Below, one piece after another: positions 1 to 64,000 of a stretch of DNA of 64,000 nt. The translations under genes and the position numbers were made by a program. The stretch comes from a bacterium. Lineage in GTDB: Bacteria > Patescibacteriota > Minisyncoccia > Phycocordibacterales > UBA6899. Within the stretch, counting starts at the first letter, position 1; the number at the start of each line of letters is the position of its first letter. Under the pieces are notes generated by a model. It was not told the origin of the DNA. It saw only the letters and a list, made by a program, of their open reading frames with translations, and did no database searches. The DNA is taken from positions 5,854 through 69,853 of the forward strand of contig JAYTUL010000042.1 of NCBI GenBank assembly GCA_043744555.1. Reading direction: 5' to 3'.

Positions 1-526
1 GACTCTTGAGACGCTCTCTTATCCGCTTTATTCTGACCGCAAGAGTGTTCGGCTTTATCTTTAACATATCAGATATCTCGATCAATGAAAGCTCCTCGAG
101 ATAAAATAACGTAAGTAAGTTACGGTCTTCGATCGAAAGAAATGCTAGTATGTGCTCAACATAGTCTTTTTCCTCGTAATGTCTCGATGGGTCGTATGGA
201 GAATGATATTCTTCGAGTGGAACAGTTGTGCTACGCACCTTTCGTCTCATGAGGTCAATCGCCTGGTTGTGTGCGATGCGATATATCCACGCTGAAAAAG
301 AAAGCCCAGAAGTGTAGGTCGCAAGGTTGATAAAGGCTTTCATAAACGTATTCGCCAAACACTCGTCTACATCGTCCTTGTCACCATTTAGGAGTCGATA
401 CAAATAACGTGAAAGCTTGGGATAGTAGCGGACAACAAGTTGCGAAAAATATTCCTTGTCTTTGTCGAGCGTAAGATCTATAAGTTCATTATCGGTCTGC
501 GTCGGCGTTACTTCGTTCATTGGCAT
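1..526 (-). CDS. ECF-type RNA polymerase sigma factor (sigma-70 family), 3' end runs off the window
   Basis: Minus-strand translation from the ATG at 520/526 reads MPMNEVTPTQTD...AWIYRIAHNQAIDLMRRK (region 2.2-like) ... LIEISDMLKIKPNTLAVRIKRIRERLKS (region 4 HTH). It is a paralog of the sigma factor at 6552-7133. Confidence 0.8.
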   Translation of the reverse strand, partial: MPMNEVTPTQTDNELIDLTLDKDKEYFSQLVVRYYPKLSRYLYRLLNGDKDDVDECLANTFMKAFINLATYTSGLSFSAWIYRIAHNQAIDLMRRKVRSTTVPLEEYHSPYDPSRHYEEKDYVEHILAFLSIEDRNLLTLFYLEELSLIEISDMLKIKPNTLAVRIKRIRERLKS

Positions 527-531
527 ATGCT

Positions 532-559
532 AACACACCCGCGTTAGAGCGGGTGTGTT
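532..559 (-). promoter_or_regulatory. Perfect 11-bp-stem hairpin (AACACACCCGC / GCGGGTGTGTT) about 6 nt upstream of the sigma start codon
   Basis: The inverted repeat was read directly. No T-run follows on the minus strand, so it is not a classical terminator. It sits between the acidic-protein stop and the sigma ATG. Confidence 0.4.
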
Positions 560-579
560 GGGGGATTTTATTTGAAAAT

Positions 580-987
580 TTAATCGCTCGTTTCTTTATC
601 GTTTCCATCTTTTTCGCCCTCATGCATACCCTCTGCTTTGTCATGAGCTGCCTTTTGGGCGGGAGTGAGAGCTGCCTCCTCTGCATCATTCATCTCTGGT
701 TGATCTTTACTCTCTGATTTTTCGCTGACCTCATTTTTGTCGCCAGAATCTTTGTTACTGGCCTCACTCTCTTCTTTTGCCTTTATATCGGCTGGGGTCA
801 TGCTTTGTTCTGCAATCTTTTCTGCTCTATCGCTCTCTTCTGTCGGGGCGATAGCAGTTGTCCCAGTACTTGCGATCACGGGGGTATTCGTAGAACTATC
901 TGCTGCTGCATAGTGAGCGAATGTCATTCCTCCTCCTGCAATCAAACCAAGAGATACTAAAACAGCGTATAGAGCTTTCTGTGTCAT
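580..987 (-). CDS. Secreted acidic low-complexity protein (signal peptide + Glu/Lys/Ser-rich tail)
   Basis: N-terminus MTQKALYAVLVSLGLIAGGGMTFAHYAAA is signal-like and the rest is E/K/D/S-rich. It lies immediately upstream of the sigma gene on the same strand. Confidence 0.45.
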   Translation of the reverse strand: MTQKALYAVLVSLGLIAGGGMTFAHYAAADSSTNTPVIASTGTTAIAPTEESDRAEKIAEQSMTPADIKAKEESEASNKDSGDKNEVSEKSESKDQPEMNDAEEAALTPAQKAAHDKAEGMHEGEKDGNDKETSD

Positions 988-1080
988 ATTTGATGAAATT
1001 TAAACGTAATAATATAGTACTCACAGAAGTTGATATACTTCACTTAAGCACTATAATTATTACGCCTCAAAAAACAAAAT

Positions 1081-2313
1081 ATGACAGACAGAGTTACCTT
1101 GCCATCTTTCTCATCGAAAACGATGCTTAATAAAGTTCCAGAAATTACACTGTATTTCTGGGTCATTAAAATCCTTTGCACTACAGTTGGAGAAACAGCA
1201 GCTGATTTTCTCAACGTTAATTTAAATGCTGGTCTCACTATTACTTCTATTGTCACAGGCGTACTGTTGGCGATTGCACTTTTCTTTCAATTCAGAGCAA
1301 GAAAATATATTCCAAGTGTTTACTGGCTTACTGTTGCATTAGTGAGTGTGTTTGGCACATTAGTGACCGATAATCTCACCGACAAAACTGGCTTGCCGCT
1401 ACAAGTGAGCACTCTCATCTTTGCAGCACTGCTTGGAATTACATTTCTAGCTTGGTATGTAAGTGAAAAGACCCTTTCAATTCACTCAATATTTACACGA
1501 AAGCGCGAGGCGTGGTATTGGCTCGCTATCCTTTTCACTTTTGCGCTCGGCACTGCATCAGGTGACCTGATGGCAGAAGGTCTGGGACTGGGGTATTTCA
1601 CTACAGGTCTCATTGTCGCCGGAGTCATTGCGACTACAGTGTTAGCCTGGAGATTCAAGATGAATTCCGTCTTGTCATTCTGGATAATCTATATTCTCAC
1701 GCGTCCGCTCGGTGCTTCAATTGGTGACTTTCTTTCACAGCCTACTAACCACGGCGGACTCGGGCTCGGAGCACCTATGACGAGCCTCCTGTTTCTTTTG
1801 GCGATTTCAGGAACCGTTGCCTATCTTTCTCTGACCAAGCGGGATGTGATAGCTGCTGCGGCAACGGAACGTACAGACGAGTCAAAAGAAAAAGGCGGAC
1901 TCTGGCAGACTGCTCTCGTTGTCGCGTTGTTTAGCATTATTGGGGTAACGGGTTACCAAATACGTCATGCGGCGCTCCTCACCGATAACTCGAGTTCGAC
2001 ATCTACTAGTAGTTCAAGTGTGACTACGAACACTGGAGTGTCGCTGCTTGGTGATCTCTCCACATTCAAGATAATTACACAAGACACACTTGCTAAGCTT
2101 AATGCGAGCGATCAATCAGGTGCAACGACTCGAATTAGTGATCTCGAATATGCATGGGATCAGGCGGCATCTCGACTCAAAGCCAAAAATGGTACTGAGT
2201 GGACAAAGATAGACAAGAAGATTGATACGGTCTTACGAGAGTTGAGATCTACAAGTCCGAATCTTTCGACTGAAAAGTCGGCCCTCGATGCCTTGCTTGT
2301 GGTGCTCAATTAA
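1081..2313 (+). CDS. Polytopic membrane protein with three internal repeats of a W-x-I-x-I-L-x-T-x-x-G-[ET]-x-x-x-D motif and a C-terminal soluble domain (resembles COG4705-type proteins)
   Basis: Repeats WVIKILCTTVGETAADFL / WLAILFTFALGTASGDLMAEG / WIIYILTRPLGASIGDFL. Hydrophobic core with a Ser/Thr-rich linker and a soluble tail. Confidence 0.55.
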   Translation: MTDRVTLPSFSSKTMLNKVPEITLYFWVIKILCTTVGETAADFLNVNLNAGLTITSIVTGVLLAIALFFQFRARKYIPSVYWLTVALVSVFGTLVTDNLTDKTGLPLQVSTLIFAALLGITFLAWYVSEKTLSIHSIFTRKREAWYWLAILFTFALGTASGDLMAEGLGLGYFTTGLIVAGVIATTVLAWRFKMNSVLSFWIIYILTRPLGASIGDFLSQPTNHGGLGLGAPMTSLLFLLAISGTVAYLSLTKRDVIAAAATERTDESKEKGGLWQTALVVALFSIIGVTGYQIRHAALLTDNSSSTSTSSSSVTTNTGVSLLGDLSTFKIITQDTLAKLNASDQSGATTRISDLEYAWDQAASRLKAKNGTEWTKIDKKIDTVLRELRSTSPNLSTEKSALDALLVVLN

Positions 2314-2379
2314 GAAGTGTTCAGTAGCGTAAGTCTTGCAACATTTAAAAAAAAGAAACCCACAATTAGTTTATTTTTC

Positions 2380-2805
2380 TCAGCCCCTTTTTTCAAGTAG
2401 TGCGATGATCTTATTGAGCTTAGTTAAATCAATCTCTGAAAGATGTCTCTGTAATTCTTCGATCTCCTCTTTTGCCTTAATGTTCGTTTCGTAATCTTCA
2501 AGCGCTTGATGGCGGTCCCGCTCTGACTGGCGGTTCTGGCTCATCATGATGATCGGAGCCGCATATGCTGCTTGCGTAGAAAAAAGAAGATTCAAAAGAA
2601 TAAATGGGTATGGATCCCAATGAGAAACGAATGCAACAATATTCAATATCATCCACAGAAAAACAATTATTGATTGCCAGATAATGAACTTCCATGAGCC
2701 CATTACTTTTGCTACTTTATCTGAGAGACGTTCTCCTGCCGTGGATGTCTCTTTGTGCTTTTGATGCCAAGTCTTACTATGATGACCTTTCTCATTCGTA
2801 TGCAT
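2380..2805 (-). CDS. DUF1003-like small membrane protein (copy 1)
   Basis: Two TM helices followed by the conserved motif MMSQNRQSERDRHQA and a coiled-coil tail. Paralog of 7864-8424 (LTVNRQARQ). Confidence 0.55.
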   Translation of the reverse strand: MHTNEKGHHSKTWHQKHKETSTAGERLSDKVAKVMGSWKFIIWQSIIVFLWMILNIVAFVSHWDPYPFILLNLLFSTQAAYAAPIIMMSQNRQSERDRHQALEDYETNIKAKEEIEELQRHLSEIDLTKLNKIIALLEKRG

Positions 2806-2823
2806 ATATGTATTTAGTAAATT

Positions 2824-3200
2824 TTAGAGCTTGAGCTCATTTGTAACAATATCGACAAGCTTATTCGGTGGTGTGTTTGATTTAATGAGATACATGAGCG
2901 CGCCACCCGCAAGCGCTTTCTCGATGCCCGCTTTATCAACAATATTTGAAAAAATGAGTATCGGTATTTTTGCTGTTTCAGGAGCGTTCTTTAGTTTTTC
3001 AAGCACCTCAAGCCCTGACATATCCGGAAGCATGAGATAAGGAGTATGAGGTCGGGCTTATCTGAGAATAAGGCCGATATACCCGCACCCTCAATTCCCT
3101 CACGAGTCGCGAGGATATTTGCATGTATAAATTTTTCGATGATGAGGTTGATCAAAAAAAGTATCATCCTCGATGCAAAGCATTTTTTTAGCTTCATTTA
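2824..3200 (-). pseudogene. CheY-like single-domain response regulator disrupted by two frameshifts
   Basis: Three frames together read MKKMLCIEDDTFF | LINLIIEKFIHANILATREGIEGAGISALFSDKPDLILL | (D)LMLPDMSGLEVLEKLKNAPETAKIPILIFSNIVDKAGIEKALAGGALMYLIK. One shift is at the T7 run (3146-3152). The other is a missing base at the LILLD codon near 3040. Confidence 0.6.
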
Positions 3201-3378
3201 GCACCTTTTCAGTGTAGCGCGCTCTTCCTGCTTTAGAAAGTTACTTTGGGGAAAGTACAAGATAAATAGGGAGTATGTAATTATCTTTTCCTGCGAGTAA
3301 TGATAAACAATATTTAATAAAAAGTTACTGAACATGGCTGTGTGTTGATTGTTCGGGTTATACTTGAAGAAACAAACA

Positions 3379-4496
3379 GCATGTATTCATATCACATTAA
3401 ATGGAGCGGTATATTGAGTTTTGGGTTCGTTATTTTCGCGGGGTATTTTTTGCAATCAACTTTTGCGTCAGCAAGTGTGCTCGCGGGAGTCTCAAGCGAT
3501 GTGAACATCGGAAGTGGTACACATATCACCCGCACCCTCCACTATGGCATGCGAGGAGGTGACGTAAAAAACCTGCAGGTGGACTTGAGCGAACTTATCT
3601 CGTTATATCCAAGCGGTAAAGTGACAGGTTTCTTTGGTCCCGCAACTGCGGCTGCGGTTAGTCGTTTACAAAAACAAGAAAAGGCAAATTTAGAGAGTGC
3701 TTCAAGTGCAACAAAAAGCACAACAAAACTCGGAACTGTAGATACGCAGACTGCGAATTTGATCCGCCTCCGAGTCACACAAAAAAAATGTCCGCTCGAT
3801 ATGCGTTCGCGACAAAAGTGCCTTGAAGAAAATTATACACATTATGCAAATAGCCAAGGGGTTGATATTGCGCTCCGCCTTCTTAGTCTTGAGGTGAATG
3901 AGGAGCCGCAATTTGAGGGAATGTGCCACTCGGTGATGCACCTAATCGCACACGCTGCGGTTCATGAATTTAAAAATTTCGGAGTTGCAATGAATCACGG
4001 AACAACACTATGCCAGAATGGCTATTATCATGGTGTCATCGAAGAATATCTCCGCAATGAGAATGTTGATGCGCTTTCAGGGGATGATCTGCGCAATTTT
4101 TGCCCTACGTCGTTTAAGGCTACGTCCTCTCCTACTGACACCCTTAATTGCATACACGGCATAGGGCATGCGCTCATGTATATGACCCGCAATGACCTGC
4201 CCAAGTCGCTTGTTCGCTGTGGAGATTTTTTGGATGACCATATGCGTAGTCAGTGTCTGACGGGAGCATTCATGCAAGAAGGCTTCATGGCGACCAGTTC
4301 AAAACAAAGCGTAATAGATAAGGATGTGCAAGGGTGTTCGCAAAGCCAACATCAAGATGAGTGCTTTATCGCTCTGTCTGCGAAAGCGATGCACGACAAT
4401 GGTGCAAGCGCAAAGATCGTAGAGCGCTTTTGTGACACACTTATCGACATCAACACTCAGCGAGTGTGTAAGAATGCAGTTATAAACACAAACTAA
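3379..4496 (+). CDS. Membrane-anchored protein: peptidoglycan-binding (PG_binding_1-like) domain + C-terminal Cys/His-repeat domain
   Basis: GMRGGDVKNLQVDLSELISLYPSGKVTGFFGPATAAAVSRLQK is PG-binding-like. C-terminal repeats are CHSVMHLIAHAA / CQNGYYHGVIEE / CIHGIGHALMYM / CLTGAFMQEGF. Paralog of 23270-24391. Confidence 0.65.
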
Positions 4497-4549
4497 ATCT
4501 CATAGTTTGAGTCATGCCGAGAGAGCCTTCATCAATTGACTTTTTTCGA

Positions 4550-4818
4550 CTAACTAAGCTAGAGCCGGCGCGGCTATCGTGGCAAGGATTCGCAGCAGAA
4601 GTCGGCATTTCGACATGATCTTCGTTGCGTCACAGTACGGTATTCCACTTTCAGCAACCCACACTATCACTAGCAGGATAACCGGCTCGGCAGCTTCGCT
4701 TAACGCCAAGTGGGTAAATTGTGGAGTGGTGCGTAACATCGTGCTTGCGTGGATCCTCACGTTTTCTGTGTGCACGCTCATTGCGTTCCTTGTTTGCAGC
4801 GATATTCGCATGTTCTAG
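4550..4818 (+). pseudogene. C-terminal remnant of a PiT-family inorganic phosphate transporter (frameshifted)
   Basis: Two frames give ...LSWQGFAAEVGIST* and FDMIFVASQYGIPLSATHTITSRITGSAAS...AWILTFSVCTLIAFL, matching the PiT C-terminal signature GxPxSTTHxxxGSxxG. The N-terminal 300 or more aa are absent. Confidence 0.5.
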
Positions 4819-4884
4819 CCCACGCCTCTTTGGCGCATTTTTTTAAAAATAAATTCGTGATGTGTGATATGATTTTTCCATAAA

Positions 4885-5754
4885 GTGAAAAAGAAATACT
4901 ATTGGATAGTAGGTTGTGTGATACTTTGCTTCGTTGTATATGTGGAGCAAAGCTCAGCGCTCTTTCGCGCACCACTAGAGCGTATCGATAATACTGAAGA
5001 TGCATTCGTCGATAATATACTACTTGATCTGGGTAAGTTAAGTGATGAGCGGGTCTCACCAAAAGTATTTTTTCTTGATGTACCCATCCTCACCTATCAC
5101 CAAGTCCGCCCAATAACGGAAGTCGACGATGAGCGATACAGAAGGTTTATTACGACCCCTCTGGAGTTTGAGCGACAAATGCAGTTTATCAAAGAAGAGG
5201 GATACAACGTTATCCCACTTTCAGATGTAGTCGCGCATCTCAAAAGTAGTAAGCCACTAGAAGGGAAAAATATTGCGATCACCTTCGATGACGGATACAA
5301 AAGTCAACACACTTTTGCATTTCCGATTCTACAAAAGTTCGGCTATACAGGAACGTTTTTTATTTATACCAATGCGATCGACAAGCTGAGTGCGTCTATG
5401 ACGTGGGATGAGATCATTGATCTCGATAGTCATGGCATGAGCATCGGAGCGCATACACGAAGTCATGCAATGCTTACCACCATCAGCGATAAAAGTATAT
5501 TGCACGATGAGATCGAGGGCAGCAAAGAAGATATACAGGCACATCTAAAAAAAAATATCGATCTTTTTGCTTACCCCTTTGGAGCGCAGGATGAGTTAAT
5601 TAAAACTGAGGTAGAGCAGGCAGGTTTTACTGGAGCAGTCAGCGTAAACATGGGTCACTTACAAACTAAGACAATACGCTACGCGCTCAAACGTTATAAT
5701 GTAAACGATAATGATGTTGAATTCCGTGCGCTTCTCGTGGCAAATAAAAAATGA
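4885..5754 (+). CDS. Polysaccharide deacetylase (NodB homology domain)
   Basis: ITFDDGYKSQ (TFDDG motif), GAHTRSH (HxxxH motif) and an N-terminal TM segment. Confidence 0.8.
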   Translation: MKKKYYWIVGCVILCFVVYVEQSSALFRAPLERIDNTEDAFVDNILLDLGKLSDERVSPKVFFLDVPILTYHQVRPITEVDDERYRRFITTPLEFERQMQFIKEEGYNVIPLSDVVAHLKSSKPLEGKNIAITFDDGYKSQHTFAFPILQKFGYTGTFFIYTNAIDKLSASMTWDEIIDLDSHGMSIGAHTRSHAMLTTISDKSILHDEIEGSKEDIQAHLKKNIDLFAYPFGAQDELIKTEVEQAGFTGAVSVNMGHLQTKTIRYALKRYNVNDNDVEFRALLVANKK

Positions 5755-6473
5755 TCAAAATAAACCCCTCATGTGAGGGGTAAGGGTCTGAATCGTAGCT
5801 ACATCACTGCTTGCAGTCGAAACAATAAAGAAGTACGGACTACTGTCGAAAAATAATCTCCTCGACACACAGACACTATTCGCGCGTTGGGTGAAGGCAT
5901 TCACCCACGATAACCAAGCACAGAGGAAAGTTGCGCATAGAAAGATCGCAAGAGTTATCGCATAGATAACAGAGGTCAAGGGTGTCGGCGCTTACGATAA
6001 GGTCAGATGCGCGCTACTGCACACTTTCAATTAGAAAATTACAGGCACCGAAACTGCTCATCAGTATCGGCACTTTAAGGACTGAAAGACTGCCGCCACG
6101 GCACAAAAGGTAAAAGATAGATGAACCAAACTAGGGCAGCTGAGCTAGTTTTCTTTGTTTTTACCTAACATTTACCTCCTATTTTTTAAAATGAAATATT
6201 TCGCCGTGTTGGGTGTAATAATAAATAAGGAATATGTGAGAATATTTCCTTGCCAAAGCTTACCCGTTAACTGTATCGTCTATACAAAATAGAAAATATA
6301 ATTCCTCTCGATTTTTTTAATGAGAACGAGTAGGAAGTTGACTATTAGAGTGGCTCTGTAGGGTGCATGCGAATCGGCTCAAATGTGACCGAGACGATGA
6401 TTGTTATGGCCAAGAACTCGGGGCATACCTCCTGTATCTGAAGTTAGTAAAACGTGGATAATATAAAACCAAA

Positions 6474-6513
6474 CTGACGCAAAAGCTCTCCTCATGGAGG
6501 GTTTTTGCGTCAG
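6474..6513 (+). promoter_or_regulatory. 11-bp-stem hairpin (CTGACGCAAAA...TTTTGCGTCAG) about 40 nt upstream of the sigma-2 start
   Basis: Perfect inverted repeat enclosing CTCCTCATGGAGG. Its position mirrors the hairpin in front of the other sigma gene. Confidence 0.4.
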
Positions 6514-6551
6514 TGGGATAAATTCACGTGCTTGCTGTACTATTCTTTAAT

Positions 6552-7133
6552 ATGGACACTATAAGCGAAGAGGCGACAGATGAAGAGCTGGCGATACGGG
6601 TCCAAGCTGGCGACAAAGCAGCATTTGCTTCCATCATGGAGCGGTTTGAGGGTAAGTTGTTGCGCTACGGAAATAAATTCCTTGCTGAACGCGAAGACGT
6701 TGTCGATATAGTACAGGAAGTTTTCATAAGCGTGTACCAGAATATAAAAAGTTTTGATGTGTCACAAAAGTTTTCTCCGTGGATCTACCGTATCGCGCAC
6801 AACGCATTTGTAAATGGTCTCAAAAAGAAGAGCCGCAACCCCTTCGTGATGCTTGATTTTGACGCATTGCTCTCTCACACGGTAAGTGAGGACCCGCTTC
6901 GAGGTGAACGCGAGCAGGAAGAGGTGCACAAAATGATCGATGTGGGATTAGATCAAATATCGGCCAAGTACAAAGAGATCCTTATCTTGTATTATTTAGA
7001 GGAGTTGCCATACAAGGAGATTGCCGACATTCTCGAGGTGCCCACCGGTACAGTCGGCATCCGCATAAAGCGCGCAAAAGAGGCACTCAAAAAAGTTTAC
7101 GAAAAAATGCAATTCCAATATGGCGAAACATAA
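6552..7133 (+). CDS. ECF-type RNA polymerase sigma factor (the ORF could start at GTG 6528)
   Basis: DIVQEVFISVYQNIKSF...PWIYRIAHNAFVNGLKKK...ILILYYLEELPYKEIADILEVPTGTVGIRIKRAKEALKK gives regions 2 and 4 of the sigma-24 family. Confidence 0.85.
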   Translation: MDTISEEATDEELAIRVQAGDKAAFASIMERFEGKLLRYGNKFLAEREDVVDIVQEVFISVYQNIKSFDVSQKFSPWIYRIAHNAFVNGLKKKSRNPFVMLDFDALLSHTVSEDPLRGEREQEEVHKMIDVGLDQISAKYKEILILYYLEELPYKEIADILEVPTGTVGIRIKRAKEALKKVYEKMQFQYGET

Positions 7134-7851
7134 AAACCCCCCACAAATAAATATCAAGGAAAAAGTGTTTGAAAAAATAAGCGCGAACGAATTGACCATG
7201 CGCCCCAAGAGCTACTTCATTCTCAAAGCAGCAGCGCTTATCACCTTGGGAATTGCGGTACTTACGATCTCGGTGTTCGTCTGCGATTACATACTATTAA
7301 GTCTACGCATTAATGGCCACTACTCACTGCTTAGTTTTGGCTCAAGGGGTATGTGGATGTTCTTTACCTTCATTCCATGGGGCCTGCTTTTCTTTGATGG
7401 GATCTTGGTTTTCTTGCTTGAGCGTTTGCTTCGACAATTTCGTTTTGGCTATCGTACACCCGTACTTTTGCTCTTTATGGCACTGCTTATCATCACATTA
7501 TCTATTGGATTTTTTATTGACCGCGGCACTGACCTTAATGAACAGCTCCTCGCGCCCGCCCGTCACCATCAGCTCATCGCAACATTTGACGAATATTATA
7601 ATCTCGCAGGCCCCCCATCTTTAGGAGAGGGAATATGTCGCTGTGTCGTCACTGGAATAAATAATAATTCGATAAGTGCATTCGACGAGAGCCTTGGTAC
7701 GACAACCGTCTTTACAATCACCATCCCACTCAATAAATATGCAACAGGAACTCTAAAAGTCGGAGATGTCGTCTATGTTGCAGGCGATAAAGATGAGCGC
7801 GGCTTCCGCGCTTTCGGAGTACAAAAACTCGACGTAAGGGCTCGGAAGTGA
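7120..7851 (+). CDS. Membrane protein translationally coupled to the sigma factor (putative anti-sigma or sigma-associated regulator)
   Basis: The start overlaps the sigma stop by 14 nt. There is a short cytoplasmic N-terminus, 3-4 TM helices and a C-terminal soluble domain. Confidence 0.5.
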   Translation: MAKHKNPPQINIKEKVFEKISANELTMRPKSYFILKAAALITLGIAVLTISVFVCDYILLSLRINGHYSLLSFGSRGMWMFFTFIPWGLLFFDGILVFLLERLLRQFRFGYRTPVLLLFMALLIITLSIGFFIDRGTDLNEQLLAPARHHQLIATFDEYYNLAGPPSLGEGICRCVVTGINNNSISAFDESLGTTTVFTITIPLNKYATGTLKVGDVVYVAGDKDERGFRAFGVQKLDVRARK

Positions 7852-7863
7852 CGAGAAAGAGCC

Positions 7864-8424
7864 CTACGTCTTTTTCAATCTCTTCACCTCGCGCAGTAAC
7901 TCTTCTATGGTCTTTTCGAGTCGTGCGATCTGGCTTTCTTCAGCTGCTTCTTCGGTGTGATCTTTCTCAAATTCGTCATTCAAATCCTCAACATTCTCTT
8001 TGATGACCTCCATGTAGCCTTGAATGTCGTCGACATCCTCACCGATCTCTTTCGCCTCTTCCTGAATGCTTCCAACGTCTTCTTGAATATCATCAATATC
8101 CTTTGATATCTCCTCGACATCTTCCTGAATGTCATCTACATCCACACTGACCTCCTCGAGCTGGCGCGCTTGCCTGTTGACCGTGAGCTGAATAAAGATG
8201 GAGAGATAGATAGCTTCAAGCGAGACAGCGGTCGTAAGTATAAGCATGACCTTCTCAAAGGGCACCCCCAACCACACGAGCCCAAATATGGCGATGAAAA
8301 ATATCGAATGTAATACCAAGGAGAGCGTAGAGCCGATATATCGAGTTGCTCCGACTGCAAAACGATCAAGTGCTGATTCTATGTAGGGGGTTTTTTCATG
8401 CAGGGGGTCTCTCATTAAATGCAT
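7864..8424 (-). CDS. DUF1003-like small membrane protein (copy 2) with an acidic tandem-repeat tail
   Basis: Two TM helices, then LTVNRQARQ, then imperfect repeats DVDDIQEDVEEISKDIDDIQEDVGSIQEEAKEIGEDVDDIQ from roughly 27-nt DNA repeats. Confidence 0.55.
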   Translation of the reverse strand: MHLMRDPLHEKTPYIESALDRFAVGATRYIGSTLSLVLHSIFFIAIFGLVWLGVPFEKVMLILTTAVSLEAIYLSIFIQLTVNRQARQLEEVSVDVDDIQEDVEEISKDIDDIQEDVGSIQEEAKEIGEDVDDIQGYMEVIKENVEDLNDEFEKDHTEEAAEESQIARLEKTIEELLREVKRLKKT

Positions 8425-8579
8425 AATAATATTTTATGCACCTTCCGTCGAGAAGATCTTCGGCGCATAACAAAAAAGTGAGTGAAAAAATGAAGCAAAT
8501 AAAGGCTTAAAAAAATAGTCACAACTCAGCCTTATCCATGTTATTATTGGTACAGGTTATTAATAATTTATATTTACCT

Positions 8580-9116
8580 ATGAATAAGTTCTCAAAATTC
8601 GCGGTTGTTCCAGCATTATTCCTTGCGATGGCAGCACCAGCATTTGCAACCACTACTCCAGTTGCGGGTGGCACAACAACAACCACCTCGACAACGACAT
8701 CCGCACATCGCGCATGTGTCCAGTCTGCAAACACTACTCGCGATGCTGCATTTGCCTCTGCGAAGAAGTCATACGAGACTGCTGTTGCCGCAGCTAAGAC
8801 CACTCGCGATAGCGCTGCCCTTGCTTCCAAGGCAAAGTTCGCAAAAGCAAAGACTGATGCAAAGACTGCACGCGATGCTTCTATCGCACTAGTTGCTTCA
8901 AGCACTGACAAGGTCGCCAAGAAAGCAGCCATGAAATCTGCAGAAGAAACATTTGAGGCCGCAATGTCTGCCGCAAGCACAGATCTTCGCGATGCCAAGA
9001 AGGCTGCTCGTGACGCATACAAGGCTTCTGTGAAGACTGCAAAGTCTGACAAAACTACCGCCCGTGATGCTGCACGCACTGCCCACAAGGCCGCAGTTGA
9101 AGCTTGTGCTAAGTAG
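8580..9116 (+). CDS. Secreted Ala/Lys/Thr-rich repetitive protein
   Basis: Signal peptide MNKFSKFAVVPALFLAMAAPAFA, a poly-Thr stretch, then repeated TTRD/KTARD/AARD units. It is followed by a clean terminator. The antisense 224-aa ORF (8519-9193) is a low-complexity shadow. Confidence 0.55.
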   Translation: MNKFSKFAVVPALFLAMAAPAFATTTPVAGGTTTTTSTTTSAHRACVQSANTTRDAAFASAKKSYETAVAAAKTTRDSAALASKAKFAKAKTDAKTARDASIALVASSTDKVAKKAAMKSAEETFEAAMSAASTDLRDAKKAARDAYKASVKTAKSDKTTARDAARTAHKAAVEACAK

Positions 9117-9160
9117 TTCGCAGTAGTCCATACGGAATACCGCACAAAGATGGATAAACA

Positions 9161-9190
9161 AAAAGCCGCACTCGCGGCTTTTTGTTTTAT
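9161..9190 (+). terminator. Rho-independent terminator
   Basis: AAGCCGCACTCGCGGCTT hairpin followed by TTTGTTTT. Confidence 0.7.
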
Positions 9191-9350
9191 CATAAAACTG
9201 CATATTGTAGGATATTAAACAAAGCGCAGAAAGAGTCCCGACATATGACCCACCTTCCTGTATTCTTCTACAGAAGCACATCGCAATAGCACTTCTGATG
9301 AACGCCATAATTCGTAAATATATAAGAGAAAATGTTAAGCTAAGTGAATT

Positions 9351-10454
9351 ATGCAAGAGTCGCTTCGGAAATTAACACATTTGCCCAAATATCGGCTTAT
9401 GGGGGGGGCAGTGGCGCTTCTTTTCCTCGCAGTTATTCTCTTGGGAGTATTACCTGCAAGTGGACAAAGTTTGAGCTATCGCCAAGGAGATTCATCTGCA
9501 AGCACATCTCTAGCATTGACTCATGAGACCTCAAGCATTGTCGTTCCTGAAATATTCCCCCTCCCGCTTGATGTTGCCGCCTATGATAGAAAAATGCTTG
9601 AACTTGCACAGGGGACCACAACCTTGCACTGGCCCCCAAAAGTAACACGCCCGAACGGCGGTGCAATTCTGCCGTTCAAACGAATCATTGCGTACTATGG
9701 CAATCTTTATTCGAAGCAAATGGGGGTGCTCGGGCAGTACCCCGAAGCTGAGATGCTTTCGCGACTCCAATCCGAAGTGAATCGCTGGAAACAGGCTGAT
9801 CCAGAAACTCCAACCATCCCCGCGCTCCACTATATCGTCACCACCGCGCAGCAGGATCCTACCTGGGACGGAAAATATCGCTTGCGCATGCCGCCTTCGG
9901 AGATAGACAAAGTTATTGCCATGGCAGAGAAGTCGCATGCGCTCGTGTTCCTTGATGTTCAAGTAGCTAAAAGCACACTACAGGAAGAGCTGCCACTCTT
10001 AGAAAATTATCTTAAACTTCCGCAAGTGCATCTCGGCATAGACCCCGAGTTCTCCATGAAGACCGGAGCTAATCCAGGGCGTATCATCGGCACCATGGAT
10101 GCATCGGATATTAACTACGCAGCAAGCTACCTCGCGCGCGTGGTGAAAAAATATCACCTGCCACCAAAGATACTCGTTGTCCACCGCTTCACCATGGATA
10201 TGGTCACGAGCTACAAGAAGATAAACCCACTCCCAGAGGTGCAGATAGTCATGGACATGGATGGATGGGGACCTCGCGCCCAAAAACTCGACACGTATAA
10301 ACAGGTCGTGACCAATCAACCCGTACAATTTTCAGGTTTTAAATTGTTCTATAAAAATGATCTCCGCGGCAGCAAAAGCGCGAGTACGACGATTATGAGC
10401 CCAAGCGAAGTCCTCAAACTTCGGCCAAAGCCCTCGTATATTCAGTACCAATAG
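9351..10454 (+). CDS. Exported/membrane-anchored hypothetical protein
   Basis: 367-aa ORF with an N-terminal TM/signal segment and no domain I can name with confidence. Confidence 0.5.
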   Translation: MQESLRKLTHLPKYRLMGGAVALLFLAVILLGVLPASGQSLSYRQGDSSASTSLALTHETSSIVVPEIFPLPLDVAAYDRKMLELAQGTTTLHWPPKVTRPNGGAILPFKRIIAYYGNLYSKQMGVLGQYPEAEMLSRLQSEVNRWKQADPETPTIPALHYIVTTAQQDPTWDGKYRLRMPPSEIDKVIAMAEKSHALVFLDVQVAKSTLQEELPLLENYLKLPQVHLGIDPEFSMKTGANPGRIIGTMDASDINYAASYLARVVKKYHLPPKILVVHRFTMDMVTSYKKINPLPEVQIVMDMDGWGPRAQKLDTYKQVVTNQPVQFSGFKLFYKNDLRGSKSASTTIMSPSEVLKLRPKPSYIQYQ

Positions 10455-11343
10455 CGGTCACTGTCCCTACTGAGCGGTTATTGTTCATTTGACCAAGCCC
10501 GCCTAAAAGACCGACATCAAAAAGGTGTTGGCCATATAAGCGAGCCCGGGTTGGCTACACGCAAACTCAACTTCAGAAAATCGATGAGGGTGTTTTTTAG
10601 AGTCTCAGTCAGTGTGGGTTAAAACCCTAGCCTAGAGGCGAAGGATTCAGTATGTATCTTGCGAACAATCATAATCGCCTAACAAAATAATTCTCGCATT
10701 ACTACTCTCATTAAATTCATGAGGGTTGTGTATTGCATTGTAATTTTTGATCTATTCCTGACTTCAGTCTGGTTTCATCCTGTGTGCTAGAGCGCACAGT
10801 GGTTGAGTTATGACAAGCGAGATGTCACAATACCAAAACGAGGTGAAAGCTGAATCAATACTTAAGAATCCCCAATTATCTATCATGCTCGCCGTTATGA
10901 CTCATGAGACTTGAGAGTGGAGGATTGCACTCTTCCTCAGTGTTTGTGTTAAATGGTGGAGTGATGCTGTATGTCGAAAGCAGGATGACCCGCTCTTCAT
11001 TTCGGCTCCTGTGCGTGATCGGTTTTTTTGTTCAGACTTTTTATTGCGCGTTTCATTTTTCATATGTTCATTGTTGTTTGACAATAAACAGAGACAACCG
11101 TTTGGAGGCTGCGGCTCTGCTATATTTGGAGGATTCGCTATTTTTGAATTGTAGCTAGGAGTACTTGAGCGTCCACGGCAACATGCACTTCTGGCACTCT
11201 TGTGTGAATGCGAAAATGCGAGAACTTGTCTCATCGTAAGCACTGATTTACTTATGCAATGACGAAAGATCATTCGCATGGGTAAATCATTAAGAATGGA
11301 TAAGGCCTGCACGCGAAAGTGTAAAAAATGCATACTATAACGT

Positions 11344-11424
11344 GCACGCCCATCCTCTTAAACAGTTGAGTAAACCCTGAAAATAAAATAGTTGGGTTCC
11401 ACATATTTAAGAGGAGGGGCGTGC
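11344..11424. repeat. 81-bp element bounded by 19-bp inverted repeats with one mismatch (GCACGCCCATCCTCTTAAA ... TTTAAGAGGAGGGGCGTGC). A second 9-bp IR follows at 11422-11452
   Basis: Read directly. It lies in a 1.25-kb non-coding stretch (10455-11704). Confidence 0.4.
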
Positions 11425-11677
11425 AAATTTAAATCGTGATGGGAAATTTGCACTAAAAAATATATCAAGCAAGAAAACATACAAACAAAAACAATGAACT
11501 AGATGAAAATGCTTGCAAGTCATTTCTGCTCTTCTATCACATAGTTTACAAGAAGTGTATGAAGAGATTGTGAAATACATAAAAAATTGCTCTATGGACA
11601 TGATGAACGTAAAGCCTAAAGAAAGAGGAAATTTGCGCACAAAAAAAGAGGTCATTTCTTCCACTTAATACGTTGCC

Positions 11678-11700
11678 AAAACTGACCCCACAAATAGGGT
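11678..11700 (-). terminator. Hairpin terminator just downstream of the histidine kinase gene
   Basis: CTGACCC-CACAAATA-GGGTCAG followed by TTTTGG on the minus strand. Confidence 0.5.
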
Positions 11701-11704
11701 CAGT

Positions 11705-12742
11705 TTATTTTGGAAATCGAACGGTAAAGTTGCTGCCTTTACCCACCACACTCTCGACTTCTATTGTCGCGTCGTGCATCTTTACTATCTTGCGAACTAT
11801 CGTAAGCCCGAGACCACTCCCGCCCTTGGGGCCGTTTGCGTCCTTGTAGAACACTTCGAAGATGTGAGGGAGGTCGCTTTGCGATATGCCGCGGCCATTG
11901 TCACTTACTGAGAGGGCGGTATAGAGATTAAAATTTTCTGCCGAAAGAAGGATGGATCCGCCACGCGGAGAATTTGCGATCGCATTTTTTGTTAGGTTCA
12001 CGAGCATTTCCTCAAGTGCAGTGAAATTGCCCCATACCTTTACTGGCGTTCCCGCGCTCACCTCAATACCAACACCTGCCGCCGCCGCTTGGGTAGAAAG
12101 TAGATTTTTTGTCTTCTTTATGACATGGGTGATATCGATGGGTGACATCTCGAGATTCAATTCGTTCTCAAATGCGGCGAAGTGGATGAAGAACTCGATG
12201 ATGTTGGCCATGCGGTCCACCTCTTCGGTGATGCTTTTAGTAAGATCCCTGACCTGCTCAGTCGTAAGCATTTCACTGTACATTCGCGCTACCTCCGCAG
12301 TCGTTTTCATTACAGAAAGGGGAGTGCGAAGTTCGTGAGAGACATTTGCGGTAAAGTATTTTTGCTTCTGGCGCACGAGCTCAAATGGCTCGACAACGAT
12401 ACGCGTTAGTGTGTATGCGCTGAATGCGATGAAGCAGAACGCTAATAACTGTATTGCCGCACTCGCATCACGTAACGCTTCAAGGCTATGCGTTTCCAAG
12501 AGCGCGATCTTTTGGCCCAAGCTATAGTCAATGAAGAAATGATAGCCTAATTGTGTGAGAGTTGGACTGGTGATCAGATCAACTAGGGAATAGACAGTAA
12601 ATATGACGAGCATGAACACGAGAAAGAATTTCGTCTCGGTATTAGCAAGAATTCTCCGCAAGTTCCTGCCAATGATTCTATTCTTTGATCGTATAACCCA
12701 CCCCTCTAATAGTCTCCAATAATTTTTTTGAGTATCCTTCAT
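11705..12742 (-). CDS. Sensor histidine kinase (HisKA + HATPase_c)
   Basis: H-box FTANVSHELRTPLSV, N-box NLTKNAIANSP, G-boxes DNGRGI and GSGLGLTIVRKIV, and two N-terminal TM helices. Confidence 0.85.
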   Translation of the reverse strand: MKDTQKNYWRLLEGWVIRSKNRIIGRNLRRILANTETKFFLVFMLVIFTVYSLVDLITSPTLTQLGYHFFIDYSLGQKIALLETHSLEALRDASAAIQLLAFCFIAFSAYTLTRIVVEPFELVRQKQKYFTANVSHELRTPLSVMKTTAEVARMYSEMLTTEQVRDLTKSITEEVDRMANIIEFFIHFAAFENELNLEMSPIDITHVIKKTKNLLSTQAAAAGVGIEVSAGTPVKVWGNFTALEEMLVNLTKNAIANSPRGGSILLSAENFNLYTALSVSDNGRGISQSDLPHIFEVFYKDANGPKGGSGLGLTIVRKIVKMHDATIEVESVVGKGSNFTVRFPK

Positions 12743-13352
12743 CTATTTTTTTTCTAAGATTTTTAATGTGGGCGTCGATTACGTTGCTGAGCGAGCTATC
12801 TGCAAAATCCCACAAATGCGCAAATATATCTTCGCGTCCCATAACTTGGTTGGGGTGGCGCATAAGATATTGTAAAAGTTCGAATTCTTTCAGAGTCAGA
12901 TCAATCTTGTTCTCCCCACGGGCGACCTCACGCGTAGTAGGGTTGAGGACAAGGTCGTGTAATTTTAAGATGCCTGGCAATGATTCGCGCGGTCTGCGCA
13001 GAAGTGCCTGCATGCGCGCATGCAGCTCCCCGAATGCGAACGGCTTGACTAAGTAGTCATCAGCACCGCTGTTGAGTGCGAGAATCTTGTCTTCGATGCC
13101 ATCACGCGCAGTGAGGATGAGGATGGGAAGTGTGACCCCAAGCGAGCGAACGCTTTTGCAGATCTCAAAACCGTTCTTCCCTGGAAGCATAAGATCCAAT
13201 ATAACAATGTCATAGTCGTTGCGACACATGAGTATTCGGTTCTCTCCACGGGGACCGTCTTCGATCACATCGACAGTATAACCCTCGTACTTTAAACCAG
13301 ATTTCAGTGCCTGCGCGAGCTTCTCTTCATCTTCGACGATTAATACCTTCAT
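12678..13352 (-). CDS. OmpR-family response regulator
   Basis: MKVLIVEDEE...DIVILDLMLPGKNGFEI...LILTARD...GADDYLVKPF in the receiver, plus a winged-helix C-terminus (...RGVGYTIKE). Confidence 0.9.
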   Translation of the reverse strand: MKVLIVEDEEKLAQALKSGLKYEGYTVDVIEDGPRGENRILMCRNDYDIVILDLMLPGKNGFEICKSVRSLGVTLPILILTARDGIEDKILALNSGADDYLVKPFAFGELHARMQALLRRPRESLPGILKLHDLVLNPTTREVARGENKIDLTLKEFELLQYLMRHPNQVMGREDIFAHLWDFADSSLSNVIDAHIKNLRKKIDEGYSKKLLETIRGVGYTIKE

Positions 13353-13525
13353 AAATGATGTGCGTGAGCGATTTGATAATTACTTTGATAGTGTCTCAAT
13401 AATATGCAAAGTGTATGAAATTTTCATGAAGATTTACCATCAATCAGGGGTTGGCTATTTGGCCTTTATTTAAGCCAGACTCGTTTTGTACTATAGTATA
13501 GTAGAGTAATTTTGTCAAGAATTGG

Positions 13526-13677
13526 AACGGACTCTCTCTCACCAAAACATGTGGTGATTGAATTGGAAGTACTTGAAATGGTGAGGACGTTAGAACTATT
13601 TTTGAGCACTTAAACGACTCTACTATTATATTCCAGTTGGGGGTTGGTAACAGTTTTTGTTAGCTATAACGGACTCT
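13526..13677 (+). promoter_or_regulatory. Three direct copies of AACG(G)ACTCT (13526, 13613, 13668) plus GAATTGGAA repeats in the divergent promoter region
   Basis: Read directly. The region lies between the response-regulator start (13352, minus) and the FMN-binding gene (13784, plus). Confidence 0.3.
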
Positions 13678-13783
13678 ATCCCGCTAAGGTATGGGAACTC
13701 AGCGTCCCCCGCATCCGAGAGCACACACAGGTTCGTCGTCTGTATTTCAGACAAAAGTCAGTAATAAGCGTATAGTAGAGATC

Positions 13784-14353
13784 ATGCAAAACACCAAACA
13801 GATCATACTCTCAGCCTCCCTTATTGCCGTTTTTATCCTTTTTGTCATTTATGAGAAACAAAATGCAGATTCTTCTGCTAACGCTTTCGTTGCACCCTTG
13901 GCTCAAGGCACTCCTACTGCCATCGATAAAACCCCAAGCGTGACACCCGCAGTACCTCCCGCAACACCCACAAAGCCTTACATACCAGCTCCAACTCCCA
14001 CGCAAGTAGCCATAAAACCAAGTCCCGCGGCTCCCGCTCCAGTTCCTGCGCCTACACCTAGGGTTGCCAAATACCAAGACGGCACGTTTACAGGAAAAGT
14101 TGCAGATGCCTATTTCGGCAATTTGCAAGTTGCGACTGTCATAAATAGCGGTAAGATCACTGATGTGAAATTTCTGGAATATCCAAACGATCAACCTGAG
14201 TCTCTTCAGATAAGCAACCGCACGATGCCTAAACTTAAGTCCGAGGCAATAAGTTCGCAGAGTGAAAAAGTAGATATTATTTCTGGAGCGACACAGACTT
14301 GCGAAGCATTCAATGAGTCGCTCGCAGACGCATTGTTGCAAGCAAAGGCATAA
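13784..14353 (+). CDS. Membrane-anchored FMN-binding (FMN_bind) domain protein with a flavinylation motif
   Basis: TM anchor, a Pro/Ala/Thr-rich linker, then DGTFTGKV...GKITDVKF...VDIISGATQTCEAF. The S-G-A-T motif is the ApbE flavinylation site. Confidence 0.75.
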   Translation: MQNTKQIILSASLIAVFILFVIYEKQNADSSANAFVAPLAQGTPTAIDKTPSVTPAVPPATPTKPYIPAPTPTQVAIKPSPAAPAPVPAPTPRVAKYQDGTFTGKVADAYFGNLQVATVINSGKITDVKFLEYPNDQPESLQISNRTMPKLKSEAISSQSEKVDIISGATQTCEAFNESLADALLQAKA

Positions 14354-14357
14354 GACC

Positions 14358-15107
14358 ATGAAGGAGACGAGACCGGTCATGGGTATGCCTATCACGATTG
14401 AGATATGCGACTTAAATACAGACGCACTTATAATAGAAAAAGTTTTTTCGTACTTTACGCGCACTGATGAGCGTTTCAGTACCTATAAATACGGGAGTGA
14501 GATATCACAATTAAACCGAGGTGAACTTTTGGAGCATGAGTTCAGCCCCGAAATGAAAGAAGTATTATTGCTAGCTGAAATAACTAAGCAAGAAACTCGA
14601 GGATACTTTGATATTTGCACACTGGATGGCCATTTGGATCCATCGGGTATCGTAAAGGGTCTCGCGATACTGCGCGCGGGAGCACTTATTAGGGAGGCTT
14701 CGTTTGAAAATTTTTATATTGAAGCAGGCGGTGATATTGAATCACAAGGATATAACAGTAGCGGGTTGCCCTGGCGGGTGGGAATAAAGGATCCATTCGA
14801 TCCAAAGCGCATTGTAAAGATCATTACCCCCAATGGCTCTGGTGTCGCAACCTCAGGCACATACGAAAGGGGGGAACATATCTATGATCCAATAAATAAG
14901 ACACGCACCGTGGGTGATATAATAAGCATCACGGTCGTGGGTAGAAATGTATACGAGGCCGACCGCTTTGCAACGGCAGCATTCGCCATGGGAAGTAAGG
15001 GGATAGCCTTTATAGAAGACACGCCGAACACTGAGGGCTACAGTATTGACAGTAGTGGTATAGGAACTATGACAAGTGGTTTTGATAAGTTTGTATCAGA
15101 TAAATAA
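14358..15107 (+). CDS. apbE: FAD:protein FMN transferase (ApbE family)
   Basis: VMGMPITIEI, SEISQLNRGE, SGIVKGLA, EAGGDI and ATSGTYERG are ApbE family motifs. Confidence 0.85.
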   Translation: MKETRPVMGMPITIEICDLNTDALIIEKVFSYFTRTDERFSTYKYGSEISQLNRGELLEHEFSPEMKEVLLLAEITKQETRGYFDICTLDGHLDPSGIVKGLAILRAGALIREASFENFYIEAGGDIESQGYNSSGLPWRVGIKDPFDPKRIVKIITPNGSGVATSGTYERGEHIYDPINKTRTVGDIISITVVGRNVYEADRFATAAFAMGSKGIAFIEDTPNTEGYSIDSSGIGTMTSGFDKFVSDK

Positions 15108-15112
15108 TATTT

Positions 15113-16633
15113 ATGCTTCTCACAATCGATAATTTTTTGAATAAGATAACGATGTATCGGCTGGTCCTTTATTATCTGACTGGACTTTTTTTTATCGCAC
15201 TTCTATTCGCAATATTCGGTATCCTTCCGTACTCGCCGGTTGCACTAGTCTATTCCCTTATCGTGTTACTTATGGCATGTGTACTCACGAACACATTGTT
15301 CGCACGCGTATTCGCAGTCGAGGCGAATGTTGAATCAACATATATCACCGCTTTCATTCTTGCCCTCATCATCTCTCCCGTTGCGGTAAGTGATATACAT
15401 GGTGGACTTTTCCTTGTGAGCGCGGCGGTCATCGCGATGGCTTCTAAGTTCGTCTTTGCCATCGATCGAAAGCATATCTTTAATCCCGCGGCATTTGCAG
15501 TCGCCATCACCGCGGCAACCATGGGTAACTCTGCAAGCTGGTGGGTGGGCGGCAATATCCCCATGATCCTATTTGTGGTGATCGGAGGAGTGCTCGTGGT
15601 GCGGAAGATTCGCCACGTCGATCTGATGGTCGCTTTTTTTGTAGCTGCGCTCGTAAGTGTTGCCTTATTTGCACGCGCGGGAGCCGACCCGCTACTGTCG
15701 ATGCAAAAAGCCCTTACACATTCGCCTATTTTATTTCTTGCGTTTGTCATGCTCACCGAGCCACTCACGACACCTCCCACACGAAAGCTGCGCATACTTT
15801 ATGCAGGACTTGTGGGATTACTCTATTCGCCAGCAGTGCACCTCGCGAGTATTTATTCAACTCCGGAGCTTGCGCTCTTGGTCGGAAATATATTTTCATA
15901 CTGCGTGAGCCCCAAAGGTAAACTTCTCCTTCGTCTGAAAGAGATAAAAAGCATCGCTTTCGGAACTCAAGAATATGTTTTTGATGCTCCCACAATACCC
16001 GAGTTCAAATCCGGTCAATATATGGAATGGACTCTAGGGCAAGCACACATCGATAGTCGTGGTAATCGCAGGTACTTCACTATCGCTTCCTCGCCCACTG
16101 AACCGACCATCCGTCTTGGGGTGCGCATGTACCCTAATGCGAGTACATTCAAAAGTACGCTCGCGACACTGAGTCCTGGTGACACCCTGATCGCAGGGCA
16201 ACTTGCAGGAGATTTTGTCTTGCCCGAAGATAAGAAACAAAAATTAGTTTTTATTGCTGGCGGTATCGGCGTAACTCCTTTTCGCAGCATGATCAAATAC
16301 ATGCTTGATACGAATGAGAAGCGAACAATCACGCTCATGTATTCGAACAAAACAGCGTCTGAGATCGCATACAAAGAACTTTTTGAGGAAGCAGCAGAAA
16401 AACTCGGTATTAAGAATGTTTATACTCTCACAGATGAAATTCCTAAGGATTGGAGTGGTCGCACGGGATTCATTAGTAGGACGATGATCGAAGAAGAGGT
16501 GCAGGATCACCTAGAGAGTATGTTCTATATTTCAGGTCCACAGGCAATGGTCGCCACTTTTGAGAAAACACTTTCAGAAATGGGCATTCCAAAGAGTCAT
16601 ATCAAAACTGACTTTTTCCCAGGTTTCGCCTGA
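15113..16633 (+). CDS. Fusion of an RnfD/NqrB-like membrane domain to an NqrF/FNR-like FAD + NAD(P)H oxidoreductase domain
   Basis: The N-terminal domain has KHIFNPAAFAVAI (compare RnfD NPFNPAM) and MLTEPLTTPPTRKLRILYAGLVGLL (compare RnfD [25 protein letters not shown]). Where RnfD has SGAT it has SMQK. The C-terminal domain has RYFTIASSP (RxYS FAD motif), GGIGVTPF (NAD motif) and YISGPQAM. Confidence 0.75.
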   Translation: MLLTIDNFLNKITMYRLVLYYLTGLFFIALLFAIFGILPYSPVALVYSLIVLLMACVLTNTLFARVFAVEANVESTYITAFILALIISPVAVSDIHGGLFLVSAAVIAMASKFVFAIDRKHIFNPAAFAVAITAATMGNSASWWVGGNIPMILFVVIGGVLVVRKIRHVDLMVAFFVAALVSVALFARAGADPLLSMQKALTHSPILFLAFVMLTEPLTTPPTRKLRILYAGLVGLLYSPAVHLASIYSTPELALLVGNIFSYCVSPKGKLLLRLKEIKSIAFGTQEYVFDAPTIPEFKSGQYMEWTLGQAHIDSRGNRRYFTIASSPTEPTIRLGVRMYPNASTFKSTLATLSPGDTLIAGQLAGDFVLPEDKKQKLVFIAGGIGVTPFRSMIKYMLDTNEKRTITLMYSNKTASEIAYKELFEEAAEKLGIKNVYTLTDEIPKDWSGRTGFISRTMIEEEVQDHLESMFYISGPQAMVATFEKTLSEMGIPKSHIKTDFFPGFA

Positions 16634-16665
16634 GCAGCAGTAACTCTGGTATAATTGTTTTTACT

Positions 16666-18342
16666 ATGAACGACCTGAACGAAAAGAAGGAAGTGGGTGA
16701 GATCAAGTCTTTTTTTAAGGGAGACGTTGAAGAAAGCGATGCAGTGCTCGATGAGTACAGCCATGACACGAGTCTCTTCACTGTGAGACCAAGCCTTGTT
16801 ACATTTCCAAAAGATAGTGCTGACATATCTCAGTTGGTGCATTATGTAAATAAAAAAAATAGCGAGGGGGGGGAACAGAAACTCTCTCTTACCGCGCGTT
16901 GTGCAGGTACGGATATGACCGGAGGCCCACTCACAGAGTCTATTGTGGTCGCATGTACGCGCTATCTCAATAAGCTGAGATCCATTGAAGGCGACATCGC
17001 AGTGGTCGAGCCTGGGATGTTCTATCGTGATTTTGATAAGGAGACCCTCAAACACGGACTGATACTTCCAAGCTACACTGCTTCGCGCGAGATAAATACC
17101 GTCGGGGGAATGGCTGCAAACAATTCAGGCGGTGAAAAGAATCTCATGTACGGTAAGACCGAGCGCTGGGTAAGGGCGCTCTCCGTAGTGCTCGATGACG
17201 GCTCTATTGAGATATTCCATGAGCTTACATCGGACGAGCTTGAAGCCAAGAAATCGGCAAGTAATCGTGCAGCCGAGATCTACCGCAAGATGCATGAACT
17301 CATCATCCAAAATTACGATGTCATCATGACCGCGAAACCAAATGTTTCGAAGAATTCTTCAGGTTACTACTTGTGGAATGTCTACGATAAAGAACGCGGA
17401 ACATTTGATCTTACTAAGATGATCGTCGGCTCGCAGGGAACGCTAGGTATTATCACCGAGATAACCTATGCACTCGTCAAGCCAAAGCCGCACCGACGCA
17501 TGATCACCATTTTCCTGAAGGATCTGTCTTTTCTTGGCACGCTCGTCAATCATGTGCTTTCATTTAAGCCTGAAAGCTTTGAGTCATACGATGACCACAC
17601 GTTCTCACTTGCCATGCGCTTCTTCCCTCAGATAGCAAAGCGCTTGAAGGGTAACTTGATCACGCTTGGAATTAGTTTTATTCCTGAGTTTTGGCTCGTC
17701 ATCTCGGGGGGCGTGCCCAAGCTCATTCTGCTTGCAGAATTCTCAGGCGACACCGAAGAAGAGGTCGTGCGCAACGCCACAGCTGCCGCAAAAGACATTG
17801 CAGACACATTTCATGTGCCTGTACGCGTGCTCCACTCTGAGGCTGAGGCAGAGAAGTATTGGGTCATTCGTCGTGAAAGCTTTAGTTTGTTGAGACAGAA
17901 TCTGCATGGAATGCGCACCGCACCGTTTATCGATGATTTCGTGGTTCGTCCTGAATTCCTGCCTGAGTTCATGCCAAAGTTGAATACTATTCTCGATAAG
18001 TATCATTTAATCTATACCATCGCGGGACATGTTGGGGACGGAAATTTCCATATCATACCGCTTATGGATCTTTACGACCCAAAGTCCAAAGAAATCATTC
18101 AGACACTTTCCAAAGAAGTCTATGAGCTCGTGTTCTCATATCACGGTGTCATCACGGGCGAGCACAACGACGGCATTATTCGTACCCCCTATCTTGAGGA
18201 AGAATTTGGTACTCCTATCTACGACTTGTTCATTGCGACTAAGAATATTTTTGATCCCAACGCAATTTTCAATCCCGGCAAGAAAGTCGGAGGCACGCTT
18301 GCTTATGCCATGGAGCACATCGACACTCGCAAAACCGCCTAG
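16666..18342 (+). CDS. FAD-linked oxidase (FAD_binding_4 / GlcD-D-lactate dehydrogenase-like)
   Basis: CAGTDMTGGPL is a PCMH-type FAD-binding motif and the size matches the family. Confidence 0.85.
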   Translation: MNDLNEKKEVGEIKSFFKGDVEESDAVLDEYSHDTSLFTVRPSLVTFPKDSADISQLVHYVNKKNSEGGEQKLSLTARCAGTDMTGGPLTESIVVACTRYLNKLRSIEGDIAVVEPGMFYRDFDKETLKHGLILPSYTASREINTVGGMAANNSGGEKNLMYGKTERWVRALSVVLDDGSIEIFHELTSDELEAKKSASNRAAEIYRKMHELIIQNYDVIMTAKPNVSKNSSGYYLWNVYDKERGTFDLTKMIVGSQGTLGIITEITYALVKPKPHRRMITIFLKDLSFLGTLVNHVLSFKPESFESYDDHTFSLAMRFFPQIAKRLKGNLITLGISFIPEFWLVISGGVPKLILLAEFSGDTEEEVVRNATAAAKDIADTFHVPVRVLHSEAEAEKYWVIRRESFSLLRQNLHGMRTAPFIDDFVVRPEFLPEFMPKLNTILDKYHLIYTIAGHVGDGNFHIIPLMDLYDPKSKEIIQTLSKEVYELVFSYHGVITGEHNDGIIRTPYLEEEFGTPIYDLFIATKNIFDPNAIFNPGKKVGGTLAYAMEHIDTRKTA

Positions 18343-18754
18343 CAAAGGTCGCAGCACTTGGCGCACTACTCGCCCTTCCTTCTTTGGGTTTGGAGGCAGT
18401 ATCACTCAAACACCAAATCTGTCCAGGACTTCGCATTGCACCCAATTGCCGCACCCTTTCGTCTGATCTTTGTCAGCAAGGTTTTTTAATTATATGAGCC
18501 AACGCGCAAGTAGCTAATTTCGATACAGTGCGAGGCGACAAGGTCGTGGCAACCAAAAATTAGAGTGATACATTAAAACTTATATAATCGGATGCATTGC
18601 CTAGTTATTAATGAAACAGTCAAGATTCAAAAAACGCGATAAATCGGATGGAGCGCGAAGTTCTGGACTGAGGGGGTGTTTGTGAAGCTGTACAGAAGTA
18701 CTGCTTCCAAACCCGCCGAAGGAAGGACGAGTGGGCCGCCGATTTTTCGCGTTT

Positions 18755-19900
18755 TTAAAAGGTTGGGGTGCAAACGTAGATCAGATGATTGGAATAGTCA
18801 CTACCCGCAGCCTGTAATCCAGATATTTCTATCTTATATGCGACGCGGATCTTTCCAATATTTTGCGTTGAACCGTCTGCGGCACTCGCATTGGAGAAAA
18901 TAACTCGTGTTGTTGTCGCAAAATTACCAACATATTTTGAACCGGAAAATTCGCCAGCATTCAGGTCCGCATCATCACTTGTGACTCCCATGTGTCCATA
19001 GGTGAGCGCATTTCCTGTTGTTGCTGCTGGCGCTGTCCACACAATAGGGGTCGCCTGGCCATTTCCATCTTTGAAAGTGTATATCTGGGAGCCTGCGCTT
19101 GAGATCAGGTTTTGGTCTTCTTTAACTGTAACAACAAATCCACTCACGGCATTTGTTGTTACTGAGAGTTCTTGTCCAGCAATGATAGGCGTGGATGGGG
19201 TCAAAATTCCATAAGCAATTGCTGTTGCGCTCGTGGTGGTCGAAGTTATCTCGCCATTGACTGCCGAGCCCGAGGCAAGTCCGGTTATTGTAAAGAAAAG
19301 ACTGGTTGCGACATCAGCTGAGACGAGGACCTGATTCAAAATGACGACTCGGGTATCGCCACTGTCAGGTTGTGTGCCTGCTACGCGAACAATGTATGAG
19401 CCTGGAGTGGCGGGGTTAGTAACATGATTATTGGTGAATACGACAGTTTTATTTCCGCTCGAGACGGCGCCGCATGCGGTCAGGGTAACACTCTTATTGC
19501 CGGCTGCATTGGAGATACCACCACTTATTGAAACCTGATTCGCAGTTACTGCACCACATGCCCCCGTGGTGATCGTGAGATTGGTGGGTGTGCCTGATGT
19601 TATGACATCAGTACTTACAAGTGAGGCAAGATCAAAGGTGCTATTGCCTGGATCAAAGCTTATCTTGATGGTCTGGCCTAAAGCGAGCGCATTTGTCGCT
19701 GTCCAATTAACTGTGTAATTGGTATTAGCAGAAGGCACACTTGAAGATGCTGTGGCACTGATCGGGGTTAGCGCGGCAGCAGACGCAGTCGCAAAAATAA
19801 GCGACCATCCGCTTAGGCCTAATAATATTGAAATGATGAGCGAAAATGCGATACTCGGCGTGCTCAAAATAGACCGAATAACAAAACGGGGATAGTTCAT
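18755..19900 (-). CDS. Secreted Thr/Ser/Ala/Gly-rich cell-surface protein (beta-rich, adhesin/pilin-like)
   Basis: Signal/TM N-terminus, then low-complexity T/S/A/G/N-rich sequence of the kind seen in Ig-like surface proteins. Confidence 0.55.
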   Translation of the reverse strand: MNYPRFVIRSILSTPSIAFSLIISILLGLSGWSLIFATASAAALTPISATASSSVPSANTNYTVNWTATNALALGQTIKISFDPGNSTFDLASLVSTDVITSGTPTNLTITTGACGAVTANQVSISGGISNAAGNKSVTLTACGAVSSGNKTVVFTNNHVTNPATPGSYIVRVAGTQPDSGDTRVVILNQVLVSADVATSLFFTITGLASGSAVNGEITSTTTSATAIAYGILTPSTPIIAGQELSVTTNAVSGFVVTVKEDQNLISSAGSQIYTFKDGNGQATPIVWTAPAATTGNALTYGHMGVTSDDADLNAGEFSGSKYVGNFATTTRVIFSNASAADGSTQNIGKIRVAYKIEISGLQAAGSDYSNHLIYVCTPTF

Positions 19901-20095
19901 GTGGGGAGAACTATAGCTAGATTTATAAGTTGTGAGTATTAGATCCGTTGGGGAGATCTAATTGTTTTTCGTTACAAAAAACGTAGAAACTGGGAAATTG
20001 ACATTTGAAGCAATGCAGCATGCAGTGCAATAGATGTGTTCCCGTCGACAACAATTGGGATGGCTGTCTGTTTGAATCAGCGAAGTTTTCCTCTG

Positions 20096-20201
20096 TTATC
20101 CACAAATTTATCAATCTGCAAAAAACACTTAAACAACGCCCATTTATTATAGCGTAAACTGTGAATTACGTGTGGATAAAATGTGGAGAGAGGTGGATAA
20201 C
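20096..20201. promoter_or_regulatory. Cluster of three DnaA-box-like 9-mers (TTATCCACA at 20096, TGTGGATAA at 20170, GGTGGATAA at 20193)
   Basis: Two perfect matches and one single-mismatch match to TTATNCACA within 106 bp of AT-rich intergenic DNA. No dnaA gene is in the window. Confidence 0.4.
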
Positions 20202-20221
20202 TCTAACAAATCTTAAATTGT

Positions 20222-20965
20222 CTAACTGAGTTGAGTCGCAAGTCTGATGATGAGATATAGCGTACCCGCACCGAGTAAGGTCATCACGGTCGTCATCTGC
20301 ACAGGATGTTCGTGGTGGCTTTCTGGGAGAAGATCGCTCGGGCCGATGTACAGAAAAAATCCAGTGAAGAGCGCAAGCAAAAGTCCGAGCGTGGTATCAC
20401 TTACGGTAAAAAACATTGTCGCAATTATTCCCAAGAGGGGAGTTAGTGCATCGACAAGTAGCCAGCGAAACGCGCGGGCCTTATCGCCGTGATGTTTCAT
20501 TATAAAACTGACGGTATTGATACCGTCTGAGAAATCATGGCTCAGTACTGCAACTGCAACGACGATGCCTACTGTATTTGAAACCTTGAATGCAAGTCCA
20601 ATGCCGATGCCGTCGAGCAAGCTGTGTATCGAAAGTGTACCTGCACCGAATGCTCCACGTGCTTGTTCTCCGCTCCTTGTGACATGCGGGTCGTCCCCCT
20701 CATGATCGTGTAGGTGAAGTGTGACCATGCGGTCAAGCGTGAGGTATAGCAAGAAACCAAGCGCAATAACACCTGCTACCATCTGTGCTCCGTATGTGCC
20801 CATTGCAAGTTCGAACGCTTCCGGCATGAGATCAAAGAATGCGACGCCAATGACCGCACCTGCGGAAAAACCCAAAATGAGATGCAGTCGATCTTTGAGG
20901 TGTATAGCGAACAACCCTCCAAGGAGTGTTGCAAAAAATGTAGCGATACCGATTAGAATGATCAT
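20222..20965 (-). CDS. zupT: ZIP-family metal (zinc) permease. The ORF-track call extends N-terminally into zur; the internal start MIILIGIATFF is more likely
   Basis: HDFSDGINTVSF plus His-rich loops (HLHDHEGDDPH) and 8 TM helices. Confidence 0.8.
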   Translation of the reverse strand: MIILIGIATFFATLLGGLFAIHLKDRLHLILGFSAGAVIGVAFFDLMPEAFELAMGTYGAQMVAGVIALGFLLYLTLDRMVTLHLHDHEGDDPHVTRSGEQARGAFGAGTLSIHSLLDGIGIGLAFKVSNTVGIVVAVAVLSHDFSDGINTVSFIMKHHGDKARAFRWLLVDALTPLLGIIATMFFTVSDTTLGLLLALFTGFFLYIGPSDLLPESHHEHPVQMTTVMTLLGAGTLYLIIRLATQLS

Positions 20966-20975
20966 AGATATATAA

Positions 20976-21419
20976 TTATACTTTAACTTGTTTTGCGCAT
21001 TTTTTACAACGACCAAAGAATTCAAGCGAGTGGTCAAGAGTGCCCGCAAACTTAATCGACCTTCTGAGTACAGCTTGCTCGATAAGTGCAATATTGCATT
21101 CGGGGACATCCTCCGTCAGTCCGCATGACCTACAGATAAGATGATGATGGTGCTCAGTTTCTAGGCGCAGTTCGTAGTGGGCATGCCCATGCTGCATATC
21201 AACTTGTCTTACTACTGAAACCGCAAGCAGTGAGTCTAGCGTGCGATACACGGTTGCCTGATCAACTTTCCCACCAAGTTTTTTGAGTATCTCTTGGGTT
21301 GTGAGTGGATGATCGGCGTTTTTGAGGACAGCAAGCAACAATAGTCGTGCGGGCGTAGCTTTATAGCCGTTTTCTCTAAGAACGGCGGAAAATTTCTCAA
21401 GTGATGGTGAAGCAAGCAT
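20976..21419 (-). CDS. zur: Fur-family regulator, probably Zur
   Basis: ATPARLLLLAVL...VYRTLDSL...HHHHLICRSCG...CKKC. It sits directly upstream of the ZIP gene. Confidence 0.8.
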   Translation of the reverse strand: MLASPSLEKFSAVLRENGYKATPARLLLLAVLKNADHPLTTQEILKKLGGKVDQATVYRTLDSLLAVSVVRQVDMQHGHAHYELRLETEHHHHLICRSCGLTEDVPECNIALIEQAVLRRSIKFAGTLDHSLEFFGRCKKCAKQVKV

Positions 21420-21435
21420 GTGGGAACAATAACAT

Positions 21436-21456
21436 AAATGCGAATATTTCGCAATT
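21436..21456. promoter_or_regulatory. Candidate Zur/Fur box (AAATGCGAATATTTCGCAATT), imperfect palindrome upstream of zur
   Basis: Resembles the AAATCGTAATNATTACGATTT Zur-box architecture and lies about 20-40 nt upstream of the zur start. Confidence 0.3.
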
Positions 21457-21554
21457 ACATGTGCTCAAAAGTATAAAAATAAAAAAGTCGCCGCCTTTTT
21501 AAATATTGCCCTCGCACATACGCTAACTACCCCCACACAAAGGAATTTTGTTCG

Positions 21555-21926
21555 TTACTTCCCTGTTGTATCAGAATCAAAATGGAAACGATGGAGGAGG
21601 CGATGGAGGAGTGGAGTGAAGAGGAGTCCAGCAACACCAAGGAATGCGAGACCAGAGAAGAGTGCATATACACCGGCGAATATCTTTCCACCGTCAGTAT
21701 GGAGCTCGTTCACGGGACCCATGCCACCAAGGATCATCGAGGCGTTGAGAAACGCATCAATCCATGGTAAATGCTCAAAATGATGATAGCCAAGAATGCC
21801 CACTCCAAGCGAAGTGAAGATAAGGAGTACTGCTCCTGTTACATAGAATGTTATGCGCTGTAAAAATGCAGTGCGCGGAAGAAGTTCTTGGCCTCTGTGC
21901 TCAAGGTGGAAGGCATTCTGTTTCAT
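21555..21926 (-). CDS. Small hypothetical membrane protein (2-3 TM)
   Basis: Hydrophobic segments with no recognisable motif. Confidence 0.4.
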   Translation of the reverse strand: MKQNAFHLEHRGQELLPRTAFLQRITFYVTGAVLLIFTSLGVGILGYHHFEHLPWIDAFLNASMILGGMGPVNELHTDGGKIFAGVYALFSGLAFLGVAGLLFTPLLHRLLHRFHFDSDTTGK

Positions 21927-22012
21927 TCATATTACTATACCACGTTACAATTACTCATTAAATATGGGTTTTATTTTGCAATTTTCCCCAAAAAAACGTA
22001 CTATTTCCTCAT

Positions 22013-22549
22013 ATGAAATGTCCTACTTGCGTTACTCAATCGTTACAAGAACTCATGCTCGGAGATTCTCATGTGCATTCATGCAGAGAGTGCCGTGGTG
22101 TATGGATCGGAAAAGAAGATCTAATGAAAGGTGAAAAGATGAATCCAGAAAAGCACTGGTTGAATATCGAGCTGTGGGAAAATAAACAAAAAATAAACGC
22201 CAAAGCTTCAGAAAAGATCTGCCCTGTATGCAGTACCACACTTATGTCTATCGATCAGCATGATAGAGATTTGTCCGTCGATATGTGTAAGTCGTGTGGT
22301 GGTCTATGGCTTTCAGGTGGAGAATATCAAAAAGCGCTCGATATGCTGAAAGATGATGCAGATGGAGAGATAATGGATAACTACGCCCTAACCTTGGCCA
22401 CTCAACTAAAAGAGGTTGTTACAGGACCCAAGGATCTTACAAACGAGCTTGCAGACGTGTGGACGGTCATGAAATTCTTTCAGTGGAAAGTCGCCGCACA
22501 GCATCCTGTCCTTACTGAACTGTTTGAAGAACTGCCATTCACTCGCTAA
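22013..22549 (+). CDS. Tandem zinc-ribbon protein (zf-TFIIB-like domains)
   Basis: CPTC...HVHSCRECRGVWIGKEDL and CPVC...CKSCGGLWLSGGEY are two CxxC...CxxCxGxW modules. Confidence 0.6.
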   Translation: MKCPTCVTQSLQELMLGDSHVHSCRECRGVWIGKEDLMKGEKMNPEKHWLNIELWENKQKINAKASEKICPVCSTTLMSIDQHDRDLSVDMCKSCGGLWLSGGEYQKALDMLKDDADGEIMDNYALTLATQLKEVVTGPKDLTNELADVWTVMKFFQWKVAAQHPVLTELFEELPFTR

Positions 22550-22567
22550 CTTTTAATATTTATCTCT

Positions 22568-23170
22568 ATGATGACCCTTGCGCGTGATCTGTATAAATTG
22601 CTCCTTCCTAATGTGCAACTCAATAAGAGTCTACGTATTTTGGTGACGGTGAGTGTGCTCATGAACTTTGTTATTGGCATGTTCTCGCCGTTTTATGCGA
22701 TCTTCGTACAAAAAATAGGCGGCGATATCGCACTCGCGGGAGTAACGTGGGCGGTATTTGAGATAGTTTGTGGAGTGCTGACGCTACTGTTTACGCGCTG
22801 GTCGCTTCGTGTGAGGGAACAAGAGCTCCTCTTGGCGCTCGGCTACATTCTTCGCGCGGGAGTATTCTTAAGCTATGCTTTCATGACAACTATGCTTCAG
22901 CTCATCCTTACGCAAGTACTGTGGGGGATTGCCGCAGCCATCGGCGTGCCCGCCTTTGATGCCGTGTTTTCGTCGCATACAAGCAAAGACAGCTCCATTG
23001 CTGAGTGGGGAGGACTTGAGGGAGTGACATCAATTGCCGTCGGTGTGGCTGCACTAGTGGGTGGATATGCCATCAAGGCATTCGGATTTCAAATTATATT
23101 TTTCGGCATGTCCGCTATCTCGGTCATGCTAGCTATATACATATGGCGTCTTCCTCGCGAGGTGCTCTAG
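22568..23170 (+). CDS. Six-TM half-MFS-like protein (possible remnant of a 12-TM MFS transporter)
   Basis: 200 aa with about 6 TM helices resembling the C-terminal half of MFS permeases. No N-terminal half is upstream. Confidence 0.4.
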   Translation: MMTLARDLYKLLLPNVQLNKSLRILVTVSVLMNFVIGMFSPFYAIFVQKIGGDIALAGVTWAVFEIVCGVLTLLFTRWSLRVREQELLLALGYILRAGVFLSYAFMTTMLQLILTQVLWGIAAAIGVPAFDAVFSSHTSKDSSIAEWGGLEGVTSIAVGVAALVGGYAIKAFGFQIIFFGMSAISVMLAIYIWRLPREVL

Positions 23171-23269
23171 AATGCTTTTGAACATTCATTTTAGGAATCT
23201 CGAACATTGCCTTAGTCCAAGTCGCCACATCTCATCTCAACATGAATGTTCTGAGAAGTTTTTAGTTTA

Positions 23270-24391
23270 CTAAAGCGTCCTTAAGTAGGAGTAGCCAGTT
23301 TCGAGGCAGTTAAGGCGGAAACGTTCGGGGAGAGTGAAGCAGAATTGGCGCGCTTCTTTATCGCGATGAAAATATGAGATGAAGTCTTTTACGGCGCCGG
23401 TTACGCAATTTTTAAATTGGTTGTCATCTTGTGCCAGTGCGCAATGCGCATTTGTGCGCACGGGGTCACTCACGCTATTACCCGAGGCATCACGCCCCAC
23501 AGACTGCGCGCAGGTATCACGGAAGTCCGCATCTACACCCGCGCATAATTTGAAGGCATTCGCAAAGTCGTAGTTCGTCTGACTGAGCGCATGTGAGGTC
23601 TGCATCAAATAGCATTGCTCTTTATATTTGGCATCAACTGCATTGCACGGATACATAAGGTCGTCTTTCTTGAGATATTTTGCATAGTGATTACGATTGT
23701 CGACCATAATGTTCTCCATGAACGTACCGCCATAGCAGGATTTGCGCTCCCAATCGCCCGACAGCTGATCGCACATACTAAGGGTTTTAAAAAGCTCATT
23801 GTGGGTAAGCGCCATGAGACCGTGCCCTAATCCGTGCACGCAATTATAGTAATCAAAACTGTAGCGTTCTTTGCCTGGAATATTGGCACAAAGTGTATTT
23901 GCACTCGCCATGAACTGTAGAGCGCCAATATTCTCGACCGCACGCTCAACAACTCCATGGTAGTAACCCGACCAGCAAAAACTGTCACCGTTGAGAAATG
24001 CTTTGGTGATATTTCCGCCATAGAGTTCTGCGGCAGTGTTTCCGATCGCATGCGCAAGCTGATGGCAATCAGAAACGACCTCTCCCGTGTGAGCGAACTG
24101 TTTTTTCAAGTCACCCATGGCAACTTTGGGTCCAAGTGCGCGGGTGATGACCTCAACGTGACGCTTTTCACAAGTAAATGTCTGCGTCGCGCCTATACAA
24201 TGAATAGAAACTGCTGGAACATAAGGGGTCGAGTGGTGCGTGAGCAGGTAAATCAAAATTGCAAGAAATATCGAGACAAGTATAAGTAAAAACAGTTTTT
24301 GGGCTTTATTTTGGACTTTATTATAGAGCCTTTGCATGATGTAGATTATTGTAGCGCAAACGCACCCACCTGCAATGCGGTTATCTGGCAC
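23270..24391 (-). CDS. Membrane-anchored Cys/His-repeat protein, paralog of 3379-4496
   Basis: CHQLAHAIGNTA / CWSGYYHGVVER / CVHGLGHGLMAL / CYGGTFMENIMV in the same order and spacing as in the 3379-4496 protein, with additional C-terminal Cys pairs. Confidence 0.65.
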   Translation of the reverse strand: MPDNRIAGGCVCATIIYIMQRLYNKVQNKAQKLFLLILVSIFLAILIYLLTHHSTPYVPAVSIHCIGATQTFTCEKRHVEVITRALGPKVAMGDLKKQFAHTGEVVSDCHQLAHAIGNTAAELYGGNITKAFLNGDSFCWSGYYHGVVERAVENIGALQFMASANTLCANIPGKERYSFDYYNCVHGLGHGLMALTHNELFKTLSMCDQLSGDWERKSCYGGTFMENIMVDNRNHYAKYLKKDDLMYPCNAVDAKYKEQCYLMQTSHALSQTNYDFANAFKLCAGVDADFRDTCAQSVGRDASGNSVSDPVRTNAHCALAQDDNQFKNCVTGAVKDFISYFHRDKEARQFCFTLPERFRLNCLETGYSYLRTL

Positions 24392-24489
24392 TTACTCAAG
24401 TAGCGTTTCGAGGGCGTGCTCGAAGAGCTCGCGATAACAAATTTCAAGTTGCCGATGTGCGCAACCAAGGCTCGCGTTCTCGCATTTCA

Positions 24490-24910
24490 TGGATTCAGCG
24501 GACATTAGATTCAGGCAGATATGAATAATTTGGGTAATTCGCTTCGCGCTGCTTGGCACTTTTTTCGGCGATTGATCTATCGAACCATGGTCAGTCTGTG
24601 GCGCCTTACGAAGAGGCGATGCGCGGGAAAATTTCTTCGATGATCCCCTTAGTACGAGCAGTAAATGTCGCAATATACAAAGCCTTGCCACTCAAGTCCG
24701 ATCGCCCGATTCCACTTTATCTTATTGGGATACAGCGCAGGTGCAATTGCGCTCCTTACGTTCTTGCAGCACTTTCCGTCAGTTCAAAAGTACATAGCGG
24801 GAATCGTGATCGTAGGCGGTGCATTTCAGGTCGACCACACTGCGCGGGCGTGGCTTCTTGAGCATTCTTACCTTGCACGACTGGTAAACAAGCTCATGTT
24901 TTGGGAATAA
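24490..24910 (+). pseudogene. Frameshifted N-terminal remnant of an alpha/beta-hydrolase
   Basis: Frame 1 reads ...AIDLSNHGQSVAPYEEAM...SDRPIPLYLIG and frame 2 reads ILLGYSAGAIALLTFLQ...IVIVGGAFQVDH. Together they give DxxxHGxS plus the GYSAG nucleophile elbow. The C-terminal half is absent. Confidence 0.5.
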
Positions 24911-25007
24911 ACACCGCCTTATCTGAGGTAGTTTTTATTTTTTAGATCATAACATGATACACTCATCAAACATTTAGTAGGTGGTCTTTATAAAATATTT
25001 TTATATG

Positions 25008-25373
25008 TTGAACGAATTTAAAGCATTTGCGATGAAGGGGAATGTCATTGATCTGGCGATCGGTGTCGTCATTGGTGGCGCGTTTGGTGCAATCGTTTCC
25101 TCTCTTGTCGGCGATATTATTATGCCGCTAATTGGCGCAATCACTGGTGGTATTGATTTTTCGGGACTCCACGTTTCTATAGGTAGTGCTTCTATCGCTT
25201 ATGGAAAGTTCATTCAGTCCGCGTTCATTTTTGTCATCGTTGCGTTTGTGCTTTTTATGGTAGTGAAGGCTATGAATAAAATGAAGAAAGAAGATGAAAA
25301 ATTACCTGAGGTTAAAGCGGATTCCGCTGAATTTAAGGTCCTGATAGAGATCCGAGACCTTCTAAAGAAATAA
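25008..25373 (+). CDS. mscL: Large-conductance mechanosensitive channel
   Basis: [44 protein letters not shown] matches the MscL N-terminus and TM1. Confidence 0.85.
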
Positions 25374-25400
25374 GTAATACCTTTATGCTATAGTCAGAGT

Positions 25401-26030
25401 ATGGCATCGCTTATACTCTTAATCCAGAATTACGGATATATACTCGTTTTTTTCTTTACTCTTCTTGAGGGTGAAACTATTGTTGCACTCGCAGGTTTTG
25501 TCGCGTATCAGGGCTACCTCAATATCTACGTTGTTGTACTTGTGGCAATATGTGGAGCTGTCATAGGAGATCAAGGGTATTTCTATTTAGGGCGATATAA
25601 GGGGAAACAATTTCTTTCCTCAAGGCCGAAACTCCTTGCGCGCGTCACGCGCATTCATGGACTTATAGAACGCCATCAAAATTGGCTGATGTTCGGCTCG
25701 CGTTTCATGTACGGATTTCGTATCGCACTTCCTATCGCCTTTGGCACTGCTAATATCAAGCGTTTGAAGTATCTGGGTTTTAATTTTATGGGTGCAATAC
25801 TTTGGAGTGTATTCTTCGCAGTCGGGGGATATATCCTAGGTGATGCGATCGAACGATTTATCGTGCATGTACAACGGGCAGAAAAATTCATCGTTCTGGG
25901 TGTTATCGTCAGTATCGCTTTAGTGCAGACGATCATGTTCTTGCGCCGACGCATCACATCGCGGCTTGAAGCAGAAGAGGAGAGGGCAGAAAGTGCGAGA
26001 AATGCTTCTTCGGAACCACCACTACCGTAG
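25401..26030 (+). CDS. DedA/TVP38 family membrane protein
   Basis: YILVFFFTLLEGETIVALAGFVAYQGYLN and the topology are typical of DedA. Confidence 0.8.
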   Translation: MASLILLIQNYGYILVFFFTLLEGETIVALAGFVAYQGYLNIYVVVLVAICGAVIGDQGYFYLGRYKGKQFLSSRPKLLARVTRIHGLIERHQNWLMFGSRFMYGFRIALPIAFGTANIKRLKYLGFNFMGAILWSVFFAVGGYILGDAIERFIVHVQRAEKFIVLGVIVSIALVQTIMFLRRRITSRLEAEEERAESARNASSEPPLP

Positions 26031-26073
26031 CTGACTGCCAAAGACTCATATTCTCCATGTTATACTTTCACTA

Positions 26074-26715
26074 ATGGATAATGGCTCTTCGCGCTCGCTT
26101 CTCACCGCACTTCTTTTTGCGTATCTTCTTTTGTGCATAGTGCTTGCAATCCACCCCATCGATAGGACAACCTGGTTCGTCGAGAACATAACGGTGTGGA
26201 TCATTGTCGCAACTATAGCCGTTTTATATATCCGTGGCATTCGTTTTTCAAACACGGCCTACCTCTTGATGTCAGCACTCATCTATCTACACACCATCGG
26301 AGGGCACTACACCTTTGCGCTGGTGCCCTTTGATCGCGTGACTGAATTTTTTGGTCTTGACCGCAATAATTTTGACCGCATTGCCCACTTCTCTGTGGGG
26401 TTCTATGCGTACGCTATCGCCGAGTGGCTATGGACGAAACGCTTGGTACGGAGCAGGTTTTTGCTTGCGACATACCCCATCTTTGCTATTGCAACGGTGG
26501 CAATGAGCTATGAGGTCATCGAATGGATCTATGCAGTCGTAAATGATCCCGCCGCTTCCGCCGCGTACCTCGGAAGCCAAGGTGATATTTGGGATGCACA
26601 AAAAGACATGCTTGCCGATATGCTGGGCGCATTCACAGCAACAGCTTTTTTCTTTTGGATGCACGGCGTGAAGCGGATCAAGAGTGAACTCTCCCTTACG
26701 CATCAACTTGGCTGA
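26074..26715 (+). CDS. Polytopic membrane protein (DUF2238/YjdF-like)
   Basis: The HTIGGHYTF motif and 6 TM helices. The family assignment is from memory. Confidence 0.4.
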   Translation: MDNGSSRSLLTALLFAYLLLCIVLAIHPIDRTTWFVENITVWIIVATIAVLYIRGIRFSNTAYLLMSALIYLHTIGGHYTFALVPFDRVTEFFGLDRNNFDRIAHFSVGFYAYAIAEWLWTKRLVRSRFLLATYPIFAIATVAMSYEVIEWIYAVVNDPAASAAYLGSQGDIWDAQKDMLADMLGAFTATAFFFWMHGVKRIKSELSLTHQLG

Positions 26716-26721
26716 ACCGAT

Positions 26722-28260
26722 ATGAAACAACAGAGACCTACAAACCACACCCACTGGGCAAAGCAAAAACCTGAACTATATATGCTTGCCGGCCTCTTTG
26801 TGTCCTGCATGGCCATAGTGATGGCGGGTAACACCCTTCTGCCCGCCTCACAGTCTATCGCCAACTCTTCTCCCGCACTCTTGTATAAAGTAGCGATGAA
26901 TGAAGAGATGCATCGACCGACCGTCAGTGTTCCGGAAGCAGGAAAATTGATCGCGGTCGACTTGAATTCAATGGAGCTGTCACTTTATGAAGATAGCGTA
27001 AAGGAAAAGACATTCACCATACTTTCTCGTGGCAGAGAGGGTACAGCATGGGAAACTCCGACGGGAAAATATAGAATACAGTCAAAAGAGCTGAAACACC
27101 TCTCAAGCATAGGCGGTACGTGGATGCCGTACAGTATGCAATTTTATGGAAATTTTTTCATTCATGGCTGGCCAACATACAAGAATGGAGAGAACGTGCC
27201 CGTCGGTTATTCGGGGGGGTGCATCCGTATGTCGACCGCGGACGCAAGTGAAGTGTATGCATTTGCAGCACTCGGAACTCGCGTCATTGTGAGTGGCGGG
27301 ACCTCAAAAGATACATATGCGACAACTTCACGCTATTACCTGCATCTGCCAGAAAAGTCAGACTCATTAGTGGCAGAAAAGATCTTGCCGACTGTTACCG
27401 CCCCGTCCTTTGTTGTCTCAGATGCGATGACAGGAGATGTGTTGTGGGAGCGCGGTGCCTCACATGCACTTTCGCCTGGGGCGCTTGTTTCACTCGCGAC
27501 CGCCCTCACTGCGGTCGAGACAGTCAACCAATATAAGATCGTGCGCATGGGTGAGCTACTGCTCGGGAAGTCCGTCTTGCGTAAGGAGACACTTGGATAT
27601 GCTGATGAGCTGCCGGTTGGAACCCTTATCTATCCGCTTCTGTATGACACGAGCGACACAGCAGCAAAAGTATTCTCACGTGAACACGGTGAACGAAAGT
27701 TTAAGTCATACATGAACGAAAAAGCGGAAGCGATAGGAATGAACGCGACGCATTTTGGGGGAGGGTCATCGCAAGATGCATCGACCTCGACTGCTCGCGA
27801 CCTTGATATGCTTTTGCGTTACACTCTCTTGCATAAACATTTTCTTGTCGCAGCCTCATTGTCGAGTAAGCGCACTATTGTTGATAGCGATGGGAACCGT
27901 CGCTTCGAATGGGAAAATAAGAACCCGTGGGTACAGAACGGCGACCCCGCTTATCGCGGTGGCATCGCAAAAGAAGAAGATGACGGAAGTGGTAGTGCGA
28001 TGACACTTTTTGATCTGCCCGTGTCTGAATTTGGCGCGAGGACGATAGCGATAGTTATCCTTGGTTCGAAGGATCTTAAGGGAGATGTTTCGGTGCTCAA
28101 ACAATTTGTTGCTGATTACTACGTCTATGATATCGAGCGCAAAGAACAGTTCACCCACGAGGGGATGGAGCCAACGCCCTCACTTTATCAAAAAGCTTCG
28201 ACCTTGCTTGGTCTTGAGAAACTTTTGAAGCAAGACATCGTTTATGATCGCGAGATATGA
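26722..28260 (+). CDS. L,D-transpeptidase (YkuD domain) fused to a C-terminal serine-peptidase S11/PBP5-like domain that appears catalytically degenerate
   Basis: YkuD: FIHGWP...GYSGGCIRM. The C-terminal domain has S11-like SFVVSDAMTGDVLWERGASHALSPGALVSLATAL, but SxxK reads S-L-A-T and no clear SxN or KTG is present. Confidence 0.65.
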   Translation: MKQQRPTNHTHWAKQKPELYMLAGLFVSCMAIVMAGNTLLPASQSIANSSPALLYKVAMNEEMHRPTVSVPEAGKLIAVDLNSMELSLYEDSVKEKTFTILSRGREGTAWETPTGKYRIQSKELKHLSSIGGTWMPYSMQFYGNFFIHGWPTYKNGENVPVGYSGGCIRMSTADASEVYAFAALGTRVIVSGGTSKDTYATTSRYYLHLPEKSDSLVAEKILPTVTAPSFVVSDAMTGDVLWERGASHALSPGALVSLATALTAVETVNQYKIVRMGELLLGKSVLRKETLGYADELPVGTLIYPLLYDTSDTAAKVFSREHGERKFKSYMNEKAEAIGMNATHFGGGSSQDASTSTARDLDMLLRYTLLHKHFLVAASLSSKRTIVDSDGNRRFEWENKNPWVQNGDPAYRGGIAKEEDDGSGSAMTLFDLPVSEFGARTIAIVILGSKDLKGDVSVLKQFVADYYVYDIERKEQFTHEGMEPTPSLYQKASTLLGLEKLLKQDIVYDREI

Positions 28261-28775
28261 TCTGGCTTGAACTCCCATGGCTGCCCGTGTCTGCACTCAT
28301 CTTTTTGCTGTGTATCCTCGCGATTCGAGAGACGTTCTTATCGAGAAGTTTTATAAAAGGAGACCCTGAACGTGGGATGGCAGTATTTAATCTCTGTGTG
28401 CTCATCGCTTCTATAATGGGCATACTTTACGGCGTACATTTTCTCTATATACACGAGCGCAAACTTGAGAGACAGATCCCAACGTACGCACCTGCACGCT
28501 ACGCACCTGAGCGTGAAGTATTTCGCGATGGGGTGTTTAGTAAAACATGGATATATGTTTCAGGTGATACTCCGGAGACTATCGTCCTTTATTATGCTGC
28601 ACTCACTCAAGTAGGCGACCTCAGTATAATCGTCGACACATCAGTGGTGGGAAGCCCAAAGCTTTTGTTTGTGTCAGCAAAGAAGAAAAATATATTCTTG
28701 ACCATCGAAAAGGAAGACAATAAGTCAGTACTCTACTACGGAGAAGAAGGAGAGGCGCGCACGGTATCGAGATGA
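28257..28775 (+). CDS. Hypothetical membrane protein
   Basis: Two N-terminal TM helices. The start overlaps the upstream stop (ATGA). Confidence 0.4.
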   Translation: MIWLELPWLPVSALIFLLCILAIRETFLSRSFIKGDPERGMAVFNLCVLIASIMGILYGVHFLYIHERKLERQIPTYAPARYAPEREVFRDGVFSKTWIYVSGDTPETIVLYYAALTQVGDLSIIVDTSVVGSPKLLFVSAKKKNIFLTIEKEDNKSVLYYGEEGEARTVSR

Positions 28776-29431
28776 GCCTGGGATAGAGGAACAGAAAGAA
28801 CAATACCATCAAGAATAGGAGCAATTTTGTCAGCTATTTTCATATAGCCGGCATCATTTGGGTGGACCTCATCACTCATGAGCTTTGCATTGCCGAATAC
28901 CCCATCAAGTACATTTGCAACATAGAGACTTCCCGTGCTCCTTGCGAGCGTTTGGAAATCGGCATTGAATTTATCATGTAACAGTCCGCCGCGCACTCCA
29001 AGCAGGAGCACAACCGCACCTTGTGACTGTACTTTTTTTATGATCTGCGAGAGATTGGCAAATGTTTCTTCCTGTGGAATTTTTTTCAAATAATCATTTC
29101 CACCCAAAAGAATGATAACGATATCAGAATGAAGGGGAATGATGTCTGTATCGATACGCGCTAGTGCATCGGCGGTCGTGTTTCCTGATACACCGCGATT
29201 GACTATGGTAATACCAAGTCTACGCTCGAGAACTCCAAGATAGCCATTATCAGGAGTTGAAGCTCCCACCCCCAGAGTGAGGCTATCGCCAAGTGCTACG
29301 ATAATCGGGCCTTTGGGTGGGAAATTGACTATAGGATACAGGCCTCCATACTGGCTCACTATTTGATAGATAAGAAAGATAAAAATACCTGCAATGATGA
29401 GATATAACTTTTTCTTACCTTCTGACTTCAT
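28736..29431 (-). CDS. SGNH/GDSL hydrolase
   Basis: VALGDSLTLG (block I), GGNDYL (block III) and DEVHPNDAGY (block V). Confidence 0.8.
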   Translation of the reverse strand: MKSEGKKKLYLIIAGIFIFLIYQIVSQYGGLYPIVNFPPKGPIIVALGDSLTLGVGASTPDNGYLGVLERRLGITIVNRGVSGNTTADALARIDTDIIPLHSDIVIILLGGNDYLKKIPQEETFANLSQIIKKVQSQGAVVLLLGVRGGLLHDKFNADFQTLARSTGSLYVANVLDGVFGNAKLMSDEVHPNDAGYMKIADKIAPILDGIVLSVPLSQAHLDTVRASPSSP

Positions 29432-29535
29432 GAAACCATCCTAGCATGACTCTCGTTATAACATAGACGAATAACGCAGAATGCGACCTTACCATAGCAT
29501 TGTACATTTAAAATAACTGTGTTATAATACCGACC

Positions 29536-32118
29536 ATGGATCTCAATAAATACACAACCAAAGCAGCTGAAGCGATACAAAATGCAGTTACTCTCGCAGA
29601 AGCCAACAAACAGCAATCAATAGAACCCATGCATGTGCTTGCGGCACTGCTTAAGCCTGATAACGGTATTGTTCCTTCGCTTATCAAGCAATTAGACAAA
29701 GATGCGTCGACCCTCCTTACTACAGTCGAGGCAGAGTTACAAAAACTCCCGCGCGTGAGTGGCTCATCCGCACCATACTTAAGTGAGAGCATGAAGCAAG
29801 TATTCGCTCGAAGCGAGGCAGAAGCCAAAAAAATGAATGATCAGTACGTGAGTTCTGAGCATCTTTTTCTCGTACTCTTGGATGAGCCTGCGATCGGAAA
29901 ATTGCTCGGCATAACCAAACACGAAGCATTACGCGAACTCAAGACATTGCGTGGCGCGCAGCATGTCACCGACAAAGATCCTGAAAATAAATATCAGGTC
30001 CTTGAAAAATATACACAGGACTTCACTAAGCTTGCACGAGACGGAAGTATCGATCCGGTCATTGGCCGAGACGAAGAGACACGCAGGCTACTACAGATAC
30101 TTTCTCGTCGGACCAAGAATAACCCCGTGCTAATCGGTGAGCCAGGTGTGGGAAAGACTGCCATTGTGGAAGGCTTGGCAAAAAAAATAATTGACGGCGA
30201 TGTGCCGGAGTCACTTAAGGGCAAGAAGATACTTGCGCTTGATCTTGGTGCGATGCTTGCGGGAGCGAAGTATCGCGGTGAGTTTGAAGACCGCCTAAAG
30301 GCGCTCATTAAAGAAGTAGAGAATGCTGCGGGTGAGGTCATTCTTTTCATTGATGAGCTGCATACCATCATCGGCGCAGGCGGGGCTGAGGGGGCAGTTG
30401 ATGCAGGCAATCTACTTAAGCCCGCCTTGGCTCGCGGAAAACTGCGCACCATTGGAGCCACGACCATCAAAGAATATCGCGAACATATCGAAAAAGACCC
30501 TGCATTTGAAAGACGCTTCCAGCCTATAATGGTTGAAGAACCAACGCCCAAAGATGCAATAGCGATATTGCGCGGAATTAAAGAAAAATATGAGGTCCAC
30601 CATGGCGTGCGTATTACTGATGCTGCTGTTGTCGCTTCCGTCAATCTTTCGACGCGCTACATTGCTGATCGGTTCTTGCCGGACAAGGCCATCGACCTTA
30701 TTGATGAAGCAGCAGCAACGCTCCGTATCGCTATCGACTCTAAGCCTGAGGCAATCGACAGTCTTCATCGTGAAGTGCGCCGCCTCGAGATCGAACGCGA
30801 AGCCCTCAAAAAGGAAAAGGATGACGGCTCAAAGGAGCGACTTAAGGCACTTGAGAAAGAGCTCGCCGAACTCAAAGAGAAGAATCAAGATCTGGAATTG
30901 CGCTGGAAGCGGGAAAAAGAATTCATCGACGAACTCAAAGACAAGCAAGCAGAGATAGATACCCTGCGCGGTGAGGCAGTGCAGGCTGAGCGTCGTGGGG
31001 ACCTTTCGCGTGTAGCGGAGATCAACTATGGGGCGATTCCGTTTCTTGAAAAGAAGCTGCAGTCATCGCTTGAAAAAATGGCGAAGAGTTCCGACAAGTC
31101 GAACCGACGCATGCTCAAAGAAGAAGTTGATGAAGAAGACATCGCGCATATTGTCGCGCGCTGGACTGGAATCCCGGCCGATAAGATGCTCGCAGAAGAA
31201 TCAAAGAAGCTCGCCCATATGGAGAGTGAGCTTGGCAAGCGAATCATCGGGCAGAAAGAGGCGGTAAAGGCTGTGGCCAATGCCGTACGACGCTCGCGCG
31301 CAGGTATTCGTGATGAGCGTAAGCCAATAGGCTCATTTCTCTTTCTTGGTCCTACTGGTGTGGGGAAGACCGAGCTCGCAAAAGCGCTTGCTGAATTCAT
31401 GTTCGCCGATGAGCACATGATGGTACGACTTGATATGAGTGAGTACATGGAGAAACACACGGTCGCGCGTCTCATTGGTGCACCTCCAGGCTACATTGGC
31501 CATGATGAGGGTGGACAGCTCACCGAAGCAGTTCGCAGGCATCCCTACAGTGTCATCCTCCTTGATGAGATAGAGAAAGCGCACCGCGATGTGCTCAATG
31601 TACTGCTGCAGGTCATGGATGACGGCCGCCTAACGGATGCAAAGGGGCGCACGGTGAACTTTCGCAACTGTGTCATCATCATGACCTCCAACTTGGGCTC
31701 ATCTGAGATAGCGGAGCATGTGGGTGACTCGCAAGCACAGCGCACGGCAATCGAAACTGTGCTTAAGAGCACACTGCCGCCTGAATTCTTGAATCGCATC
31801 GACGCGACAATAATATTCCAGCCGCTTACTCGCGACGAAATAGCGCACATTGTCGGTCTTCAACTCAAGGCAGTGATTGAGCGACTAAAAGACAAACGCA
31901 TCACCATCGAAACCACGCCTGCGCTTGAGACATTTATTGCAGACCTTGGCTATGATCCTATTTTTGGTGCACGCCCCTTGAAGCGAGTGATAGGCGAGCA
32001 TGTGCTTGACCCACTTTCCATGGAAATAATCGAAGGCAGAATTCATGAGGGCGACATAGTAGTCATTGACGCAAAAGGTAAAGAGGTGCTGATAACCAAG
32101 AAGAAAAAGACAAAATAA
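29536..32118 (+). CDS. clpB: ATP-dependent chaperone ClpB
   Basis: 860 aa with two AAA+ modules ([16 protein letters not shown]), a long middle coiled-coil and an N-terminal Clp_N domain. Confidence 0.95.
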
Positions 32119-32141
32119 TTTGTTTGGGTTAATATAATGAC

Positions 32142-32597
32142 ATGAACAAGTTGTCAAAGAAACAAGTCATACAGGTGGTAGTAGTCCTTGCTGTTATCGC
32201 TGGAATATTTATGATCGCTCACGAAGCAAAGGCACCATCCGAGACTACGACAGGTTCCATGAACGCAACAAATCTTCCAGAGATAGACCCCGCGTCGATA
32301 GGTAAGATCATCAAGGATCCATCGACAGGAAAAGAGTTCATGTCTAACCAGCTCATCGTTCTGTTTCAGCCATCAGTTTCTGAGCAAGAGTCACTTGCTA
32401 TTATCGCCGCAGCCGGCGGAAAGATGCTTCAGCGTTTTACTCAAGCACCACTTTTTCTCGTGCAGGTCACAGACGAAGGTGATGGGAATAATGCTCGCAA
32501 GGCGGTTACCACACTCAAAGCAAATGCAAGCGTCAAGAGCGTTGACCTAAACTATCTGACAACCATGCCAACACCCACCAAGACCGCGCCAAAGTAA
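32142..32597 (+). CDS. Small secreted protein with a subtilisin-propeptide (inhibitor I9)-like fold signature
   Basis: TM/signal segment, then LIVLFQPSVSEQESLAIIAAAGGKMLQRF...VKSVDLNY. The domain call is tentative. Confidence 0.35.
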   Translation: MNKLSKKQVIQVVVVLAVIAGIFMIAHEAKAPSETTTGSMNATNLPEIDPASIGKIIKDPSTGKEFMSNQLIVLFQPSVSEQESLAIIAAAGGKMLQRFTQAPLFLVQVTDEGDGNNARKAVTTLKANASVKSVDLNYLTTMPTPTKTAPK

Positions 32598-32653
32598 CGT
32601 TGATCAGTTCTCAATTGAGCAAAAAACATACAATGCTCAGACATGAGCGCTTT

Positions 32654-33946
32654 TTATTCTCTGAATGTGGATAAAATCTTATCTATCGGTAAATTTTGAA
32701 TACCGCCCATCCCTCTATATATTGCCACTTCCAACATTACTTTTTTATCGATTAACGGAATCAGATTGTATTCGAATCCTTCACCAGCATCTCCGATGAG
32801 AATTTTATAACCAGCAAGATTACTCTTTCCGATTTTGACTTTCACAAGAGTTGAAGTTGCACGAACTTGCCCATTATCCTGCCACCACTGTTCCTTGTTT
32901 GCATCATAGGAGAGCTCTATTCCACCAGACACGTCTGAAATTCTATAGGAATTTAGGTCATATATATTTACCTGAAGTAGTCCGACCATATTTTGAATGT
33001 CAGCGGCCCACGTCGAAAGTGCTTCTATGCTACCCTTGTACTTAATTTCATATCCACCCTGTGCTGCTTTTGTCACAAAAATACCTGCTTGATTACTTTT
33101 TGGTTGAGTTTTATATAAGTCACCAAAGTAATTCGGAAACATAAAATGGAAGCCATATCTGCTATCCGTGTATGTCTTCCATTTATCAACGTTACTATCT
33201 ATCGCATCTTTTCCTGCTGCGGTAATTTGACTAGGATTTGTTGTCGTTGCAGAGTTTACTTGTTTTAATTTACCCAGAGGACCTATCACACTTCCATCAT
33301 AATCACTGGAAGTAAAAATTTCATTTGTTGAAGAGTTCACGACGACATGAAAGCCTGGCGCAGTTACGAGATATGTTATTTGTTCTCCTTGCTCGGGATT
33401 TGTGTGTGGAAAAACTCGCGCTTCAAGAATTTCGTTTATTGTGGCTAGGTTTTGTGTGTTTAATTTGAATGGATTGTTTAAAGAAATATTTTCACAAATT
33501 GCTTTTGCCACTTCCCCATTTTTATTTGAAACTATTGTCCATTCTCCCGCTGGTGGTGCATATGGCCCCATCTTGAAAGTTTTCGGCAGCAAGTTTTTAG
33601 TTACCAGATCCGCCACTCGCTGCATAACATCAACCCCATTTATTTTCACTTGTTTCACACGATATGTCTTCCCGCAGAAATTCACATCTTTTAGCGCGTT
33701 ATCTATAAACAAATGTTCATCAATCTGTCCTACTTGAGTTGTACTTGTAGGATTTGCTGGTTGAGGCTCTCGCACAAAAGGCGTACCATCAGGAGTAAAT
33801 TTCGAGCAATCGACTTTTGAAGGATCGCAGCTTGGTGGATACATCTTCACACTAAGTAGAGATTCTTGCATGAAAAAATATGCACAATAAGACAGGATTG
33901 CCAAAACAATAACAATGAGAGCTAGTATCTGATTTTTCTGACTCAT
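32654..33946 (-). CDS. Membrane-anchored hypothetical protein (430 aa)
   Basis: N-terminal TM helix and a large extracytoplasmic domain with no known motif. Confidence 0.5.
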   Translation of the reverse strand: MSQKNQILALIVIVLAILSYCAYFFMQESLLSVKMYPPSCDPSKVDCSKFTPDGTPFVREPQPANPTSTTQVGQIDEHLFIDNALKDVNFCGKTYRVKQVKINGVDVMQRVADLVTKNLLPKTFKMGPYAPPAGEWTIVSNKNGEVAKAICENISLNNPFKLNTQNLATINEILEARVFPHTNPEQGEQITYLVTAPGFHVVVNSSTNEIFTSSDYDGSVIGPLGKLKQVNSATTTNPSQITAAGKDAIDSNVDKWKTYTDSRYGFHFMFPNYFGDLYKTQPKSNQAGIFVTKAAQGGYEIKYKGSIEALSTWAADIQNMVGLLQVNIYDLNSYRISDVSGGIELSYDANKEQWWQDNGQVRATSTLVKVKIGKSNLAGYKILIGDAGEGFEYNLIPLIDKKVMLEVAIYRGMGGIQNLPIDKILSTFRE

Positions 33947-34196
33947 AACGAGACTATATCACGACGAGCGAATCATTTATAAGACTGACAAATATCCACC
34001 TCTGAAGCTGGAAAATATACAAATCTGAATATTCTAAGCCCATGAAGGGTTCTCTTGGGTCACCACATTTAAAATCAAAGTAAAAATAAGGAGTTTTAAG
34101 GCCGAGTGTCCTATAAGGTGGGTGAATTTAGTCACTATTCTATTACTCATAGAGTCACATGGTGGATATGTGTCAATCTGACCAAGAAATACATGC

Positions 34197-35708
34197 ATGG
34201 TAAAATACGAGCGCTTCCTTATGCTAAATAAACGCGCAATAATAAAATATCTTAATGGTAAGACTGCTCTCGTCATGGGGCTGGGGCTCCACGGCGGTGG
34301 CGTCGCAACCGCTTCGTGGCTTGTGCGCCATGGCGCCAAGGTGACCGTCACCGACAAGCGCGACAAGCAGCTGCTCGAGTCATCTGTACGCGCACTCAAG
34401 GGAATGCCTGTTCGCTATAAACTAGGGTGGCATGACAAGCGCGATTTTACTACCCACGATATCGTCGTGGTGAATCCCGGTGTGCCGCAACAAAATGAGT
34501 ATCTCGCCTTGGCCGAAAAAGCCTCAAAGTCAAAAATGATCAGAATAGAAAATGATGCGAGTCTTTTTTTTAGTCACAGTGATGCAGCTGTTATCGGCGT
34601 GACAGGGACAAGAGGGAAGACTACCACCACACTTTGGATAGCAGAGCTTTTGAAGTCGAAGTATAAAGCGGTTCGACCATCTGGCAATACGGGAGAGAAT
34701 GCATTACTCAAAGAATTCGACCGTGTGCAAGGAAAGGATATTCCGGTCGTTGCCGAGCTTTCATCATGGCAATTGGAATATCTGCCGGAAAGCAAGCGTG
34801 CTCCTCATGTAGCAGTCATCACTAATCTTTATCCGGATCACTTGAATCGTTACACCGGCATTCGTGCATATGCGAGCGCAAAAGCGAATATTTTTCTCCA
34901 CCAGCACGAGGATGATTTTCTGGTCTTGAATTACGACAATGAATGGACACCGTTTTTCCTCAAGAAGAAACCCAAAGGAATAGTCTTTTTCATTAGCACG
35001 AAGCCATTGCCGAGGAGTATGAACGGTCTTTTTGTTAGGAAAGATAAACTCGTCTTTCGCTTCGACGGAATGGAGCAGCCGTTATTCCCTGCAAAACGCT
35101 TCATTCGCGAACGTGGGGAGCACAATTTTCTGAACTTGCTTGCCGCTGTACTTGCGGTGAAACTTTTTGACCCGACCGTGCGCGTAAGCGAAAAGAGTGT
35201 GCTCGCGTTACCAACTCCACGCATGCGGCAGGAGGTTGTCTATCAAGAAAAAGAACTGACAGTCATCAACGATAGTTGCGCGACATCACCCGATGGCACC
35301 ATTGCTGCCATCAAGCGGTTCGCAGACCAAAAGAATCAACGCGTGATACTCATATGCGGCGGTACCGACAAAGAGCTTGAGTTCGGAGAACTTGGGGCGG
35401 TCATCAAGACGCACATCTTACCCGAAAACATCCTACTACTTAATGGTTCCGCGACCACGAAGCTTGTGGGAGAGCTTCATGCTCTCAACTACGACAAGAA
35501 GTATCCACTTGTCGCTTACGATGAACTTTCACTTTGCGTCAAAATGGCCATGGTCGAAGTAAAGAATCAAAAACAAAAAACCACGATCCTGTTCTCCCCA
35601 GGAGCTGCGAGTTTCGAGAAATTTCTGCATGAATTCGACCGTGGTAAAAAATTCAACATATTAATTAAAAAAGCGACCCACATTGGTGGATCGCATGCAA
35701 AACAATAG
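34197..35708 (+). CDS. murD: UDP-N-acetylmuramoyl-L-alanine--D-glutamate ligase
   Basis: N-terminal Rossmann LVMGLGLHGGGVATASWLVRHGAKVTVTD, a Mur ligase P-loop IGVTGTRGKTTTT and a C-terminal Mur ligase domain. Confidence 0.8.
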   Translation: MVKYERFLMLNKRAIIKYLNGKTALVMGLGLHGGGVATASWLVRHGAKVTVTDKRDKQLLESSVRALKGMPVRYKLGWHDKRDFTTHDIVVVNPGVPQQNEYLALAEKASKSKMIRIENDASLFFSHSDAAVIGVTGTRGKTTTTLWIAELLKSKYKAVRPSGNTGENALLKEFDRVQGKDIPVVAELSSWQLEYLPESKRAPHVAVITNLYPDHLNRYTGIRAYASAKANIFLHQHEDDFLVLNYDNEWTPFFLKKKPKGIVFFISTKPLPRSMNGLFVRKDKLVFRFDGMEQPLFPAKRFIRERGEHNFLNLLAAVLAVKLFDPTVRVSEKSVLALPTPRMRQEVVYQEKELTVINDSCATSPDGTIAAIKRFADQKNQRVILICGGTDKELEFGELGAVIKTHILPENILLLNGSATTKLVGELHALNYDKKYPLVAYDELSLCVKMAMVEVKNQKQKTTILFSPGAASFEKFLHEFDRGKKFNILIKKATHIGGSHAKQ

Positions 35709-35945
35709 TTAAGCGTATTTGGGCACGTGTGTGCGTCCCAAATAGATAACTCCCAGACGATGGAGCTCAGTCTTAATCTGCGACTCAGTACAAAATTCCC
35801 CTCGTGTATGGTAGAAACAATTTCTCAGACTACTCTAGTCTATAATTCCGCTCGACTTCAAACTGCTCTGCAACGTTAGGGTATTTGCTGTGTTATAAAT
35901 AATGAATGAGTATAGCTATTTTTTACGCTAATTTACTACAGATAT

Positions 35946-37739
35946 ATGTGCGGAATATTTGGATATATCGGAGCAAAAGATGTCGACAGTGCTCTTATTG
36001 CGCATTTAGCACTTATTGACCTCGAATATCGCGGATACGATTCGTGGGGAATTGCCGCACTCACTAATAGCGGTATTTTTATGAAAAAAGCAGTCGGAAA
36101 GATCTCCGACGCAAACAAGGCAGACCTGAAAGGCATCACCGGCCGCGCGGTCGTCGGGCATTCGCGTTGGGCAACGCACGGAGGAGTGTCGGAACTCAAT
36201 TCACATCCGCATTTTAATATTGATAAAACTATCGCCGTCGTCCACAATGGCATCGTTGAGAATCATCTCGAACTCCGCGCATTTCTTACGGTGCATACCG
36301 GTATTCCGCACGATAAACTTTTTGTTTCAGAAACTGACACGGAAGTCATACCGCACTTGATCGACTACCACATGAAACAAGGAATGAACTTCGAACGAGC
36401 ATTCGTTGCCGCTGGGAAGATGCTCGAAGGCCGTTTCGCAATTGTGGTCATGAAAAAAGATGAGTCACACATCATGGCGATGCGCGACGGCTCACCGCTG
36501 GTGCTTGGCGAAGGAAAAGATGGGTATTATCTTGCATCCGACGTGCCTGCATTTCTGGATCACACTCGCATCGTCTGCTATCCGGGGGATCGTGAGTACA
36601 TCAAAGTTTCCGCAGACAACATCATTCTCCGTGATCTCTTAGACGACAAGAAGGTCGACCCTAAGTGGACCGAGGTAACATGGGACAAGACGAGCGCCAC
36701 TAAAGAAGGTTACCCGCACTACATGTTGAAGGAGATCCTCGAGCAGCCGCTCGCACTCGACAAAGCTATACGTCAAGAAGATGCGAAGCTAAATGAAGTC
36801 GTAAAATTAATGAAAGAATCCATAAACCTGTTTTTCATTGGCTGTGGTACTGCTGCCAAGATGGCAAAACTCGGTGAGCTATATATGGCAAAGATAGGCG
36901 GAAGACTTGCGACCGCGTTTGTCGGTTCTGAATTCAAGACCTATGAACAATTTTTGGATAAAAAAAGTCTTTTGTTCGCAGTATCGCAAAGCGGTGAGAC
37001 GGCCGACGTGCTCGAAGCCCTGACCGTCGGCGAAAAGAAAGGCTCCAAGATCCTCTCGCTATTAAATGTTGTTGGCTCCTCTATGGACCGCATGTCGAAG
37101 CAGTCACTTTTTATAAACACTGGTCCTGAAATTGCTGTGGCGTCGACCAAGGCTGCGACAGCGCAGATCGCTGTCCTTATACTTCTTGCCTACGCTTTCG
37201 GAGGTAAGCTTGCAGAGGGCAAGCATCTGATGCGAGGCGTCGTAAAAGATCTGAAGCATTGGCTTACTCCCGATCTGTCGCACGAGATAAAGAAAGTTGC
37301 TGAGCGTCTGCGACATACTAATGACCTGTATATTATCGGCCGCGGCTTAAACGCCCCCGTCGCCCACGAAGCCGCCATCAAGATTCAAGAGGTTTCGTAC
37401 ATTCACGCAGAAGGTTTCCCTGGGGGAGAACTCAAGCACGGTCCTATCGCACTTATTCAAAAGGGCACACCGGTCATTTCCCTCATGCCAAATGATGAGA
37501 CCAAGCGCGATATGGAGTCAAATACCACAGAGCTCAAAAGCCGCGGTGCGTACATCATCGGCATCGCACCAGAGTCCAGCAAGCTTTTTGATGAATGGAT
37601 ACAGGTGCCTGACTTAGGCATCGCATCACCAATCGCAAGCATCATCCCCATACAACTCTTGGCGTACCATCTCGCAGTGTTTCGCGGTAACGACCCTGAC
37701 AAGCCAAGGAATCTCGCAAAATCAGTAACGGTCAAATAA
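35946..37739 (+). CDS. glmS: Glutamine--fructose-6-phosphate aminotransferase
   Basis: MCGIFGYIG N-terminal nucleophile, two SIS domains and a ...VTVK C-terminus. Confidence 0.95.
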   Translation: MCGIFGYIGAKDVDSALIAHLALIDLEYRGYDSWGIAALTNSGIFMKKAVGKISDANKADLKGITGRAVVGHSRWATHGGVSELNSHPHFNIDKTIAVVHNGIVENHLELRAFLTVHTGIPHDKLFVSETDTEVIPHLIDYHMKQGMNFERAFVAAGKMLEGRFAIVVMKKDESHIMAMRDGSPLVLGEGKDGYYLASDVPAFLDHTRIVCYPGDREYIKVSADNIILRDLLDDKKVDPKWTEVTWDKTSATKEGYPHYMLKEILEQPLALDKAIRQEDAKLNEVVKLMKESINLFFIGCGTAAKMAKLGELYMAKIGGRLATAFVGSEFKTYEQFLDKKSLLFAVSQSGETADVLEALTVGEKKGSKILSLLNVVGSSMDRMSKQSLFINTGPEIAVASTKAATAQIAVLILLAYAFGGKLAEGKHLMRGVVKDLKHWLTPDLSHEIKKVAERLRHTNDLYIIGRGLNAPVAHEAAIKIQEVSYIHAEGFPGGELKHGPIALIQKGTPVISLMPNDETKRDMESNTTELKSRGAYIIGIAPESSKLFDEWIQVPDLGIASPIASIIPIQLLAYHLAVFRGNDPDKPRNLAKSVTVK

Positions 37740-37848
37740 AAAGCCGCACACTTCTGACTTGTGTCACAAATGGACGTGACCGTATGTTATAGTAGGTACA
37801 AATAGGTGAGTACTTTATGCTCATATTTAATAACGAATACACCATTCT

Positions 37849-38697
37849 ATGACAACAGAAAATAATGATGAGGTGAGGGCATTGCGCATCGTTCCTCCTA
37901 AGGCAGCGGTTGTTGCAGTTTCGATACTCGCTATTTCGGGAGCATTACTACTGCTTGCGCTCTTTGTGAATACACTAAAGGAAAGCAAGTATATCGGTCG
38001 CGACATCAACTCACAGACGACAATTACCGTGACAGGTGACGGCGATGCTTATGAAGCTCCGAACATGGCGACGGTTTCTTTTTCGATCTCACAAGATGCA
38101 AAGAATTCTACCGACGCGAGAAAAACAGTGGATGAGAAAATGCAGAAGATTCATAACTTTCTTACCCAGTCAGGAGTTGCAGAAAAAGATATCAAAAATA
38201 CTGCTTATGATCTTTATCCTAAATATGATTACCTACGCTCGGCAACACTTTGCATACAGAACTTAACCGGAGGTCAAAACTACTGCCCGCCTGAAGGTAA
38301 ACAGGTACTTTCGGGGTACACGGTGACACAGTCTGTTGATATAAAGATCCGCAAGCTTGATGATGCAGGAAAGATTCTCGGCGGGCTTACTGATAATGGG
38401 GCTTCAAATGTGAGCGGACTGACCTTTGTTGTTGAGAACCAAGATGCGGTCATCTCCAAAGCACGTAAGGCGGCTATAACGAAAGCTGAAGTGAAAGCGA
38501 GCCAGCTTGCGAGCGATCTTGGAGTGACGCTTGTGCGCATCGTTTCGTTCAATGAAGGCAATAATTACCCTGTCTATAATTTTGCAAGAGAGGGAATGGC
38601 AAAAGCCATGAGTGCTGATGGTGCTTCAACTCCGAACATTCCAGCAGGTGAGAATAAGTATGTTTCCAACGTGACCATCGTCTACGAAATCAAGTAA
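37849..38697 (+). CDS. SIMPL-domain (DUF541/YggE-like) exported protein
   Basis: ITVTGDGDAYEAPNMATVSFSIS...GYTVTQSVDIKIRKLDDAGKILGGL...LTFVVENQDAVISKARKAAITKA. Confidence 0.8.
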   Translation: MTTENNDEVRALRIVPPKAAVVAVSILAISGALLLLALFVNTLKESKYIGRDINSQTTITVTGDGDAYEAPNMATVSFSISQDAKNSTDARKTVDEKMQKIHNFLTQSGVAEKDIKNTAYDLYPKYDYLRSATLCIQNLTGGQNYCPPEGKQVLSGYTVTQSVDIKIRKLDDAGKILGGLTDNGASNVSGLTFVVENQDAVISKARKAAITKAEVKASQLASDLGVTLVRIVSFNEGNNYPVYNFAREGMAKAMSADGASTPNIPAGENKYVSNVTIVYEIK

Positions 38698-38718
38698 ATC
38701 AAAAAAATTGGTGCCTGA

Positions 38719-38774
38719 CACCACAAAGAGTACTTCCAATTTCATCTCCCCATGGTCGTGAAATTTAGGTCGCT
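38719..38774 (+). repeat. Intergenic repeat copy A (ACACCAC..GAGTACTTCCAATTTCA...GAAATTTAGGTCGC)
   Basis: About 26/29 identical to 41231-41259, with a shared TTTAGGTCGC block. Followed by a GGTCGC...GCGACC stem. Confidence 0.5.
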
Positions 38775-39404
38775 TGTTTTTTCATCCGGAAGTCGAAGTC
38801 ACCATAGTAGCGACCTAATTTCTACGATTCTTTGAAAGTGTAAGTACTCGTGTGGTGACTACGTCTCGTGGACATTCCGTCTGTCCAAAACTTCATCATT
38901 CATCCAATTTATTCTGCAACATAAAACCTCGTACTCTCTGCGGGAGTGCAGTCGCAGTCTGCATACATGCTTTGGGAGCAAACTCGGCAGCGTCTTCGCT
39001 GACGCTCCCTTTATGAAAGAACTCCGCACTCCGTGCGGGGTATCTTTTTTTCATGAAGTGAGTCTGCCCAAGATGGGTCAGGCAAGAGCAAGGTAGATAA
39101 AACTTGCTCTAGGAAACTAGGAATAATGCTCGTTCCTACATTTCTCATTCCTTATACCATCTCCCCATAAAGATATATTTTTCCATAACTTTACTAGGTC
39201 CTTTTCCTCTTAATACCCCTTGGCTCTGCCATGGGGATTTCCGTTAAAGAAGGATTTGGGAAACCTTGGTTTCCAAGATAATTTTGAGCGGAGATCCTGG
39301 GATACCCCGCCGATGCGGAGCGGAGCGAGCAAGGGCACAGCTTGCCGCGGGGAGGTTCATTTGAGCATATTTAAAAACTCAAAATATTTCAATTTTTAAA
39401 AGAT

Positions 39405-39476
39405 ATGAAATACCTGAAAACGTGCTCAGGCTACTGCACCTTGACTAAAGCCAAGAAAGGCATATACTTTAACTAA
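39405..39476 (+). CDS. Candidate 23-aa small ORF (MKYLKTCSGYCTLTKAKKGIYFN) immediately before a strong terminator
   Basis: ATG...TAA with no clear SD. The terminator begins 7 nt after the stop. Speculative. Confidence 0.2.
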   Translation: MKYLKTCSGYCTLTKAKKGIYFN

Positions 39477-39482
39477 TTGAAT

Positions 39483-39504
39483 AAACGCCCTCGGGCGTTT
39501 TTTC
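39483..39504 (+). terminator. Rho-independent terminator upstream of secE
   Basis: AACGCCCTCGGGCGTT hairpin followed by TTTTTC. Confidence 0.75.
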
Positions 39505-39610
39505 TTAGGGGAAACGCCGAGGTGGCGACCTGATCCTCCGAGTCACATCTCTCGAGGAAACTGCTCTTTCGCGCGACAGGTATCTATCGTTATTATATTT
39601 TTCATTTTTA

Positions 39611-39790
39611 TGTCTACACTCATTAATTATCTTCGTGACGTGCGTGCTGAGCTCCGCCATGTGAGCTGGCCAACACGATCGCAAGCTATAAACTACACGA
39701 TCATCGTGCTTGTCATTTCGGTCGCAACCGGCCTATTTCTCGGTCTTCTCGACTTCACCTTCAGTATGGTGCTCAAGCGCTTCATCTAAA
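39611..39790 (+). CDS. secE: Preprotein translocase subunit SecE (59 aa, missing from the ORF track at the 60-aa cutoff)
   Basis: MSTLINYLRDVRAELRHVSWPTRSQAINYTIIVLVISVATGLFLGLLDFTFSMVLKRFI. Single TM, positioned directly before nusG. Confidence 0.8.
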
Positions 39791-39831
39791 GCACGACACT
39801 CCTCGGACTTAATAAAAATAACTATCAACTT

Positions 39832-40392
39832 ATGGAAGAAGAACAAACAACAACCCCTAAGGCATCTCCAACGCGACAGTGGTACGCCATTCACACCTAC
39901 TCAGGCTATGAGAATGCGGTCGTGCGCAATTTGAAGCAGCGCATAGAGTCGCTTGGCATGGAAGACAAGATCTTCGAAGTCGTCGTTCCTAAGGAGAAGA
40001 AGATAAAGATGAAGGCAGGTAAACGCGCCGAAATCGAAGAAGAGATCTACCCAGGCTACGTACTTGTGAATATGATCTACGATCCTGATTCTTGGTATGT
40101 TGTGCGCAACACACCTCGTGTTACTGGCTTTGTCGGTGCAGGCGTCGTGCCCGTACCGCTAGACCAGAAGGAGATAGACTCACTCTTTGCACGTATGGGT
40201 TCGAAGAATGTGAAGCACACTATCGATCTTGCCGTAGGCGAGTCGGTCATCATCACTGACGGCCCGTTCAAGGAGCTTGAAGGGCGTGTCGGTGAAGTTG
40301 ATGAGGACCGCGGTCGTGTGAAGGTCATGGTTCCTATGTTCGGCCGCGAAACGCCTGTAGAGCTAGACTTCCTCCAGATCAAAAAGATCTAG
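39832..40392 (+). CDS. nusG: Transcription termination/antitermination factor NusG
   Basis: WYAIHTYSGYENAV (NGN domain) plus a KOW domain (GESVIITDGPFKELEGRV). Confidence 0.95.
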   Translation: MEEEQTTTPKASPTRQWYAIHTYSGYENAVVRNLKQRIESLGMEDKIFEVVVPKEKKIKMKAGKRAEIEEEIYPGYVLVNMIYDPDSWYVVRNTPRVTGFVGAGVVPVPLDQKEIDSLFARMGSKNVKHTIDLAVGESVIITDGPFKELEGRVGEVDEDRGRVKVMVPMFGRETPVELDFLQIKKI

Positions 40393-40594
40393 AGCTCTCG
40401 TTGTCACATCCCTCACCTTTTCTTTGGAAGGTTTGGTGGTACGAAGCAGTAAAAATACTAACATCTTGCGGAATAGATAAATATTCAGTAATATCATCCT
40501 ATTGGAATGTGGATAAATATCCATGGCTACTCGTTCCATCAGCGCAGTAAGGCTTCTACTTACCGCTCGATAATCATTCATCTTAAAACTATAT

Positions 40595-41017
40595 ATGGCT
40601 AAAAAAATAACAAAAAAATTAAAGCTCCAGATACCGGGCGGTAAAGCTACTCCTGCTCCTCCCGTAGGTCCTGCCTTAGGTCAGGCGGGTATCAATATTG
40701 GTGACTTCGTACAGAAGTTCAATGCCGCAACTGCATCGCAGATGGGTGAGATCATCCCTGTTGAGATCTCGGTCTACGATGATCGTAGTTTTACCTTCAT
40801 CACCAAGGTCACTCCAGTTTCTCGCCTTATTTTAAAGGCACTCGGAAAGGACAAGGGTGCAAATAAACCGGGGTCCCAGAAGATGGATGCGATCACAAGC
40901 GACCAGATCCGCCAAATAGCTGAGAAGAAGATGCCTGATCTGAACGCCGCTTCGATAGAAGCTGCTATGAAGACAGTGGCAGGCACTGCACGCTCGATGG
41001 GGATAAAGGTGCTTTGA
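40595..41017 (+). CDS. rplK: 50S ribosomal protein L11
   Basis: [26 protein letters not shown]... Confidence 0.95.
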
Positions 41018-41230
41018 ATAGCACCTTTATCGACCTTTTCAGGATTTTCACGAACGTAGTGAGATGAAAAGCCGAAAAGGTGTTGAAACAAGACAAGTTA
41101 AATGTTTCAAGGTCGGAGCGCGGCGGCGCGAGATGGGGTCGCGGAAATTTTCAGAAGAAAATTATCCGTGACCAGCTCCTGTAAGGAGTTAAGGTGAAAG
41201 ACTAATTCAAACTTCCAAATTTGCCGCACT

Positions 41231-41290
41231 ACACCACGGAGAGTACTTCCAAATTTCAGTACTCGAGGACTCGATGGAATTTTAGGTCGC
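41231..41290 (+). repeat. Intergenic repeat copy B (ACACCACGGAGAGTACTTCCAAATTTCAG...GGAATTTTAGGTCGC)
   Basis: Second copy, about 200 nt downstream of rplK. Followed by a 10-bp hairpin GGGGAACGTAT...ATACGTCCCC. Confidence 0.5.
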
Positions 41291-41573
41291 CCGTCCTTCC
41301 TAATTTTGGATTCGGGGAACGTATCAGACATACGTCCCCTCGAATACCAAAACAGTTCAGAACTTCGTATTGCTTCGAAAATAAACCCTTTGCGTGAATT
41401 TTAAACTTAAAACAGGCCACTCGGTCTGTTTTTTGTTTAGGGGTAATTAATGGGGAATCAAAAGTCCTACATCTATCGTAGGACTTTAATTAATGTGCTG
41501 CATGTCAGGGGCTTAGCTGCGGTTGACGGCACGGCTCTCGGAGGCAACGAGGAGAAGCTTTGCGATGCTTTTT

Positions 41574-41666
41574 TTACTCGCGGAAGTGAGCGTGGACAGC
41601 GGGTTTCTGGACGAGAATGACGGTTGCGGCGATCGCACCAAGTGCGAAAATCAAAAGCGATTTCAT
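41574..41666 (-). CDS. Candidate 30-aa hydrophobic small protein (MKSLLIFALGAIAATVILVQKPAVHAHFRE)
   Basis: AAGGAG lies 6 nt upstream of the ATG on the minus strand. Single TM or signal-like segment. Speculative. Confidence 0.3.
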   Translation of the reverse strand: MKSLLIFALGAIAATVILVQKPAVHAHFRE

Positions 41667-41788
41667 GGCGTGCTCCTTTTGTATCAAAAATGTCTCTCCT
41701 TAGGCTATACCTCCTACATATTAGGATCAAGAATGTTTTCCTCGTCGAGACGATTGAGTAGTATTAGGCGCATGCTATACTCAAAAAT

Positions 41789-42298
41789 ATGAACGAGAAA
41801 AACACCCACCAGCGCCCTTCATGGGACGAGTATTTTATGCAGATTGCCGAGCTTGTCGGCAGCCGTGCTACGTGTGACCGCGGGCGAGCGGGAAGTGTCG
41901 TAACCCGCGATAAGCGAATTCTAACCACTGGCTATGTAGGCGCTCCGGCAGGGGTCAAAGACTGCGATGAATCAGGGCATGAGCTCCACATGGTAGAGCA
42001 TCCAGACGGAACGAAGTCGCAGCATTGCGTGCGGGGTACGCACTCAGAGCAGAATGTTATCGTGCAGGCTGCACGCATAGGCGTGTCGCTCAATGGCGGA
42101 ACACTCTATACGCACATGGCTCCCTGCTACGCGTGTGCAAAGATGATCATCAACGCAGGCATCATTCGTATTGTCGCAGGCAAAGACTATCATGGCGCAG
42201 CACGCAGCAAAGAGATATTTCACGAAGCAGGAGTGAAGTTCGAATTGCTATCGAAAGAAATGGAAACTTATCCGGATATGGATGCTGTAGAAGAATAA
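41789..42298 (+). CDS. dCMP deaminase (cytidine/deoxycytidylate deaminase family)
   Basis: GTHSEQNV (H-x-E) and APCYACAKMI (PCxxC) zinc-binding motifs. Confidence 0.85.
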   Translation: MNEKNTHQRPSWDEYFMQIAELVGSRATCDRGRAGSVVTRDKRILTTGYVGAPAGVKDCDESGHELHMVEHPDGTKSQHCVRGTHSEQNVIVQAARIGVSLNGGTLYTHMAPCYACAKMIINAGIIRIVAGKDYHGAARSKEIFHEAGVKFELLSKEMETYPDMDAVEE

Positions 42299-42315
42299 AT
42301 TTTTTTAAGATCGCT

Positions 42316-42870
42316 ATGAAAAAACTCATACTTGGATTTACTGGCGAGATGGCAAGCGGCAAGGGAACCTGCGCGGCATATCTGAAGGAAAAATATAATG
42401 CCGAAACGTTTCGTTTTTCAACAGCACTCTTTGATGTTGCGCATCGTATGCACCTAAAGGATGATCGCGACACACTCCAGAAGATATCGACATTTTTCCG
42501 CAAAGAGTTCGGTGAAGATACGCTCGCTAAGGTCATGTTTCAGGATGCAAAAGGCGCACAAGCAGAACTCGTCGTCATCGACGGCGTGCGACGCCTTGAA
42601 GATGTGAAGTATCTGCGTGAGCTGCCGGAATTCAAGCTTGTATTCTTAAGCGCTCCCATTCGCACGCGCTACGAGCGCATGGTCAAGCGTGGTGAGAAAG
42701 CCGACGATAGTACGAAGACCTACCATGAATTCGAGGCAGATCACAAGCGTGAGAGCGAGCTCGAGATAACGAAACTCGAAGCCTTTGCACAAGAGGTCAT
42801 CGACAATAGCGGCACGATGCCCGAGCTTCAGGCTGCGCTTGACACCATCATCAAGAAATACGGTGAATAA
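42316..42870 (+). CDS. P-loop nucleoside/nucleotide kinase (dNMP-kinase-like). The ORF-track call 42025-42870 over-extends, and the internal start MKKLILGF is preferred
   Basis: Walker A GFTGEMASGKGT. Size and context (between dCMP deaminase and tmk) fit the call, with loose resemblance to T4 gp1-type dNMP kinases. Confidence 0.55.
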   Translation: MKKLILGFTGEMASGKGTCAAYLKEKYNAETFRFSTALFDVAHRMHLKDDRDTLQKISTFFRKEFGEDTLAKVMFQDAKGAQAELVVIDGVRRLEDVKYLRELPEFKLVFLSAPIRTRYERMVKRGEKADDSTKTYHEFEADHKRESELEITKLEAFAQEVIDNSGTMPELQAALDTIIKKYGE

Positions 42871-42929
42871 GCTCACCTCTCTCGTGTGGGGTATTTATGA
42901 TATAAAACTGTAAAGAAGTTCTACGAAGG

Positions 42930-43652
42930 ATGTATATGGATAAACAAGCGGACAAAAAAGGAATCCTTGCCGTCATCGATGGCGTCGATGGTTCAGGAAA
43001 AGGCACGCACACAAACATGCTTGTAGAGCGCCTGCAAAAGGAAGGCCGCGATGTGGTCATGATGGATTTTCCTCGCTACGGAATGCCCTCAGCGCTTTTC
43101 ATTGAGCGCTACCTGCGCGGCGAAATGGGCACCGCTCTCGAAGTCGGACCATATCGCGCATCAGTCTATTATGCAGAAGATAGAGCAGATGCCGCCCCCG
43201 AGATAAAAGCAGCACTCGCGCGCGGCGCAATCGTGCTTTGTAATCGCTACGTTTCCTCGAACATGGGGCACCAGGCAGGGAAAATTGCAGACAGAGTTGA
43301 GCGCGAGCGCTTTCTCCTGTGGCTCAAGGAGTATGAATACGAAGTGCGCGGGATCCCGATTCCTGACATCAATATTCTTCTTTACGTGACTCCTGAGATG
43401 GGTCAAATACTTGTCGACAACAAATCTGCCCGTGCCTACACCCAAGGCATGAAGCGCGATATCCACGAAGCAGATATCGAGCATCTGCGACACTCATCAG
43501 AGGCTTATCTTGAGGTGGCTCGCAAAGAAAACTGGAAGATCATCAGTCTTATGGATGGTGACGACGCGCTTCGGGATAAGGCAGACGTACATGAGGAGAT
43601 ATACGCATATCTGCGATCTGTAAGTGCAATTTATGGTCTACAAAAGACCTAA
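42930..43652 (+). CDS. tmk: Thymidylate kinase
   Basis: VIDGVDGSGKGT P-loop, DRY-like VLCNRYVSS, and lid region. Confidence 0.85.
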   Translation: MYMDKQADKKGILAVIDGVDGSGKGTHTNMLVERLQKEGRDVVMMDFPRYGMPSALFIERYLRGEMGTALEVGPYRASVYYAEDRADAAPEIKAALARGAIVLCNRYVSSNMGHQAGKIADRVERERFLLWLKEYEYEVRGIPIPDINILLYVTPEMGQILVDNKSARAYTQGMKRDIHEADIEHLRHSSEAYLEVARKENWKIISLMDGDDALRDKADVHEEIYAYLRSVSAIYGLQKT

Positions 43653-43732
43653 AAATCGCTCGACAAGTGTTGATCGATTTGTTTTTGTCATCGGCTTTTA
43701 TTTCAAGGCCCGTATGTTACTATCTGTTTATG

Positions 43733-45520
43733 ATAGAGATAGAAGAAAAATTAGCAGAGCTTATCGAGCGCGCGCTTGACGAGCTTGGGGTTATGAATGC
43801 AAAAGTGTCCTTGGAGCATCCCGCAGAAATCGCGCACGGTGATTATGCCACCAACGTAGCGATGGTGGCGGCAAAGGCTGCCGGCAAAAATCCTCGTGCG
43901 CTCGCCGAGGAAATTGTCGCCAAACTGAAAGAGGGGAACACTCTAGAAATCGCAGACGTCTCCATTGCTGGCCCTGGCTTCATTAACTTTAAACTTTCAA
44001 ATACATATTTTACGAATTGTTTAGATCAGAGTATCAAGGACGGTGCGGCATTTGGCAAAAACGATATACTTGCGAATGCGCGTGTCGTCGTCGAATACAC
44101 AGACCCCAATCCGTTCAAAGAATTTCATATCGGGCACCTTATGAGCAACACTATCGGTGAATCCATTTCTCGTCTCATCGAAGCCTCTGGTGCCGAAACA
44201 AAACGTGCCTGTTATCAAGGTGACGTAGGGCTGCATGTAGCAAAAGCGGTGTGGGGACTTCGAGTTTTAGTTACTGAGGCGGCTCAACGACTCGGAGAGA
44301 AATGGGACCTAAGTCTCTCTCTTGAAACAATGCTCGAAACATCTAAGTTTATTGATGAAAAAAAGTTAAAAGAGAATCTTTTGTTTGCTTATAGTTATGG
44401 TTCAAAACAATATGAGCTAGACGAAGTCGCAAAAAAAGAAATTCAAGAAATAAATAAGCAACTTTATACTCGTTCAGATGAAAGAATTAATGAGCTTTAT
44501 GATTGGGGTCGAAAGCAGTCACTTGAAGAGTTTGAAACTATCTATAAACGCCTCGGTACTAATCATAATAAAAAAGAAGGAAAGGCTTTTGATTTTTATT
44601 TCTTCGAGTCTAATACTGGTGAGTTCGGCAAGAAAGTTGTTGAAGAGCATAGAGATATATTTGAGACAAGCGAGGGTGCTGTGGTCTACAAAGGCGACGA
44701 GGCAAAAGGCCTGCACACGCGTGTGTTCATAAATAAAGAGGGGTTACCTACATATGAAGCAAAGGAGCTCGGACTTGCCAAGATAAAATACGACGCGTAT
44801 CCATATGACACGTCGATTATCATCACCGGCAATGAGGTGAATGATTATTTCAGGGTACTGCTCGATGCTATGGCAAAAGTATTCCCTCTGCTTGCCGCAA
44901 AGACCGAGCACTATTCTCATGGCATGCTGCGCTTGCCGACAGGCAAGATGTCCTCGCGCACAGGCGATGTCATTACCGCAGAGGCGCTCCTTGCTGATGT
45001 GAAGTCACGTGCGATAGCGAAGATTACAAAAGATGATTTTACTGAAGAAGAAAAATCTGACATTGGAGAGTTGGTCGCTATCGGTGCCATCAAATATAGT
45101 ATTTTACGCCAAGCTGGAGGCAAAGATATTATTTTTGATATCGAGCAGTCGCTCTCATTTGAGGGGGACTCAGGTCCTTATTTGCAGTACACATATGCAC
45201 GGACACGCTCGCTGCTTAAAAAGGCAGGCGAGAAGAAAGGGGATGCACAGAGAATGACTTCGGCGGAGGTCATTCCCCTCCATAAGTACATATTGCGATT
45301 CCCCGAGGTGGTATTGCGTGCACAACAGGCGCGAGAGCCGCACTTTGTTGCCACCTATCTTATTGAGATAGCCCGAGAATTTAATGCATTCTATGCCAAC
45401 AATCCGATATTAGACGGCTCTCCTGATGAGCCATACAAACTCGCCCTTGTGGAATCAGTATCACACATCCTTAAGTATGGACTTTGGTTGCTTGGTATCG
45501 AAGCACCAGATAGAATGTAA
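43733..45520 (+). CDS. argS: Arginine--tRNA ligase (the ORF-track start 43667 is probably over-extended)
   Basis: PNPFKEFHIGHLMSNTIGES (HIGH motif), the DALR anticodon-binding domain, and ...KYGLWLLGIEAPDRM, a typical ArgRS C-terminal ending. Confidence 0.9.
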   Translation: MEIEEKLAELIERALDELGVMNAKVSLEHPAEIAHGDYATNVAMVAAKAAGKNPRALAEEIVAKLKEGNTLEIADVSIAGPGFINFKLSNTYFTNCLDQSIKDGAAFGKNDILANARVVVEYTDPNPFKEFHIGHLMSNTIGESISRLIEASGAETKRACYQGDVGLHVAKAVWGLRVLVTEAAQRLGEKWDLSLSLETMLETSKFIDEKKLKENLLFAYSYGSKQYELDEVAKKEIQEINKQLYTRSDERINELYDWGRKQSLEEFETIYKRLGTNHNKKEGKAFDFYFFESNTGEFGKKVVEEHRDIFETSEGAVVYKGDEAKGLHTRVFINKEGLPTYEAKELGLAKIKYDAYPYDTSIIITGNEVNDYFRVLLDAMAKVFPLLAAKTEHYSHGMLRLPTGKMSSRTGDVITAEALLADVKSRAIAKITKDDFTEEEKSDIGELVAIGAIKYSILRQAGGKDIIFDIEQSLSFEGDSGPYLQYTYARTRSLLKKAGEKKGDAQRMTSAEVIPLHKYILRFPEVVLRAQQAREPHFVATYLIEIAREFNAFYANNPILDGSPDEPYKLALVESVSHILKYGLWLLGIEAPDRM

Positions 45521-45523
45521 CGT

Positions 45524-45793
45524 ATGGAGAACGAAACCAAACTGACACCAATGGTAAATGTATGGATGGTGGTTTTTTGTACGATGCTTGCCACCGGGCT
45601 GTTTGGCTTCATATGGCACACCATGGGCATGAGCGAGGCGCGCGACGCGGATGAGAAAGAATCGCTAGTTGTAAAAGAAGATATTGTCCGCCTCACCGTC
45701 TATCGCGACCAACTCAAGACCAAGATGGCGAGTACGAGCGCAACTACAACACAACAGTCAGCATCGTCTACCACTAATAGTGTTAAAAAATGA
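45524..45793 (+). CDS. Small membrane protein (1 TM + charged tail)
   Basis: ORF between argS and ileS on the same strand. Confidence 0.4.
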   Translation: MENETKLTPMVNVWMVVFCTMLATGLFGFIWHTMGMSEARDADEKESLVVKEDIVRLTVYRDQLKTKMASTSATTTQQSASSTTNSVKK

Positions 45794-45797
45794 TCAT

Positions 45798-46064
45798 ATG
45801 AGTCGAAAAGAAGTACTTCAACTGAATGGGCTAACAATACTTGTGGTCATTACCCTTATTGCGAACTTTCTTATCGTGGGATTTTTTTACCGTTTTCACA
45901 ACTACAATTTGTTCGTGCAAGAAAAAAAACATGGGGTGGAATACACTCAACATCTCAAGACGCAGCATGATCTCCATCAAGAAATTGCCAACATGGAGGG
46001 TGTAAAAACATGGAACGAAACAGGGTATATGCAGAATCTGAATATCGGCGAATTTGGAAAGTGA
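45798..46064 (+). CDS. Small membrane protein (1 TM)
   Basis: MSRKEVLQLNGLTILVVITLIANFLIVGFF... Confidence 0.4.
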   Translation: MSRKEVLQLNGLTILVVITLIANFLIVGFFYRFHNYNLFVQEKKHGVEYTQHLKTQHDLHQEIANMEGVKTWNETGYMQNLNIGEFGK

Positions 46065-46308
46065 TCACGCGGATGAGTCCGTCTCGCAGGTGGGGTTTGT
46101 TTGGGTCATGTTGCCCGACCTTGAACGGTTTGATTCATTTCTTGAGCCATACCCAGATTGTGTGGTGGTAGAACATCAGGAGATATTCTGGTCTTTTGAG
46201 GACTGCGCTCCAAGAGAAAGAATAGAAAAACGAACGGGAGCCATGCGAGATACATCTCGCCGTTTTGGATCGTTTTTATTGACCAAACGAACGAGAGGCC
46301 GAATATGA
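46054..46308 (+). CDS. Small hypothetical protein
   Basis: 84-aa ORF. Weak support. Confidence 0.3.
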   Translation: MESDHADESVSQVGFVWVMLPDLERFDSFLEPYPDCVVVEHQEIFWSFEDCAPRERIEKRTGAMRDTSRRFGSFLLTKRTRGRI

Positions 46309-46536
46309 GCGCGAAGACAAGACTGCAAGCAAAGAGCAGAGCGTGATGCCCCGAAAGAAATTACCCCAGGCGCCTTCCAAGGGCGCTGATGCGTTTTTGT
46401 AACATACGCTTCTCCTTAAAAGAAAATGAGCGAAACTCTCTTTGCGAATAATACCGTAAAATAAAGCCTTTTCTAATTTCCGCTTTCGAGAAATATAGTG
46501 CGAAATTAAGCGACTCAGTGTAGTATAATCGCTACT

Positions 46537-49500
46537 ATGGACAACAATGAAGACAAGAAAATGGGCAATGCCCGTGCAGGGAAAGATGGAGAGATGAGCG
46601 TATCAGCGCGCGAAGAAGCTATACAGAAATTCTGGAAAGACAATTCTATCTTCGAGAAAACCCTTGATGCCAATAAAGACAAGGAGCCATATGTCTTCTA
46701 TGACGGCCCGCCGTTTGCAACCGGACTTCCGCACTACGGCCATCTGCTTGCAGGCACTATTAAAGACGTCGTGCCACGCTTTCAAACCATGCGAGGTCGC
46801 TACGTCCGCCGCGAGTGGGGCTGGGATTGTCACGGACTGCCTATCGAGAACCTCATCGAGAAAGAGTTGGGATTTAAGACTAAGAAGGACATCGAGGAGT
46901 ACGGCATCGAGAACTTCAATCAAAAAGCGCGCGAAAGCGTGCTGACGTACGACAAAGAGTGGCGCTCGATAGTCGAGCGCATGGGTCGCTTTGTCGACAT
47001 GGACAAAGGATACAAGACCATGGACGCCACTTATACCGACTCCATCTGGTGGGCATTCAAAACCCTTCACGACAAGAAGCTCATCTATGAGGGATTCAAG
47101 TCGATGCACGTCTGCCCGCGCTGCGAGACAACTCTCGCCATATCTGAGGTAGGTATGAACTATAAAGATGTGAAAGATATTTCCGTCTATGTAAAATTCG
47201 AACTTGTCGATGAACCGAATACGTTTCTCGTCGCGTGGACTACGACACCTTGGACCCTTCCGGGTAATGTTGCACTTGCGATCGGTGCTGATATTGAATA
47301 CGTAAAAGTGAGTGCAACCCCGAGCGTTGCAGTAAATAATAAAAGGTCTGACGGATCGTATCATGAGCCTGAACGCTGGGAAGAATTTTATATATTCGCC
47401 AAAGCTCGCCTTGAACCGATGCAGATGTTGGCGCAAAAAGAGGGGAAGGATATGGAAGTTGTTGGTACTTTCAAAGGCTCCGATCTAGTTGGGAAGTCAT
47501 ACAAGCCGCTGTTTGATTATTATGCTGCAGATGAAAAGCTCGAGAATCGCGAGAATGGCTGGAAAATTTATGCGGCGGATTTTGTGACCGCAGAAGATGG
47601 TACGGGTATTGCGCATGAGGCACCCGCATTTGGTGAAGTCGACATGGAGCTCGGAAAAAAGATGAAACTTCCATTCATTCAGCATGTGAGTATGAATGGC
47701 GAGATCAAGCCTGAAGTAAAAGAATTTGCAGGATTATCGGTAAAACCCAAGTCCGATGATGACAAGGTCCGTCTTGGTACTGATATAGCAGTGCTTAAGT
47801 ATTTGCAAGAACATGGACTGTTCTTCGCAAAGGAAAATATCAACCATTCCTATCCGCACTGTTGGCGCTGTGACACCCCACTCTTGAATTACGCTGCCTC
47901 CTCGTGGTTCGTTGACGTTATCAAACTCAAACCGCGCTTGTTAGAGGAGAACAAAGAGATTTCGTGGATACCCGAGCACATGGGTGAAGGTCGCTTTGGC
48001 AAGTGGCTCGAGGGCGCGCGTGACTGGGCGATATCACGAACCCGCTACTGGGGTGCCCCTATTCCGGTTTGGAAATGCAACAAATGCGCAAAGACCGAGG
48101 TCATAGGTAGTTCCGAAGAGTTGAAGAGTAAACTAACTTCAGGCAATACCTATTTTGTCATGCGCCATGGTGAGTCCGAGAGTAATGTGAAAGGCATCGT
48201 CAGCTATAAGCCGGAAGATCCGTTCCCGCTTACTGGGAAGGGCGAAGGTGAGGTCAAAGCTACCGCCAAGAAACTAGAAGCGCTCCTCAAGAGCCAAGAA
48301 AAGAGCATAGACTTCATCATCGCCTCGCCGGTGCTCCGGACCAAGCAGACCGCACTTCTCGTCTCAGAAGCACTAGGGCTTTCGCGCGAGCAGGTCATCT
48401 TTGACGAACGCATCGCCGAAGTGAATACTGGCGAGTTCAATGGCTGCTCGATAGAAGACTATCGTAGTCAATTTTCCGATACGCTTGAGAAATTTTACAA
48501 ACGTCCACCGAATGGTGAGACCCTTGAAGAGATGAAATCACGCATCGCAGCGTTTCTTTACGATGTAGATGCCAAGTATAAAGGCAAGACCATTCTCTTC
48601 GTTACACATGAGTACTGTGTGTGGATGATGCAGGCGGCGGCGCGAGGTGCGACCAACGAGGAGGCTTCACGAATGCGTGAGGTGAGCGAGGAAGATTTTA
48701 TCCTGACTGGTGAATCTCGCGAATTCCACTTCGCTCCGCTCTCGCACAATCGTAGATACGAGCTTGATTTTCACCGTCCCTTTGTCGATGTGCAAACGAC
48801 GTACCAATGTAGCTGCGGCTTAGGCACGATGACGCGCGTTTCTGACGTCTTCGACTGTTGGTTCGAGTCAGGAGCGATGCCGTTCGCACAGTTCCACTAC
48901 ATGGGTGACGAGCGCACAGAAGACGGCAAGCATTTCATCAAAAATTTCCCTGCGGACTTTATTGCTGAAGGAATAGATCAAACGCGCGGATGGTTCTACA
49001 CACTCCTTATCCTTTCCACCGGCCTTTTTGACCGCTCGCCCTACAAGAGCGTCATAGTCAATGGCTTGATCCTCGCTGAAGACGGGCAAAAGATGTCCAA
49101 GAAACTTAAAAACTATCCTGACCCGATGGAAGTGGTGGCAAAGTATGGTGCAGACGCACTCCGCTACTACTTGCTGTCTTCACCTGCGGTACGCGGAGAA
49201 GAATTACGCTTCGTCACAGCAGGTGTCGATGAGGTATTCAAAAAGATAACTCTACGTATTGGAAATGTCCGCTCGTTCTATGAGATGTACCAAGGACAGG
49301 AGCCAATTTCGCGCGAATCACCCAAGAGTACGAATGTGCTCGATCAGTGGATCCTTGCGCGTTTCCTTGAGGCGCATGCAGAGATAACGCATTTCCTCGA
49401 TAATCACGAGCTCGACCGTGCAGCTCGCCCCGTACTTCCGTTTGTTGACGACCTTTCTACGTGGTATCTGCGCCGCTCACGTGATCGCTTCAAGAATCAA

Positions 49501-50289
49501 TCAAATAATTCCTCATCTGTTTCGTTGCGGAACCCCGCCGATTCGTCACCATATGAGAATATGCCTCCATCATCGGCCTCCCCGCGCCTCACATCTGAGG
49601 TTTCTTTGATCGATTCTCCCGCTCTTGAAGCAACTCGGACTACGGGCTGGATACTTTTTCAATTCGCAAAACTCATCGCACCCTTCATGCCTTTCCTTGC
49701 CGAGGATATCTATCAGCGACTTAGTATCGAAAACAAGAAAGAGAGCGTTCATCTTGAAAGTTGGAATAATGTAGGCATCGCTGCAAGCACCATCTTGGCA
49801 GATATGGAAGAAGTGCGGCGTTTGGTCACGCTCGCACTCGACGCGCGGGTCAAAGCGGGGATCAAGGTGCGCCAACCACTCGCCCTGCTTTCGGTGAACG
49901 CGAGAACACTGAAGAATAAAGATGCATTGCTTGCGATCATCGCAGATGAGGTGAACGTCAAGAAGATACTCCTTACTGATCAGATCGATTCGAGTGCGGT
50001 AATCCTCGATACCGTCATCACACCCCTACTTAAAGATGAAGGCATATTACGCGACCTCATCCGACTCATCCAAGAAAATCGTAAGAGGCTTGAGCTTGTC
50101 CCTGACAATGCCATTTGTCTCACATATCAAGGTGACCCCGCCATTGAAGCACTAGTTGAAAAATATAAAAAAGAGCTCGAAAGTGCTGCAAACATAACTC
50201 TATTTGAGAAGAAGCTCCAGGAAGGTGGCACGCTCGCCCTTAAAGACGCAAGCTCTAGCGGACTCACAATCGCCATTCGCAAGGTATAA
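46537..50289 (+). CDS. ileS: Isoleucine--tRNA ligase (type 2, 'HYGH') carrying an in-frame histidine-phosphatase-like insertion of about 200 aa and a second Ser/Pro-rich insertion
   Basis: PPFATGLPHYGHLLAGTIKD, KMSKKLKN (KMSKS), WISR..., RRSRDRF and APFMPFLAEDIYQRL are all present and colinear. The extra length (1250 aa versus about 1040-1100) is accounted for by the two inserts. Confidence 0.95.
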   Translation: MDNNEDKKMGNARAGKDGEMSVSAREEAIQKFWKDNSIFEKTLDANKDKEPYVFYDGPPFATGLPHYGHLLAGTIKDVVPRFQTMRGRYVRREWGWDCHGLPIENLIEKELGFKTKKDIEEYGIENFNQKARESVLTYDKEWRSIVERMGRFVDMDKGYKTMDATYTDSIWWAFKTLHDKKLIYEGFKSMHVCPRCETTLAISEVGMNYKDVKDISVYVKFELVDEPNTFLVAWTTTPWTLPGNVALAIGADIEYVKVSATPSVAVNNKRSDGSYHEPERWEEFYIFAKARLEPMQMLAQKEGKDMEVVGTFKGSDLVGKSYKPLFDYYAADEKLENRENGWKIYAADFVTAEDGTGIAHEAPAFGEVDMELGKKMKLPFIQHVSMNGEIKPEVKEFAGLSVKPKSDDDKVRLGTDIAVLKYLQEHGLFFAKENINHSYPHCWRCDTPLLNYAASSWFVDVIKLKPRLLEENKEISWIPEHMGEGRFGKWLEGARDWAISRTRYWGAPIPVWKCNKCAKTEVIGSSEELKSKLTSGNTYFVMRHGESESNVKGIVSYKPEDPFPLTGKGEGEVKATAKKLEALLKSQEKSIDFIIASPVLRTKQTALLVSEALGLSREQVIFDERIAEVNTGEFNGCSIEDYRSQFSDTLEKFYKRPPNGETLEEMKSRIAAFLYDVDAKYKGKTILFVTHEYCVWMMQAAARGATNEEASRMREVSEEDFILTGESREFHFAPLSHNRRYELDFHRPFVDVQTTYQCSCGLGTMTRVSDVFDCWFESGAMPFAQFHYMGDERTEDGKHFIKNFPADFIAEGIDQTRGWFYTLLILSTGLFDRSPYKSVIVNGLILAEDGQKMSKKLKNYPDPMEVVAKYGADALRYYLLSSPAVRGEELRFVTAGVDEVFKKITLRIGNVRSFYEMYQGQEPISRESPKSTNVLDQWILARFLEAHAEITHFLDNHELDRAARPVLPFVDDLSTWYLRRSRDRFKNQSNNSSSVSLRNPADSSPYENMPPSSASPRLTSEVSLIDSPALEATRTTGWILFQFAKLIAPFMPFLAEDIYQRLSIENKKESVHLESWNNVGIAASTILADMEEVRRLVTLALDARVKAGIKVRQPLALLSVNARTLKNKDALLAIIADEVNVKKILLTDQIDSSAVILDTVITPLLKDEGILRDLIRLIQENRKRLELVPDNAICLTYQGDPAIEALVEKYKKELESAANITLFEKKLQEGGTLALKDASSSGLTIAIRKV

Positions 50290-50296
50290 TGACGCC

Positions 50297-50884
50297 ATGG
50301 CGTATCATATCTACCATACCGAAGCGATAATATTGGGCGGCAGACCAAGTGGGGAGGGCGATCAGATGCTCTACTGCTATACGCGCGAGCTCGGGCTAAT
50401 CAGAGCGCATGCAAAAAGCCTACGCGAAGGACGATCGCGCTTACGCTATGCATTGCAAATGTTCTCGCATGCAGAACTCGATGTCATTGCCGGCAAGCAT
50501 GGATGGAAACTTATTTCAGCGCGACCCGTCGATTCATTTGCGTCGCTTTGGGAGCATTCTGGAAAGCGCGCGCTATATGCACAGCACGCACAGTTATTGC
50601 GGCGGCTTATTCAGGGGGAGGAGCGCCATGAAAAACTTTTTGACGAGATATTATCGGGACTGCAATTCCTCAAAGACGTTCCACATGAAGCGATGCTTCG
50701 TACCGTTGAACTCATATTCGTGGTTCGCCTCCTCTATCATCTCGGCTATTGGGAAGAGGGTGAAGTCTTTCAGCCGCTCTTAGGAGAGAGTCCGTGGAGC
50801 GACGCAACACTCGCATTCGCGGAAGCTTCTCGCACGCCACTTTTGTTAGGTATTAATCGCGCTTTACGCGAGACACAGCTGTAG
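50297..50884 (+). CDS. recO: DNA repair protein RecO (short form). The ORF-track start 50204 overlaps ileS, so ATG 50297 is preferred
   Basis: MAYHIYHTEAIILGGRPSGEGDQMLYCYTRELGLIRAHAKSLREGRSR gives an OB-fold N-terminus typical of RecO. Confidence 0.75.
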   Translation: MAYHIYHTEAIILGGRPSGEGDQMLYCYTRELGLIRAHAKSLREGRSRLRYALQMFSHAELDVIAGKHGWKLISARPVDSFASLWEHSGKRALYAQHAQLLRRLIQGEERHEKLFDEILSGLQFLKDVPHEAMLRTVELIFVVRLLYHLGYWEEGEVFQPLLGESPWSDATLAFAEASRTPLLLGINRALRETQL

Positions 50885-50933
50885 ACTCTCATACTTATAC
50901 AGAACTCAAGGAGGAGTGGTATAATATTTACCT

Positions 50934-52853
50934 ATGGACACTGAGTACGAAAGCAGTCGCATTGAGAAGGCAAAGCGCGGTCTTTATCAAGCCGATGAAG
51001 TTCTGCACAACAATGGCGAAAACGCCGATCTCTCGCCGCTTGATATAGACGTTGCTCACGACTGGGGAGATACAACCATCGTTCACGACAGAGAAAAGCG
51101 AACCGGGGGAGTAAATATCCTCAAGGCGCTTGTTGTGCTTGCCGTACTCGTCACCTTTGGCTCAGCAAGCTTCCTCTTGTACAATCTTTTCGACCCATTC
51201 GCAAAACCATCCGATAAGAACATTCTCATTACTTTTGATGTTCCAGTCGGCACCACTCCTGGAGTTCCGGCCGACATATTGGTACGTGTGAGCAATCAGA
51301 ACCGTATCGCTCTCGAATACGGCAATCTCACTATCGTCTATCCACCAGGCACCCGTAAGGGTGACACTCCCGAAAAAGATCTCCGTGACGAAAAAAAGGT
51401 TCTCGGGCAAATTGGCCCTGGGCAGGTCGTCGAGTATCATACAAAGGCAATCTTTCTTGGTGAAGAAAACACCGATAAAGAAATGCACGCGAGTCTCGAG
51501 TATCGTTTCGCAAATATCAGTTCAATATTTACGAAGGATGAGGTGCGCCTGGTCCATCTAGTTTCTGCACCGGTAAATCTCACCGTCGACGTACTCAAAG
51601 AAGTGAACTCCGGACAAGAGATTGAGCTCGGCATTAATGCCGCTTCAAATACCGTTATTCCGCTTCGCGACGTGCTAGTGAAGGTCGAGTTTCCACTCGG
51701 CTTCACCCTCTCTGACACTGACCCAAAACCGACATTTGGCAACAACATCTGGCGCATCGGCACCATGGATCCCGCAAGCAAATTCAAGATACGTATCAGG
51801 GGAATACTTGCAGGTGAAGATACGCAAGAAAAGGTCTTTCATACAAGCGTCGGCGCCGGAAGCGACCAGACTGAACGCAATATTAGCATCATGTACTCAA
51901 CCCAGCTCTCAAGTTTGGTAGTGCAGCGTCCATTTATTGGTATCGCGCTTTTATTGAATGGCAAGTCTGCCGAACAGGCGACTGCGCACTTTGGACAGCG
52001 CATCGGAGGTGAGGTCAACTGGCACAATAATCTTCCGACGAAGATCATCAATGCACAGATCGAGGTCAAGCTAAAGGGAGTTGCACTTGACCGAACCACT
52101 GTTGTTGCGCGCAATGGCTTTTATCGCTCATCAGACGATACGATATTTTGGGATGAACGTTCCAATCCTTCACTTGCAGTGCTTGAAGCGGGCGACAGTG
52201 GTAGTGTTGATTTCTCTTTCTTGCCAATGCCGGCAATATCTGGAACCCAGCTTCTCACCAATCCGACCATCACGGCTGAAGTGACCGTGCGTGGAAAGCG
52301 TATTTCAGAGGCTGGAGTACCAGAAGAAGTGAAGACAGCGACCTCACAGTTCGTAAAGATCACTTCACAGGCACAATTTACTGCTCGCTCAGTGTACTAT
52401 GCTGGACCATTTGTAAACACAGGACATCTTCCTCCAAAAGTTGAACAAGAAACGACCTACACCATAATCTGGGATATCGTGAATATCTCAAACACCATCA
52501 GCAATCCACAAGTACGCGCTATCATCCCACCATATGTAACTTGGGCGGGAGCAGTATATCCGAACAAAGAAAACATTACATACAACCCAAATACTCACCA
52601 GATAACCTGGGCACCGGGAGACATTCCTGCGGGCACTGGGGTGGGCAAGCCACCACGCGAGGTTGCATTCCAGATAATTCTTGCACCAAGCATCAGTCAG
52701 ATCGGAAGCACCCCAACCTTAATGGACCACATTCATTTCGACGGCACAGACTCATTCACCAGCGAATCCCTGGCACAAGATATCAATGATATTACGACCG
52801 TGCTCGTCACTGACCCCAGAGCGACAAAGGAAATGTACACTGTTGTTCGATAA
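50934..52853 (+). CDS. Large membrane-anchored surface protein (cytoplasmic N-terminus, 1 TM, beta-rich repeat-like ectodomain)
   Basis: TM helix ILKALVVLAVLVTFGSASFLLYNLF, then about 550 aa extracytoplasmic with CARDB/DUF11-like character. Confidence 0.55.
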   Translation: MDTEYESSRIEKAKRGLYQADEVLHNNGENADLSPLDIDVAHDWGDTTIVHDREKRTGGVNILKALVVLAVLVTFGSASFLLYNLFDPFAKPSDKNILITFDVPVGTTPGVPADILVRVSNQNRIALEYGNLTIVYPPGTRKGDTPEKDLRDEKKVLGQIGPGQVVEYHTKAIFLGEENTDKEMHASLEYRFANISSIFTKDEVRLVHLVSAPVNLTVDVLKEVNSGQEIELGINAASNTVIPLRDVLVKVEFPLGFTLSDTDPKPTFGNNIWRIGTMDPASKFKIRIRGILAGEDTQEKVFHTSVGAGSDQTERNISIMYSTQLSSLVVQRPFIGIALLLNGKSAEQATAHFGQRIGGEVNWHNNLPTKIINAQIEVKLKGVALDRTTVVARNGFYRSSDDTIFWDERSNPSLAVLEAGDSGSVDFSFLPMPAISGTQLLTNPTITAEVTVRGKRISEAGVPEEVKTATSQFVKITSQAQFTARSVYYAGPFVNTGHLPPKVEQETTYTIIWDIVNISNTISNPQVRAIIPPYVTWAGAVYPNKENITYNPNTHQITWAPGDIPAGTGVGKPPREVAFQIILAPSISQIGSTPTLMDHIHFDGTDSFTSESLAQDINDITTVLVTDPRATKEMYTVVR

Positions 52854-52916
52854 CATGGCAGAACGATCAAGGCGATCGCTTTTCCAAAGCACATAAATTG
52901 TGTAGCATAATAGTCT

Positions 52917-54347
52917 ATGGCAAAAGAGAAAGCAGAACGAAATGAAAAGATGGAGGCAATCATCTCGCTCACGAAGCGGCGCGGTTTCGTGTACCAAGGC
53001 TCTGAGATCTATGGTGGTTTAGCAGGAACGTGGGACTACGGACCACTCGGTGTCATGCTCAAGAAAAATATCGAGAACCTTTGGTGGAAAATATTCGTCG
53101 AGGAGCGCGAAGACATGTACGGCATCGACGCTGCTATCCTTATGAACCCCCAAGTGTGGGTCGCATCAGGTCATGTCGGTGGATTTTCTGATCCTTTGGT
53201 TGAATGCGCAAAATGCAAAAAACGTTTTCGTGCAGATCATTTGCGGGACAAATTTTTAAATGAGAACCCAGCTATCCTTCACGATGAACCGAGCGGAACA
53301 GTCGAAGTATTGAATCGTGACTTTTCATCCTTCGATATCAAGTGCTCCAATTGCGGCAGCAGTTTAAGGAATGCCCAAGTCCGTCAATTTAACATGATGT
53401 TTCAGACACGCGTCGGAGCAAATGAAGATGCAGGAAGCATTACGTATCTTCGTCCTGAGACTGCGGGCGGTATGTTCGTTAACTATAAAAATGTGATGGA
53501 TTCGTTTCACCCTAAGCTTCCGTTCGGACTCGCTCAGATAGGCAAAGCATTCAGGAATGAAATATCTGCGCGCGACTTCATCTTTCGTGTACGCGAGCTC
53601 GAGCTGATGGAAGTCGAGTACTTCGTAGACCCGAGTGAGTGGGAGAAGTATTTCGAAGAATTTCGTTTGCGGATGTGGAGCTTTATCGACGCAATCGGAC
53701 TCTCACGCGAACACGTACACGAACTTGAAGTAGGAGAGGCTGATCGCGCGCATTATTCGCGCCGCACCATCGACTTCGAGTTCGATTATCCATTCGGCAG
53801 AAAAGAACTCTACGGACTGGCATATCGTGGGGACTTTGATCTGAAGAGCCACCAAGAGGGGAGCAAGTCCGATCTGACGTATTTTGATGAATACAGCAAA
53901 GCGCGATTCCTTCCGCACGTCATCGAGCCCGCGCTTGGAGTCGGGCGCACCATACTTGCGATATTAAGTGATGCATATACCGAGGACGAGATGGGCGGCG
54001 AAAAGCGCGTCTATCTTAAGTTCGCGCCTGAGATAGCACCTATTCGCGTTGCAGTGTTTCCGCTACTCAAGAACAAGCCCGAACTTGTGGCCAAAGGTCG
54101 TGAAGTATACAGTAGTCTGCGTAAGATATTTGGCAGCAAGGTGATGTTCGACGACAACGGCAACATCGGCAAACGTTATCGCCGCCAAGATGAGATAGGC
54201 ACTCCATATTGTGTGACTATCGACTTCGACACGCTCGGCGAGAACCCCGAACTGCTTGATACGGTGACCTTGCGCGACCGCAACAGCGGAACACAAAAAC
54301 GCGTCCCACTTTCACAACTAGCGTCGCTTATCGGACATAACGCATAA
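52917..54347 (+). CDS. glyQS: Glycine--tRNA ligase, alpha2 (archaeal/eukaryote-like) type
   Basis: RRGFVYQGSEIYGGLAGTWDYGPLG...class II motifs and ...FRNEISARDFIFRVRE.... Confidence 0.9.
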   Translation: MAKEKAERNEKMEAIISLTKRRGFVYQGSEIYGGLAGTWDYGPLGVMLKKNIENLWWKIFVEEREDMYGIDAAILMNPQVWVASGHVGGFSDPLVECAKCKKRFRADHLRDKFLNENPAILHDEPSGTVEVLNRDFSSFDIKCSNCGSSLRNAQVRQFNMMFQTRVGANEDAGSITYLRPETAGGMFVNYKNVMDSFHPKLPFGLAQIGKAFRNEISARDFIFRVRELELMEVEYFVDPSEWEKYFEEFRLRMWSFIDAIGLSREHVHELEVGEADRAHYSRRTIDFEFDYPFGRKELYGLAYRGDFDLKSHQEGSKSDLTYFDEYSKARFLPHVIEPALGVGRTILAILSDAYTEDEMGGEKRVYLKFAPEIAPIRVAVFPLLKNKPELVAKGREVYSSLRKIFGSKVMFDDNGNIGKRYRRQDEIGTPYCVTIDFDTLGENPELLDTVTLRDRNSGTQKRVPLSQLASLIGHNA

Positions 54348-54537
54348 CAATAGAGAGCAAGCCCTTTGCACAATTTGCATTACTCCTGCTTTTTTAAAAA
54401 TGCAAATTTTAGTCGCCCTCGTTTTCCTTTTTTCAAATTCGTACTTATCCTCCGATTATCCTATTTTCCCCCAAAATGTTTTCCGGAGGAGTAGTCAATT
54501 GCCGTCACGAAAATCTTGTACTTTCCTAGTATTGCGC

Positions 54538-54996
54538 TTATTCCGTGGTCGGTTTTCCTAATTCCGAGAGAGGGTAAATCTTGGTTCCGTGAGAATGGTT
54601 GGATATGAACGTCATGATCGCAACATCTGAAAGTTTTCCAGTTTTCAATTCCGAAATGAACTTTCTGAGTTCATCGGTATATGCCATCATAGAAAATCCC
54701 GTCGCAACATCTAGCTCCATTTCTGTGGGCATTCGGCCGACCTCCTCAAAGATCTCATTGGTCATCTCTATTTTTTGACTTTGAATGTATGCTTCATGCT
54801 CGTTTTGTCTTGCCTCTATGCTTGACTGACGTTCTACTTCAGCCATCCCATCTAACGTATCCATACCTTTGTTCACGCCCATGACCGCCACAAAGCCTCC
54901 CGCTAACAAGGCGGCAGTACCCCATCCCGTTTTCTTTGTTACGGACGGGCGCACGTCACTTTCTACTTCCCCACCTTCCTTGGGCATATTTTCCAT
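54538..54996 (-). CDS. Hypothetical membrane protein
   Basis: One TM helix (GWGTAALLAGGFVAVMGV) with acidic and coiled-coil regions. Confidence 0.45.
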   Translation of the reverse strand: MENMPKEGGEVESDVRPSVTKKTGWGTAALLAGGFVAVMGVNKGMDTLDGMAEVERQSSIEARQNEHEAYIQSQKIEMTNEIFEEVGRMPTEMELDVATGFSMMAYTDELRKFISELKTGKLSDVAIMTFISNHSHGTKIYPLSELGKPTTE

Positions 54997-55252
54997 ATTT
55001 TTGATAATTACTTAATTATATTATTATAAGTCGTTAAAGCTTAAAAACAAGCGCACCCCGTGGGGTTGTCGCTTGCAACGTGCAGTCGTGTGTTTTTTGT
55101 AGGCGGGGATTTGAAAATAGATCTAATTTCAGGATTTGGACATATCATCGATTCCCGAAAAGATACCGACACAATTTCCTCACGATAATCAAAAAAAATC
55201 GGAAAGTTTATCGTGTACGCCACATTTTGCTTTCATTCGATATATTCTAACA

Positions 55253-55280
55253 GTACACATGCTACTAGTAGCATGTGTAC
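55253..55280. promoter_or_regulatory. Perfect 28-bp palindrome GTACACATGCTACT|AGTAGCATGTGTAC in the upstream region of the 54538-54996 gene
   Basis: Read directly. The two 14-nt halves are exact reverse complements with no spacer. Confidence 0.5.
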
Positions 55281-55431
55281 TCGCTGTGCTTGAGATTGCT
55301 GGTGGGTTTTTTGATGTATCGAACATTGCAAGGTGACAACAAGTAGAGAAAGCACACGAAAGGGAAATGAGTATTGCTTGCGAGGCATTCATGATTATAG
55401 TTATTTCCCCAATTAGCGTTGGTAACAAAAT

Positions 55432-55451
55432 CTGCCTCAGATGAGGCAGAT
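55432..55451 (-). terminator. Hairpin terminator after the 55455-55814 gene
   Basis: TCTGCCTCA-GA-TGAGGCAGA followed by TTTTG on the minus strand. Confidence 0.5.
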
Positions 55452-55454
55452 GTA

Positions 55455-55814
55455 TTATCCCGACTTACCGAGTCGAGTGAAAAGCTCCGTAAGTTCTACA
55501 TCGAGTGCAGTATCAGTTGTTTTCGGCTGATCATCGGTTGTCGTTTGAGCGCGCGTCTCCGCATTTTCAATCGTTCGGATGAGGATAAGAAGCATAGAAC
55601 TGATGTAGTACCCAAATTCCAAATGAGTTGGGGAATCGCTCTCTGTGAGGACGTTGTTTGCGCGATTTCCAATCAGTTCTACGAGTTCCCCGAGCTGAAG
55701 ATTTACCTTCTTTAGTCGTTTTACATGCTCGTTGATGTATTTGCGAAGCTCCGGTCTCTTCTGCGGGATTTCTCTCCCCGCGCTTAAGATATCGATAGGC
55801 ATGATCTCTACCAT
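55455..55814 (-). CDS. Hypothetical protein (119 aa)
   Basis: ORF with its own terminator and no recognisable motif. Confidence 0.45.
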   Translation of the reverse strand: MVEIMPIDILSAGREIPQKRPELRKYINEHVKRLKKVNLQLGELVELIGNRANNVLTESDSPTHLEFGYYISSMLLILIRTIENAETRAQTTTDDQPKTTDTALDVELTELFTRLGKSG

Positions 55815-55867
55815 ACTGCCTCCTTGTGTATTTTCTTATCTTGTTTTACCCAAACTATAAAACAAAG

Positions 55868-56223
55868 TCAATCATGCTTGCTGGTCTGATGTTTATCGAA
55901 ATAAAGTATGTACGCCAGAGCACACAAGAGGATGAAAGCAGGAAAAGATGCAAGAAGGGACTGTTTAATAATTGTGTTTGAAATAATTGCCGTAGAGAGG
56001 AGTGCTATGAGCAGAATGGCACAGAGATTCGATATTTTTCTCATACACAGACCAACTGCAAGTATGATATTAAGCACACCCGTAAGATACATGAGCCACA
56101 ATGGATAACCCCAAGCAAGAAAGATGGACACCTCTTGCGGTGAATTTGTAAGTTTAAGGATACCCGTGCCAATAAAAACAAACATGACGATAAGCATCAA
56201 TATTATTCGCAGGTAGTATTTGG
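55868..56223 (-). CDS. DoxX-family small membrane protein
   Basis: 4 TM helices, with GTGILKL resembling the DoxX GxxKL signature. Confidence 0.55.
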
Positions 56224-56949
56224 TCATTTTAAAAGTGTAACACGCAACAGGTAGGATAATATTGCTCACTATTCTCTCGTTTGAGCTAGAACTCGTTATG
56301 GCTAATAAAAACTGTTACCAAGCGCATGTTTAGCGGTACATTCAAGCTTCAAATGCAACACTCCATACTTCAAATTGGGCTCTCTGTCTTAGAGTATTAG
56401 TCCTCTCATTGCTCGACTCTTAAAAAATATAGAGTGACACGAGGGCACTCTATATTATAGGGAATTTGGAATACTTAATGATATTTGATTGTTATGTTAT
56501 ATTTTTTGGCATAATAAAATCCCGCATCCAAAAATATGGAGGCGGGACGGATTCTTTAAAAGTTAGAAAAATAAACGTATACCATAGCCACAGTATATGC
56601 GGCATTACAAACAATCAGTCAAAGGCAGATCCAGTTACAAGCCTGAAACACAGGTCTGTTTTTTCAAATTCATGTTCGGTATTTGGACTCTTTTTTGCAG
56701 GCATCTTATACACAGGTGCAATATTAGAAATATTTGTTTAGAACTGACAAACTCCATCAACACAAGTTTTGCATGTCATTTCATTCCCCGAATCAAATTT
56801 AGCTTTGGGGACTATTTGAACACCATTATAAATTACCTCATCTATGAAAAGAAACGAAACTCGCAAACACTAGGTTTGAAGTTTTTGACTTTCACTCTCA
56901 CTGTGATGCCACAAAATGTTATAACCATCTCAAAATACCCTCGGTAAAA

Positions 56950-57000
56950 TAAAAAAATTTAGCTATATCTGCCGTTCGTTCGAGATAGCTAAATTTTTTT
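56950..57000. terminator. Bidirectional terminator (16-bp stem AAAAAAATTTAGCTAT / ATAGCTAAATTTTTTT)
   Basis: Perfect inverted repeat flanked by A and T runs, just downstream of the 57038-57331 minus-strand gene. Confidence 0.6.
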
Positions 57001-57037
57001 TATCGCACCAGCTACCTTGAGGTTGGCAAGATGTGTA

Positions 57038-57331
57038 TTAGTAATTAGTGGTTCCTTGAGATTCGGATGTAGGAGTCTGCGACTGTGGTGCGCGGTTTGT
57101 GGCGGGAGTCTCCGTTTGGGCTTGGCTCGGCAGCTCAACTCTAATATTTTGAGTCGAAGGCGTCACCTCTGTGTTTGCGGGTGCAGGAGCGTCGCTCTTT
57201 AGCACTGGAAGTCCGTATACAAGGAATAGTATAAGAATGATGATCGACATAGCTGCGATGATGCCGAGCACCAGATCAGAAGCCTCATCATCTCTGTGTG
57301 TAGTTGAGGGGTTATTTATGATCGTTGTCAT
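57038..57331 (-). CDS. Small membrane-anchored protein with a Thr/Pro/Gln-rich tail
   Basis: TM segment LVLGIIAAMSIIILILFLVYGL followed by a low-complexity tail. Confidence 0.4.
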   Translation of the reverse strand: MTTIINNPSTTHRDDEASDLVLGIIAAMSIIILILFLVYGLPVLKSDAPAPANTEVTPSTQNIRVELPSQAQTETPATNRAPQSQTPTSESQGTTNY

Positions 57332-57485
57332 AGAGTTAAAAGATTAATGAATAAAACTTATTTAAATATACATCTTGCACATGAAGAATCGCTGAAGCTA
57401 TTAGAGCTGCGCTCAATCGCGATTCATGTTGTGTACGTAAAATGAAAAGTGTCGAAAGATAACTTAAGAACTTTAATAGTCTCTT

Positions 57486-57602
57486 ATGAGACGAATATAC
57501 AACGAGAGCAAAGAGCAAGAATGGGAAAGCGATAAGTGTGCGAAGTGTATGCATGATCATGAGAGCGGTATAAAGTGCGCCGCGTGTGAATGCATGGGAT
57601 AG
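57486..57602 (+). CDS. Candidate 38-aa Cys4 zinc-ribbon mini-protein (MRRIYNESKEQEWESDKCAKCMHDHESGIKCAACECMG)
   Basis: CxxC...CxxC spacing, and a strong plus-strand terminator starts 28 nt downstream. It conflicts with the minus-strand ORF 57336-57653, whose start codon lies inside that terminator hairpin. Confidence 0.3.
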   Translation: MRRIYNESKEQEWESDKCAKCMHDHESGIKCAACECMG

Positions 57603-57630
57603 CAGACGGATGTGCCTAATCAAGATTGAA

Positions 57631-57658
57631 AATGACCCGCATATGCGGGTCATTTTTT
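57631..57658 (+). terminator. Rho-independent terminator (ATGACCCGCATATGCGGGTCAT + T6)
   Basis: 10-bp stem followed by a U-run on the plus strand. The A-run on the other side allows weaker bidirectional function. Confidence 0.6.
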
Positions 57659-57783
57659 ACTTCTTCTTTGCGGTGGCTTTTAGCTTCTTCTTTTCCTTCT
57701 TGATGTTGTTGTCACCTCGTCCCATATGTAGAAATTAATCTCTCTAATGAAATAATTATACCTCACGCCCCCATGATATAATA

Positions 57784-58668
57784 ATGCAAATGATCGAAAC
57801 ACCGTACGAAACTATTAGCGAAAAACGCATTACGCATGTACTCCAAGCCAAGTCCACGCTTGAAGGTGCTGGAGTGCACCTCCATCGCGGCTTTGGGCAC
57901 GCTGAAGTTCCTCTCTTCGACCCCTTTTTGCTTTTTGATGACTTCAGTGCAGATAATCCCAGAGACTACCTTCCCGGCTTTCCTTGGCATCCCCATAGAG
58001 GCATTGAGACGGTCACATACATTCTCGATGGAAATGTCCGTCACAAAGACTCTATAGGCAATAGTGGTGTTATTGGAAGTGGAGATATCCAGTGGATGAG
58101 TGCAGGCAGCGGTATCATTCACGAAGAAATGCCGGAAGGCACAGGAGGTATCAAGGGATTTCAATTGTGGGTAAATATTCCAAGGAAAGATAAGATGGCT
58201 CGTCCAAGCTATCAAGAGATAGGCAAAGGTCTTATTCCCGAAGTAACACTCGGAAAGCAGGCTAAGGCACTCGTAATTGCCGGAACAGTTGTGGGAGTGA
58301 GTGGCCCCGCTTCAGATATTATGACTGACCCACTGTACGTCGACATTACCCTTAAACGTGAGCAGCTTTTTAACTTTTCTGTAACTCATGGGTACACGAC
58401 ATTTATTTATATTATTGATGGCCATCTCGCAGGTGGTGTAGAGGGGAATGTTGCTCACTCCAAGGGCACGATTCTTTTATTTGATCGAGATGGGGATACG
58501 ATACTCTTGCGTGCGGGCTCAACTGATGCGCGATTCTTACTAGTGTCTGGTAAGCCGCTTGATGAACCCATTGCATGGCATGGTCCCATTGTTATGAACA
58601 CCAAGGAGGAACTTGTTGTGGCGTATGAAGAATTGCAGCGTGGCGAATTCATAAAAGCATTAAGCTAA
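57784..58668 (+). CDS. Pirin-family protein
   Basis: GFPWHPHRGIETVTYILDG gives the pirin N-terminal cupin metal site and bicupin length. TATAAT sits 6 nt upstream of the ATG. Confidence 0.9.
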   Translation: MQMIETPYETISEKRITHVLQAKSTLEGAGVHLHRGFGHAEVPLFDPFLLFDDFSADNPRDYLPGFPWHPHRGIETVTYILDGNVRHKDSIGNSGVIGSGDIQWMSAGSGIIHEEMPEGTGGIKGFQLWVNIPRKDKMARPSYQEIGKGLIPEVTLGKQAKALVIAGTVVGVSGPASDIMTDPLYVDITLKREQLFNFSVTHGYTTFIYIIDGHLAGGVEGNVAHSKGTILLFDRDGDTILLRAGSTDARFLLVSGKPLDEPIAWHGPIVMNTKEELVVAYEELQRGEFIKALS

Positions 58669-58977
58669 CTTGATGTTGATTTTTGGTCAGGATTTGTAGA
58701 AAATGAAGCAAGATGTTTTGAAGGAGTAAGAAGTGTCAGGCAATGAAGAAAGCATGCTCTTGCGAATGGTCCTAGTGCTCAAATGTGTCGTCATCGCAAG
58801 CGTGCTCACCATAATTAGCTCGCATTTTCCTCCCTCACGCCACCATATAGCCTACATAGGACTGGTTTTATATCCGGCATTTCTAACCCACGGCAGCAGC
58901 CACTTCGCGTGTCGGGTGTACAGACAAAGCCAAGATTGAGTATAATTACCACATCAATATTATTTAATCCTCATTTT

Positions 58978-59730
58978 ATGATCACTGCCGCCGCCGCAAT
59001 CGTCATGCTTTTTCTCTCGGGTTTTCGTATCGTTCAGCAATACGAACTCGGTGTCGTGTTCCGCTTTGGAAAGATCATCGGTACACGCGAGCCCGGACTC
59101 AATTGGGTCATACCTATGGTCGATATTCTCCGAAAGGTTGACCTGCGCGTGGTCACGCTTCCGGTGCCCGCACAAAAGATCATTACCAAAGATAATGTCT
59201 CTGTCGATATTTCTGCGGTCGCGTATTTCAAAATCGTCGACGCGGTGAAGAGTATTGTTGCTATCCAGAACGTGCATGATGCGATCAATCAGATCGCTCA
59301 GACATCACTTCGCAATATTGTTGGCAAGTTTCAGCTCGACGAGATCCTTTCTGAGCGTGAGATCATTAATGCTGAGATAACAAAGATCCTTGATACCTAC
59401 ACTGAGCAGTGGGGAGTGGTTGTGAGTGCGGTTGAGATCAAAGACATCGAGCTTCCTCCAGATATGCAGCGCGCTATCGCAAAGCAGGCAGAAGCCGAGC
59501 GAGAGAAGCGCGCGAAAGTTATTTCAGCAGAAGGAGAATTTCTCTCTGCACAGAAACTCGCTGACACTGCTGACATCATGATGGCTCACCCGATTGCGCT
59601 ACAGTTACGCAACTTGCAGACGTTGGCCGAAATAGCAACTGAGAAGAACTCAACGATCATCTTCCCTGCACAGCTGATGGGTACAATAAGTGACATCCAG
59701 CGTTTCATGGGCGAGGAAAAAGGAAGGTAG
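58978..59730 (+). CDS. SPFH/band-7 (stomatin/prohibitin-like) membrane protein
   Basis: [16 protein letters not shown]...[21 protein letters not shown]...[15 protein letters not shown]. Confidence 0.85.
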
Positions 59731-59827
59731 ATACATAAAGTCGAGCTAAGAATAATTATCGGTCATCACTTTCTCTGAAATAGCTGACACAGAAACGCTC
59801 CAGCAATTGAGCGATTTTGTAGTGTGA

Positions 59828-60646
59828 TTATTTAATCAGCACACTGCGCATTGAGATTGAGCCATGCACAAGTCCCGTGATCGGAAAGCTTGCAACCTCA
59901 TCGACTTCTTGTAAGCCCAAAATGTAAAGCAGTGGCCAGTAATGATCAGGTGTGGGTATCGAAAGTAAAGCTGCATGCCCGAGTTTCTCGTAGTGTATAA
60001 GAGCGCCATGATTTCTGTCACCGATATATCCGCTCGCACTGTCATCGAATTCTTGTGCCCAGTCGAACGCTTTTGCATCTCCACTAAAGTCTATACGGCC
60101 AAGATTATGGACAATATTTCCGCTTCCGATGATAAGCACGCCCTTTTCACGCAATATCGTGAGTTGTTTGCCCAGTTCGTAGTGAAACTGCGATGGTTTA
60201 GAAATGTCGATGCTCATTTGAAATACAGGAATATCAGCTTTGGGGTACATGCGGTGGAGGACTATCCATGTGCCGTGGTCAATTCCCCAGTCAAGATCGT
60301 CTTCTACTTGCACACCGATAATCGTTTTCTTTGCGATCCCTGCATAGAATGGCGAACCCGGACATGGATAGTTGAGATCGTAAAGTTCTTTGGGGAAACC
60401 CAAGAAGTCATGTATTGTCTTCGGTTTTTGCGCCATGTGTACGAATGTTCCCTCAGTTAGCCAGTGAGCTGATATGGCAAGAATGGCCTGTGGATGGGGG
60501 ATGTCAGCGGCCATATTTTTCCAACCTAAAGTGAAAGAGTTGTCATCGATGCCGTTCATTGGGCTGCCATGACCGACAAATAGCACCGGCATGCGTGGGG
60601 TGAGCGGCAGTTCGTCTGTATTGTGTACGAATTCATTGATGGTCAT
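59828..60646 (-). CDS. Class III extradiol ring-cleavage dioxygenase (LigB/YgiD, 4,5-DOPA-dioxygenase-like)
   Basis: PVLFVGHGSPMN...AISAHW...DHGTW and family length. Confidence 0.8.
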   Translation of the reverse strand: MTINEFVHNTDELPLTPRMPVLFVGHGSPMNGIDDNSFTLGWKNMAADIPHPQAILAISAHWLTEGTFVHMAQKPKTIHDFLGFPKELYDLNYPCPGSPFYAGIAKKTIIGVQVEDDLDWGIDHGTWIVLHRMYPKADIPVFQMSIDISKPSQFHYELGKQLTILREKGVLIIGSGNIVHNLGRIDFSGDAKAFDWAQEFDDSASGYIGDRNHGALIHYEKLGHAALLSIPTPDHYWPLLYILGLQEVDEVASFPITGLVHGSISMRSVLIK

Positions 60647-61169
60647 ATCTCGAAGTATCGCATGCGTAACAATTATTTTCTATGAATCATCTAATTCAGA
60701 GCTAAAAGTGGATAACTTCGTAACACTATAGTCATGGAGCGTATATAATGAATATAATATTTTCGCATCATGCGTACTGCGTGTTCTACCTGAAATAGAT
60801 AAGCAAATAGTACGTAGTGTGTGAAATCCATCCCAAAAAATGGTTTCTCCCACACTGCAGCTCCTATGAGTCGAAATGAGTGCATGACGGAAAAAACGGC
60901 ATGTATAGAGTTTTGGATCAATCATCTTTCGTATCGAAACTGACCGAACCATCCTTTTTGCTACAACAACAAGAGAGAAGGGGAAGTGGAGAGATACAGA
61001 GGAGCTATTTCTTTTGGGCTTGTCGGAAAAATGTTTGAGAACACAAGAAGCGATGGATATGATCTAACAATTTTCATATCCTGCCAAATCGCCGCTTTTG
61101 AGATGGGTATTATGTAGATACACATCAAAAAGGGTGCATGTTCATCGAAAGATGGCGCCAAGCAAAATA

Positions 61170-61206
61170 TAAAACCGCATTGTAGGCACAATGCGGTTTT
61201 ATATTT
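61170..61206. terminator. Bidirectional terminator (ACCGCATTGT-AGGC-ACAATGCGGT flanked by A and T runs)
   Basis: Perfect 10-bp stem with T-runs on both strands. Confidence 0.6.
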
Positions 61207-61234
61207 TAAAAAATTCAAATGTTTAATCAAAAAG

Positions 61235-61342
61235 TTATTCAATTGTGAACAAGTAAATGGTAATGATGACGGTGATTGCGGTAGCGAAATGCCATCCAAG
61301 GACCAGAGGAGAATTAACAAAGAATTGAAACAAGGTGTACAT
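61235..61342 (-). CDS. Candidate 35-aa hydrophobic mini-protein (MYTLFQFFVNSPLVLGWHFATAITVIITIYLFTIE)
   Basis: Strong SD GGAGGGGG immediately upstream and the terminator at 61170-61206 immediately downstream. An alternative frame gives the 136-aa ORF 60961-61371. Confidence 0.3.
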   Translation of the reverse strand: MYTLFQFFVNSPLVLGWHFATAITVIITIYLFTIE

Positions 61343-61391
61343 ACCCCCTCCATAGGTGAAACCGTATTCACGCTAACGCCGAAGCAAAGAT

Positions 61392-62456
61392 TTGCAAATG
61401 CTGAGATTGAGGGTGCACAATGAAGTAATTCTTAATCTCAGCTATAATGCCTTGGTGAACAAGAATATTTTCATATTTTCATTTATGTTTCTTGCCGCTT
61501 CTGCCATGTTGGGTTTTTTCTTAGGATATTATTTGGCAAAAGGTGACTACGACAAACAGATCTCATCTGCAGGCCCACTTCGCGAGGGGATGTCAGGTCA
61601 TAAGTTCATCAACCCGCTTCTTGCCTGCAATCTCCCAGAGGCCAAAAACGTTGATGAATATACAGGTCTTGAAAAAAATCTCAACGCAATGATCGAACAA
61701 AAGAAGTCAGAACACGCAGTTAACGCTGTTTCGCTCTACCTTATTCGCAACGGATTATGGGTAGGAATCAACGAAAATGTGAAGTATGAACCTGCAAGCA
61801 TGCTCAAGGTAGTTCTCATGATCGCATATTTAAAACAAAAAGAGACGCATCCCGACCTTTTTTCACAAAAGTTACTCTACACTCCGGAAATTAAACACAT
61901 TTCTGACCAGATACCTTTTCAGGCGAGTTCATCATTTGTGGTAAGTAATAGGTATTCTGTCGATGAGTTGATAAATAAAATGATTATTGATTCTGACAAT
62001 ACGGCTATGTATACGCTCCTTTCAAGTATCAATGAGAATTCATTGAATGATGTGTATACCGATCTGGGTATCTCAACCCCGGACAATATGGGAGTCTATA
62101 AAATATCCGCGAAGTCTTATTCGCTGTTTTTTCGCATACTTTATAATGCCACCTATCTTAATCGCGAGGATTCTGAATTTGCTCTGGCTTTATTGTCGAA
62201 AGCTCACTTCGAAGATGGAATTGTTGCCGGTCTTCCTAAAGACACCTTGGTTTCGCATAAATATGGAGAAAGAGCCCTGTCAGCACCTGACGGAAGCATT
62301 TCAGGGGTTGAGCTCCATGATTGTGGCTTCATATACCCGCCAAGCGGAGATAAGCCATATTTTTTATGCGTTATGACCGAGGGAGATACCCCAGAGGGCG
62401 TGAAGGGAGCCATAAGTGCAATTTCTTCCTATGTGTATGGTCAGCTGGTGAAATAA
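61392..62456 (+). CDS. Serine hydrolase of the class-A beta-lactamase / DD-peptidase fold (membrane anchored)
   Basis: SxxK (PASMLKV), SDN (IIDSDNTAM) and a KTG-like HKYGE, with an N-terminal TM helix. Confidence 0.7.
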   Translation: MQMLRLRVHNEVILNLSYNALVNKNIFIFSFMFLAASAMLGFFLGYYLAKGDYDKQISSAGPLREGMSGHKFINPLLACNLPEAKNVDEYTGLEKNLNAMIEQKKSEHAVNAVSLYLIRNGLWVGINENVKYEPASMLKVVLMIAYLKQKETHPDLFSQKLLYTPEIKHISDQIPFQASSSFVVSNRYSVDELINKMIIDSDNTAMYTLLSSINENSLNDVYTDLGISTPDNMGVYKISAKSYSLFFRILYNATYLNREDSEFALALLSKAHFEDGIVAGLPKDTLVSHKYGERALSAPDGSISGVELHDCGFIYPPSGDKPYFLCVMTEGDTPEGVKGAISAISSYVYGQLVK

Positions 62457-62783
62457 AATTTGTAACCTTATAGTGATGACCTCCCAAGATCGATATTTGA
62501 CTTTATTTTCGTCTTCGCATAGTATTGCAACCAAGGTAATTCAATAGTTTTTTCAACTACGCCGTGGGAGGATCAGGGGTGTGAGTGTGAGGCATTTTGG
62601 GAACCCGTCAGACGGGAGCCTCACACGCAAGACCTTTAGAGGTTTTTTCTGAAAAACCCAAAAGGTATACTGCTCCTGTAAGGAGCCGGTATCCAAGGCG
62701 TGAGGAGAAGTTATCTGGGGAACCGCACAGCGGAAACCTAGAAATACTATTAAAAATCCTAAATAAAATCGAATTAACGACAT

Positions 62784-63131
62784 ATGACACGATCACTCAA
62801 AAAAGGACCATACGTATACGAGAAACTCCTCAAGAAGATAGAGGGGAAGAAACCTGACGCAGCCGGAGTCATCAAGACATGGGCACGCGCATCACAGATC
62901 GCGCCTGAGATGGTCGGATACACATACGGAGTCCATAACGGAAAAGATTTTATTGAGGTCAAGGTAACCGAAGACATGGTAGGTCATCGCCTTGGAGAAT
63001 TCTCACTAACTCGCAAATTCCATCGCCATGGAGGAAAAATGCAAAAGGATCTTGAAACAAAACAAAAACAAGCCGAGATTGATTCAGCCAAATCAGCGAA
63101 AGCAGCTTCTGAGGGAGCGAAGAAAAAATAA
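62784..63131 (+). CDS. rpsS: 30S ribosomal protein S19 with a Lys/Ala-rich C-terminal extension
   Basis: [16 protein letters not shown]...[18 protein letters not shown], then a tail of about 25 aa. Confidence 0.95.
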
Positions 63132-63155
63132 ACCCTAAATTAAACTACAGCCAAC

Positions 63156-63620
63156 ATGCAAGCAACCGCCAAATTATCTGACTATAGACAAGCACCTCGC
63201 AAGGTACGCCTTGTGGCAGATCTCGTGCGCGGAAAGACTGTTGAGAATGCTTTACTTGAGCTCAATTTTCGTGCGAAGCGCGCCGCTCCTGTTTTTGCAA
63301 AGCTCATACAGTCAGCCGTCGCAAATGCTAAGGCTCAAGGTATCGATATCGCGACCCTTATCGTAAAAGAAATTCGTGTTGATAAGGGCGCGATTCTTAA
63401 GCGTAACCGCCCTCGTGCACAAGGTCGCGCATTCCCAATTCACAAGCATACAAGCCATATTATGCTTACTCTTACCGATGACCCCGTTGCCAAGAGAGGA
63501 AAGGCGAAGAAGCTCGCAAATATGACAAAAGAGGTAAAGCTTGAAGCAAGCTCTGAAGTAAAGTCGAAGACCACCGCGATAAAGAAGCCTGCAAAGAAGA
63601 TAGTCACAAAAACAAAATAA
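63156..63620 (+). CDS. rplV: 50S ribosomal protein L22 with a C-terminal extension
   Basis: KLSDYRQAPRKVRLVADLVRGKTVENALLEL...RAQGRAFPIHKHTSHIMLTLTD, then a K-rich tail. Confidence 0.95.
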   Translation: MQATAKLSDYRQAPRKVRLVADLVRGKTVENALLELNFRAKRAAPVFAKLIQSAVANAKAQGIDIATLIVKEIRVDKGAILKRNRPRAQGRAFPIHKHTSHIMLTLTDDPVAKRGKAKKLANMTKEVKLEASSEVKSKTTAIKKPAKKIVTKTK

Positions 63621-63649
63621 TTAACTCAATTTAAAAGAAATTCCACGTT

Positions 63650-64000
63650 ATGTCTCATCATGTCCATCCATATGCTCACCGTTTAGGAATCCTTCGTGAC
63701 TGGAAGTCGCGCTGGTTTGCTGATAGCGGAATGTACCAAGAGTATTTGAAGGGCGACATCCTTTTGCGTGACTACTTGGTCAAGCGCCTCCGCGGTATGC
63801 ATGTTGCTGATATTGAAATGGAGCGCAATGACAAGATGTGGAAAGTGGTCGTTAAGACTGCACGCCCAGGACTTATCATCGGCCGCAGTGGTGAGGGTGC
63901 AACAAAGCTTCGCGCTGAAGTAGTATCTCGCCTAGCGCGCTGGAAGATAAAGACCCCAAAGGAATTTCGTATTGATATTGAAGAAGTACGCAATCCAGAA
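63650..64000 (+). CDS. rpsC: 30S ribosomal protein S3, N-terminal part (continues past the window end)
   Basis: MSHHVHPYAHRLGILRDWKSRWFA...KVVVKTARPGLIIGRSGEG gives the KH domain. Confidence 0.9.
   Translation, partial: MSHHVHPYAHRLGILRDWKSRWFADSGMYQEYLKGDILLRDYLVKRLRGMHVADIEMERNDKMWKVVVKTARPGLIIGRSGEGATKLRAEVVSRLARWKIKTPKEFRIDIEEVRNPE

Follow-up and report, generated by a model that had tools for sequence, protein, structure and literature searches.

A bacterium of the Patescibacteriota encodes, in the 64,000-nucleotide stretch of DNA analyzed here (the window; contig JAYTUL010000042.1), a protein in which four short motifs, each containing a cysteine, follow a module for binding peptidoglycan. 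This locus raises the question of what such a domain does on the cell envelope and whether its Cys and His residues hold a metal. The original prediction took the motifs for repeated metal-binding units in a domain of no assignable family, and pointed to a second protein of the same kind elsewhere in the window.

Two copies of a Cys/His domain and their relatives

The gene for the first protein (copy 1) occupies positions 3381 to 4496 of the + strand and encodes 371 amino acids followed by a stop codon. Its longest open reading frame (ORF) opens at GTG 3342, and the start was set at ATG 3381, which agrees with the N-termini of the orthologues P0003-P0006; protein P0001 is a 100% match. A start at 3379, as originally proposed, is 2 nt out of frame and yields a translation with 19 stops, and it was corrected to 3381. 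All four of the ordered motifs are found in the ORF ending at 4496, as MCHSVMHLIAH, CQNGYYHGVIEE, CIHGIGHALM and CLTGAFMQE. The description of every motif as a Cys followed by a His does not hold for the fourth, which has no His.

Copy 1 is laid out as a signal peptide or anchor, a PG_binding_1 module and a six-hairpin Cys/His domain, all on the + strand. The N-terminal hydrophobic segment, followed by FASA-S, spans amino acids 11-29 (positions 3411-3467) on the Kyte-Doolittle scale, with an AF2 helix at amino acids 5-25; this weakly hydrophobic N-terminus is taken to be either a signal peptide or an anchor in the membrane. The predicted fusion to a PG-binding module is borne out by a match of amino acids 58-100 (positions 3552-3680) to PG_binding_1 (PF01471) with an E-value of 8.3e-07 and a score of 29.5 bits, above the curated Pfam cut-off (gathering score) of 23 bits. 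NCBIfam gave a weak match to the N-terminal region of SleB, which is due to the PG-binding module only. The Cys/His helical-repeat domain follows at amino acids 122-368 (positions 3744-4484), as delimited by the all-helical AF2 model, the invariant columns and the covariation of its Cys residues.

The second protein with the same motif order is present where it was expected, on the - strand in the ORF at 23270-24391. The likely start is ATG 24337, which gives a coding sequence (copy 2) at positions 23270-24337 for 355 amino acids plus a stop, with 100% identity to P0011. Copy 2 consists of an N-terminal transmembrane anchor (amino acids 15-33, a strong transmembrane helix on the Kyte-Doolittle scale after a Lys/Arg-rich N-terminus) and an eight-hairpin Cys/His domain with 16 Cys. 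Its motifs, read along the - strand, are CHQLAH (24067-24050), CWSGYYHGVVE (23977-23945), CVHGLGH (23842-23822) and CYGGTFMEN (23737-23711). The two copies align by BLASTP with an E-value of 1e-18 and 28% identity over 186 amino acids, a stretch that includes all four motifs in the same order, and a profile search of the window found the domain in these two copies only. Because both proteins have an N-terminal signal or anchor and copy 1 also has PG_binding_1, both ectodomains are predicted to lie outside the cytoplasm. In the best-supported reading, copy 1 would be tethered to peptidoglycan by PG_binding_1 and copy 2 would be held at the membrane by its N-terminal anchor.

The claim that the domain belongs to no assigned family stands. 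Inside the Cys/His domain of copies 1 and 2 there is no Pfam or NCBIfam match at E<=1, and searches against PDB sequences (phmmer and profile hmmsearch) gave 0 matches at E<=10. No confident HMM match thus accounts for the motifs, and no description of the family was found in curated libraries or the searchable literature. Proteins of the family are named in the source databases as "hypothetical protein", "CopC/CopD" or "cytochrome c", the last two names coming from the fused part.

The family is large. A profile built from both subfamilies matches 6855 clusters at 50% identity with E<=1e-3, of which 1230 have E<=1e-30. Only 10 clusters at 90% identity make up the subfamily of copy 1, and the PG_binding_1 module is present in 10 of its 10 members according to precomputed annotation; the copy 2 subfamily comprises at least 1832 clusters. 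Relatives were found at 417 sites in a scan of one genome per species for only two exact peptide patterns, and the best 80 of these sites are all in metagenome-assembled genomes (MAGs). The hosts of these 80 belong to many Patescibacteria lineages, to Actinomycetota (Acidimicrobiales, Gaiellales and Solirubrobacterales) and to Gemmatimonadota, with single Deinococcales, Gammaproteobacteria and Woesearchaeota genomes. The original prediction proposed a search for the motifs in CPR/Patescibacteria, where genomes carry several paralogs of the domain each, but the domain is not specific to that group and is abundant in Actinomycetota and Gemmatimonadota.

A predicted stack of helical hairpins and its cysteine pairs

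The AF2 model of copy 1 is all-helical over amino acids 122-368 with pLDDT mostly above 90, and that of the copy 2 domain is likewise all-helical with a mean pLDDT of 94.9 and a pTM of 0.90. Both models contain 15-16 helices in which short ones alternate with long ones. Profile-profile comparison of sub-blocks of the alignment showed that hairpins R3-R8 are mutually related (10 of 15 pairs at an hhalign probability of 60-94%), so that the domain is built as a tandem repeat of a ~35-amino-acid unit. Each unit consists of a short helix ending in Cys, a spacing of 8-15 residues and a long helix that opens with C-x-x-G. Counted at one Cys pair each, copy 1 has six hairpins and copy 2 has eight.

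Foldseek searches of the PDB with the domain models returned nothing at E<=1e-3. The only folds retrieved were TPR, ARM and HEAT solenoids, as weak matches with a best E-value of 0.018, TM-scores of 0.15-0.28 and rmsd values of 15-21 Å. The likeness to these solenoids lies in the stacking of helical hairpins; the superposition is not significant, and the known folds are mostly cytoplasmic and have neither disulfides nor a conserved His cluster. Similar in structural principle are the Helicobacter proteins HcpB and HcpC, which are made of Sel1-like repeats and are secreted helical-hairpin proteins with one disulfide bridging each repeat. The same arrangement of one disulfide per hairpin would apply to the Cys/His domain, although Hcp proteins have neither its invariant His5-Glu-Met cluster nor its copper or redox fusion partners. 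The window copies have no Pfam match to Sel1 at E<=1 and no Hcp structure is among the top 50 Foldseek matches; membership of Sel1 was rejected, there being neither an HMM nor a fold match.

The Cys residues of the domain behave as pairs. The Cys count is exactly 12 in copy 1 and exactly 16 in copy 2, which leaves no residue without a partner; the pairs in copy 1 are C137/C147, C182/C211, C241/C257, C280/C292, C319/C328 and C351/C363. Covariation was evaluated in 183 domain instances from 50%-identity representatives together with the two window copies. In this set, C182 and C211 are both present in 135 domains and both missing in 49, and only 1 domain has one of them alone. An alternative pair at alignment columns 129 and 151, the latter corresponding to a change of Y215 to Cys, replaces C182/C211 in 45 of the 49 domains that are missing it; both of its members occur in 53 domains and one alone in 1. 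The last two Cys pairs are gained and lost together with repeats 7 and 8. The His residues beside the swapped Cys pairs stay invariant throughout.

Because the Cys residues come and go only as pairs, and because one pair can be exchanged for another while the adjacent His residues remain invariant, they are read as structural disulfides, probably one per ~35-residue hairpin, rather than as metal ligands. The same covariation contradicts the idea that a Cys followed by a His forms a metal-binding unit. The suggestion of repeated metal-binding units is thus only partly upheld: a metal site is plausible, as described below, while the Cys residues behave as structural pairs. The domain may accordingly be pictured as a solenoid-like stack of ~35-residue hairpins, each of which would be stapled by one disulfide.

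The opposite use of the Cys residues, as metal ligands, would take the form of thiolate Cu(I) storage, like that of the Csp helical bundles, or of one site per Cys-His motif. It would suit an all-helical exported protein with 12-16 invariant Cys, in a family that is linked to copper via its fusions. The strict pairwise covariation tells against it, as does the replacement of one pair elsewhere in the sequence beside an invariant His. In addition, one Cys lies near each helix end, whereas several line the helix core in Csp; the even Cys count in both copies leaves none to spare; and Pfam, including its Csp family, gave no match to the domain at E<=1. Csp-like storage and Cys-His metal units were both rejected on the covariation of the Cys pairs, and ligation of a metal by the Cys residues is considered extremely improbable.

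A conserved His/Glu/Met site

The residues that are conserved apart from the Cys pairs form a short list. A 32-member alignment covering both subfamilies has as invariant columns 12 Cys, five His, E221 and M298 (copy 1 numbering). Among 183 domain instances, drawn from 50%-identity cluster representatives and including the copies in tandem arrays, H183 and H263 are conserved in 100%, H187 and H259 in 99%, H217 and M298 in 98%, F297 in 97% and E221 in 91%, the last being otherwise mostly Gln. The candidate ligands are kept in the tandem-array copies too, and all of them are retained in both window copies. Because the motifs are invariant in the 32-member alignment and near-invariant in the 183 instances, they are not a product of chance.

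In copy 1, the candidate ligand codons fall in a stretch at positions 3927-4274 of the + strand, with conservation of 91-100% among the 183 instances. They are those of H183 (3927-3929), H187 (3939-3941), H217 (4029-4031), E221 (4041-4043), H259 (4155-4157), H263 (4167-4169) and M298 (4272-4274). The first six make up the i/i+4 pairs H183/H187, H217/E221 and H259/H263, carried by the long helix of each of three successive hairpins, and M298 lies on the fourth. These conserved His/Glu pairs and M298 are plausible candidate metal ligands. Because equivalent helices of a hairpin repeat pack side by side, we infer that the ligands form a contiguous patch able to hold one or two metal ions; this grouping in space, like the proximity of the paired Cys residues, follows from the logic of the repeat. 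In the proposed arrangement, the three i/i+4 pairs and M298 on hairpins 1-4 would together bind one or two transition-metal ions.

A set of HxxxH, HxxxE and HxxxH motifs, with five His and one Glu, resembles the ligands of binuclear centers such as the diiron site of haemerythrin and type-3 dicopper sites. The number of ligands and their spacing on neighboring helices are similar in the Cys/His domain. Haemerythrin is a four-helix bundle, however, whereas the domain is predicted to be an extracytoplasmic, disulfide-rich repeat solenoid of 15-16 helices. The window copies have no Pfam match to haemerythrin or tyrosinase at E<=1, and membership of either family was rejected for want of both an HMM and a fold match.

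The degree of conservation also bears on an explanation that needs no metal. The domain may be a disulfide-stabilized binding scaffold similar to TPR, Sel1 or ARM solenoids, which would bind a peptide, peptidoglycan or a ligand on a host surface and would use its His residues for recognition or structure. Such a scaffold would be in keeping with structural matches that are solely TPR, ARM and HEAT solenoids, with the fusion of copy 1 to PG_binding_1, with adhesin-like tandem arrays of up to ~14 copies and with the several paralogs per CPR genome. Those structural matches are nevertheless very weak, with E-values of at least 0.018. Near-absolute conservation of five His, a Glu and a Met at ~25% identity would be unusual for a binding scaffold, and the fusion partners are copper and redox modules rather than adhesion modules. 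A metal-independent scaffold is therefore regarded as quite unlikely.

Fusion partners and a candidate role in copper handling

Domain architectures were surveyed in the best 149 representatives of the family. The domain stands as a single domain in 93 of these and forms a tandem array in 23; an N-terminal extension of more than 400 amino acids is present in 19, one of 120-400 amino acids in 13 and a C-terminal extension of more than 120 amino acids in 1. The longest tandem array has ~14 matched stretches in the 3580-residue protein P0131. A Pfam scan of 50 long representatives identified CopC in 21, CopD in 20, Cupredoxin_1 in 7, cytochrome c in 3 (2 of them also matching PF00034), Cyt-b5 in 1 and plastocyanin/azurin in 1, along with one match to DUF6023, whose function is unknown. 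With the exception of DUF6023, all the partners identified are modules that handle copper or transfer electrons. Such fusions have arisen several times and in different arrangements; the CopC-CopD fusion may be a single ancestral event in Actinomycetota.

The CopC-CopD fusions (19-21 of the long representatives, from Actinomycetota) begin with a signal peptide, and the mature CopC N-terminus starts with His. CopC and CopD take up the N-terminal ~460 amino acids, outside the Cys/His domain. Because the signal peptide and eight hydrophobic segments precede the domain, it is placed outside the cell; CopD has 8 transmembrane helices (PMC11923076). In Bacillus subtilis, YcnJ carries an extracellular YtkA domain (PMC12362106). 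The Cys/His domain sits where YtkA does in this CopC-CopD-YtkA protein, at the extracytoplasmic C-terminal end of the Actinomycetota CopC-CopD fusion, and by analogy it is likely to take part there in extracytoplasmic copper handling next to an importer. YtkA, CopC and CopD have no sequence relationship to the Cys/His domain, and the window copies lack matches to PF04234, PF05425 and YtkA. Further differences are that YtkA is small while the Cys/His domain comprises ~250-310 all-helical amino acids in 6-8 hairpins, and that the CopCD fusion is absent from most family members, including both window copies.

The other fusions differ in kind. In an alignment of the fused cupredoxin with plastocyanin, the Cys of the type 1 copper site is replaced by His (in an 'HDH' motif) and the Met by Leu, which predicts a copper site made of His only. 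EfeO offers a parallel, with Cupredoxin_1 at its N-terminus and, after it, an imelysin/M75 domain that is all-helical and binds metal. The CPR fusions are analogous in that a cupredoxin-like domain (PF13473) precedes an all-helical domain with His/Glu motifs, but their helical domain is the Cys-pair repeat, unlike imelysin. The window copies have no Pfam match to Peptidase_M75/imelysin and no imelysin structure is among the Foldseek matches; with neither an HMM nor a fold match, membership of that family was rejected. The cytochrome c fusions are monohaem, with CxxCH and a distal Met; of at least 2054 matches, the best 120, which come from soil Actinomycetota, have this architecture without exception.

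Because the domain has been joined repeatedly to copper-uptake modules and electron carriers in other organisms, copper is the candidate metal, and the ion at the candidate site would most probably be copper. The domain may thus be an extracytoplasmic copper-binding module, perhaps a redox-active one, a reading that is given an even chance of being correct. Under it, the domain would capture copper at the cell surface, hand it off or convert its redox state, with copy 1 acting in the wall and copy 2 on the membrane.

Several observations were counted against copper. A majority of the members (93 of 149 representatives) consist of the single domain, cuproenzymes are generally scarce in Patescibacteria and the gene neighborhoods have no copper theme. 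ORFs were called in 84 loci and those beside the domain gene were clustered, and no neighbor of that gene is conserved across 80 loci; the largest cluster of flanking genes, encoding an ABC ATPase, comes from 8 loci, and the ORF calls in high-GC loci are partly spurious. No copper theme was seen in the Pfam-annotated contexts of one copy 1 orthologue, three cytochrome c fusions and one CopCD fusion. A P-type ATPase beside the copy 1 orthologue P0007 was rejected as a link to copper, as its relatives have PEGL and not the CPC of heavy-metal pumps. In the window itself, a Pfam scan showed ordinary housekeeping genes and nothing copper-related among the 25 of 65 families listed. A polysaccharide deacetylase gene (4885-5754) and an ECF sigma factor gene lie downstream of copy 1. 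Copy 2 is flanked by an MFS fragment and mscL, and a ZIP transporter is encoded 2 kb away.

The main rival to a copper-binding module, with which it overlaps, is a redox enzyme. Here a His-ligated mono- or binuclear copper (or iron) center would carry out electron transfer at the surface, and the fused cytochrome c, b5 or plastocyanin would be its electron partner. Such an enzyme might, for example, reduce cupric or oxidize cuprous copper in the service of CopCD import, or detoxify an oxidant. The fusions to cytochrome c and b5 would be no less expected of a redox enzyme than of a passive binder. The size of the subfamily with a monohaem cytochrome c (CxxCH, in the best 120 of at least 2054 matches), the existence of Cyt-b5 and plastocyanin/azurin fusions and the likeness of the five His and one Glu to haemerythrin and type-3 copper ligands are all consistent with such an enzyme. 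It is moreover an open question in which oxidation state copper passes through CopD (PMC12362106). An electron-carrier partner is, however, missing from most members, among them the two window copies and almost every Patescibacteria version. The cupredoxin of the CPR fusions lacks the Cys of the type 1 copper site and so does not qualify as a classical electron carrier. There is also no Pfam match to haemerythrin, tyrosinase or an oxidoreductase at E<=1, and the gene context suggests no substrate. A redox enzyme is for these reasons thought unlikely.

The PG-binding module of copy 1 suggests a different kind of enzyme, namely a metallohydrolase on the cell envelope, with zinc or another metal, in which the His/Glu cluster would be catalytic and PG_binding_1 would target copy 1. 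PG_binding_1 is typically attached to enzymes that modify the wall, a polysaccharide deacetylase gene lies just downstream of copy 1, and His/Glu clusters are common in hydrolases; the weak SleB match reflects the PG-binding module only. Against these points, PG_binding_1 occurs in only 10 clusters, those of the copy 1 subfamily, in a family of thousands. No peptidase, amidase or hydrolase family matches the domain, and a hydrolase would leave the CopC/CopD, cupredoxin and cytochrome c fusions unexplained. A metallohydrolase is accordingly held to be very unlikely.

Copper binding by the domain remains the preferred reading, and several extracytoplasmic copper-handling domains are already known, among them CopC, YcnI/DUF1775, YtkA and PCuAC. 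What has not been described is the combination found here, in which a His5-Glu-Met site on a Cys-pair solenoid is fused to CopCD, to a His-only cupredoxin or to cytochrome c. A bolder form of the proposal, which is tentative and somewhat unlikely, is that a His5-Glu(-Met) mono- or binuclear copper center on a disulfide-stapled solenoid constitutes a new class of cuproprotein. It would perform extracellular redox conversion of copper or of another substrate, would supply or relieve importers of the CopCD type and would be wired to cytochrome c in soil Actinomycetota.

Extracellular copper capture and delivery are poorly understood in bacteria of the Gram-positive type and in ultra-small (CPR) bacteria. 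A family of thousands of proteins that has neither a name nor a solved structure, and whose His-rich site is nearly invariant, is a candidate for a missing piece of this copper pathway. Should the new cuproprotein class prove real, it would be an unrecognized component of copper homeostasis that is widespread in Patescibacteria, Actinomycetota and Gemmatimonadota. The candidate copper site would also provide the first functional handle on an abundant "hypothetical" surface family of Patescibacteria, and the same handle would apply to several hundred soil Actinomycetota proteins that are annotated only as "cytochrome c".

Genes flanking copy 1

Copy 1, a family member in which the Cys/His domain is joined to a peptidoglycan-binding module, is directly followed by a second cell-wall-directed gene, which encodes a secreted or membrane-anchored polysaccharide deacetylase (positions 4885-5754 of the window, plus strand; PF01522, E 1.4e-24). 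The deacetylase gene is not kept beside the orthologues of copy 1. On the other side of copy 1 and divergent from it lies a degraded gene for a single-domain response regulator (positions 2824-3204, minus strand), the N-terminal half of which is interrupted by three in-frame stop codons. The same truncated calls are obtained from the independent Logan assembly L004. In two loci that carry copy 1 orthologues (L005 and L009), the receiver gene at the same divergent position is intact and encodes about 120 aa.

An ECF-type sigma factor with Sigma70_r2 and r4_2 domains is encoded 2 kb 3' of copy 1 (positions 6528-7133, plus strand). Its gene is overlapped by a 243-aa ORF located directly 3' (positions 7120-7851, plus strand), which has no Pfam match and may encode an anti-sigma factor. 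At least five further loci likewise have a sigma factor gene in the vicinity of a family member (L001, positions 11462-12944; cluster 2 in L011, L019, L023 and L046). This recurrence could reflect envelope-stress regulation, or else it could be a coincidence.

Genes flanking copy 2

Copy 2, which has a predicted N-terminal membrane anchor, has genes for a ZIP-family metal transporter (positions 20222-21109, minus strand) and a double zinc-ribbon protein (positions 22013-22549, plus strand) at a distance of 1-3 kb. The adjoining MFS ORF (positions 22568-23170, plus strand) may be truncated, because it is only 200 aa long and aligns to no more than roughly half of MFS_1 (profile positions 3-173 of 347).

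Fusions and tandem arrays of the Cys/His domain

In three soil Actinomycete genomes (loci L085-L087), the gene joining a monohaem cytochrome c to the Cys/His domain has a conserved, divergent GFA (PF04828)-GATase-RecQ block just 5' of it. These regions also contain many genes of C1 and methylamine metabolism (MTTB, GCV_T, MTHFR, Fae and GMC oxidoreductase), and L087 carries a further paralog of the fusion 5 kb away. The shared surroundings may represent simple synteny among related genomes.

Five family proteins are giants of 1700-3580 aa (P0131, P0133, P0138, P0147 and P0150), in each of which 4-8 complete Cys/His domains alternate with partial copies spanning HMM positions of about 190-280. 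The 3580-aa protein, P0131, is encoded on an 831-kb ENA contig.

In six other family proteins (P0081, P0086, P0111, P0113, P0116 and P0181), the N-terminal region of about 100 aa is a cupredoxin-like domain without cysteine, in which the motifs HWPASD-x-HP-x-H and HDH are conserved. This domain has the apparent fold of plastocyanin, with a site made up of His alone, and seems to constitute a separate variant of cupredoxin in Patescibacteria that is as yet uncharacterised.

Follow-up and report, generated by a model that had tools for sequence, protein, structure and literature searches.

The closest described relatives of the locus reported here are the NQR/RNF-like systems, a name given by Méheust et al. 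(2021, eLife) to flavinylation clusters which contain a fusion of an RnfD/NqrB-like membrane domain to an NqrF-like domain, defined operationally by a single protein with both PF03116 and PF00175 that is encoded in a cluster with ApbE/FMN_bind, and found mainly in Actinobacteria and the CPR (PMC8238504). Their census comprised 127 clusters, with genes that had no predicted signal peptide filtered out (PMC8238504). Huang et al. (2024, mSystems) described the membrane domain of these systems as having no flavinylation threonine and presented an AlphaFold-multimer model from Ktedonobacter racemifer in which the FMN_bind domain is docked on the outer face (PMC11334425). In the model put forward in these papers, electrons pass one way only, from NAD(P)H to an FMN outside the cytosol (PMC8238504; PMC11334425). 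In RnfD the outer-leaflet pocket holds covalent FMN and the inner-leaflet pocket riboflavin; these flavins are 7.7 Å apart and the riboflavin is 11.7 Å from the first cytoplasmic cofactor (PMC9588780), a spacing which means that one RnfD-type domain can span the membrane electronically.

The window analysed here is a stretch of 64,000 nucleotides from a bacterium (GCA_043744555.1 JAYTUL010000042.1:5854-69853). It contains four co-directional ORFs separated by 4, 5 and 32 nt (Table 1). All four, with the domains that an earlier note had assigned to them (FMN_bind, ApbE, the RnfD/NqrB-like::NqrF-like fusion and a GlcD-like FAD oxidase), scored above the Pfam gathering cut-offs, and the strings cited in that note (ISGATQT, FNPA, LTEPLTTPP, RILYAGL, SMQK and GGIGVTP) were all present. 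The note had treated the four genes as one module. Synteny across 80 related loci upheld this for a three-gene unit of FMN_bind, ApbE and fusion and not for the GlcD-like gene: an FMN_bind ortholog was found directly upstream of ApbE and the fusion in 69 of the 80 loci, and ApbE was next to the fusion in 64. Scanning the window for Rfam families and tRNAs gave no matches, and between 13300 and 18800 the numbers of sigma-70 promoter sites (11 vs 8.8 expected) and intrinsic terminators (6 vs 4.8 expected) were at chance level, so an operon cannot be defined from that scan.

Table 1 Features of the locus, in window coordinates.
Feature	Position (nt)	Strand	Evidence
Histidine kinase, divergent	11705-12742	-	Pfam
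OmpR-type response regulator, divergent	12678-13352	-	Pfam
FMN_bind subunit, 189 aa, NqrC/RnfG-like	13784-14353	+	Pfam PF04205, 39.9 bits
Sec-type signal-anchor helix IILSASLIAVFILFVIY, N-terminal in FMN_bind (predicted)	13802-13852	+	Flank charges of orthologs
ApbE flavinylation motif DIISGATQT	14273-14299	+	Read directly from sequence
Leaderless ApbE FAD:protein FMN transferase, 249 aa	14358-15107	+	Pfam PF02424, 130.3 bits
RnfD/NqrB-like membrane domain of the 506-aa fusion, aa 1-268	15113-15916	+	NQR2_RnfD_RnfE (PF03116)
Residual linker GNSASWWVGGN (11 residues) between five-helix halves	15524-15556	+	AF2 model, hhalign
SMQK, aa 196-199, variable loop of the fusion	15698-15709	+	Column not conserved among 20 homologs
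NqrF/FNR-like FAD + NAD(P)H-binding domain of the fusion, aa ~271-506	15923-16633	+	PF00175 (NAD_binding_1), 73.2 bits, aa 380-483
RRYFT of NqrF-like domain	16067-16081	+	
GGIGVTP of NqrF-like domain	16259-16279	+	
GlcD/YdiJ-N-like FAD-linked 2-hydroxyacid oxidase or dehydrogenase, 558 aa	16666-18342	+	PF01565 + PF02913
ZIP metal transporter	20222 to about 20965/21109	-	Pfam
Fur-family regulator	20976-21419	-	Pfam

Set beside the published NQR/RNF-like systems, the locus has the same fusion, with PF03116 at the N-terminus and PF00175 at the C-terminus of one polypeptide, the same NqrC/RnfG-like FMN_bind protein carrying the acceptor motif at a predicted extracytosolic location, ApbE and FMN_bind directly upstream, a membrane domain in which the flavinylated threonine is absent, and the same CPR range; nothing essential differs. 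When relatives were checked for the fusion, as the earlier note had proposed, we found it in at least 581 species-level genomes, every informatively named one of which is CPR, which also bears out the guess that the organism has a reduced genome. Patescibacteria are regarded as fermenters without respiratory chains. With a widespread three-gene NAD(P)H electron exporter they would have a redox vent or a means of reducing metals, and such a device may matter for their interactions with hosts and minerals. Judged by its sequence, the locus is a typical Patescibacteria (CPR) copy and an ordinary member of the published class, with a predicted function. The interpretation is not new, and because the idea of electron export has already been published the window adds one instance only. 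What goes beyond the published description is a residue-level cause for the missing flavinylation site (the deletion of a linker), an ApbE which is uniformly leaderless in the CPR clade, and a larger clade, the 2021 census having given far too low an idea of how common the module is in CPR.

The better-known relatives differ more. Compared with the Na+-NQR (NqrA-F) of Vibrio cholerae, the locus has no NqrA, NqrD/E or 2Fe-2S ferredoxin domain, its B-like and F-like parts are joined in one polypeptide in which the B-like part has no covalent FMN site, and its electron flow is predicted to run one way outward, whereas NQR loops electrons back to quinone. Compared with RNF (RnfA-E and G; C. tetanomorphum 7ZC6, A. 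vinelandii 8AHX), it has no RnfA, B, C or E, a linker of 50-75 residues bearing the flavinylated threonine has shrunk to 11 residues, and the RnfC-binding N- and C-terminal arms are replaced by the fused FNR-type domain; against TIGR01946 (rnfD) the fusion scored 21 bits (cut-off 207). A scan of 29 ORFs from nt 580 to 32118 gave no match to NqrA, NqrD/E or RnfA/B/C/E, and the only NqrB/C/F-like parts were those of the FMN_bind protein and the fusion. As in Listeria monocytogenes extracellular electron transfer (taken here as Ndh2, EetA/EetB, DmkA/B, PplA and FmnB), an ApbE-type enzyme would flavinylate a membrane-tethered FMN_bind protein which passes electrons to outside acceptors, with no outer membrane. 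However, the membrane is crossed there by Ndh2 and quinone and here by an RnfD-like flavin domain, and FmnB, unlike the leaderless ApbE of the window, is an exported lipoprotein to which a dedicated transporter supplies FAD. Ndh2 and EetA/B were not found among the neighbouring genes (580-32118), and the PplA match was 17 bits against a cut-off of 325.

The membrane domain of the fusion matched NQR2_RnfD_RnfE (PF03116) at 37.1 bits (cut-off 27.7), which together with the PF00175 match bears out the reading of the protein as a single polypeptide of RnfD/NqrB-like and NqrF-like parts. Its modelled fold consists of ten helices in two inverted five-helix halves. HMMER searches of the PDB, with the single sequence and with a profile, aligned just the C-terminal half to RnfD; a fold search and global hhalign were needed for the rest, and by fold search the domain aligned to RnfD/NqrB across the whole fold. 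The flavinylated threonine of E. coli RsxD, T187 (SQATPLD), lies in the linker between the five-helix halves. In global hhalign RsxD ~143-222, which includes this motif, faces gaps and five window residues, and in the AF2 model helices 125-137 and 149-166 are connected by residues 138-148. An extracellular linker of about 75 residues in RsxD has thus been cut to 11 residues, and no [ST]GA[ST] pattern occurs anywhere in the fusion sequence. On these alignments, the missing flavinylation threonine is explained by a clean deletion of the whole capping linker, a useful structural increment on the published class. The earlier note had also concluded that the domain is not itself flavinylated, on the grounds that SMQK occupies the SGAT site; the conclusion stands and the site does not, as profile alignment places SMQK opposite RsxD ~275-278 (APQI). 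The note was probably misled by an unrelated LLSGATML string in RsxD (285-288), just ahead of the TDP motif. We also considered SASWW, an S-A-S/T string in the residual linker, as a vestigial acceptor and judged it unlikely, its third position being Asn in one homolog and [ST]GA[ST] being absent.

In the C-terminal domain, NCBIfam matches to flavohaemoprotein/NqrF-type reductases cover aa 291-502 of the fusion, the FAD/NAD domains of NqrF are the closest solved structures (E 8e-18) and the sequence ends in FFPGFA. Of the two motifs claimed for this domain, GGxGxTP is present as GGIGVTP; RxYS is literally absent, and its family-invariant equivalent is R320-x-F322-T323 within RRYFT.

We consider it probable that these proteins form a two-subunit NQR/RNF-like complex with its own maturation enzyme, a complex through which electrons would pass from NAD(P)H to an FMN outside the cytoplasm. 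The minimal NQR/RNF-derived path put forward in the earlier note, from cytoplasmic NAD(P)H through the fused B-like/F-like protein to an outside FMN installed by ApbE, was supported by every test we ran and is the already published model. The cytoplasmic NqrF/FNR-like domain would oxidise NAD(P)H on FAD and pass the electrons into the ten-helix membrane domain, which by analogy with the riboflavin site of RnfD/NqrB probably keeps a non-covalent flavin in its inner-leaflet pocket. Because the five-helix linker and its threonine are deleted, the outer-leaflet pocket would stand open, and the FMN on the predicted acceptor residue of the FMN_bind subunit, Thr170 (nt 14291-14293), could dock there and take an electron; the deletion agrees both with the published class description and with the docking in the AlphaFold-multimer model (PMC11334425). 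Our AF2 models were of moderate confidence (pLDDT 75-78), and in the pocket regions, near residues 130-150 and 190-220, the values fell under 60. The FMN_bind domain, on a long Pro/Thr-rich tether, would then hand electrons to an extracytoplasmic acceptor, for which ferric iron is a candidate given the occasional ZIP and Fur neighbours. Against this path, no conserved gene for a terminal reductase or acceptor was found among the neighbours in the 80 loci.

A narrower proposal, which is a specific choice of acceptor inside the path just described, is a reductase of ferric or other metals for assimilation, in which the exported FMN reduces Fe(III), ZIP imports the metal and Fur and the two-component system exert control. 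A Fur-ZIP pair lies 2-3 kb downstream of the module, and in the 2021 survey VIT1 iron transporters were present in 6 of 127 such clusters and iron assimilation was proposed (PMC8238504). ZIP is found beside the module in the close relative L006 and, differently arranged, in L025 and L049. These are only three of the 80 loci, against roughly one ZIP adjacency expected by chance on a rough estimate; Fur adjoins it in one, ZIP/Fur-family pairs more often serve zinc, and the commonest neighbours of the module (a MacB-type ABC transporter, a sigma factor and glycolytic genes) are unrelated. We regard metal assimilation as unlikely to be the role of the module, and treat Fur and ZIP as possible functional neighbours outside its core. 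The divergent OmpR/histidine kinase pair next to the module was confirmed by Pfam. A homologous response regulator (49-57% identity), usually with a kinase, adjoins the module in L025, L030, L049 and L051 in differing arrangements, and this adjacency in 4-5 of the 80 loci lends suggestive support to the idea that the pair regulates the module and also speaks for the metal-reductase proposal; the pair is likewise a possible regulator rather than part of the core.

Since RnfD/NqrB is the Na+-conducting subunit, it is conceivable that outward electron transfer is coupled to Na+ or H+ movement, making the complex a small generator of membrane potential for a fermentative CPR cell. The whole transporter-like fold is kept, and FNPA (N124) and TEP (E216) are invariant in the fusion family and in register with FNPA and TDP of RsxD. 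The proposed Na+ binders of C. tetanomorphum RnfD, Asn124 and Asp248, are described as highly conserved (PMC9588780), and we infer that they are the FNPA asparagine and the TDP aspartate. However, the same residues also serve riboflavin binding, and pumping by NQR and RNF is thought to need conformational coupling with NqrD/E or RnfA/E (PMC9588780), which are absent here, as well as movements of the five-helix linker, a segment that the fusion has lost. A redox pump seems quite unlikely, and we retain transfer to an outside FMN as the preferred reading.

That reading places the FMN_bind domain outside. The protein (220 aa if translation starts at an upstream ATG at 13691) matched PF04205 and is membrane-anchored with the flavinylation motif, as the earlier note had said; [ST]GA[TS] is retained in 68 of 68 orthologs. 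The N-terminus is usually MKKFxLS followed by a hydrophobic stretch (68 orthologs). Behind the anchor helix comes a linker of about 60-90 aa that is rich in Pro, Thr, Ser and Ala (mean 60 aa in orthologs; P 17%, T 15%, S 12%, A 12%), and there is a possible signal-peptidase site, ANA|F, at 13877-13888. Over orthologs with a clear anchor helix, mean K+R was 1.95 in the N-flank vs 0.65 in the C-flank, and mean D+E was 0.19 vs 1.08. Positive-inside bias, Sec-type N-terminus and P/T-rich linker together predict an N-in/C-out topology with the domain outside the cell, rather than in the cytoplasm.

ApbEs which act on exported substrates typically carry a lipoprotein or secretion signal, although this is not strictly defining. 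The ApbE of the window, whose identity was confirmed by Pfam and by its catalytic and Mg/FAD-binding motifs (ATSG, HIYDP and EADRFATA, aligned to E. coli and V. cholerae ApbE), has none; its longest ORF, from 14313, adds merely 15 residues, which are hydrophilic. Nor was a hydrophobic N-terminal extension or signal peptide found in the ApbE of any of 63 clusters when the longest ORFs were used. Such a leaderless enzyme beside a Sec-exported-looking substrate is an oddity of these sequences which counts against the transmembrane path and complicates its topology. It would be natural if the FMN_bind domain and its flavinylation were cytoplasmic and the complex, instead of a transmembrane wire, were a membrane-attached NAD(P)H oxidoreductase on the cytoplasmic side, and a cytosolic ApbE acting on a cytosolic substrate is documented for the fumarate reductase of Klebsiella pneumoniae (PMC12052999). 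The K. pneumoniae enzyme is likewise without a signal peptide and encoded near its substrate, but that substrate is soluble, whereas the one here has a Sec-type anchor. A cytoplasmic complex is improbable in view of the charge bias, the Sec-like N-termini and the linker, which is typical of wall-spanning tethers; moreover, the homologous domains of NqrC and RnfG lie outside the cytoplasm, FMN_bind is docked on the outer face in the published multimer model (PMC11334425; PMC9588780), and a cytoplasmic location would leave the ten-helix RnfD-type domain without an evident role.

With the FMN_bind domain kept outside, the uniformly leaderless ApbE raises a concrete, testable question, namely where flavinylation happens. 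A tentative possibility is that in the CPR clade FMN is attached in the cytoplasm, the leaderless ApbE modifying the unfolded FMN_bind precursor and the FMN-threonine chain then being exported via Sec, with which the missing leaders, the intact transferase motifs and the Sec-type rather than Tat-type substrates are compatible. Tat export was rejected as a way of reconciling the two proteins, since an RR-like motif occurs in only 2 of 68 N-termini, and no flavin transporter, Tat component or reductase was found in the wider flanks (580-32118). Non-classical export, or another ApbE that is secreted and encoded elsewhere in the genome, would be a simpler account. If true, cytoplasmic flavinylation would run counter to the prevailing rule, by which exported substrates receive their flavin outside the cell from an ApbE that is itself exported, and would remove the need for FAD export, an economy fitting a minimal genome.

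The GlcD-like protein scored 84.7 bits for FAD_binding_4 and 141.9 bits for FAD-oxidase_C and fell under every NCBIfam equivalog cut-off (YdiJ 257 of 1350, GlcD 177 of 568). That it is integral to the module, for example by feeding in electrons from 2-hydroxyacids, is very improbable despite its co-directional position merely 32 nt downstream of the fusion, its adjacency in two lineages at two different positions and the frequency of NAD-dependent D-2-hydroxyacid dehydrogenases as neighbours elsewhere (12 of 80 loci), since it adjoins the triad in just two of the 80 loci, relatives at 63% and 56% identity have a glycosyltransferase or D-Ala-D-Ala-ligase-like gene in its place, an input domain for NAD(P)H is already present in the fusion, a perfect extended -10 element (TGGTATAAT, 16647-16655) stands 10 nt ahead of its ATG, and the protein has neither a membrane segment nor a flavinylation motif. 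Judged by synteny, it is a lineage-specific neighbour and not a conserved part of the module. The two loci with an adjacent GlcD-like gene represent two lineages and two positions: in L046 the gene lies upstream of the module, and in the 87%-identical relative L006, as in the window, it lies downstream.

Four co-directional ORFs on the forward strand, separated by intergenic gaps of 4, 5 and 32 nt, encode an FMN_bind protein, an ApbE, a 506-aa fusion of RnfD/NqrB-like and NqrF-like domains and a GlcD-like oxidase, and every domain assignment in them exceeded its Pfam gathering cut-off. On the opposite strand are, upstream of the module, an OmpR-type response regulator and a histidine kinase and, downstream, a 381-aa protein, a ZIP transporter and a Fur-family regulator (families by Pfam). 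The motifs quoted in the earlier note were found in the sequence (ISGATQT, FNPA, LTEPLTTPP, RILYAGL, SMQK and GGIGVTP), except for RxYS, the literal form of which is absent; the sequence there is RRYFT.

Features of the window, with positions, strand and assignment
Feature	Position	Strand	Assignment
Gene 1, FMN_bind	13784-14353 (alternative start 13691)	+	Pfam FMN_bind 39.9 bits
Gene 2, ApbE	14358-15107 (longest ORF from 14313)	+	Pfam ApbE 130.3 bits
Gene 3, fusion	15113-16633	+	NQR2_RnfD_RnfE 37.1 bits (cut-off 27.7); NAD_binding_1 73.2 bits
Extended -10 element	16647-16655		TGGTATAAT
Gene 4, GlcD-like	16666-18342	+	FAD_binding_4 84.7 bits; FAD-oxidase_C 141.9 bits
381-aa protein	18755-19900	-
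Fur-family regulator and ZIP transporter	20222-21419	-	Apparent operon, 2-3 kb from module
512-aa ORF	26722-28260	+	L,D-transpeptidase (YkuD) and D-Ala-D-Ala carboxypeptidase (Peptidase_S11)
DUF347 membrane protein	1081-2313	+	Four repeats, 199 bits
DUF1003 protein	2380-2805	-

“NQR/RNF-like systems” were defined by Méheust et al. (2021, eLife, PMC8238504) as flavinylation gene clusters with one two-domain protein, which has an NqrB/RnfD domain (PF03116) at its N-terminus and an NqrF-type NAD-binding domain (PF00175) at its C-terminus. An AlphaFold-multimer model of a Ktedonobacter complex is given by Huang et al. (2024, mSystems, PMC11334425); in that study the flavinylation threonine conserved in NqrB/RnfD is missing from the NQR/RNF-like membrane domain, and the FMN of the extracytosolic subunit is proposed to reach into the membrane subunit as far as its flavin site. 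We found every element of the operational definition in the window cluster, which is an ordinary CPR member of this class. Most of what the earlier note observed is correct, and its interpretation is sound and is the same as that in the literature since 2021-2024, including a B-like domain which is not itself flavinylated. What we add to the published picture is, taken together, modest: the size of the clade, a residue-level anatomy and a uniformly leaderless ApbE.

AlphaFold2 models of the full fusion (pLDDT 78, pTM 0.73) and of its residues 1-272 (pLDDT 75, pTM 0.75) both contain ten helices, arranged as five and five, with the halves joined by residues 138-148 only. The membrane-domain model matched solved structures in Foldseek (E 1e-5, TM 0.70), and the N-terminal domain can be aligned to RnfD/NqrB, as had been claimed. 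RnfD itself consists of two inverted five-helix halves with an extracellular “five-helix linker” (residues 140-190) between them, which caps FMN(RnfD) in the outer leaflet; its inner-leaflet riboflavin lies 7.7 Å from this FMN and 11.7 Å from the first cytoplasmic Fe-S cluster (PMC9588780). When the profile of the window family was aligned globally with RsxD, the E. coli RnfD, N-x-E-S paired with D-N-S, FNPA with FNPA, GG..RK with GG..QK and TEP with TDP, and RsxD residues ~143-222 stood opposite just five window residues. The motif SQAT187PLD of RsxD (K-12 genome translation) is inside the linker, and we take T187 to be the flavinylated threonine, with the RnfD of V. cholerae as guide (Backiel et al. 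2008). This alignment indicates that the loop bearing the acceptor threonine was deleted from the fusion rather than substituted. The earlier conclusion that the membrane domain is unflavinylated was therefore right but the reason, SMQK at the SGAT site, was wrong: SMQK (aa 196-199) is in a non-conserved loop which aligns to RsxD ~275-278, and this rules it out as the equivalent site. It should be noted that RsxD (4143-5201 of the E. coli reference locus) has an incidental SGAT in “LLSGATML” (285-288), shortly before TDP, which is not the flavinylation site; this was probably the source of the mismatch and is a trap when RnfD-like proteins are read by motif.

Helices III, V, VIII and X bear clusters of family-invariant residues at their ends (N72-x-E74-S75; K120-H-x-F-N124-P-A-A; M213-x-T-E216-P-x-T-x-P-P; P251-E252...G258-N259). 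The same helices build the flavin cavity of RnfD (PMC9588780), which is consistent with retention of the flavin sites in the fusion. Residues ~271-506 match FNR-type reductases over both the FAD and NAD subdomains (NCBIfam, aa 291-502), and the closest solved structure to this C-terminal domain is NqrF (E 8e-18), with the match covering the NqrF-like stretch D-x-x-P-x-D-W-[ST]-G-x-T-G-F-I. Two motifs do not vary across the family: R320, F322 and T323, where RxYS takes the form RxFT, and GGIGxTP.

We consider the following mechanism probable; the analysis itself shows the domain identities, fold, linker deletion, synteny, motif conservation and predicted topology, and we infer the cofactor content, docking, electron direction, acceptor and any ion coupling. 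NAD(P)H would reduce FAD on the cytoplasmic FNR-like domain, from which electrons would move first to a flavin bound non-covalently in the RnfD-like domain, in its inner-leaflet pocket, and then to the covalent FMN of the FMN_bind subunit, which would plug into an outer pocket opened by loss of the capping linker. The tethered FMN_bind domain would then pass electrons to an extracytoplasmic acceptor. A specific role in iron or metal assimilation is unlikely, and ion-coupled pumping slightly less likely again; both are refinements of this mechanism and not exclusive alternatives. Homologues of the ZIP transporter were found in 3 of the 80 related loci and of the Fur regulator in one; ZIP adjoins the module in L025 (4289-5188) and in L049 (4433-5155), where it is divergent and directly upstream. 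Regulation by the OmpR/histidine kinase pair, which had also been raised as possible, is hinted at by homologous pairs directly adjoining the module upstream in L025 and downstream in L030, L049 and L051, but few loci have them (response regulator 4/80, histidine kinase 5/80). That these genes recur in differing arrangements hints, on small numbers, at a connection to regulation or metals in a minority of the lineages.

The N-terminus of the FMN_bind orthologs is of the Sec type, typically with MKKFxLS ahead of ~17 hydrophobic residues, and after the anchor comes a ~60-aa linker in which Pro, Thr, Ser and Ala are abundant. For the 37 of 68 orthologs with a clear hydrophobic anchor, mean K+R was 1.95 in the N-flank vs 0.65 in the C-flank and mean D+E 0.19 vs 1.08. 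On the basis of these features an N-in/C-out orientation is predicted, with the FMN_bind domain outside as the earlier note had placed it; a cytoplasmic FMN_bind domain, against which the charge bias and Sec-type N-terminus argue, seems improbable. [ST]GA[TS] is kept in all 68 orthologs. An ApbE that modifies exported substrates is normally a lipoprotein or a secreted protein. The ApbE start is ~7 residues ahead of the conserved core (MKETRxL...), its catalytic motifs are intact, and no signal peptide or membrane anchor was found in any of 63 CPR clusters, even in the longest possible ORFs. Cytosolic ApbEs are known, with substrates which are cytosolic too (PMC12052999). This mismatch between a leaderless ApbE and an outward-predicted, Sec-anchored substrate is the sole feature outside the model's account. 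Flavinylation in the cytoplasm followed by Sec export of FMN_bind is possible but rather doubtful. Tat export of a pre-flavinylated folded domain was rejected, as an RR-like motif was present in only 2 of 68 FMN_bind N-termini; no gene for a Tat component, a flavin transporter or a second ApbE lies in the flanks (580-32118).

The earlier note described a module of four genes, of which three are conserved: across 80 related loci, some of them partial, FMN_bind homologues were found in 69 and ApbE homologues in 64, but GlcD-like homologues in only 2, namely the 87%-identical relative and a locus (L046) where the gene is upstream instead of downstream. Unbiased clustering of neighbours in the 80 loci revealed no conserved fourth partner, and in the 63%- and 56%-identity relatives the GlcD-like slot is occupied by a glycosyltransferase or D-Ala-D-Ala-ligase-like gene. 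We therefore conclude that the conserved unit is three genes, with the GlcD-like oxidase a lineage-specific neighbour. A perfect extended -10 element, a consensus match only, ends 10 nt upstream of the GlcD-like ATG and would fit a separate, nearly leaderless transcript; membership of this enzyme in the module is very improbable. Its substrate cannot be named because it scores far under the cut-off of every NCBIfam equivalog. The commonest non-core neighbours within ~5 kb were a MacB-type ABC ATPase (15 loci), an NAD-dependent D-2-hydroxyacid dehydrogenase (12), a sigma-70-family factor (9) and enolase (8), which may point to a connection with fermentative NADH balance. HlyD-like and FtsX-like partners often accompany the MacB-type ATPase.

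Full-length relatives of the fusion number in the thousands (E ≤ 1e-5 for 7998 of the 8000 candidates scored), with the best 120 being 54-87% identical across their full length; those with names belong to Minisyncoccia, Paceibacterota and Liptonbacteria. When each species was represented by a single genome, relatives turned up in at least 581 genomes; the 80 loci kept are all from metagenome-assembled or uncultured genomes. Complete CPR genomes with the module include OY970195.1, OY970354.1 and OY970175.1. All informative organism names in the scan were Patescibacteria/CPR lineages, so the guess of a reduced-genome organism was right; three “uncultured Gammaproteobacteria” records look like misassigned bins. 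The module is also far more frequent in CPR than one would gather from the census of 2021. That survey described CPR as “strikingly underrepresented” and dropped those ApbE and FMN_bind genes for which no signal peptide was predicted (PMC8238504), a filter which, given the leaderless ApbE, may be a reason for that underrepresentation.

The 381-aa protein, which matches nothing in Pfam, starts with a hydrophobic segment, has a body rich in Thr, Ser and Ala and may be a surface protein; it adjoins the module elsewhere only in the 87%-identical relative (1/80 loci). Further from the module, the 512-aa ORF joins its two domains in one chain and is a notable cell-wall enzyme fusion, and the window's left end has the DUF347 and DUF1003 proteins.

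Follow-up and report, generated by a model that had tools for sequence, protein, structure and literature searches.

A Cys/His-rich extracytoplasmic domain, predicted to be an alpha-solenoid, in two divergent paralogs, with a near-invariant His5-Met cluster that may handle copper

Accessory extracytoplasmic modules that buffer copper or hand it on are a known kind of thing, with CopC, YcnI and YtkA as established examples. Repeats of about 34–36 aa, each with a Cys pair that probably staples its helices, are known from the Helicobacter cysteine-rich (Hcp) and Sel1-like proteins, which are secreted alpha/alpha solenoids, and deoxyhypusine hydroxylase, a HEAT-repeat di-iron enzyme, carries its ligands on successive repeat helices. 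The Csp copper storage proteins, described in PMC5171941, are all-alpha, rich in Cys and associated with copper; they are four-helix bundles with a lining of Cys. In Bacillus subtilis, YcnJ is a CopC-CopD-YtkA protein in which both end domains are extracellular (PMC12362106).

The domain considered here has something in common with each of these systems, while its family, fold context and ligand set have no description in Pfam, NCBIfam, the PDB or the literature that could be searched; searches of the literature on CopD accessory domains, on copper in Patescibacteria and on the sequence motifs turned up no description of it. Like the YtkA domain of B. subtilis YcnJ, it is found in the extracytoplasmic slot after the eight-TM CopD module of CopC-CopD fusions, and it resembles YcnI in that there are stand-alone versions held by one TM anchor. 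However, it has no sequence relationship to YtkA, CopC or YcnI, it is predicted to be an all-alpha solenoid rather than a beta-sandwich, and its candidate ligands are five internal His and a Met instead of an N-terminal histidine brace. With the Sel1-like/Hcp proteins it shares repeats of about 34 aa that each hold a Cys pair (the pairing being drawn here from covariation), but the Cys spacing of Hcp is shorter than the C-x10/11-C of the domain, Hcp has neither the His5-Met cluster nor the copper-related fusions, and no Sel1 or TPR match was found at E ≤ 1 in any of 29 family members searched against Pfam. As in deoxyhypusine hydroxylase, the conserved candidate ligands lie on successive repeat helices; unlike the HEAT/ARM solenoids, the domain is extracytoplasmic and Cys-stapled, and it has HxxxH motifs where deoxyhypusine hydroxylase has His-Glu pairs. 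Finally, the domain is all-alpha, Cys-rich and copper-associated like Csp, but its Cys sit in pairs at helix ends and second turns rather than in rows lining a bundle core, its invariant candidate functional residues are His and Met, and single-sequence and profile searches of all PDB chains gave no relevant match to Csp structures.

The window, meaning the whole 64-kb stretch of DNA that was analysed, holds two copies of this domain (Table 1), and a search of its six-frame translation with the family profile returned these two ORFs and no third copy. The second copy lies in an ORF at 23270..24391 on the minus strand, where an upstream extension to a GTG at 24391 is possible; the ATG at 24337 is the likelier start on sequence grounds, and because the 355-aa product from this ATG is identical in length and sequence to a database protein (P0001), the gene is taken to begin there. 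The N-terminal TM anchor that the sequence-only reading had proposed is confirmed by a hydropathy peak of about 3.0 at residues 15–33 (19-residue window), by a predicted helix over the same segment and by a K/R-rich cytoplasmic tail that precedes it, and this arrangement places the remainder of the protein outside the cell. Copy 2 is modelled as a type-II membrane-anchored protein whose extracytoplasmic part is an all-alpha solenoid.

Table 1. Features of the two domain copies and of the genes around copy 2 (positions of the window; residue numbers of copy 2)
Feature	Coordinates	Strand	Remarks
Copy 1 paralog	3342..4496	+	Signal peptide, PG_binding_1 (~3552-3680), then short form of the domain (~3789-4493); family profile A3 E=3.1e-90, sequence itself part of the profile
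Copy 2 gene, membrane-anchored Cys/His solenoid protein	23270..24337	-	355 aa; family profile A3 E=3.8e-154, sequence itself part of the profile
Signal-anchor TM helix, residues 15-33	24239..24295	-	Hydropathy 3.01; AF2 helix 2-32
N-terminal cap Cys pair C47-C56	24170..24199	-	264 instances have the two Cys, 2 have a single one
Predicted metal-cluster region, residues 91-209, four successive long helices	23711..24067	-	From conservation and AF2 helices; motifs C91-H92-x3-H96, C121-x5-H127-x3-E131, C166-x-H168-x3-H172 and C201-x5-M207-E208-N209; Cys pairs C91-C121, C150-C166 and C189-C201
Four C-terminal helix-turn-helix repeats, ~34 aa each	23306..23647	-	Each with a C-x10/11-C pair: 231-242, 265-276, 299-311, 333-344
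Six-TM MFS-like gene, 200 aa	22568-23170		Downstream of copy 2; intact
Alpha/beta-hydrolase pseudogene	24374..24889	+	Multiple in-frame stops, N-terminal half only; between copy 2 and mscL
mscL	24981-25373		
Fur-family regulator	20976-21419		2-3 kb from copy 2
ZIP transporter	20222-21109		2-3 kb from copy 2

By their sequences, the two copies are true, divergent paralogs of one extracytoplasmic Cys/His domain, as had been proposed. A BLASTP alignment of copy 2 with the protein encoded at 3342..4496 gives 28% identity over 186 aa (E = 1e-18), and it brings CHxxxH, CxxGYYHGV, NCxHGxGH and CxxGxFM into register in the same order in both, as the claim of shared motif order and spacing had it. In the profile alignment, copy 1 shares with copy 2 five His, one Met and 12 Cys columns; the six residues H92, H96, H127, H168, H172 and M207 are all present in both proteins, as are the Cys pairs 47–56, 150–166, 189–201, 231–242 and 265–276 and the 91–121 variant. 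Additional C-terminal Cys pairs are indeed a feature of copy 2, although the nine further Cys first counted there are in fact eight Cys after the fourth motif, and since four of these have counterparts in copy 1, two pairs are extra, C299–C311 and C333–C344. The last two C-terminal repeats of copy 2 are missing from its paralog and from most tandem copies. The paralogs also differ in how they are held in the envelope, one by a TM anchor and the other with a signal peptide and a PG-binding domain: PG_binding_1 matches residues 71–113 of copy 1 (Pfam, E = 9e-7) and was not found in copy 2 by the same search, just as had been anticipated.

The copy 2 gene is monocistronic; it converges on the MFS-like gene and is transcribed away from the pseudogene and from mscL, and a promoter/terminator scan around it gave nothing over background. 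It had been described as lying next to gene remnants, which applies to its upstream side only. There, the plus-strand translation of 24332–24982 contains many in-frame stops, and it can be compared with the closest relative (L086), whose domain protein is 87% identical to copy 2 and which has an intact 374-aa hydrolase at the same position. The pseudogene aligns with residues 11–182 of that hydrolase at 56% amino acid identity (tblastn), the C-terminal half being deleted, and with its gene at 81% nucleotide identity over 493 nt; a second relative (L003) carries two hydrolase genes here, both intact, together with a gene of 163 aa. On the downstream side, the MFS-like gene is ruled out as a remnant by its length, which is 200 aa in the three closest relatives examined and similar among homologs in seven related loci. 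The metal genes nearest to copy 2 are those for the Fur-family regulator and the ZIP transporter, which would suit zinc or iron and so weigh against a copper module; their linkage to copy 2 was set aside as functional evidence, being conserved neither in the closest relative nor in distant loci. Also weighing against a copper module, no CopC, CopD, YcnI, cupredoxin-like or b5-like gene was found in the window (phmmer with CopC, CopD and YcnI seeds), while Pfam scans of the two paralogs found neither YtkA nor a cupredoxin domain (PF13473 or PF00127).

The AlphaFold model of copy 2, built from an alignment of 38 sequences, has a pLDDT of 91 and a pTM of 0.81, and it consists of the TM helix followed by fifteen helices that alternate between long (17–22 residues) and short (5–15 residues, mostly 8–9). 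Copy 1, modelled from its own 11-sequence alignment at a pLDDT of 76, shows the same all-alpha pattern after its PG-binding domain. When both models were compared with the PDB using Foldseek, HEAT, ARM, TOG and TPR solenoids were the only structures returned, at E ≥ 0.05 and TM ≤ 0.3, so that no specific relationship of the domain to HEAT/ARM solenoids is detectable; the fold class predicted by the models is an alpha-solenoid with no specific known relative. The last six repeats each have the form C-x10–15-C, with a spacing of 10–11 in five of the six, and then a stretch of about 22 residues. In comparisons by hhalign between repeat sub-alignments, no significant internal sequence repeat was found among the pairs that gave a result, with the exception of the pair of HxxxH helices (19 aa aligned, E = 2e-4), and the periodicity of about 34 aa is therefore regarded as structural, being defined by Cys spacing only.

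Within each Cys pair, the first Cys closes a short helix or loop, and its partner sits in the second turn of the long helix that comes next, roughly six residues in. Across 322 domain instances, the pairs other than C91/C121 are essentially 100% conserved, whereas C91/C121 is present as both Cys in 254 of the scorable instances, as both non-Cys in 66 and as a single Cys in none. An alternative pair, C117/C125, has both Cys in 72 instances and never one alone. Family members were defined, as far as their Cys are concerned, by the pairs 47–56, 150–166, 189–201, 231–242 and 265–276 together with either 91–121 or 117–125. Judged from this alignment, Cys are gained and lost strictly in pairs and are probably disulfide staples, eight of them in copy 2. 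Paired metal ligands would show the same pairwise covariation.

The conserved cluster of the domain is made up of two HxxxH motifs, another single His and a Met, which are spread over four long helices in succession. H92, H96, H127, H168 and H172 are 99–100% invariant and M207 is 98% invariant in the 322 domain instances, with the complete pattern kept in 317. The residues are flanked by Gly (SGYYHG, HGxGHG, GGxFM). By comparison, E131 is variable (E, Q, D, M, K, among others) and for that reason not considered essential, and position 208 is E or Q. Some proteins carry the domain in tandem, with profile matches up to 14 per protein; P0132 has seven confirmed full-length copies, six of them with an intact cluster. 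Nearly all copies in the giant multi-copy proteins retain the His5-Met set, and in two degenerate ones H96, H127, H168 and M207 have been lost together and replaced by R, R, Y and Y. Tandem arrangement of this kind is more in keeping with a module that binds than with one that catalyses. We read the His5-Met cluster as a candidate site that would bind one or two metal ions, with copper the most probable.

The sequence-only reading took the two copies in the window as the mark of a lineage-expanded envelope family, and this part of it has to be given up: the window has two copies only, and thousands of homologs across bacteria and DPANN archaea make the family a broad and old one, with no lineage-specific expansion. 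When a profile of both forms was searched against 1.84 billion representative proteins, with clusters defined at 50% identity, it retrieved at least 7,169 family clusters at E ≤ 1e-3; the stricter cut-off of E ≤ 1e-30 gave 1,593. For the TM-anchored form, at least 2,008 homologs reach E ≤ 1e-3, every one of them unnamed or "hypothetical" and without a Pfam domain in the common region. The PG-binding form has just 10 homologs, and it alone is lineage-restricted. In contigs from one genome per species, 419 loci were confirmed, the majority in Patescibacteria, with the closest in Lloydbacteria and Paceibacteria, followed by Saccharibacteria and Doudna-, Kaiser-, Peregrini- and Gracilibacteria; the family is also carried by Rubrobacteraceae and other Actinomycetota and by Nano- and Woesearchaeota, at 44–48% identity, as well as by a Gemmatimonadaceae member and by fusion proteins of Euzebyaceae. 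Independent homologs reach 44–88% identity with copy 2, and in many Patescibacteria and DPANN archaea the domain is a stand-alone anchored protein. Identity of 44–48% between Patescibacteria, Rubrobacteraceae and DPANN along the whole domain is more typical of an enzyme than of a simple metal carrier, which is a point against a copper module. The common domain corresponds to no family in Pfam, NCBIfam or the sequences of the PDB by single-sequence and profile searches, and copy 2 itself has no Pfam or NCBIfam match of any kind.

The strongest link of the domain to copper is provided by its fusions. CopC-CopD-domain proteins of about 780–830 aa account for 22 of the 148 best representative clusters, in the order signal peptide, CopC, eight TM helices and then the domain, and since these elements precede it the domain lies outside, on the same side as CopC. 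Given the YcnJ architecture, it sits in the YtkA position of these Actinomycetota fusions. The CopC part of one such protein (P0194) keeps its mature N-terminal His and a DGH motif, as seen on inspection of the sequence, whereas the C-terminal 330 aa of the fusions have no Pfam or NCBIfam match, CopC and CopD alone being recognised. A cupredoxin-like module that lacks Cys is present in 10 more of the 148 best representatives and in 16 of the 279 proteins collected, one of which also matches plastocyanin/azurin; aligned with amicyanin, the fused module has Asp, within an HDH motif, at the position of the type-1 Cys, and so it may bind copper and not shuttle electrons. In one Saccharibacteria locus (L037) the cupredoxin-like module is encoded by a gene of its own that immediately follows the homolog, and a DUF1775 (YcnI-type) gene lies 3.3 kb away in a relative at 67% identity. 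Other associations are of a different kind. A 3,580-aa giant has a GH3 domain and LRV/HEAT repeats fused to the domain, and one fusion gene has a CWB2-domain protein encoded upstream of it. The PG_binding_1 and GH3 fusions point to the cell wall, which counts against a copper module. Clustering of neighbourhoods found no universally conserved neighbour across the 79 loci, which likewise counts against one. MscL, DedA, the six-TM MFS protein and DUF2238 were discarded as partners, their linkage being synteny among close relatives only, and MsrA, directly upstream in about five loci, was set aside because that MsrA has no signal peptide.

The reading that we prefer, to which we would give an even chance, is that the solenoid faces outward, is stapled by disulfides and binds copper through its His5-Met cluster, buffering the metal or handing it off, with the two paralogs as separate stations. 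Copper is favoured because the His5-Met set is invariant and because fusion to CopC-CopD and to cupredoxin-like modules has recurred. What the analysis shows directly is the homology, the topology, the predicted fold, the invariant His5-Met set, the pairing of the Cys and the fusions; that the domain binds metal, which metal this is and which way it would be transferred are what we infer. Under such a model, helix-turn-helix repeats, each stapled by a Cys pair, would build an extracytoplasmic solenoid with eight probable disulfides, and on its first four long helices H92/H96, H127, H168/H172 and M207 would bind one or two metal ions, probably copper. The copper would then be buffered, or passed to or from membrane transporters or cuproproteins, and wall-bound copy 1 and membrane-bound copy 2 could be two stations of a copper relay.

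Several alternatives can be envisioned for a protein with these properties. The domain might be a copper-dependent redox enzyme, with His3 and His2Met sites or a His-rich binuclear centre, which takes electrons from a b5-domain or cupredoxin-like partner and oxidises or reduces an envelope substrate or Cu(II). His3 together with His2Met is what the non-coupled binuclear copper monooxygenases use as ligands, and Gly flanks the His here (HGxGHG). A gene for a TM-anchored cytochrome-b5-domain protein, matching PDB entries 6vz6 (E = 3e-10) and 6nzx (E = 1e-9), lies directly after the homolog in 11 of the 79 loci (Saccharibacteria and Actinomycetota), and the cupredoxin-like module is fused or adjacent in others. 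This explanation, unlikely as we consider it, is kept alive because conservation is very high along the whole length of the solenoid, with motifs such as FMEN, MQTS, GRDASG and KDF and the cross-domain identity given above, and because the partners resemble electron carriers. Set against it are the presence of full-length tandem copies in one protein, as in P0132, which would be unusual for a catalytic domain, the lack of the type-1 Cys in the fused cupredoxin-like module, which may bind copper instead, and the restriction of the b5 partner to 14% of loci. No similarity to a known copper enzyme family was found in Pfam, NCBIfam or the PDB; for the His3/His2Met and type-3 copper enzymes in particular there was no Pfam match and no PDB fold match at E < 0.05, the ligand inventory alone being similar. 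A more far-reaching proposal would make the domain a hitherto unrecognised kind of extracytoplasmic copper enzyme whose scaffold is an alpha-solenoid stapled by disulfides, with His3/His2Met sites and b5 or cupredoxin-like electron partners, and widespread across Patescibacteria, DPANN archaea and Actinomycetota. This is in our estimation rather unlikely; such an enzyme might act as a cupric reductase or oxidase, its activity being linked to CopD-type import or to reactions in the envelope.

Decidedly doubtful is a role as an envelope scaffold or binding module for wall glycans or for the surfaces of partners or hosts, in which the His cluster would hold structural zinc or no metal at all. A solenoid whose only structural neighbours are of the HEAT/ARM/TPR type would be suited to this, and the PG_binding_1 domain of copy 1, the GH3 and LRV/HEAT fusion in the giant, the CWB2-domain protein and the giant multi-copy surface proteins that carry the domain all agree with it. 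What such a role leaves unexplained is the 98–100% invariance of five His and a Met, along with repeated independent fusion to CopC-CopD and cupredoxin-like modules.

That the Cys are not disulfides at all, and that 16 of them act as pairs of thiolate ligands storing several Cu(I) ions in the manner of Csp, seems to us very improbable. The number of invariant Cys in a copper-linked protein, their strictly pairwise gain and loss and the anaerobic life of many family carriers would all be compatible with a Cu(I) sponge, but C-x10/11-C connects a helix end with the second turn of the helix that follows, which is the geometry of a staple and not of CxxxC or CxxC rows; moreover, the domain is extracytoplasmic and found in aerobic Actinomycetota too, and no PDB chain matches it in sequence. 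A part in zinc or iron acquisition under the control of the nearby Fur-family regulator and together with the ZIP transporter seems to us very improbable too. These genes are close to copy 2, the relative L003 has Fur and ZnuA, and zinc is another metal that His-rich sites can bind, but other genes, on opposite strands, intervene, copy 2 is convergent with its neighbour, the Fur/ZIP adjacency is missing from the closest relative and from distant loci, and the invariant Met and copper-specific fusion partners favour copper.

Returning to the copper-handling solenoid as the preferred reading, if the domain does bind copper it would represent a new fold in the extracytoplasmic copper-trafficking repertoire and would offer biochemistry a clean, testable ligand set. 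It would also open a way to study how ultra-small, host-dependent lineages acquire metals, most of their envelope proteins being without annotation.

Among the collected family proteins is P0132, a giant of 3,580 aa encoded on an 831-kb contig, in which the family profile finds up to 14 matches and seven full-length copies are confirmed; a GH3 N-terminal domain and LRV/HEAT repeats come after these copies. In one of the internal copies, R, R, Y and Y stand in place of the His/Met cluster. At five loci in Saccharibacteria and Paceibacterota a gene for methionine sulfoxide reductase (MsrA), encoding an enzyme that lacks a signal peptide, lies directly upstream of the homolog and in the same direction, and its stop codon often overlaps the start of the homolog. 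The coordinates of these genes, and of other genes in the window, are collected in the table.

Positions of genes discussed in the text (window numbering, or locus numbering for the five MsrA loci)
Feature	Position	Strand	Remarks
DUF347 membrane protein	1081-2313	+	410 aa, four repeats
Receiver-matching ORF (response regulator)	2824-3033	-	69 aa, profile positions 51-109 only
Polysaccharide deacetylase, ECF-type sigma factor, 243-aa ORF	4885-5754 and 6528-7851	+	
FMN_bind, ApbE, NQR2/RnfD-like fusion	13691-16633	+	three genes in a row
ZIP metal transporter ORF	20222-21109	-	
Fur-family regulator ORF	20976-21419	-	
Zn_ribbon_TFIIB protein, then MFS-like protein	22013-23170	+	178 aa, 200 aa
YkuD L,D-transpeptidase/Peptidase_S11 D-Ala-D-Ala carboxypeptidase fusion	26722-28260	+	512 aa
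Class-I aminoacyl-tRNA synthetase	46537-50289	+	1,250 aa, tRNA-synt_1 and Anticodon_1
MsrA, L036	5288-5785		
MsrA, L048	5193-5726		
MsrA, L056	1598-1960		
MsrA, L047	2909-3271		
MsrA, L076	601-1110		

The PG-binding paralog is directly followed by the polysaccharide deacetylase and then the ECF-type sigma factor, whose neighboring 243-aa ORF matched no family; ECF sigma genes occur near domain homologs in 8 of the 79 loci of the neighborhood set. Just upstream of the paralog, the short receiver-matching ORF is likely a truncated remnant. Near the membrane-anchored copy, the ZIP and Fur-family ORFs overlap, and in one relative ZnuA adjoins Fur in place of ZIP, with a DUF1775/YcnI-type gene close by. 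The Zn-ribbon protein contains two Zn_ribbon_TFIIB motifs and its MFS-like partner is half-size, with six transmembrane segments; the pair is kept, with both lengths unchanged, in the relatives that were looked up.

The YkuD-Peptidase_S11 fusion is also present in the closest relative (L086). The synthetase has a histidine-phosphatase domain (His_Phos_1, residues 540-713) inserted such that its catalytic domain is interrupted. Finally, the three genes in a row encode FMN_bind (220 aa), the flavin transferase ApbE (264 aa) and a 506-aa protein in which an NQR2/RnfD-like membrane domain is fused to an NAD-binding domain; together they look like an extracytosolic flavinylated electron-transfer cluster.

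Follow-up and report, generated by a model that had tools for sequence, protein, structure and literature searches.

Among the isoleucyl-tRNA synthetases (IleRS) of solved structure, those of T. thermophilus (1ILE) and Priestia megaterium (IleRS2, 8C8U) resemble the enzyme described here, which belongs to an uncultivated Parcubacteria bacterium, in family and domain order. In all three, the order runs from the Rossmann fold through the CP core, the CP1 editing domain, CP2, CP3 and the anticodon-binding domain to a C-terminal DUF5915. The name CP3 and its Zn motif come from the T. thermophilus enzyme (PMC7191050), whose Cys4 zinc knuckle is also found in our IleRS. In the solved enzymes a short loop joins the two halves of the knuckle, whereas here about 205-212 additional residues stand between them.

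The inserted residues were compared with small phosphatases, namely PspA (phosphoserine phosphatase, 4IJ5), PhoE (1H2E), CobC (alpha-ribazole-5'-phosphatase, 6E4B), the riboflavin-pathway HFP (9MMH) and Rv2419c-type hydrolases. Identity to these is only 19-26%. The insert differs from them in an H-E-Y at the second His and in being nested in, or encoded beside, an aminoacyl-tRNA synthetase (aaRS) instead of being a free protein.

Fusions of a comparable kind have been described. NF040702, an IleRS with an N-acetyltransferase domain, is a curated precedent for an extra enzymatic domain in IleRS, but its extra domain is a GNAT and ours a histidine phosphatase. Our IleRS scores 296.7 bits against this model (cut-off 1999) and is therefore not a member; it also has no Pfam match to a GNAT domain. 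In the RNase H/acid phosphatase of the Rv2228c/SCO2299 type (NF005567), a CobC-like phosphatase is joined to a nucleic-acid enzyme as it is here, although end to end and with RNase H as the partner instead of nested in an aaRS. PFKFB (6-phosphofructo-2-kinase/fructose-2,6-bisphosphatase) is likewise an end-to-end fusion, in which both activities act on the same metabolite, while the IleRS phosphatase is nested.

The window, that is, the whole stretch of 64,000 nucleotides that was analysed, contains the following features at this locus.

43667..45520, + strand: argS, upstream neighbour (Pfam Arg_tRNA_synt_N, tRNA-synt_1d, DALR_1)
46537..50289, + strand: complete ileS open reading frame from the ORF list, 1250 aa plus stop, with the nested phosphatase domain
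48076..48087, + strand: first half of the CP3 zinc knuckle, C514-N-K-C517, both Cys invariant in 120/120 homologues
48130..48765, + strand: inserted segment, aa 532-743, comprising linker, histidine-phosphatase domain and return strand/linker, delimited by the gap against human IleRS and insert-less orthologues
48154..48675, + strand: His_Phos_1 domain proper (PF00300, Pfam), aa 540-713
48163..48186, + strand: RHGESESN, aa 543-550, with catalytic Arg543, nucleophilic His544, Gly545 and Asn550; R, H, G and N invariant in 120/120
48337..48339, + strand: second phosphate-binding Arg, R601, in SPVLRTKQT, invariant in 120/120
48418..48420, + strand: proton-donor Glu, E628, in D623-x-R625-x-x-E628, invariant in 120/120
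48607..48609, + strand: second catalytic His, H691, in VTHEY, invariant in 120/120
48808..48816, + strand: second half of the CP3 zinc knuckle, C758-S-C760, both Cys invariant in 120/120
50204..50884, + strand: recO, downstream neighbour (Pfam RecO_N, RecO_C)

The insertion in CP3 of IleRS

The ileS reading frame is uninterrupted over its 1250 codons. The ileS equivalog model TIGR00392 matches the whole protein in three stretches with 825.4 bits, above its cut-off of 621.4 despite the insertion. The Pfam match to tRNA-synt_1 is broken into two stretches that flank His_Phos_1, and PF08264 (Anticodon_1) and PF19302 were also matched. The HIGH signature reads HYGH (aa 66-69), the CP1 editing motif WTTTPWTLPGN (aa 234-244) and the KMSKS signature KMSKK (aa 852-856); RRSRDRF and APFMPFLAEDIY are present as well. 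Across 83 homologues, the HIGH, KMSKS, editing-motif and anticodon-binding positions are invariant or nearly so. An earlier note on this DNA had described the continuous frame of 1250 codons and the downstream motifs KMSKK, RRSRDRF and APFMPFLAEDIY, all of which were located as claimed.

The best relatives in the PDB are the human and yeast enzymes, P. megaterium IleRS2 and T. thermophilus IleRS (phmmer E 1e-191 to 1e-195), while the type-1 enzymes of S. aureus, H. pylori and P. megaterium (IleRS1) match more weakly (E 1e-63 to 1e-75). Foldseek ranks these relatives in the same order, with E 1e-60 to 1e-73 for type 2. Judged by these rankings, the IleRS of the window is of type 2 (eukaryote-like), to which it is closer than to the bacterial type 1.

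The insertion point falls between the two zinc-knuckle halves, C514-x2-C517 and C758-x-C760, of which C514 and C517 align with the Zn-binding CP3 of T. thermophilus IleRS. In the alignment with human IleRS, query residue 531 corresponds to residue 490 and query residue 744 to residue 498, and at this position the orthologue L086, which lacks the insert, has a stretch of only about 5-8 residues. From these two alignments, the loop that was replaced measures about 5-10 residues and not the 15-20 that had been assumed. The inserted segment ends in ...APLSHNRRYEL and is followed directly by DFHRPFVD. Extra residues do lie at the IleRS site named in the earlier note, but the segment is a little longer than the approximately 197 residues given there. 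The note had also placed it inside the catalytic core; the site is instead CP3, a peripheral insertion in the Rossmann fold.

An AF2 model of the insert alone reached a pLDDT of 96.6 and a pTM of 0.92, and in the model of full-length IleRS (pLDDT 86.6, pTM 0.81) the insert region has values of 90-97. The insert is thus predicted by the models to fold as an independent domain. The residues at its junctions (N537, Y539, P736, H737 and N738) are highly conserved among 120 homologues.

The nested architecture is widespread. All of the best 120 database clusters, the most distant at 51% identity, combine PF00133 with PF00300, and the architecture recurs in at least 92 GTDB species representatives of Parcubacteria/Paceibacteria. 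By record name, at least nine candidate phyla of Parcubacteria carry the nested phosphatase, which in essentially all complete loci is embedded in an IleRS reading frame of about 1150-1290 aa. By these counts, IleRS normally contains the nested phosphatase in a large part of Parcubacteria. At a dS of about 1.09, dN/dS is 0.058 for the insert and 0.070 for the IleRS core; by this measure the insert is under purifying selection. The E-values and the conservation in hundreds of relatives exclude a chance match. We are almost certain of the reality of the domain, of its conservation and of its position within a functional IleRS.

An assembly chimera, an intein, a mobile-element remnant or a pseudogene is a practically negligible alternative. 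The conserved H737-N738 at the end of the insert superficially resembles an intein C-terminus, and one relative (P0241) has a transposase-like domain elsewhere in its IleRS. However, the residue after H-N varies (A, D, E or R) and is not Cys, Ser or Thr, and Pfam gave no match to a Hint, LAGLIDADG or HNH family, which rules out an intein. Independent assemblies from many studies, covering at least 92 species and all 120 best clusters, contain the same in-frame architecture, base composition is unbroken across both junctions and dN/dS is low, which together exclude a chimera or misassembly. Decay of the insert is incompatible with its invariant catalytic residues and with purifying selection, and its fold is that of a bona fide metabolic enzyme. 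The earlier note had therefore been right to call this a true in-frame domain insertion lacking Hint and endonuclease motifs, and neither misassembly nor pseudogene, and its refuting conditions came out in its favour. In place of the read mapping that it had proposed, the recurrence of the architecture in all of the best 120 clusters and at least 92 species serves as a stronger test.

Family and catalytic residues of the inserted phosphatase

The PF00300 profile matches the whole IleRS with E 1.4e-28 (100.3 bits; gathering cut-off 21.7) and the segment 48148-48740 alone with E 3.3e-30 (105.7 bits), in agreement with the predicted His_Phos_1 membership. The insert has the alpha/beta/alpha fold of PGM-like phosphatases, and its nearest solved structures are ordinary small-molecule phosphatases. 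R543, H544, G545, N550, R601, E628 and H691 are invariant in 120 of 120 homologues, whose domain identity goes down to about 40%; D623 and R625 are kept in 119. The roles of R601, E628 and H691 were assigned by motif position, Pfam alignment and established knowledge of the family. The three elements already read as a phosphatase signature, RHGESESN, the second Arg region and the His of VTHEY, are thus present, aligned and invariant. In 116 of the 120, Glu (E692) follows H691, so that H-E-Y replaces the commoner H-G; in stand-alone relatives the second His is followed by G, E or Q.

The best NCBIfam matches of the insert were dPGM_arch, RNase H/acid phosphatase, CobC and PspA, all far below their equivalog cut-offs. 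The highest score was obtained with dPGM_arch (NF038349; 80 bits against a cut-off of 225) and the second highest with NF005567 (74-76 bits against 326). TIGR01258 (dPGM) gave 18.8 bits (cut-off 81.7) and the remaining dPGM models 20-45 bits (cut-offs 316-366). Enzymes of the dPGM type, such as E. coli GpmA, have Y92, K100, R116/R117 and N186, with H-G-N at the second His. In the insert, H691 is followed by E-Y and not by the G-N of dPGM, and the positions +3 and +11 after E628, counted by simple spacing, are T and I and not Y and K. A glycolytic dPGM identity is not supported by the family cut-offs, although the activity itself is still conceivable. The best reading of these comparisons is that the insert represents a small phosphomonoesterase of the PhoE/PspA/CobC-like type and not a glycolytic dPGM.

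A stand-alone phosphatase gene and further fusions

Related Parcubacteria contain a separate homologous phosphatase gene of 189-197 aa, with 34-41% identity to the insert. One such protein (L081; aa 5-189 of 189) aligns to nt 48145-48729 with 37% identity (E 3e-37). As the stand-alone reading frame aligns with the insert end to end, essentially a whole reading frame was inserted. In six of seven places examined, the stand-alone gene lies just upstream of an insert-less ileS; the exception (P0484) does not adjoin ileS. The gap between phosphatase and ileS is -4 to +5 nt in four of the six upstream cases. One further locus has a gap of 98 nt, and in another a 238-aa gene stands between the two. 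All six share the argS-ileS-recO-unknown-proS block of the window, with the phosphatase between argS and ileS. The adjacency was seen with two types of IleRS that share only 36% identity.

Conversely, 78 of 80 insert-bearing loci lack a separate phosphatase gene within 6 kb, and tblastn of the 1-kb argS-ileS spacer and of the whole window revealed no second phosphatase copy or remnant. In a neighbour-joining tree, L086, which lacks the insert and has the phosphatase upstream, is sister to an insert-bearing IleRS (99/100 bootstraps). This position indicates that the location of the phosphatase changed while its association with ileS was kept. Judged by gene arrangement and phylogeny, the nested and the adjacent form replace each other. 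A separate phosphatase cistron upstream of ileS, alternating with the nested form, is the new and most informative result of these comparisons, and this alternation turns functional coupling into a concrete, testable hypothesis.

On the other hand, argS is syntenic in 54 and recO in 59 of the 80 insert-bearing loci, and argS is also found in the stand-alone loci. Because the whole argS-ileS-recO-proS block is syntenic, including unrelated genes such as recO, the adjacency could be inherited gene order. No Rfam match at the gathering threshold, and hence no T-box or other regulatory RNA upstream of ileS, was obtained anywhere in the window, which also contains no tRNA genes.

The RHG motif is retained in 223 of 232 stand-alone homologues, among which G, E or Q follows the second His. 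Most of these proteins are strongly basic (median pI 9.76, n=232), in contrast to the nested domains, which are acidic independently of GC content (median pI 5.3-5.4; net charge about -8). The IleRS of the stand-alone loci has a pI of 9.0-9.6 in three of six cases. Since these lineages partly have generally basic proteins, we did not rely on this contrast as an argument for RNA binding.

In rare relatives, the phosphatase subfamily was also found joined to other tRNA enzymes. A ValRS relative has four copies, three of them complete and, as read from the sequence, with the RHG, Arg, Glu and His positions kept; the fourth is cut short by the protein's end. One IleRS variant has copies at three sites, and a TsaC-phosphatase and an end-to-end ArgRS-phosphatase (P0255) occur as well. 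Each of the ValRS, TsaC and multi-site variants forms a singleton cluster, represented by one or two short contigs. In the metagenomic relative P0241, the IleRS combines the CP3 phosphatase with a GNAT domain, and it has the transposase-like domain elsewhere in the protein.

Possible roles of the phosphatase in IleRS

Relatives encode the same phosphatase directly before ileS, so the two enzymes probably work together. We infer that the module is enzymatically active and coupled to IleRS; on balance we lean slightly towards an active phosphatase functionally coupled to the synthetase. The protein would then be a two-enzyme polypeptide: aminoacylation of tRNA-Ile would fall to the IleRS body, and cleavage of a terminal phosphate to the inserted module. 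Hydrolysis would proceed via a phospho-His544 intermediate, with R543, R601 and H691 binding the phosphate and E628 protonating the leaving group. The module would correspond to the product of the separate upstream cistron of related Parcubacteria, and the nested and the adjacent-gene form would be alternative ways of keeping the phosphatase with IleRS.

The substrate might be a small phosphorylated by-product or competitor of adenylation, e.g. pyrophosphate or a nucleoside monophosphate, whose local removal would keep aminoacylation running. This speculative proposal, which we favour among substrates although it is in itself rather unlikely, is based on the fused partners (IleRS, ValRS, ArgRS and TsaC), all of which consume ATP, release PPi and serve tRNA metabolism. 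To our knowledge, histidine-phosphatase enzymes are not known as pyrophosphatases. A wider reading, doubtful though conceivable, is that a dedicated histidine phosphatase is an obligatory partner of class I aaRS and adenylate-forming tRNA enzymes in Parcubacteria. It would be present either as a docked subunit encoded upstream or within CP3, and would carry out an unrecognised accessory step of charging. In a cytoplasm rich in PPi, such a step might break down PPi or nucleotide by-products locally; alternatively, it might take a terminal phosphate off tRNA or off a phosphorylated inhibitor of the synthetase.

The data can also be explained by capture of a neighbouring gene, a tentative alternative that we take seriously but would not expect to hold. 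An independent housekeeping phosphatase beside ileS would later have been transposed into a permissive surface loop, with no mechanistic coupling, and the fusion would merely secure co-expression in a streamlined genome. Candidates are the "missing" phosphoglycerate mutase of some Parcubacteria and a phosphoserine, sugar-phosphate or flavin-nucleotide phosphatase. The synteny of the entire argS-(HP)-ileS-recO-unknown-proS block with its unrelated genes fits this explanation, as does the ArgRS fusion of P0255, whose end-to-end form is expected from chance read-through of neighbours. So do the ordinary small-molecule phosphatases among the closest solved structures, the archaeal-type dPGM as best NCBIfam match (80 bits), and the lack of a PGM or pyrophosphatase gene in the 64-kb window, which is uninformative for the whole genome. 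Jaffe et al. is also counted in its support. However, an end-to-end fusion becomes fixed far more readily than a nested insertion in which both folds stay intact. The phosphatase stays with ileS in two IleRS types of only 36% mutual identity, and it does so even where close relatives have switched from one form, nested or separate, to the other. Moreover, the subfamily is nested in ValRS (four copies) and at other IleRS sites, and it is fused with TsaC, which is not a neighbour of the phosphatase gene. A PGM role in particular is opposed by the missed equivalog scores (TIGR01258 18.8 against 81.7; dPGM_arch 80 against 225) and by the replacement of the dPGM H-G-N by H-E-Y.

That the module acts on RNA ends, stripping a 3'-, 2'- or other terminal phosphate so that damaged or processed tRNA-Ile becomes chargeable (tRNA "healing"), seems very unlikely. 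Every aaRS partner binds tRNA, and NF005567 sets a precedent for a histidine phosphatase fused to a nucleic-acid enzyme. A basic free and an acidic nested form would also be expected if the free protein alone had to bind RNA or an acidic partner. Yet the basic pI of the stand-alone forms is partly a proteome effect, and the net charge of the nested domain would disfavour contact with RNA. TsaC, which synthesises TC-AMP in the t6A pathway, is not the component there that binds tRNA, and we know of no RNA 3'-phosphatase in the histidine-phosphatase superfamily. A paper on yeast IleRS and tRNA mentions CP3 once, and not as contacting tRNA. More improbable still is a pseudo-enzyme without turnover, which would brace the structure, offer a surface for oligomerisation or docking, or sense a phospho-ligand and thereby tune IleRS allosterically. 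The Glu in place of the usual Gly after the second His (E692, 116/120) would suit such a module, and the conserved junction residues together with the full-length pTM of 0.81 suggest a fixed and not a floppy attachment. Pseudo-enzymes normally lose their catalytic residues, however. Here the set of R, H, N, R, E and H is invariant (120/120) down to about 40% domain identity, and, as read from the sequences, the multi-copy variants have it in their complete copies too. Whichever of G, E or Q follows the His, stand-alone homologues keep RHG (223/232). The fallback offered in the earlier note, a catalytically inactive and structural domain, is disfavoured by this invariant set.

Aminoacyl-tRNA synthetases are among the best-studied enzymes, and their extra domains for editing, tRNA binding and signalling have repeatedly opened new biology. 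A phosphatase that sits with its catalytic residues intact in the catalytic half of IleRS is an accessory domain without a described counterpart. If the preferred coupling holds and the module acts on an adenylation by-product or on tRNA, it would add a step to charging in organisms of minimal metabolism. Should the obligatory-partner reading be correct, the accessory activities of aaRS would gain a new class, similar in nature to the editing domains. If the phosphatase is instead an unrelated metabolic enzyme, e.g. the PGM reported missing from some Parcubacteria, metabolic reconstructions of the CPR would have to be corrected, and the locus would show, as a clean natural case, how a whole ORF can enter a permissive loop in an essential enzyme.

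In the searchable literature we found no description of an IleRS with a phosphatase insert. Current annotation labels hide the predicted second activity of these proteins. Public databases contain the nested architecture, unremarked, and label it only "class I tRNA ligase family protein" or "isoleucyl-tRNA synthetase".

The nested phosphatase domain of the isoleucyl-tRNA synthetase

The domain organisation of the window's isoleucyl-tRNA synthetase (IleRS) was assessed with Pfam and NCBIfam models. Its class I synthetase domain is found as two stretches on either side of a His_Phos_1 domain (PF00300, residues 540-713, E 1.4e-28). This match is far beyond chance, and the reading frame is intact, which bears out the earlier note's claim of a histidine phosphatase domain in-frame within IleRS. 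Every motif quoted there was found in the protein. Against the NCBIfam ileS equivalog the enzyme scores 825 bits (cut-off 621). It is of type 2 (eukaryote-like): the best solved relatives are the human, yeast, P. megaterium IleRS2 and T. thermophilus enzymes, with type-1 bacterial enzymes far behind.

43667-45520: argS, start of the conserved block of the window
46537-50289, + strand: ileS with nested phosphatase, one unbroken reading frame of 1250 codons
48130-48765, + strand: extra segment (residues 532-743), a gap in human IleRS and insert-less orthologues

In the alignment with human cytoplasmic IleRS, human residues 490 and 498 pair with query residues 531 and 744, and insert-less orthologues carry 5-8 residues at the insertion point; the extra segment therefore spans residues 532-743. 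The location proposed earlier, 48148-48740, is correct, its extent being slightly short. Extra residues do separate the conserved IleRS elements, but the normal spacing was given as 15-20 residues, whereas the loop replaced has 5-10. The insert is flanked by C514-x2-C517 and C758-x-C760, whose four cysteines do not vary among 120 homologues. The site lies in CP3, the Cys4 zinc-knuckle subdomain, itself inserted at the periphery of the Rossmann fold.

When nt 48148-48740 alone were compared with His_Phos_1 (Pfam), an E value of 3.3e-30 was obtained with the catalytic His and Arg aligned. Residues R543, H544, G545, N550, R601, E628 and H691 are invariant in 120 of 120 homologues, with domain identity as low as about 40%. 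We take this set to be the RHG motif, second Arg, proton donor and second His that define the branch-1 active site. Structure prediction of the insert alone (pLDDT 96.6, pTM 0.92) agrees with the expectation that it folds independently. In the full-length model (residues 19-1200; pLDDT 86.6, pTM 0.81) the insert reaches a pLDDT of 90-97, and Foldseek is in agreement with the phosphatase assignment. The insert looks catalytically competent. Because dPGM models score far under their thresholds (TIGR01258, 18.8 versus 81.7; dPGM_arch, 80 versus 225) and the second-His motif is H-E-Y instead of H-G-N, we classify the insert as a predicted small phosphomonoesterase-type member, a genuine dPGM being less likely.

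P0001, a protein in the public collection, is identical to the window IleRS. PF00133 and PF00300 occur together in all 120 of the best clusters, down to 51% identity, with Candidatus Yonathbacteria, Lloydbacteria, Pacebacteria, Minisyncoccota and the Parcubacteria group among the source names. Scanning the insert alignment against one genome per GTDB species revealed the nested domain in at least 92 species, including Lloyd-, Yonath-, Nomura-, Campbell-, Zambryski-, Kaiser-, Taylor-, Vogel- and Adlerbacteria. In essentially all complete loci the match lies within a reading frame of about 1150-1290 aa with IleRS motifs. Related IleRS proteins thus share the insert, and the nested phosphatase is widespread in Parcubacteria.

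A comparison with L001, the closest species representative (88% identity), gave dN/dS values of 0.058 (insert) and 0.070 (IleRS core) at a dS of about 1.09. One polypeptide combines a functional-looking IleRS with an intact phosphatase active site under equal purifying selection. The earlier note had rejected a misassembly, an intein and a pseudogene, and all three readings are excluded here as well: a misassembly because the architecture recurs across these clusters and species and base composition shows no break at the insert junctions, and a pseudogene because of the low dN/dS in the insert. An intein is excluded because the window protein matches no intein-type family in Pfam and because the conserved H737-N738 is followed, among the 120 homologues, by a variable residue that is never the Cys, Ser or Thr required by an intein. 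At locus L008 (Lloydbacteria GFS_13726, 1-1956), the nested domain is split, close to where the contig begins, by a stop or a frameshift.

A separate feature of the window IleRS is a 37-residue Ser/Pro-rich low-complexity segment, SVSLRNPADSSPYENMPPSSASPRLTSEVSLIDSPAL (window 49516-49626, residues 994-1030), in the anticodon-binding domain directly after RRSRDRF. This segment is missing from relatives of 82-85% identity (P0002-P0005) and is predicted to be disordered (pLDDT < 50), and local GC and AT-skew dip at the same place.

The phosphatase as a separate gene beside ileS

Searching exhaustively with the insert, without a profile, yielded 577 representative clusters at E <= 1e-10. In 97 of the best 150 the match has IleRS-like flanks; about 40 others are free-standing proteins of 185-215 aa with 34-41% identity. 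Two stand-alone families (Candidatus Staskawiczbacteria, Parcubacteria, Paceibacterota, Pacebacteria) were expanded, followed by a look-up of where they lie in the genome. The key new finding is that this phosphatase is also encoded by a gene of its own beside ileS. In 6 of the 7 stand-alone places examined, it lies directly upstream of an insert-less ileS (966-990 aa; called as two reading frames of 757 and 189 aa in L089); the remaining homologue is not beside ileS. The spacing ranges from a 4-nt overlap to a 5-nt gap in four of the six places. A 98-nt gap is found in L084/L085, and a 238-aa gene lies between phosphatase and ileS in L086/L087. The gene order in the six is argS-phosphatase-ileS-(x)-recO-(gene of about 550 aa)-proS, and once thrS-phosphatase-ileS.

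The block in the window consists of argS, ileS with the nested phosphatase, recO, a 639-aa protein and a class II synthetase, with no separate phosphatase gene. Around the insert-bearing ileS of 80 loci, many of them truncated, argS was found in 54, recO in 59, a counterpart of the 639-aa protein in 55 and proS in 46. No other homologue of the phosphatase lies within 6 kb in 78 of these 80 loci, and a tblastn search of the 64-kb window found no second copy. The nested and adjacent forms are complementary in distribution. The sole separate phosphatase gene of this kind among insert-bearing loci is a 182-aa reading frame in L024 (11763-12308), about 4 kb 3' of ileS.

The stand-alone reading frame aligns with the insert from its residue 5 through its final residue, that is, nearly end to end; the insertion therefore corresponds to the whole reading frame plus a 12-residue return linker. 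The 1-kb argS-ileS spacer of the window (45521-46536) contains no remnant of a phosphatase gene by tblastn and no Rfam or T-box match. This spacer is the spot of the phosphatase gene in sister lineages, and its sole content is a 126-aa TTG reading frame with a hydrophobic stretch. The 639-aa protein (50934-52853, + strand), located between recO and the proS-like gene, has no Pfam match, and its homologues at other loci show only faint CLIPPER/DUF7619 matches.

The association of the phosphatase with ileS is common to two IleRS types of only 36% mutual identity. The type in L081, L083, L084 and L088 is 36% identical to the window IleRS and that in L086 and L089 is 51% identical; the phosphatase gene precedes both. 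In a crude neighbour-joining tree of the window's IleRS lineage, the insert-less IleRS of L086, which has a separate upstream phosphatase, is sister to the insert-bearing IleRS of L036 (Zambryskibacteria) in 99 of 100 bootstraps, and insert-bearing IleRS proteins are never monophyletic excluding L086. By its 63% identity to P0210, against only 39% to the L036 insert, the phosphatase of L086 is a member of the stand-alone family. This grouping, together with the stand-alone type of the L086 phosphatase, implies that the position of the phosphatase has probably changed repeatedly, by relocation or by loss of the nested domain, with the link to ileS retained.

Further fusions and possible function

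Five singleton clusters, which we treat as leads, carry the same phosphatase subfamily in other arrangements. P0175 (metagenomic, 1161 aa) is a ValRS by its PPPNVTG signature and by best match to valS models, and has four phosphatase domains, of which one occupies the CP3-equivalent site and two follow it in tandem; the copies resemble one another most. By eye, the RHG, Arg, Glu and His are kept in the three complete domains; the fourth is truncated where the protein ends. The IleRS P0247 (1087 aa) carries the phosphatase at three sites: within the CP3 knuckle, ahead of the ADFIAEG motif and at its C-terminus. P0241 (IleRS, 1066 aa) combines a REP-associated tyrosine-transposase-like domain in the editing domain with the CP3 phosphatase and a GNAT domain. 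These two proteins suggest that, in CPR bacteria, certain IleRS loops are hot spots at which whole domains become inserted. End-to-end fusions with a C-terminal phosphatase are found in the ArgRS P0255 (689 aa) and in P0219 (387 aa), a TsaC/Sua5 protein (threonylcarbamoyl-AMP synthase, a t6A enzyme) whose phosphatase is 49% identical to one nested in IleRS. The contig of P0255 is 70 kb long, and those of P0175, P0219, P0247 and P0241 are short (4-11 kb; two for P0175, the longest 3.9 kb). All fusion partners convert ATP to an adenylate with release of PPi in tRNA metabolism.

Taken singly, neither host nor guest is out of the ordinary, the one a type-2 IleRS and the other a small histidine phosphatase; their combination is unusual. 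The closest precedents are NF040702 (IleRS with an acetyltransferase domain) and NF005567 (bifunctional RNase H/acid phosphatase), NCBIfam families of which the window protein is not a member. No description of an aminoacyl-tRNA synthetase with a histidine phosphatase domain was found in the searchable literature, and databases list such proteins under generic names ('class I tRNA ligase family protein' or 'isoleucyl-tRNA synthetase'). Synthetases with accessory domains are known; a nested, apparently active phosphatase as the accessory is new.

We infer from the genomic evidence that the phosphatase is functionally tied to IleRS; the module would be active and would work with the synthetase. 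In the main rival explanation, a neighbouring gene was captured and the phosphatase would be an unrelated housekeeping enzyme. Under a functional tie, our preferred guess for the substrate is a small phosphorylated by-product or competitor of adenylation, either PPi or the 5'-monophosphate of a nucleoside. Relatives of the CobC type effectively act as 5'-nucleotidases on an unusual nucleotide. Since we know of no histidine phosphatase that is a pyrophosphatase, this substrate assignment is speculative and rather doubtful. A weaker possibility is that the phosphatase acts on tRNA ends. Most of the stand-alone proteins (P0271-P0506) are strongly basic, with a median pI of 9.76 and a net charge near +14, although this is partly confounded because other proteins in some of those lineages are likewise basic. 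The nested domains are acidic, with a median pI of 5.3-5.4 regardless of genomic GC (P0001-P0120, L001-L080), which is unfavourable for binding RNA.

Surroundings of the block

The remainder of the 64-kb window holds typical housekeeping and envelope genes.

13691-16633, + strand: FMN-binding-domain protein, ApbE flavin transferase, 506-aa NQR2/RnfD-like membrane and NAD-binding oxidoreductase protein
16666-18342: FAD-linked oxidase, after the ApbE/NQR-like cluster
after the 639-aa protein: proS-like gene
surroundings: two-component system; ECF-type sigma factor
surroundings: ZIP transporter, ClpB, MurD, GlmS, NusG, L11, Tmk
surroundings: pirin, Band-7 protein, beta-lactamase-like protein

Neither tRNA genes nor Rfam matches were found in the window. 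No phosphoglycerate mutase or pyrophosphatase gene lies within its 64 kb, which is uninformative for the whole genome. The genes at 13691-18342 form a membrane redox module that relies on flavins and is unusual in a CPR genome. A 512-aa protein (26722-28260, + strand) unites YkuD L,D-transpeptidase and Peptidase_S11 D-Ala-D-Ala carboxypeptidase domains.
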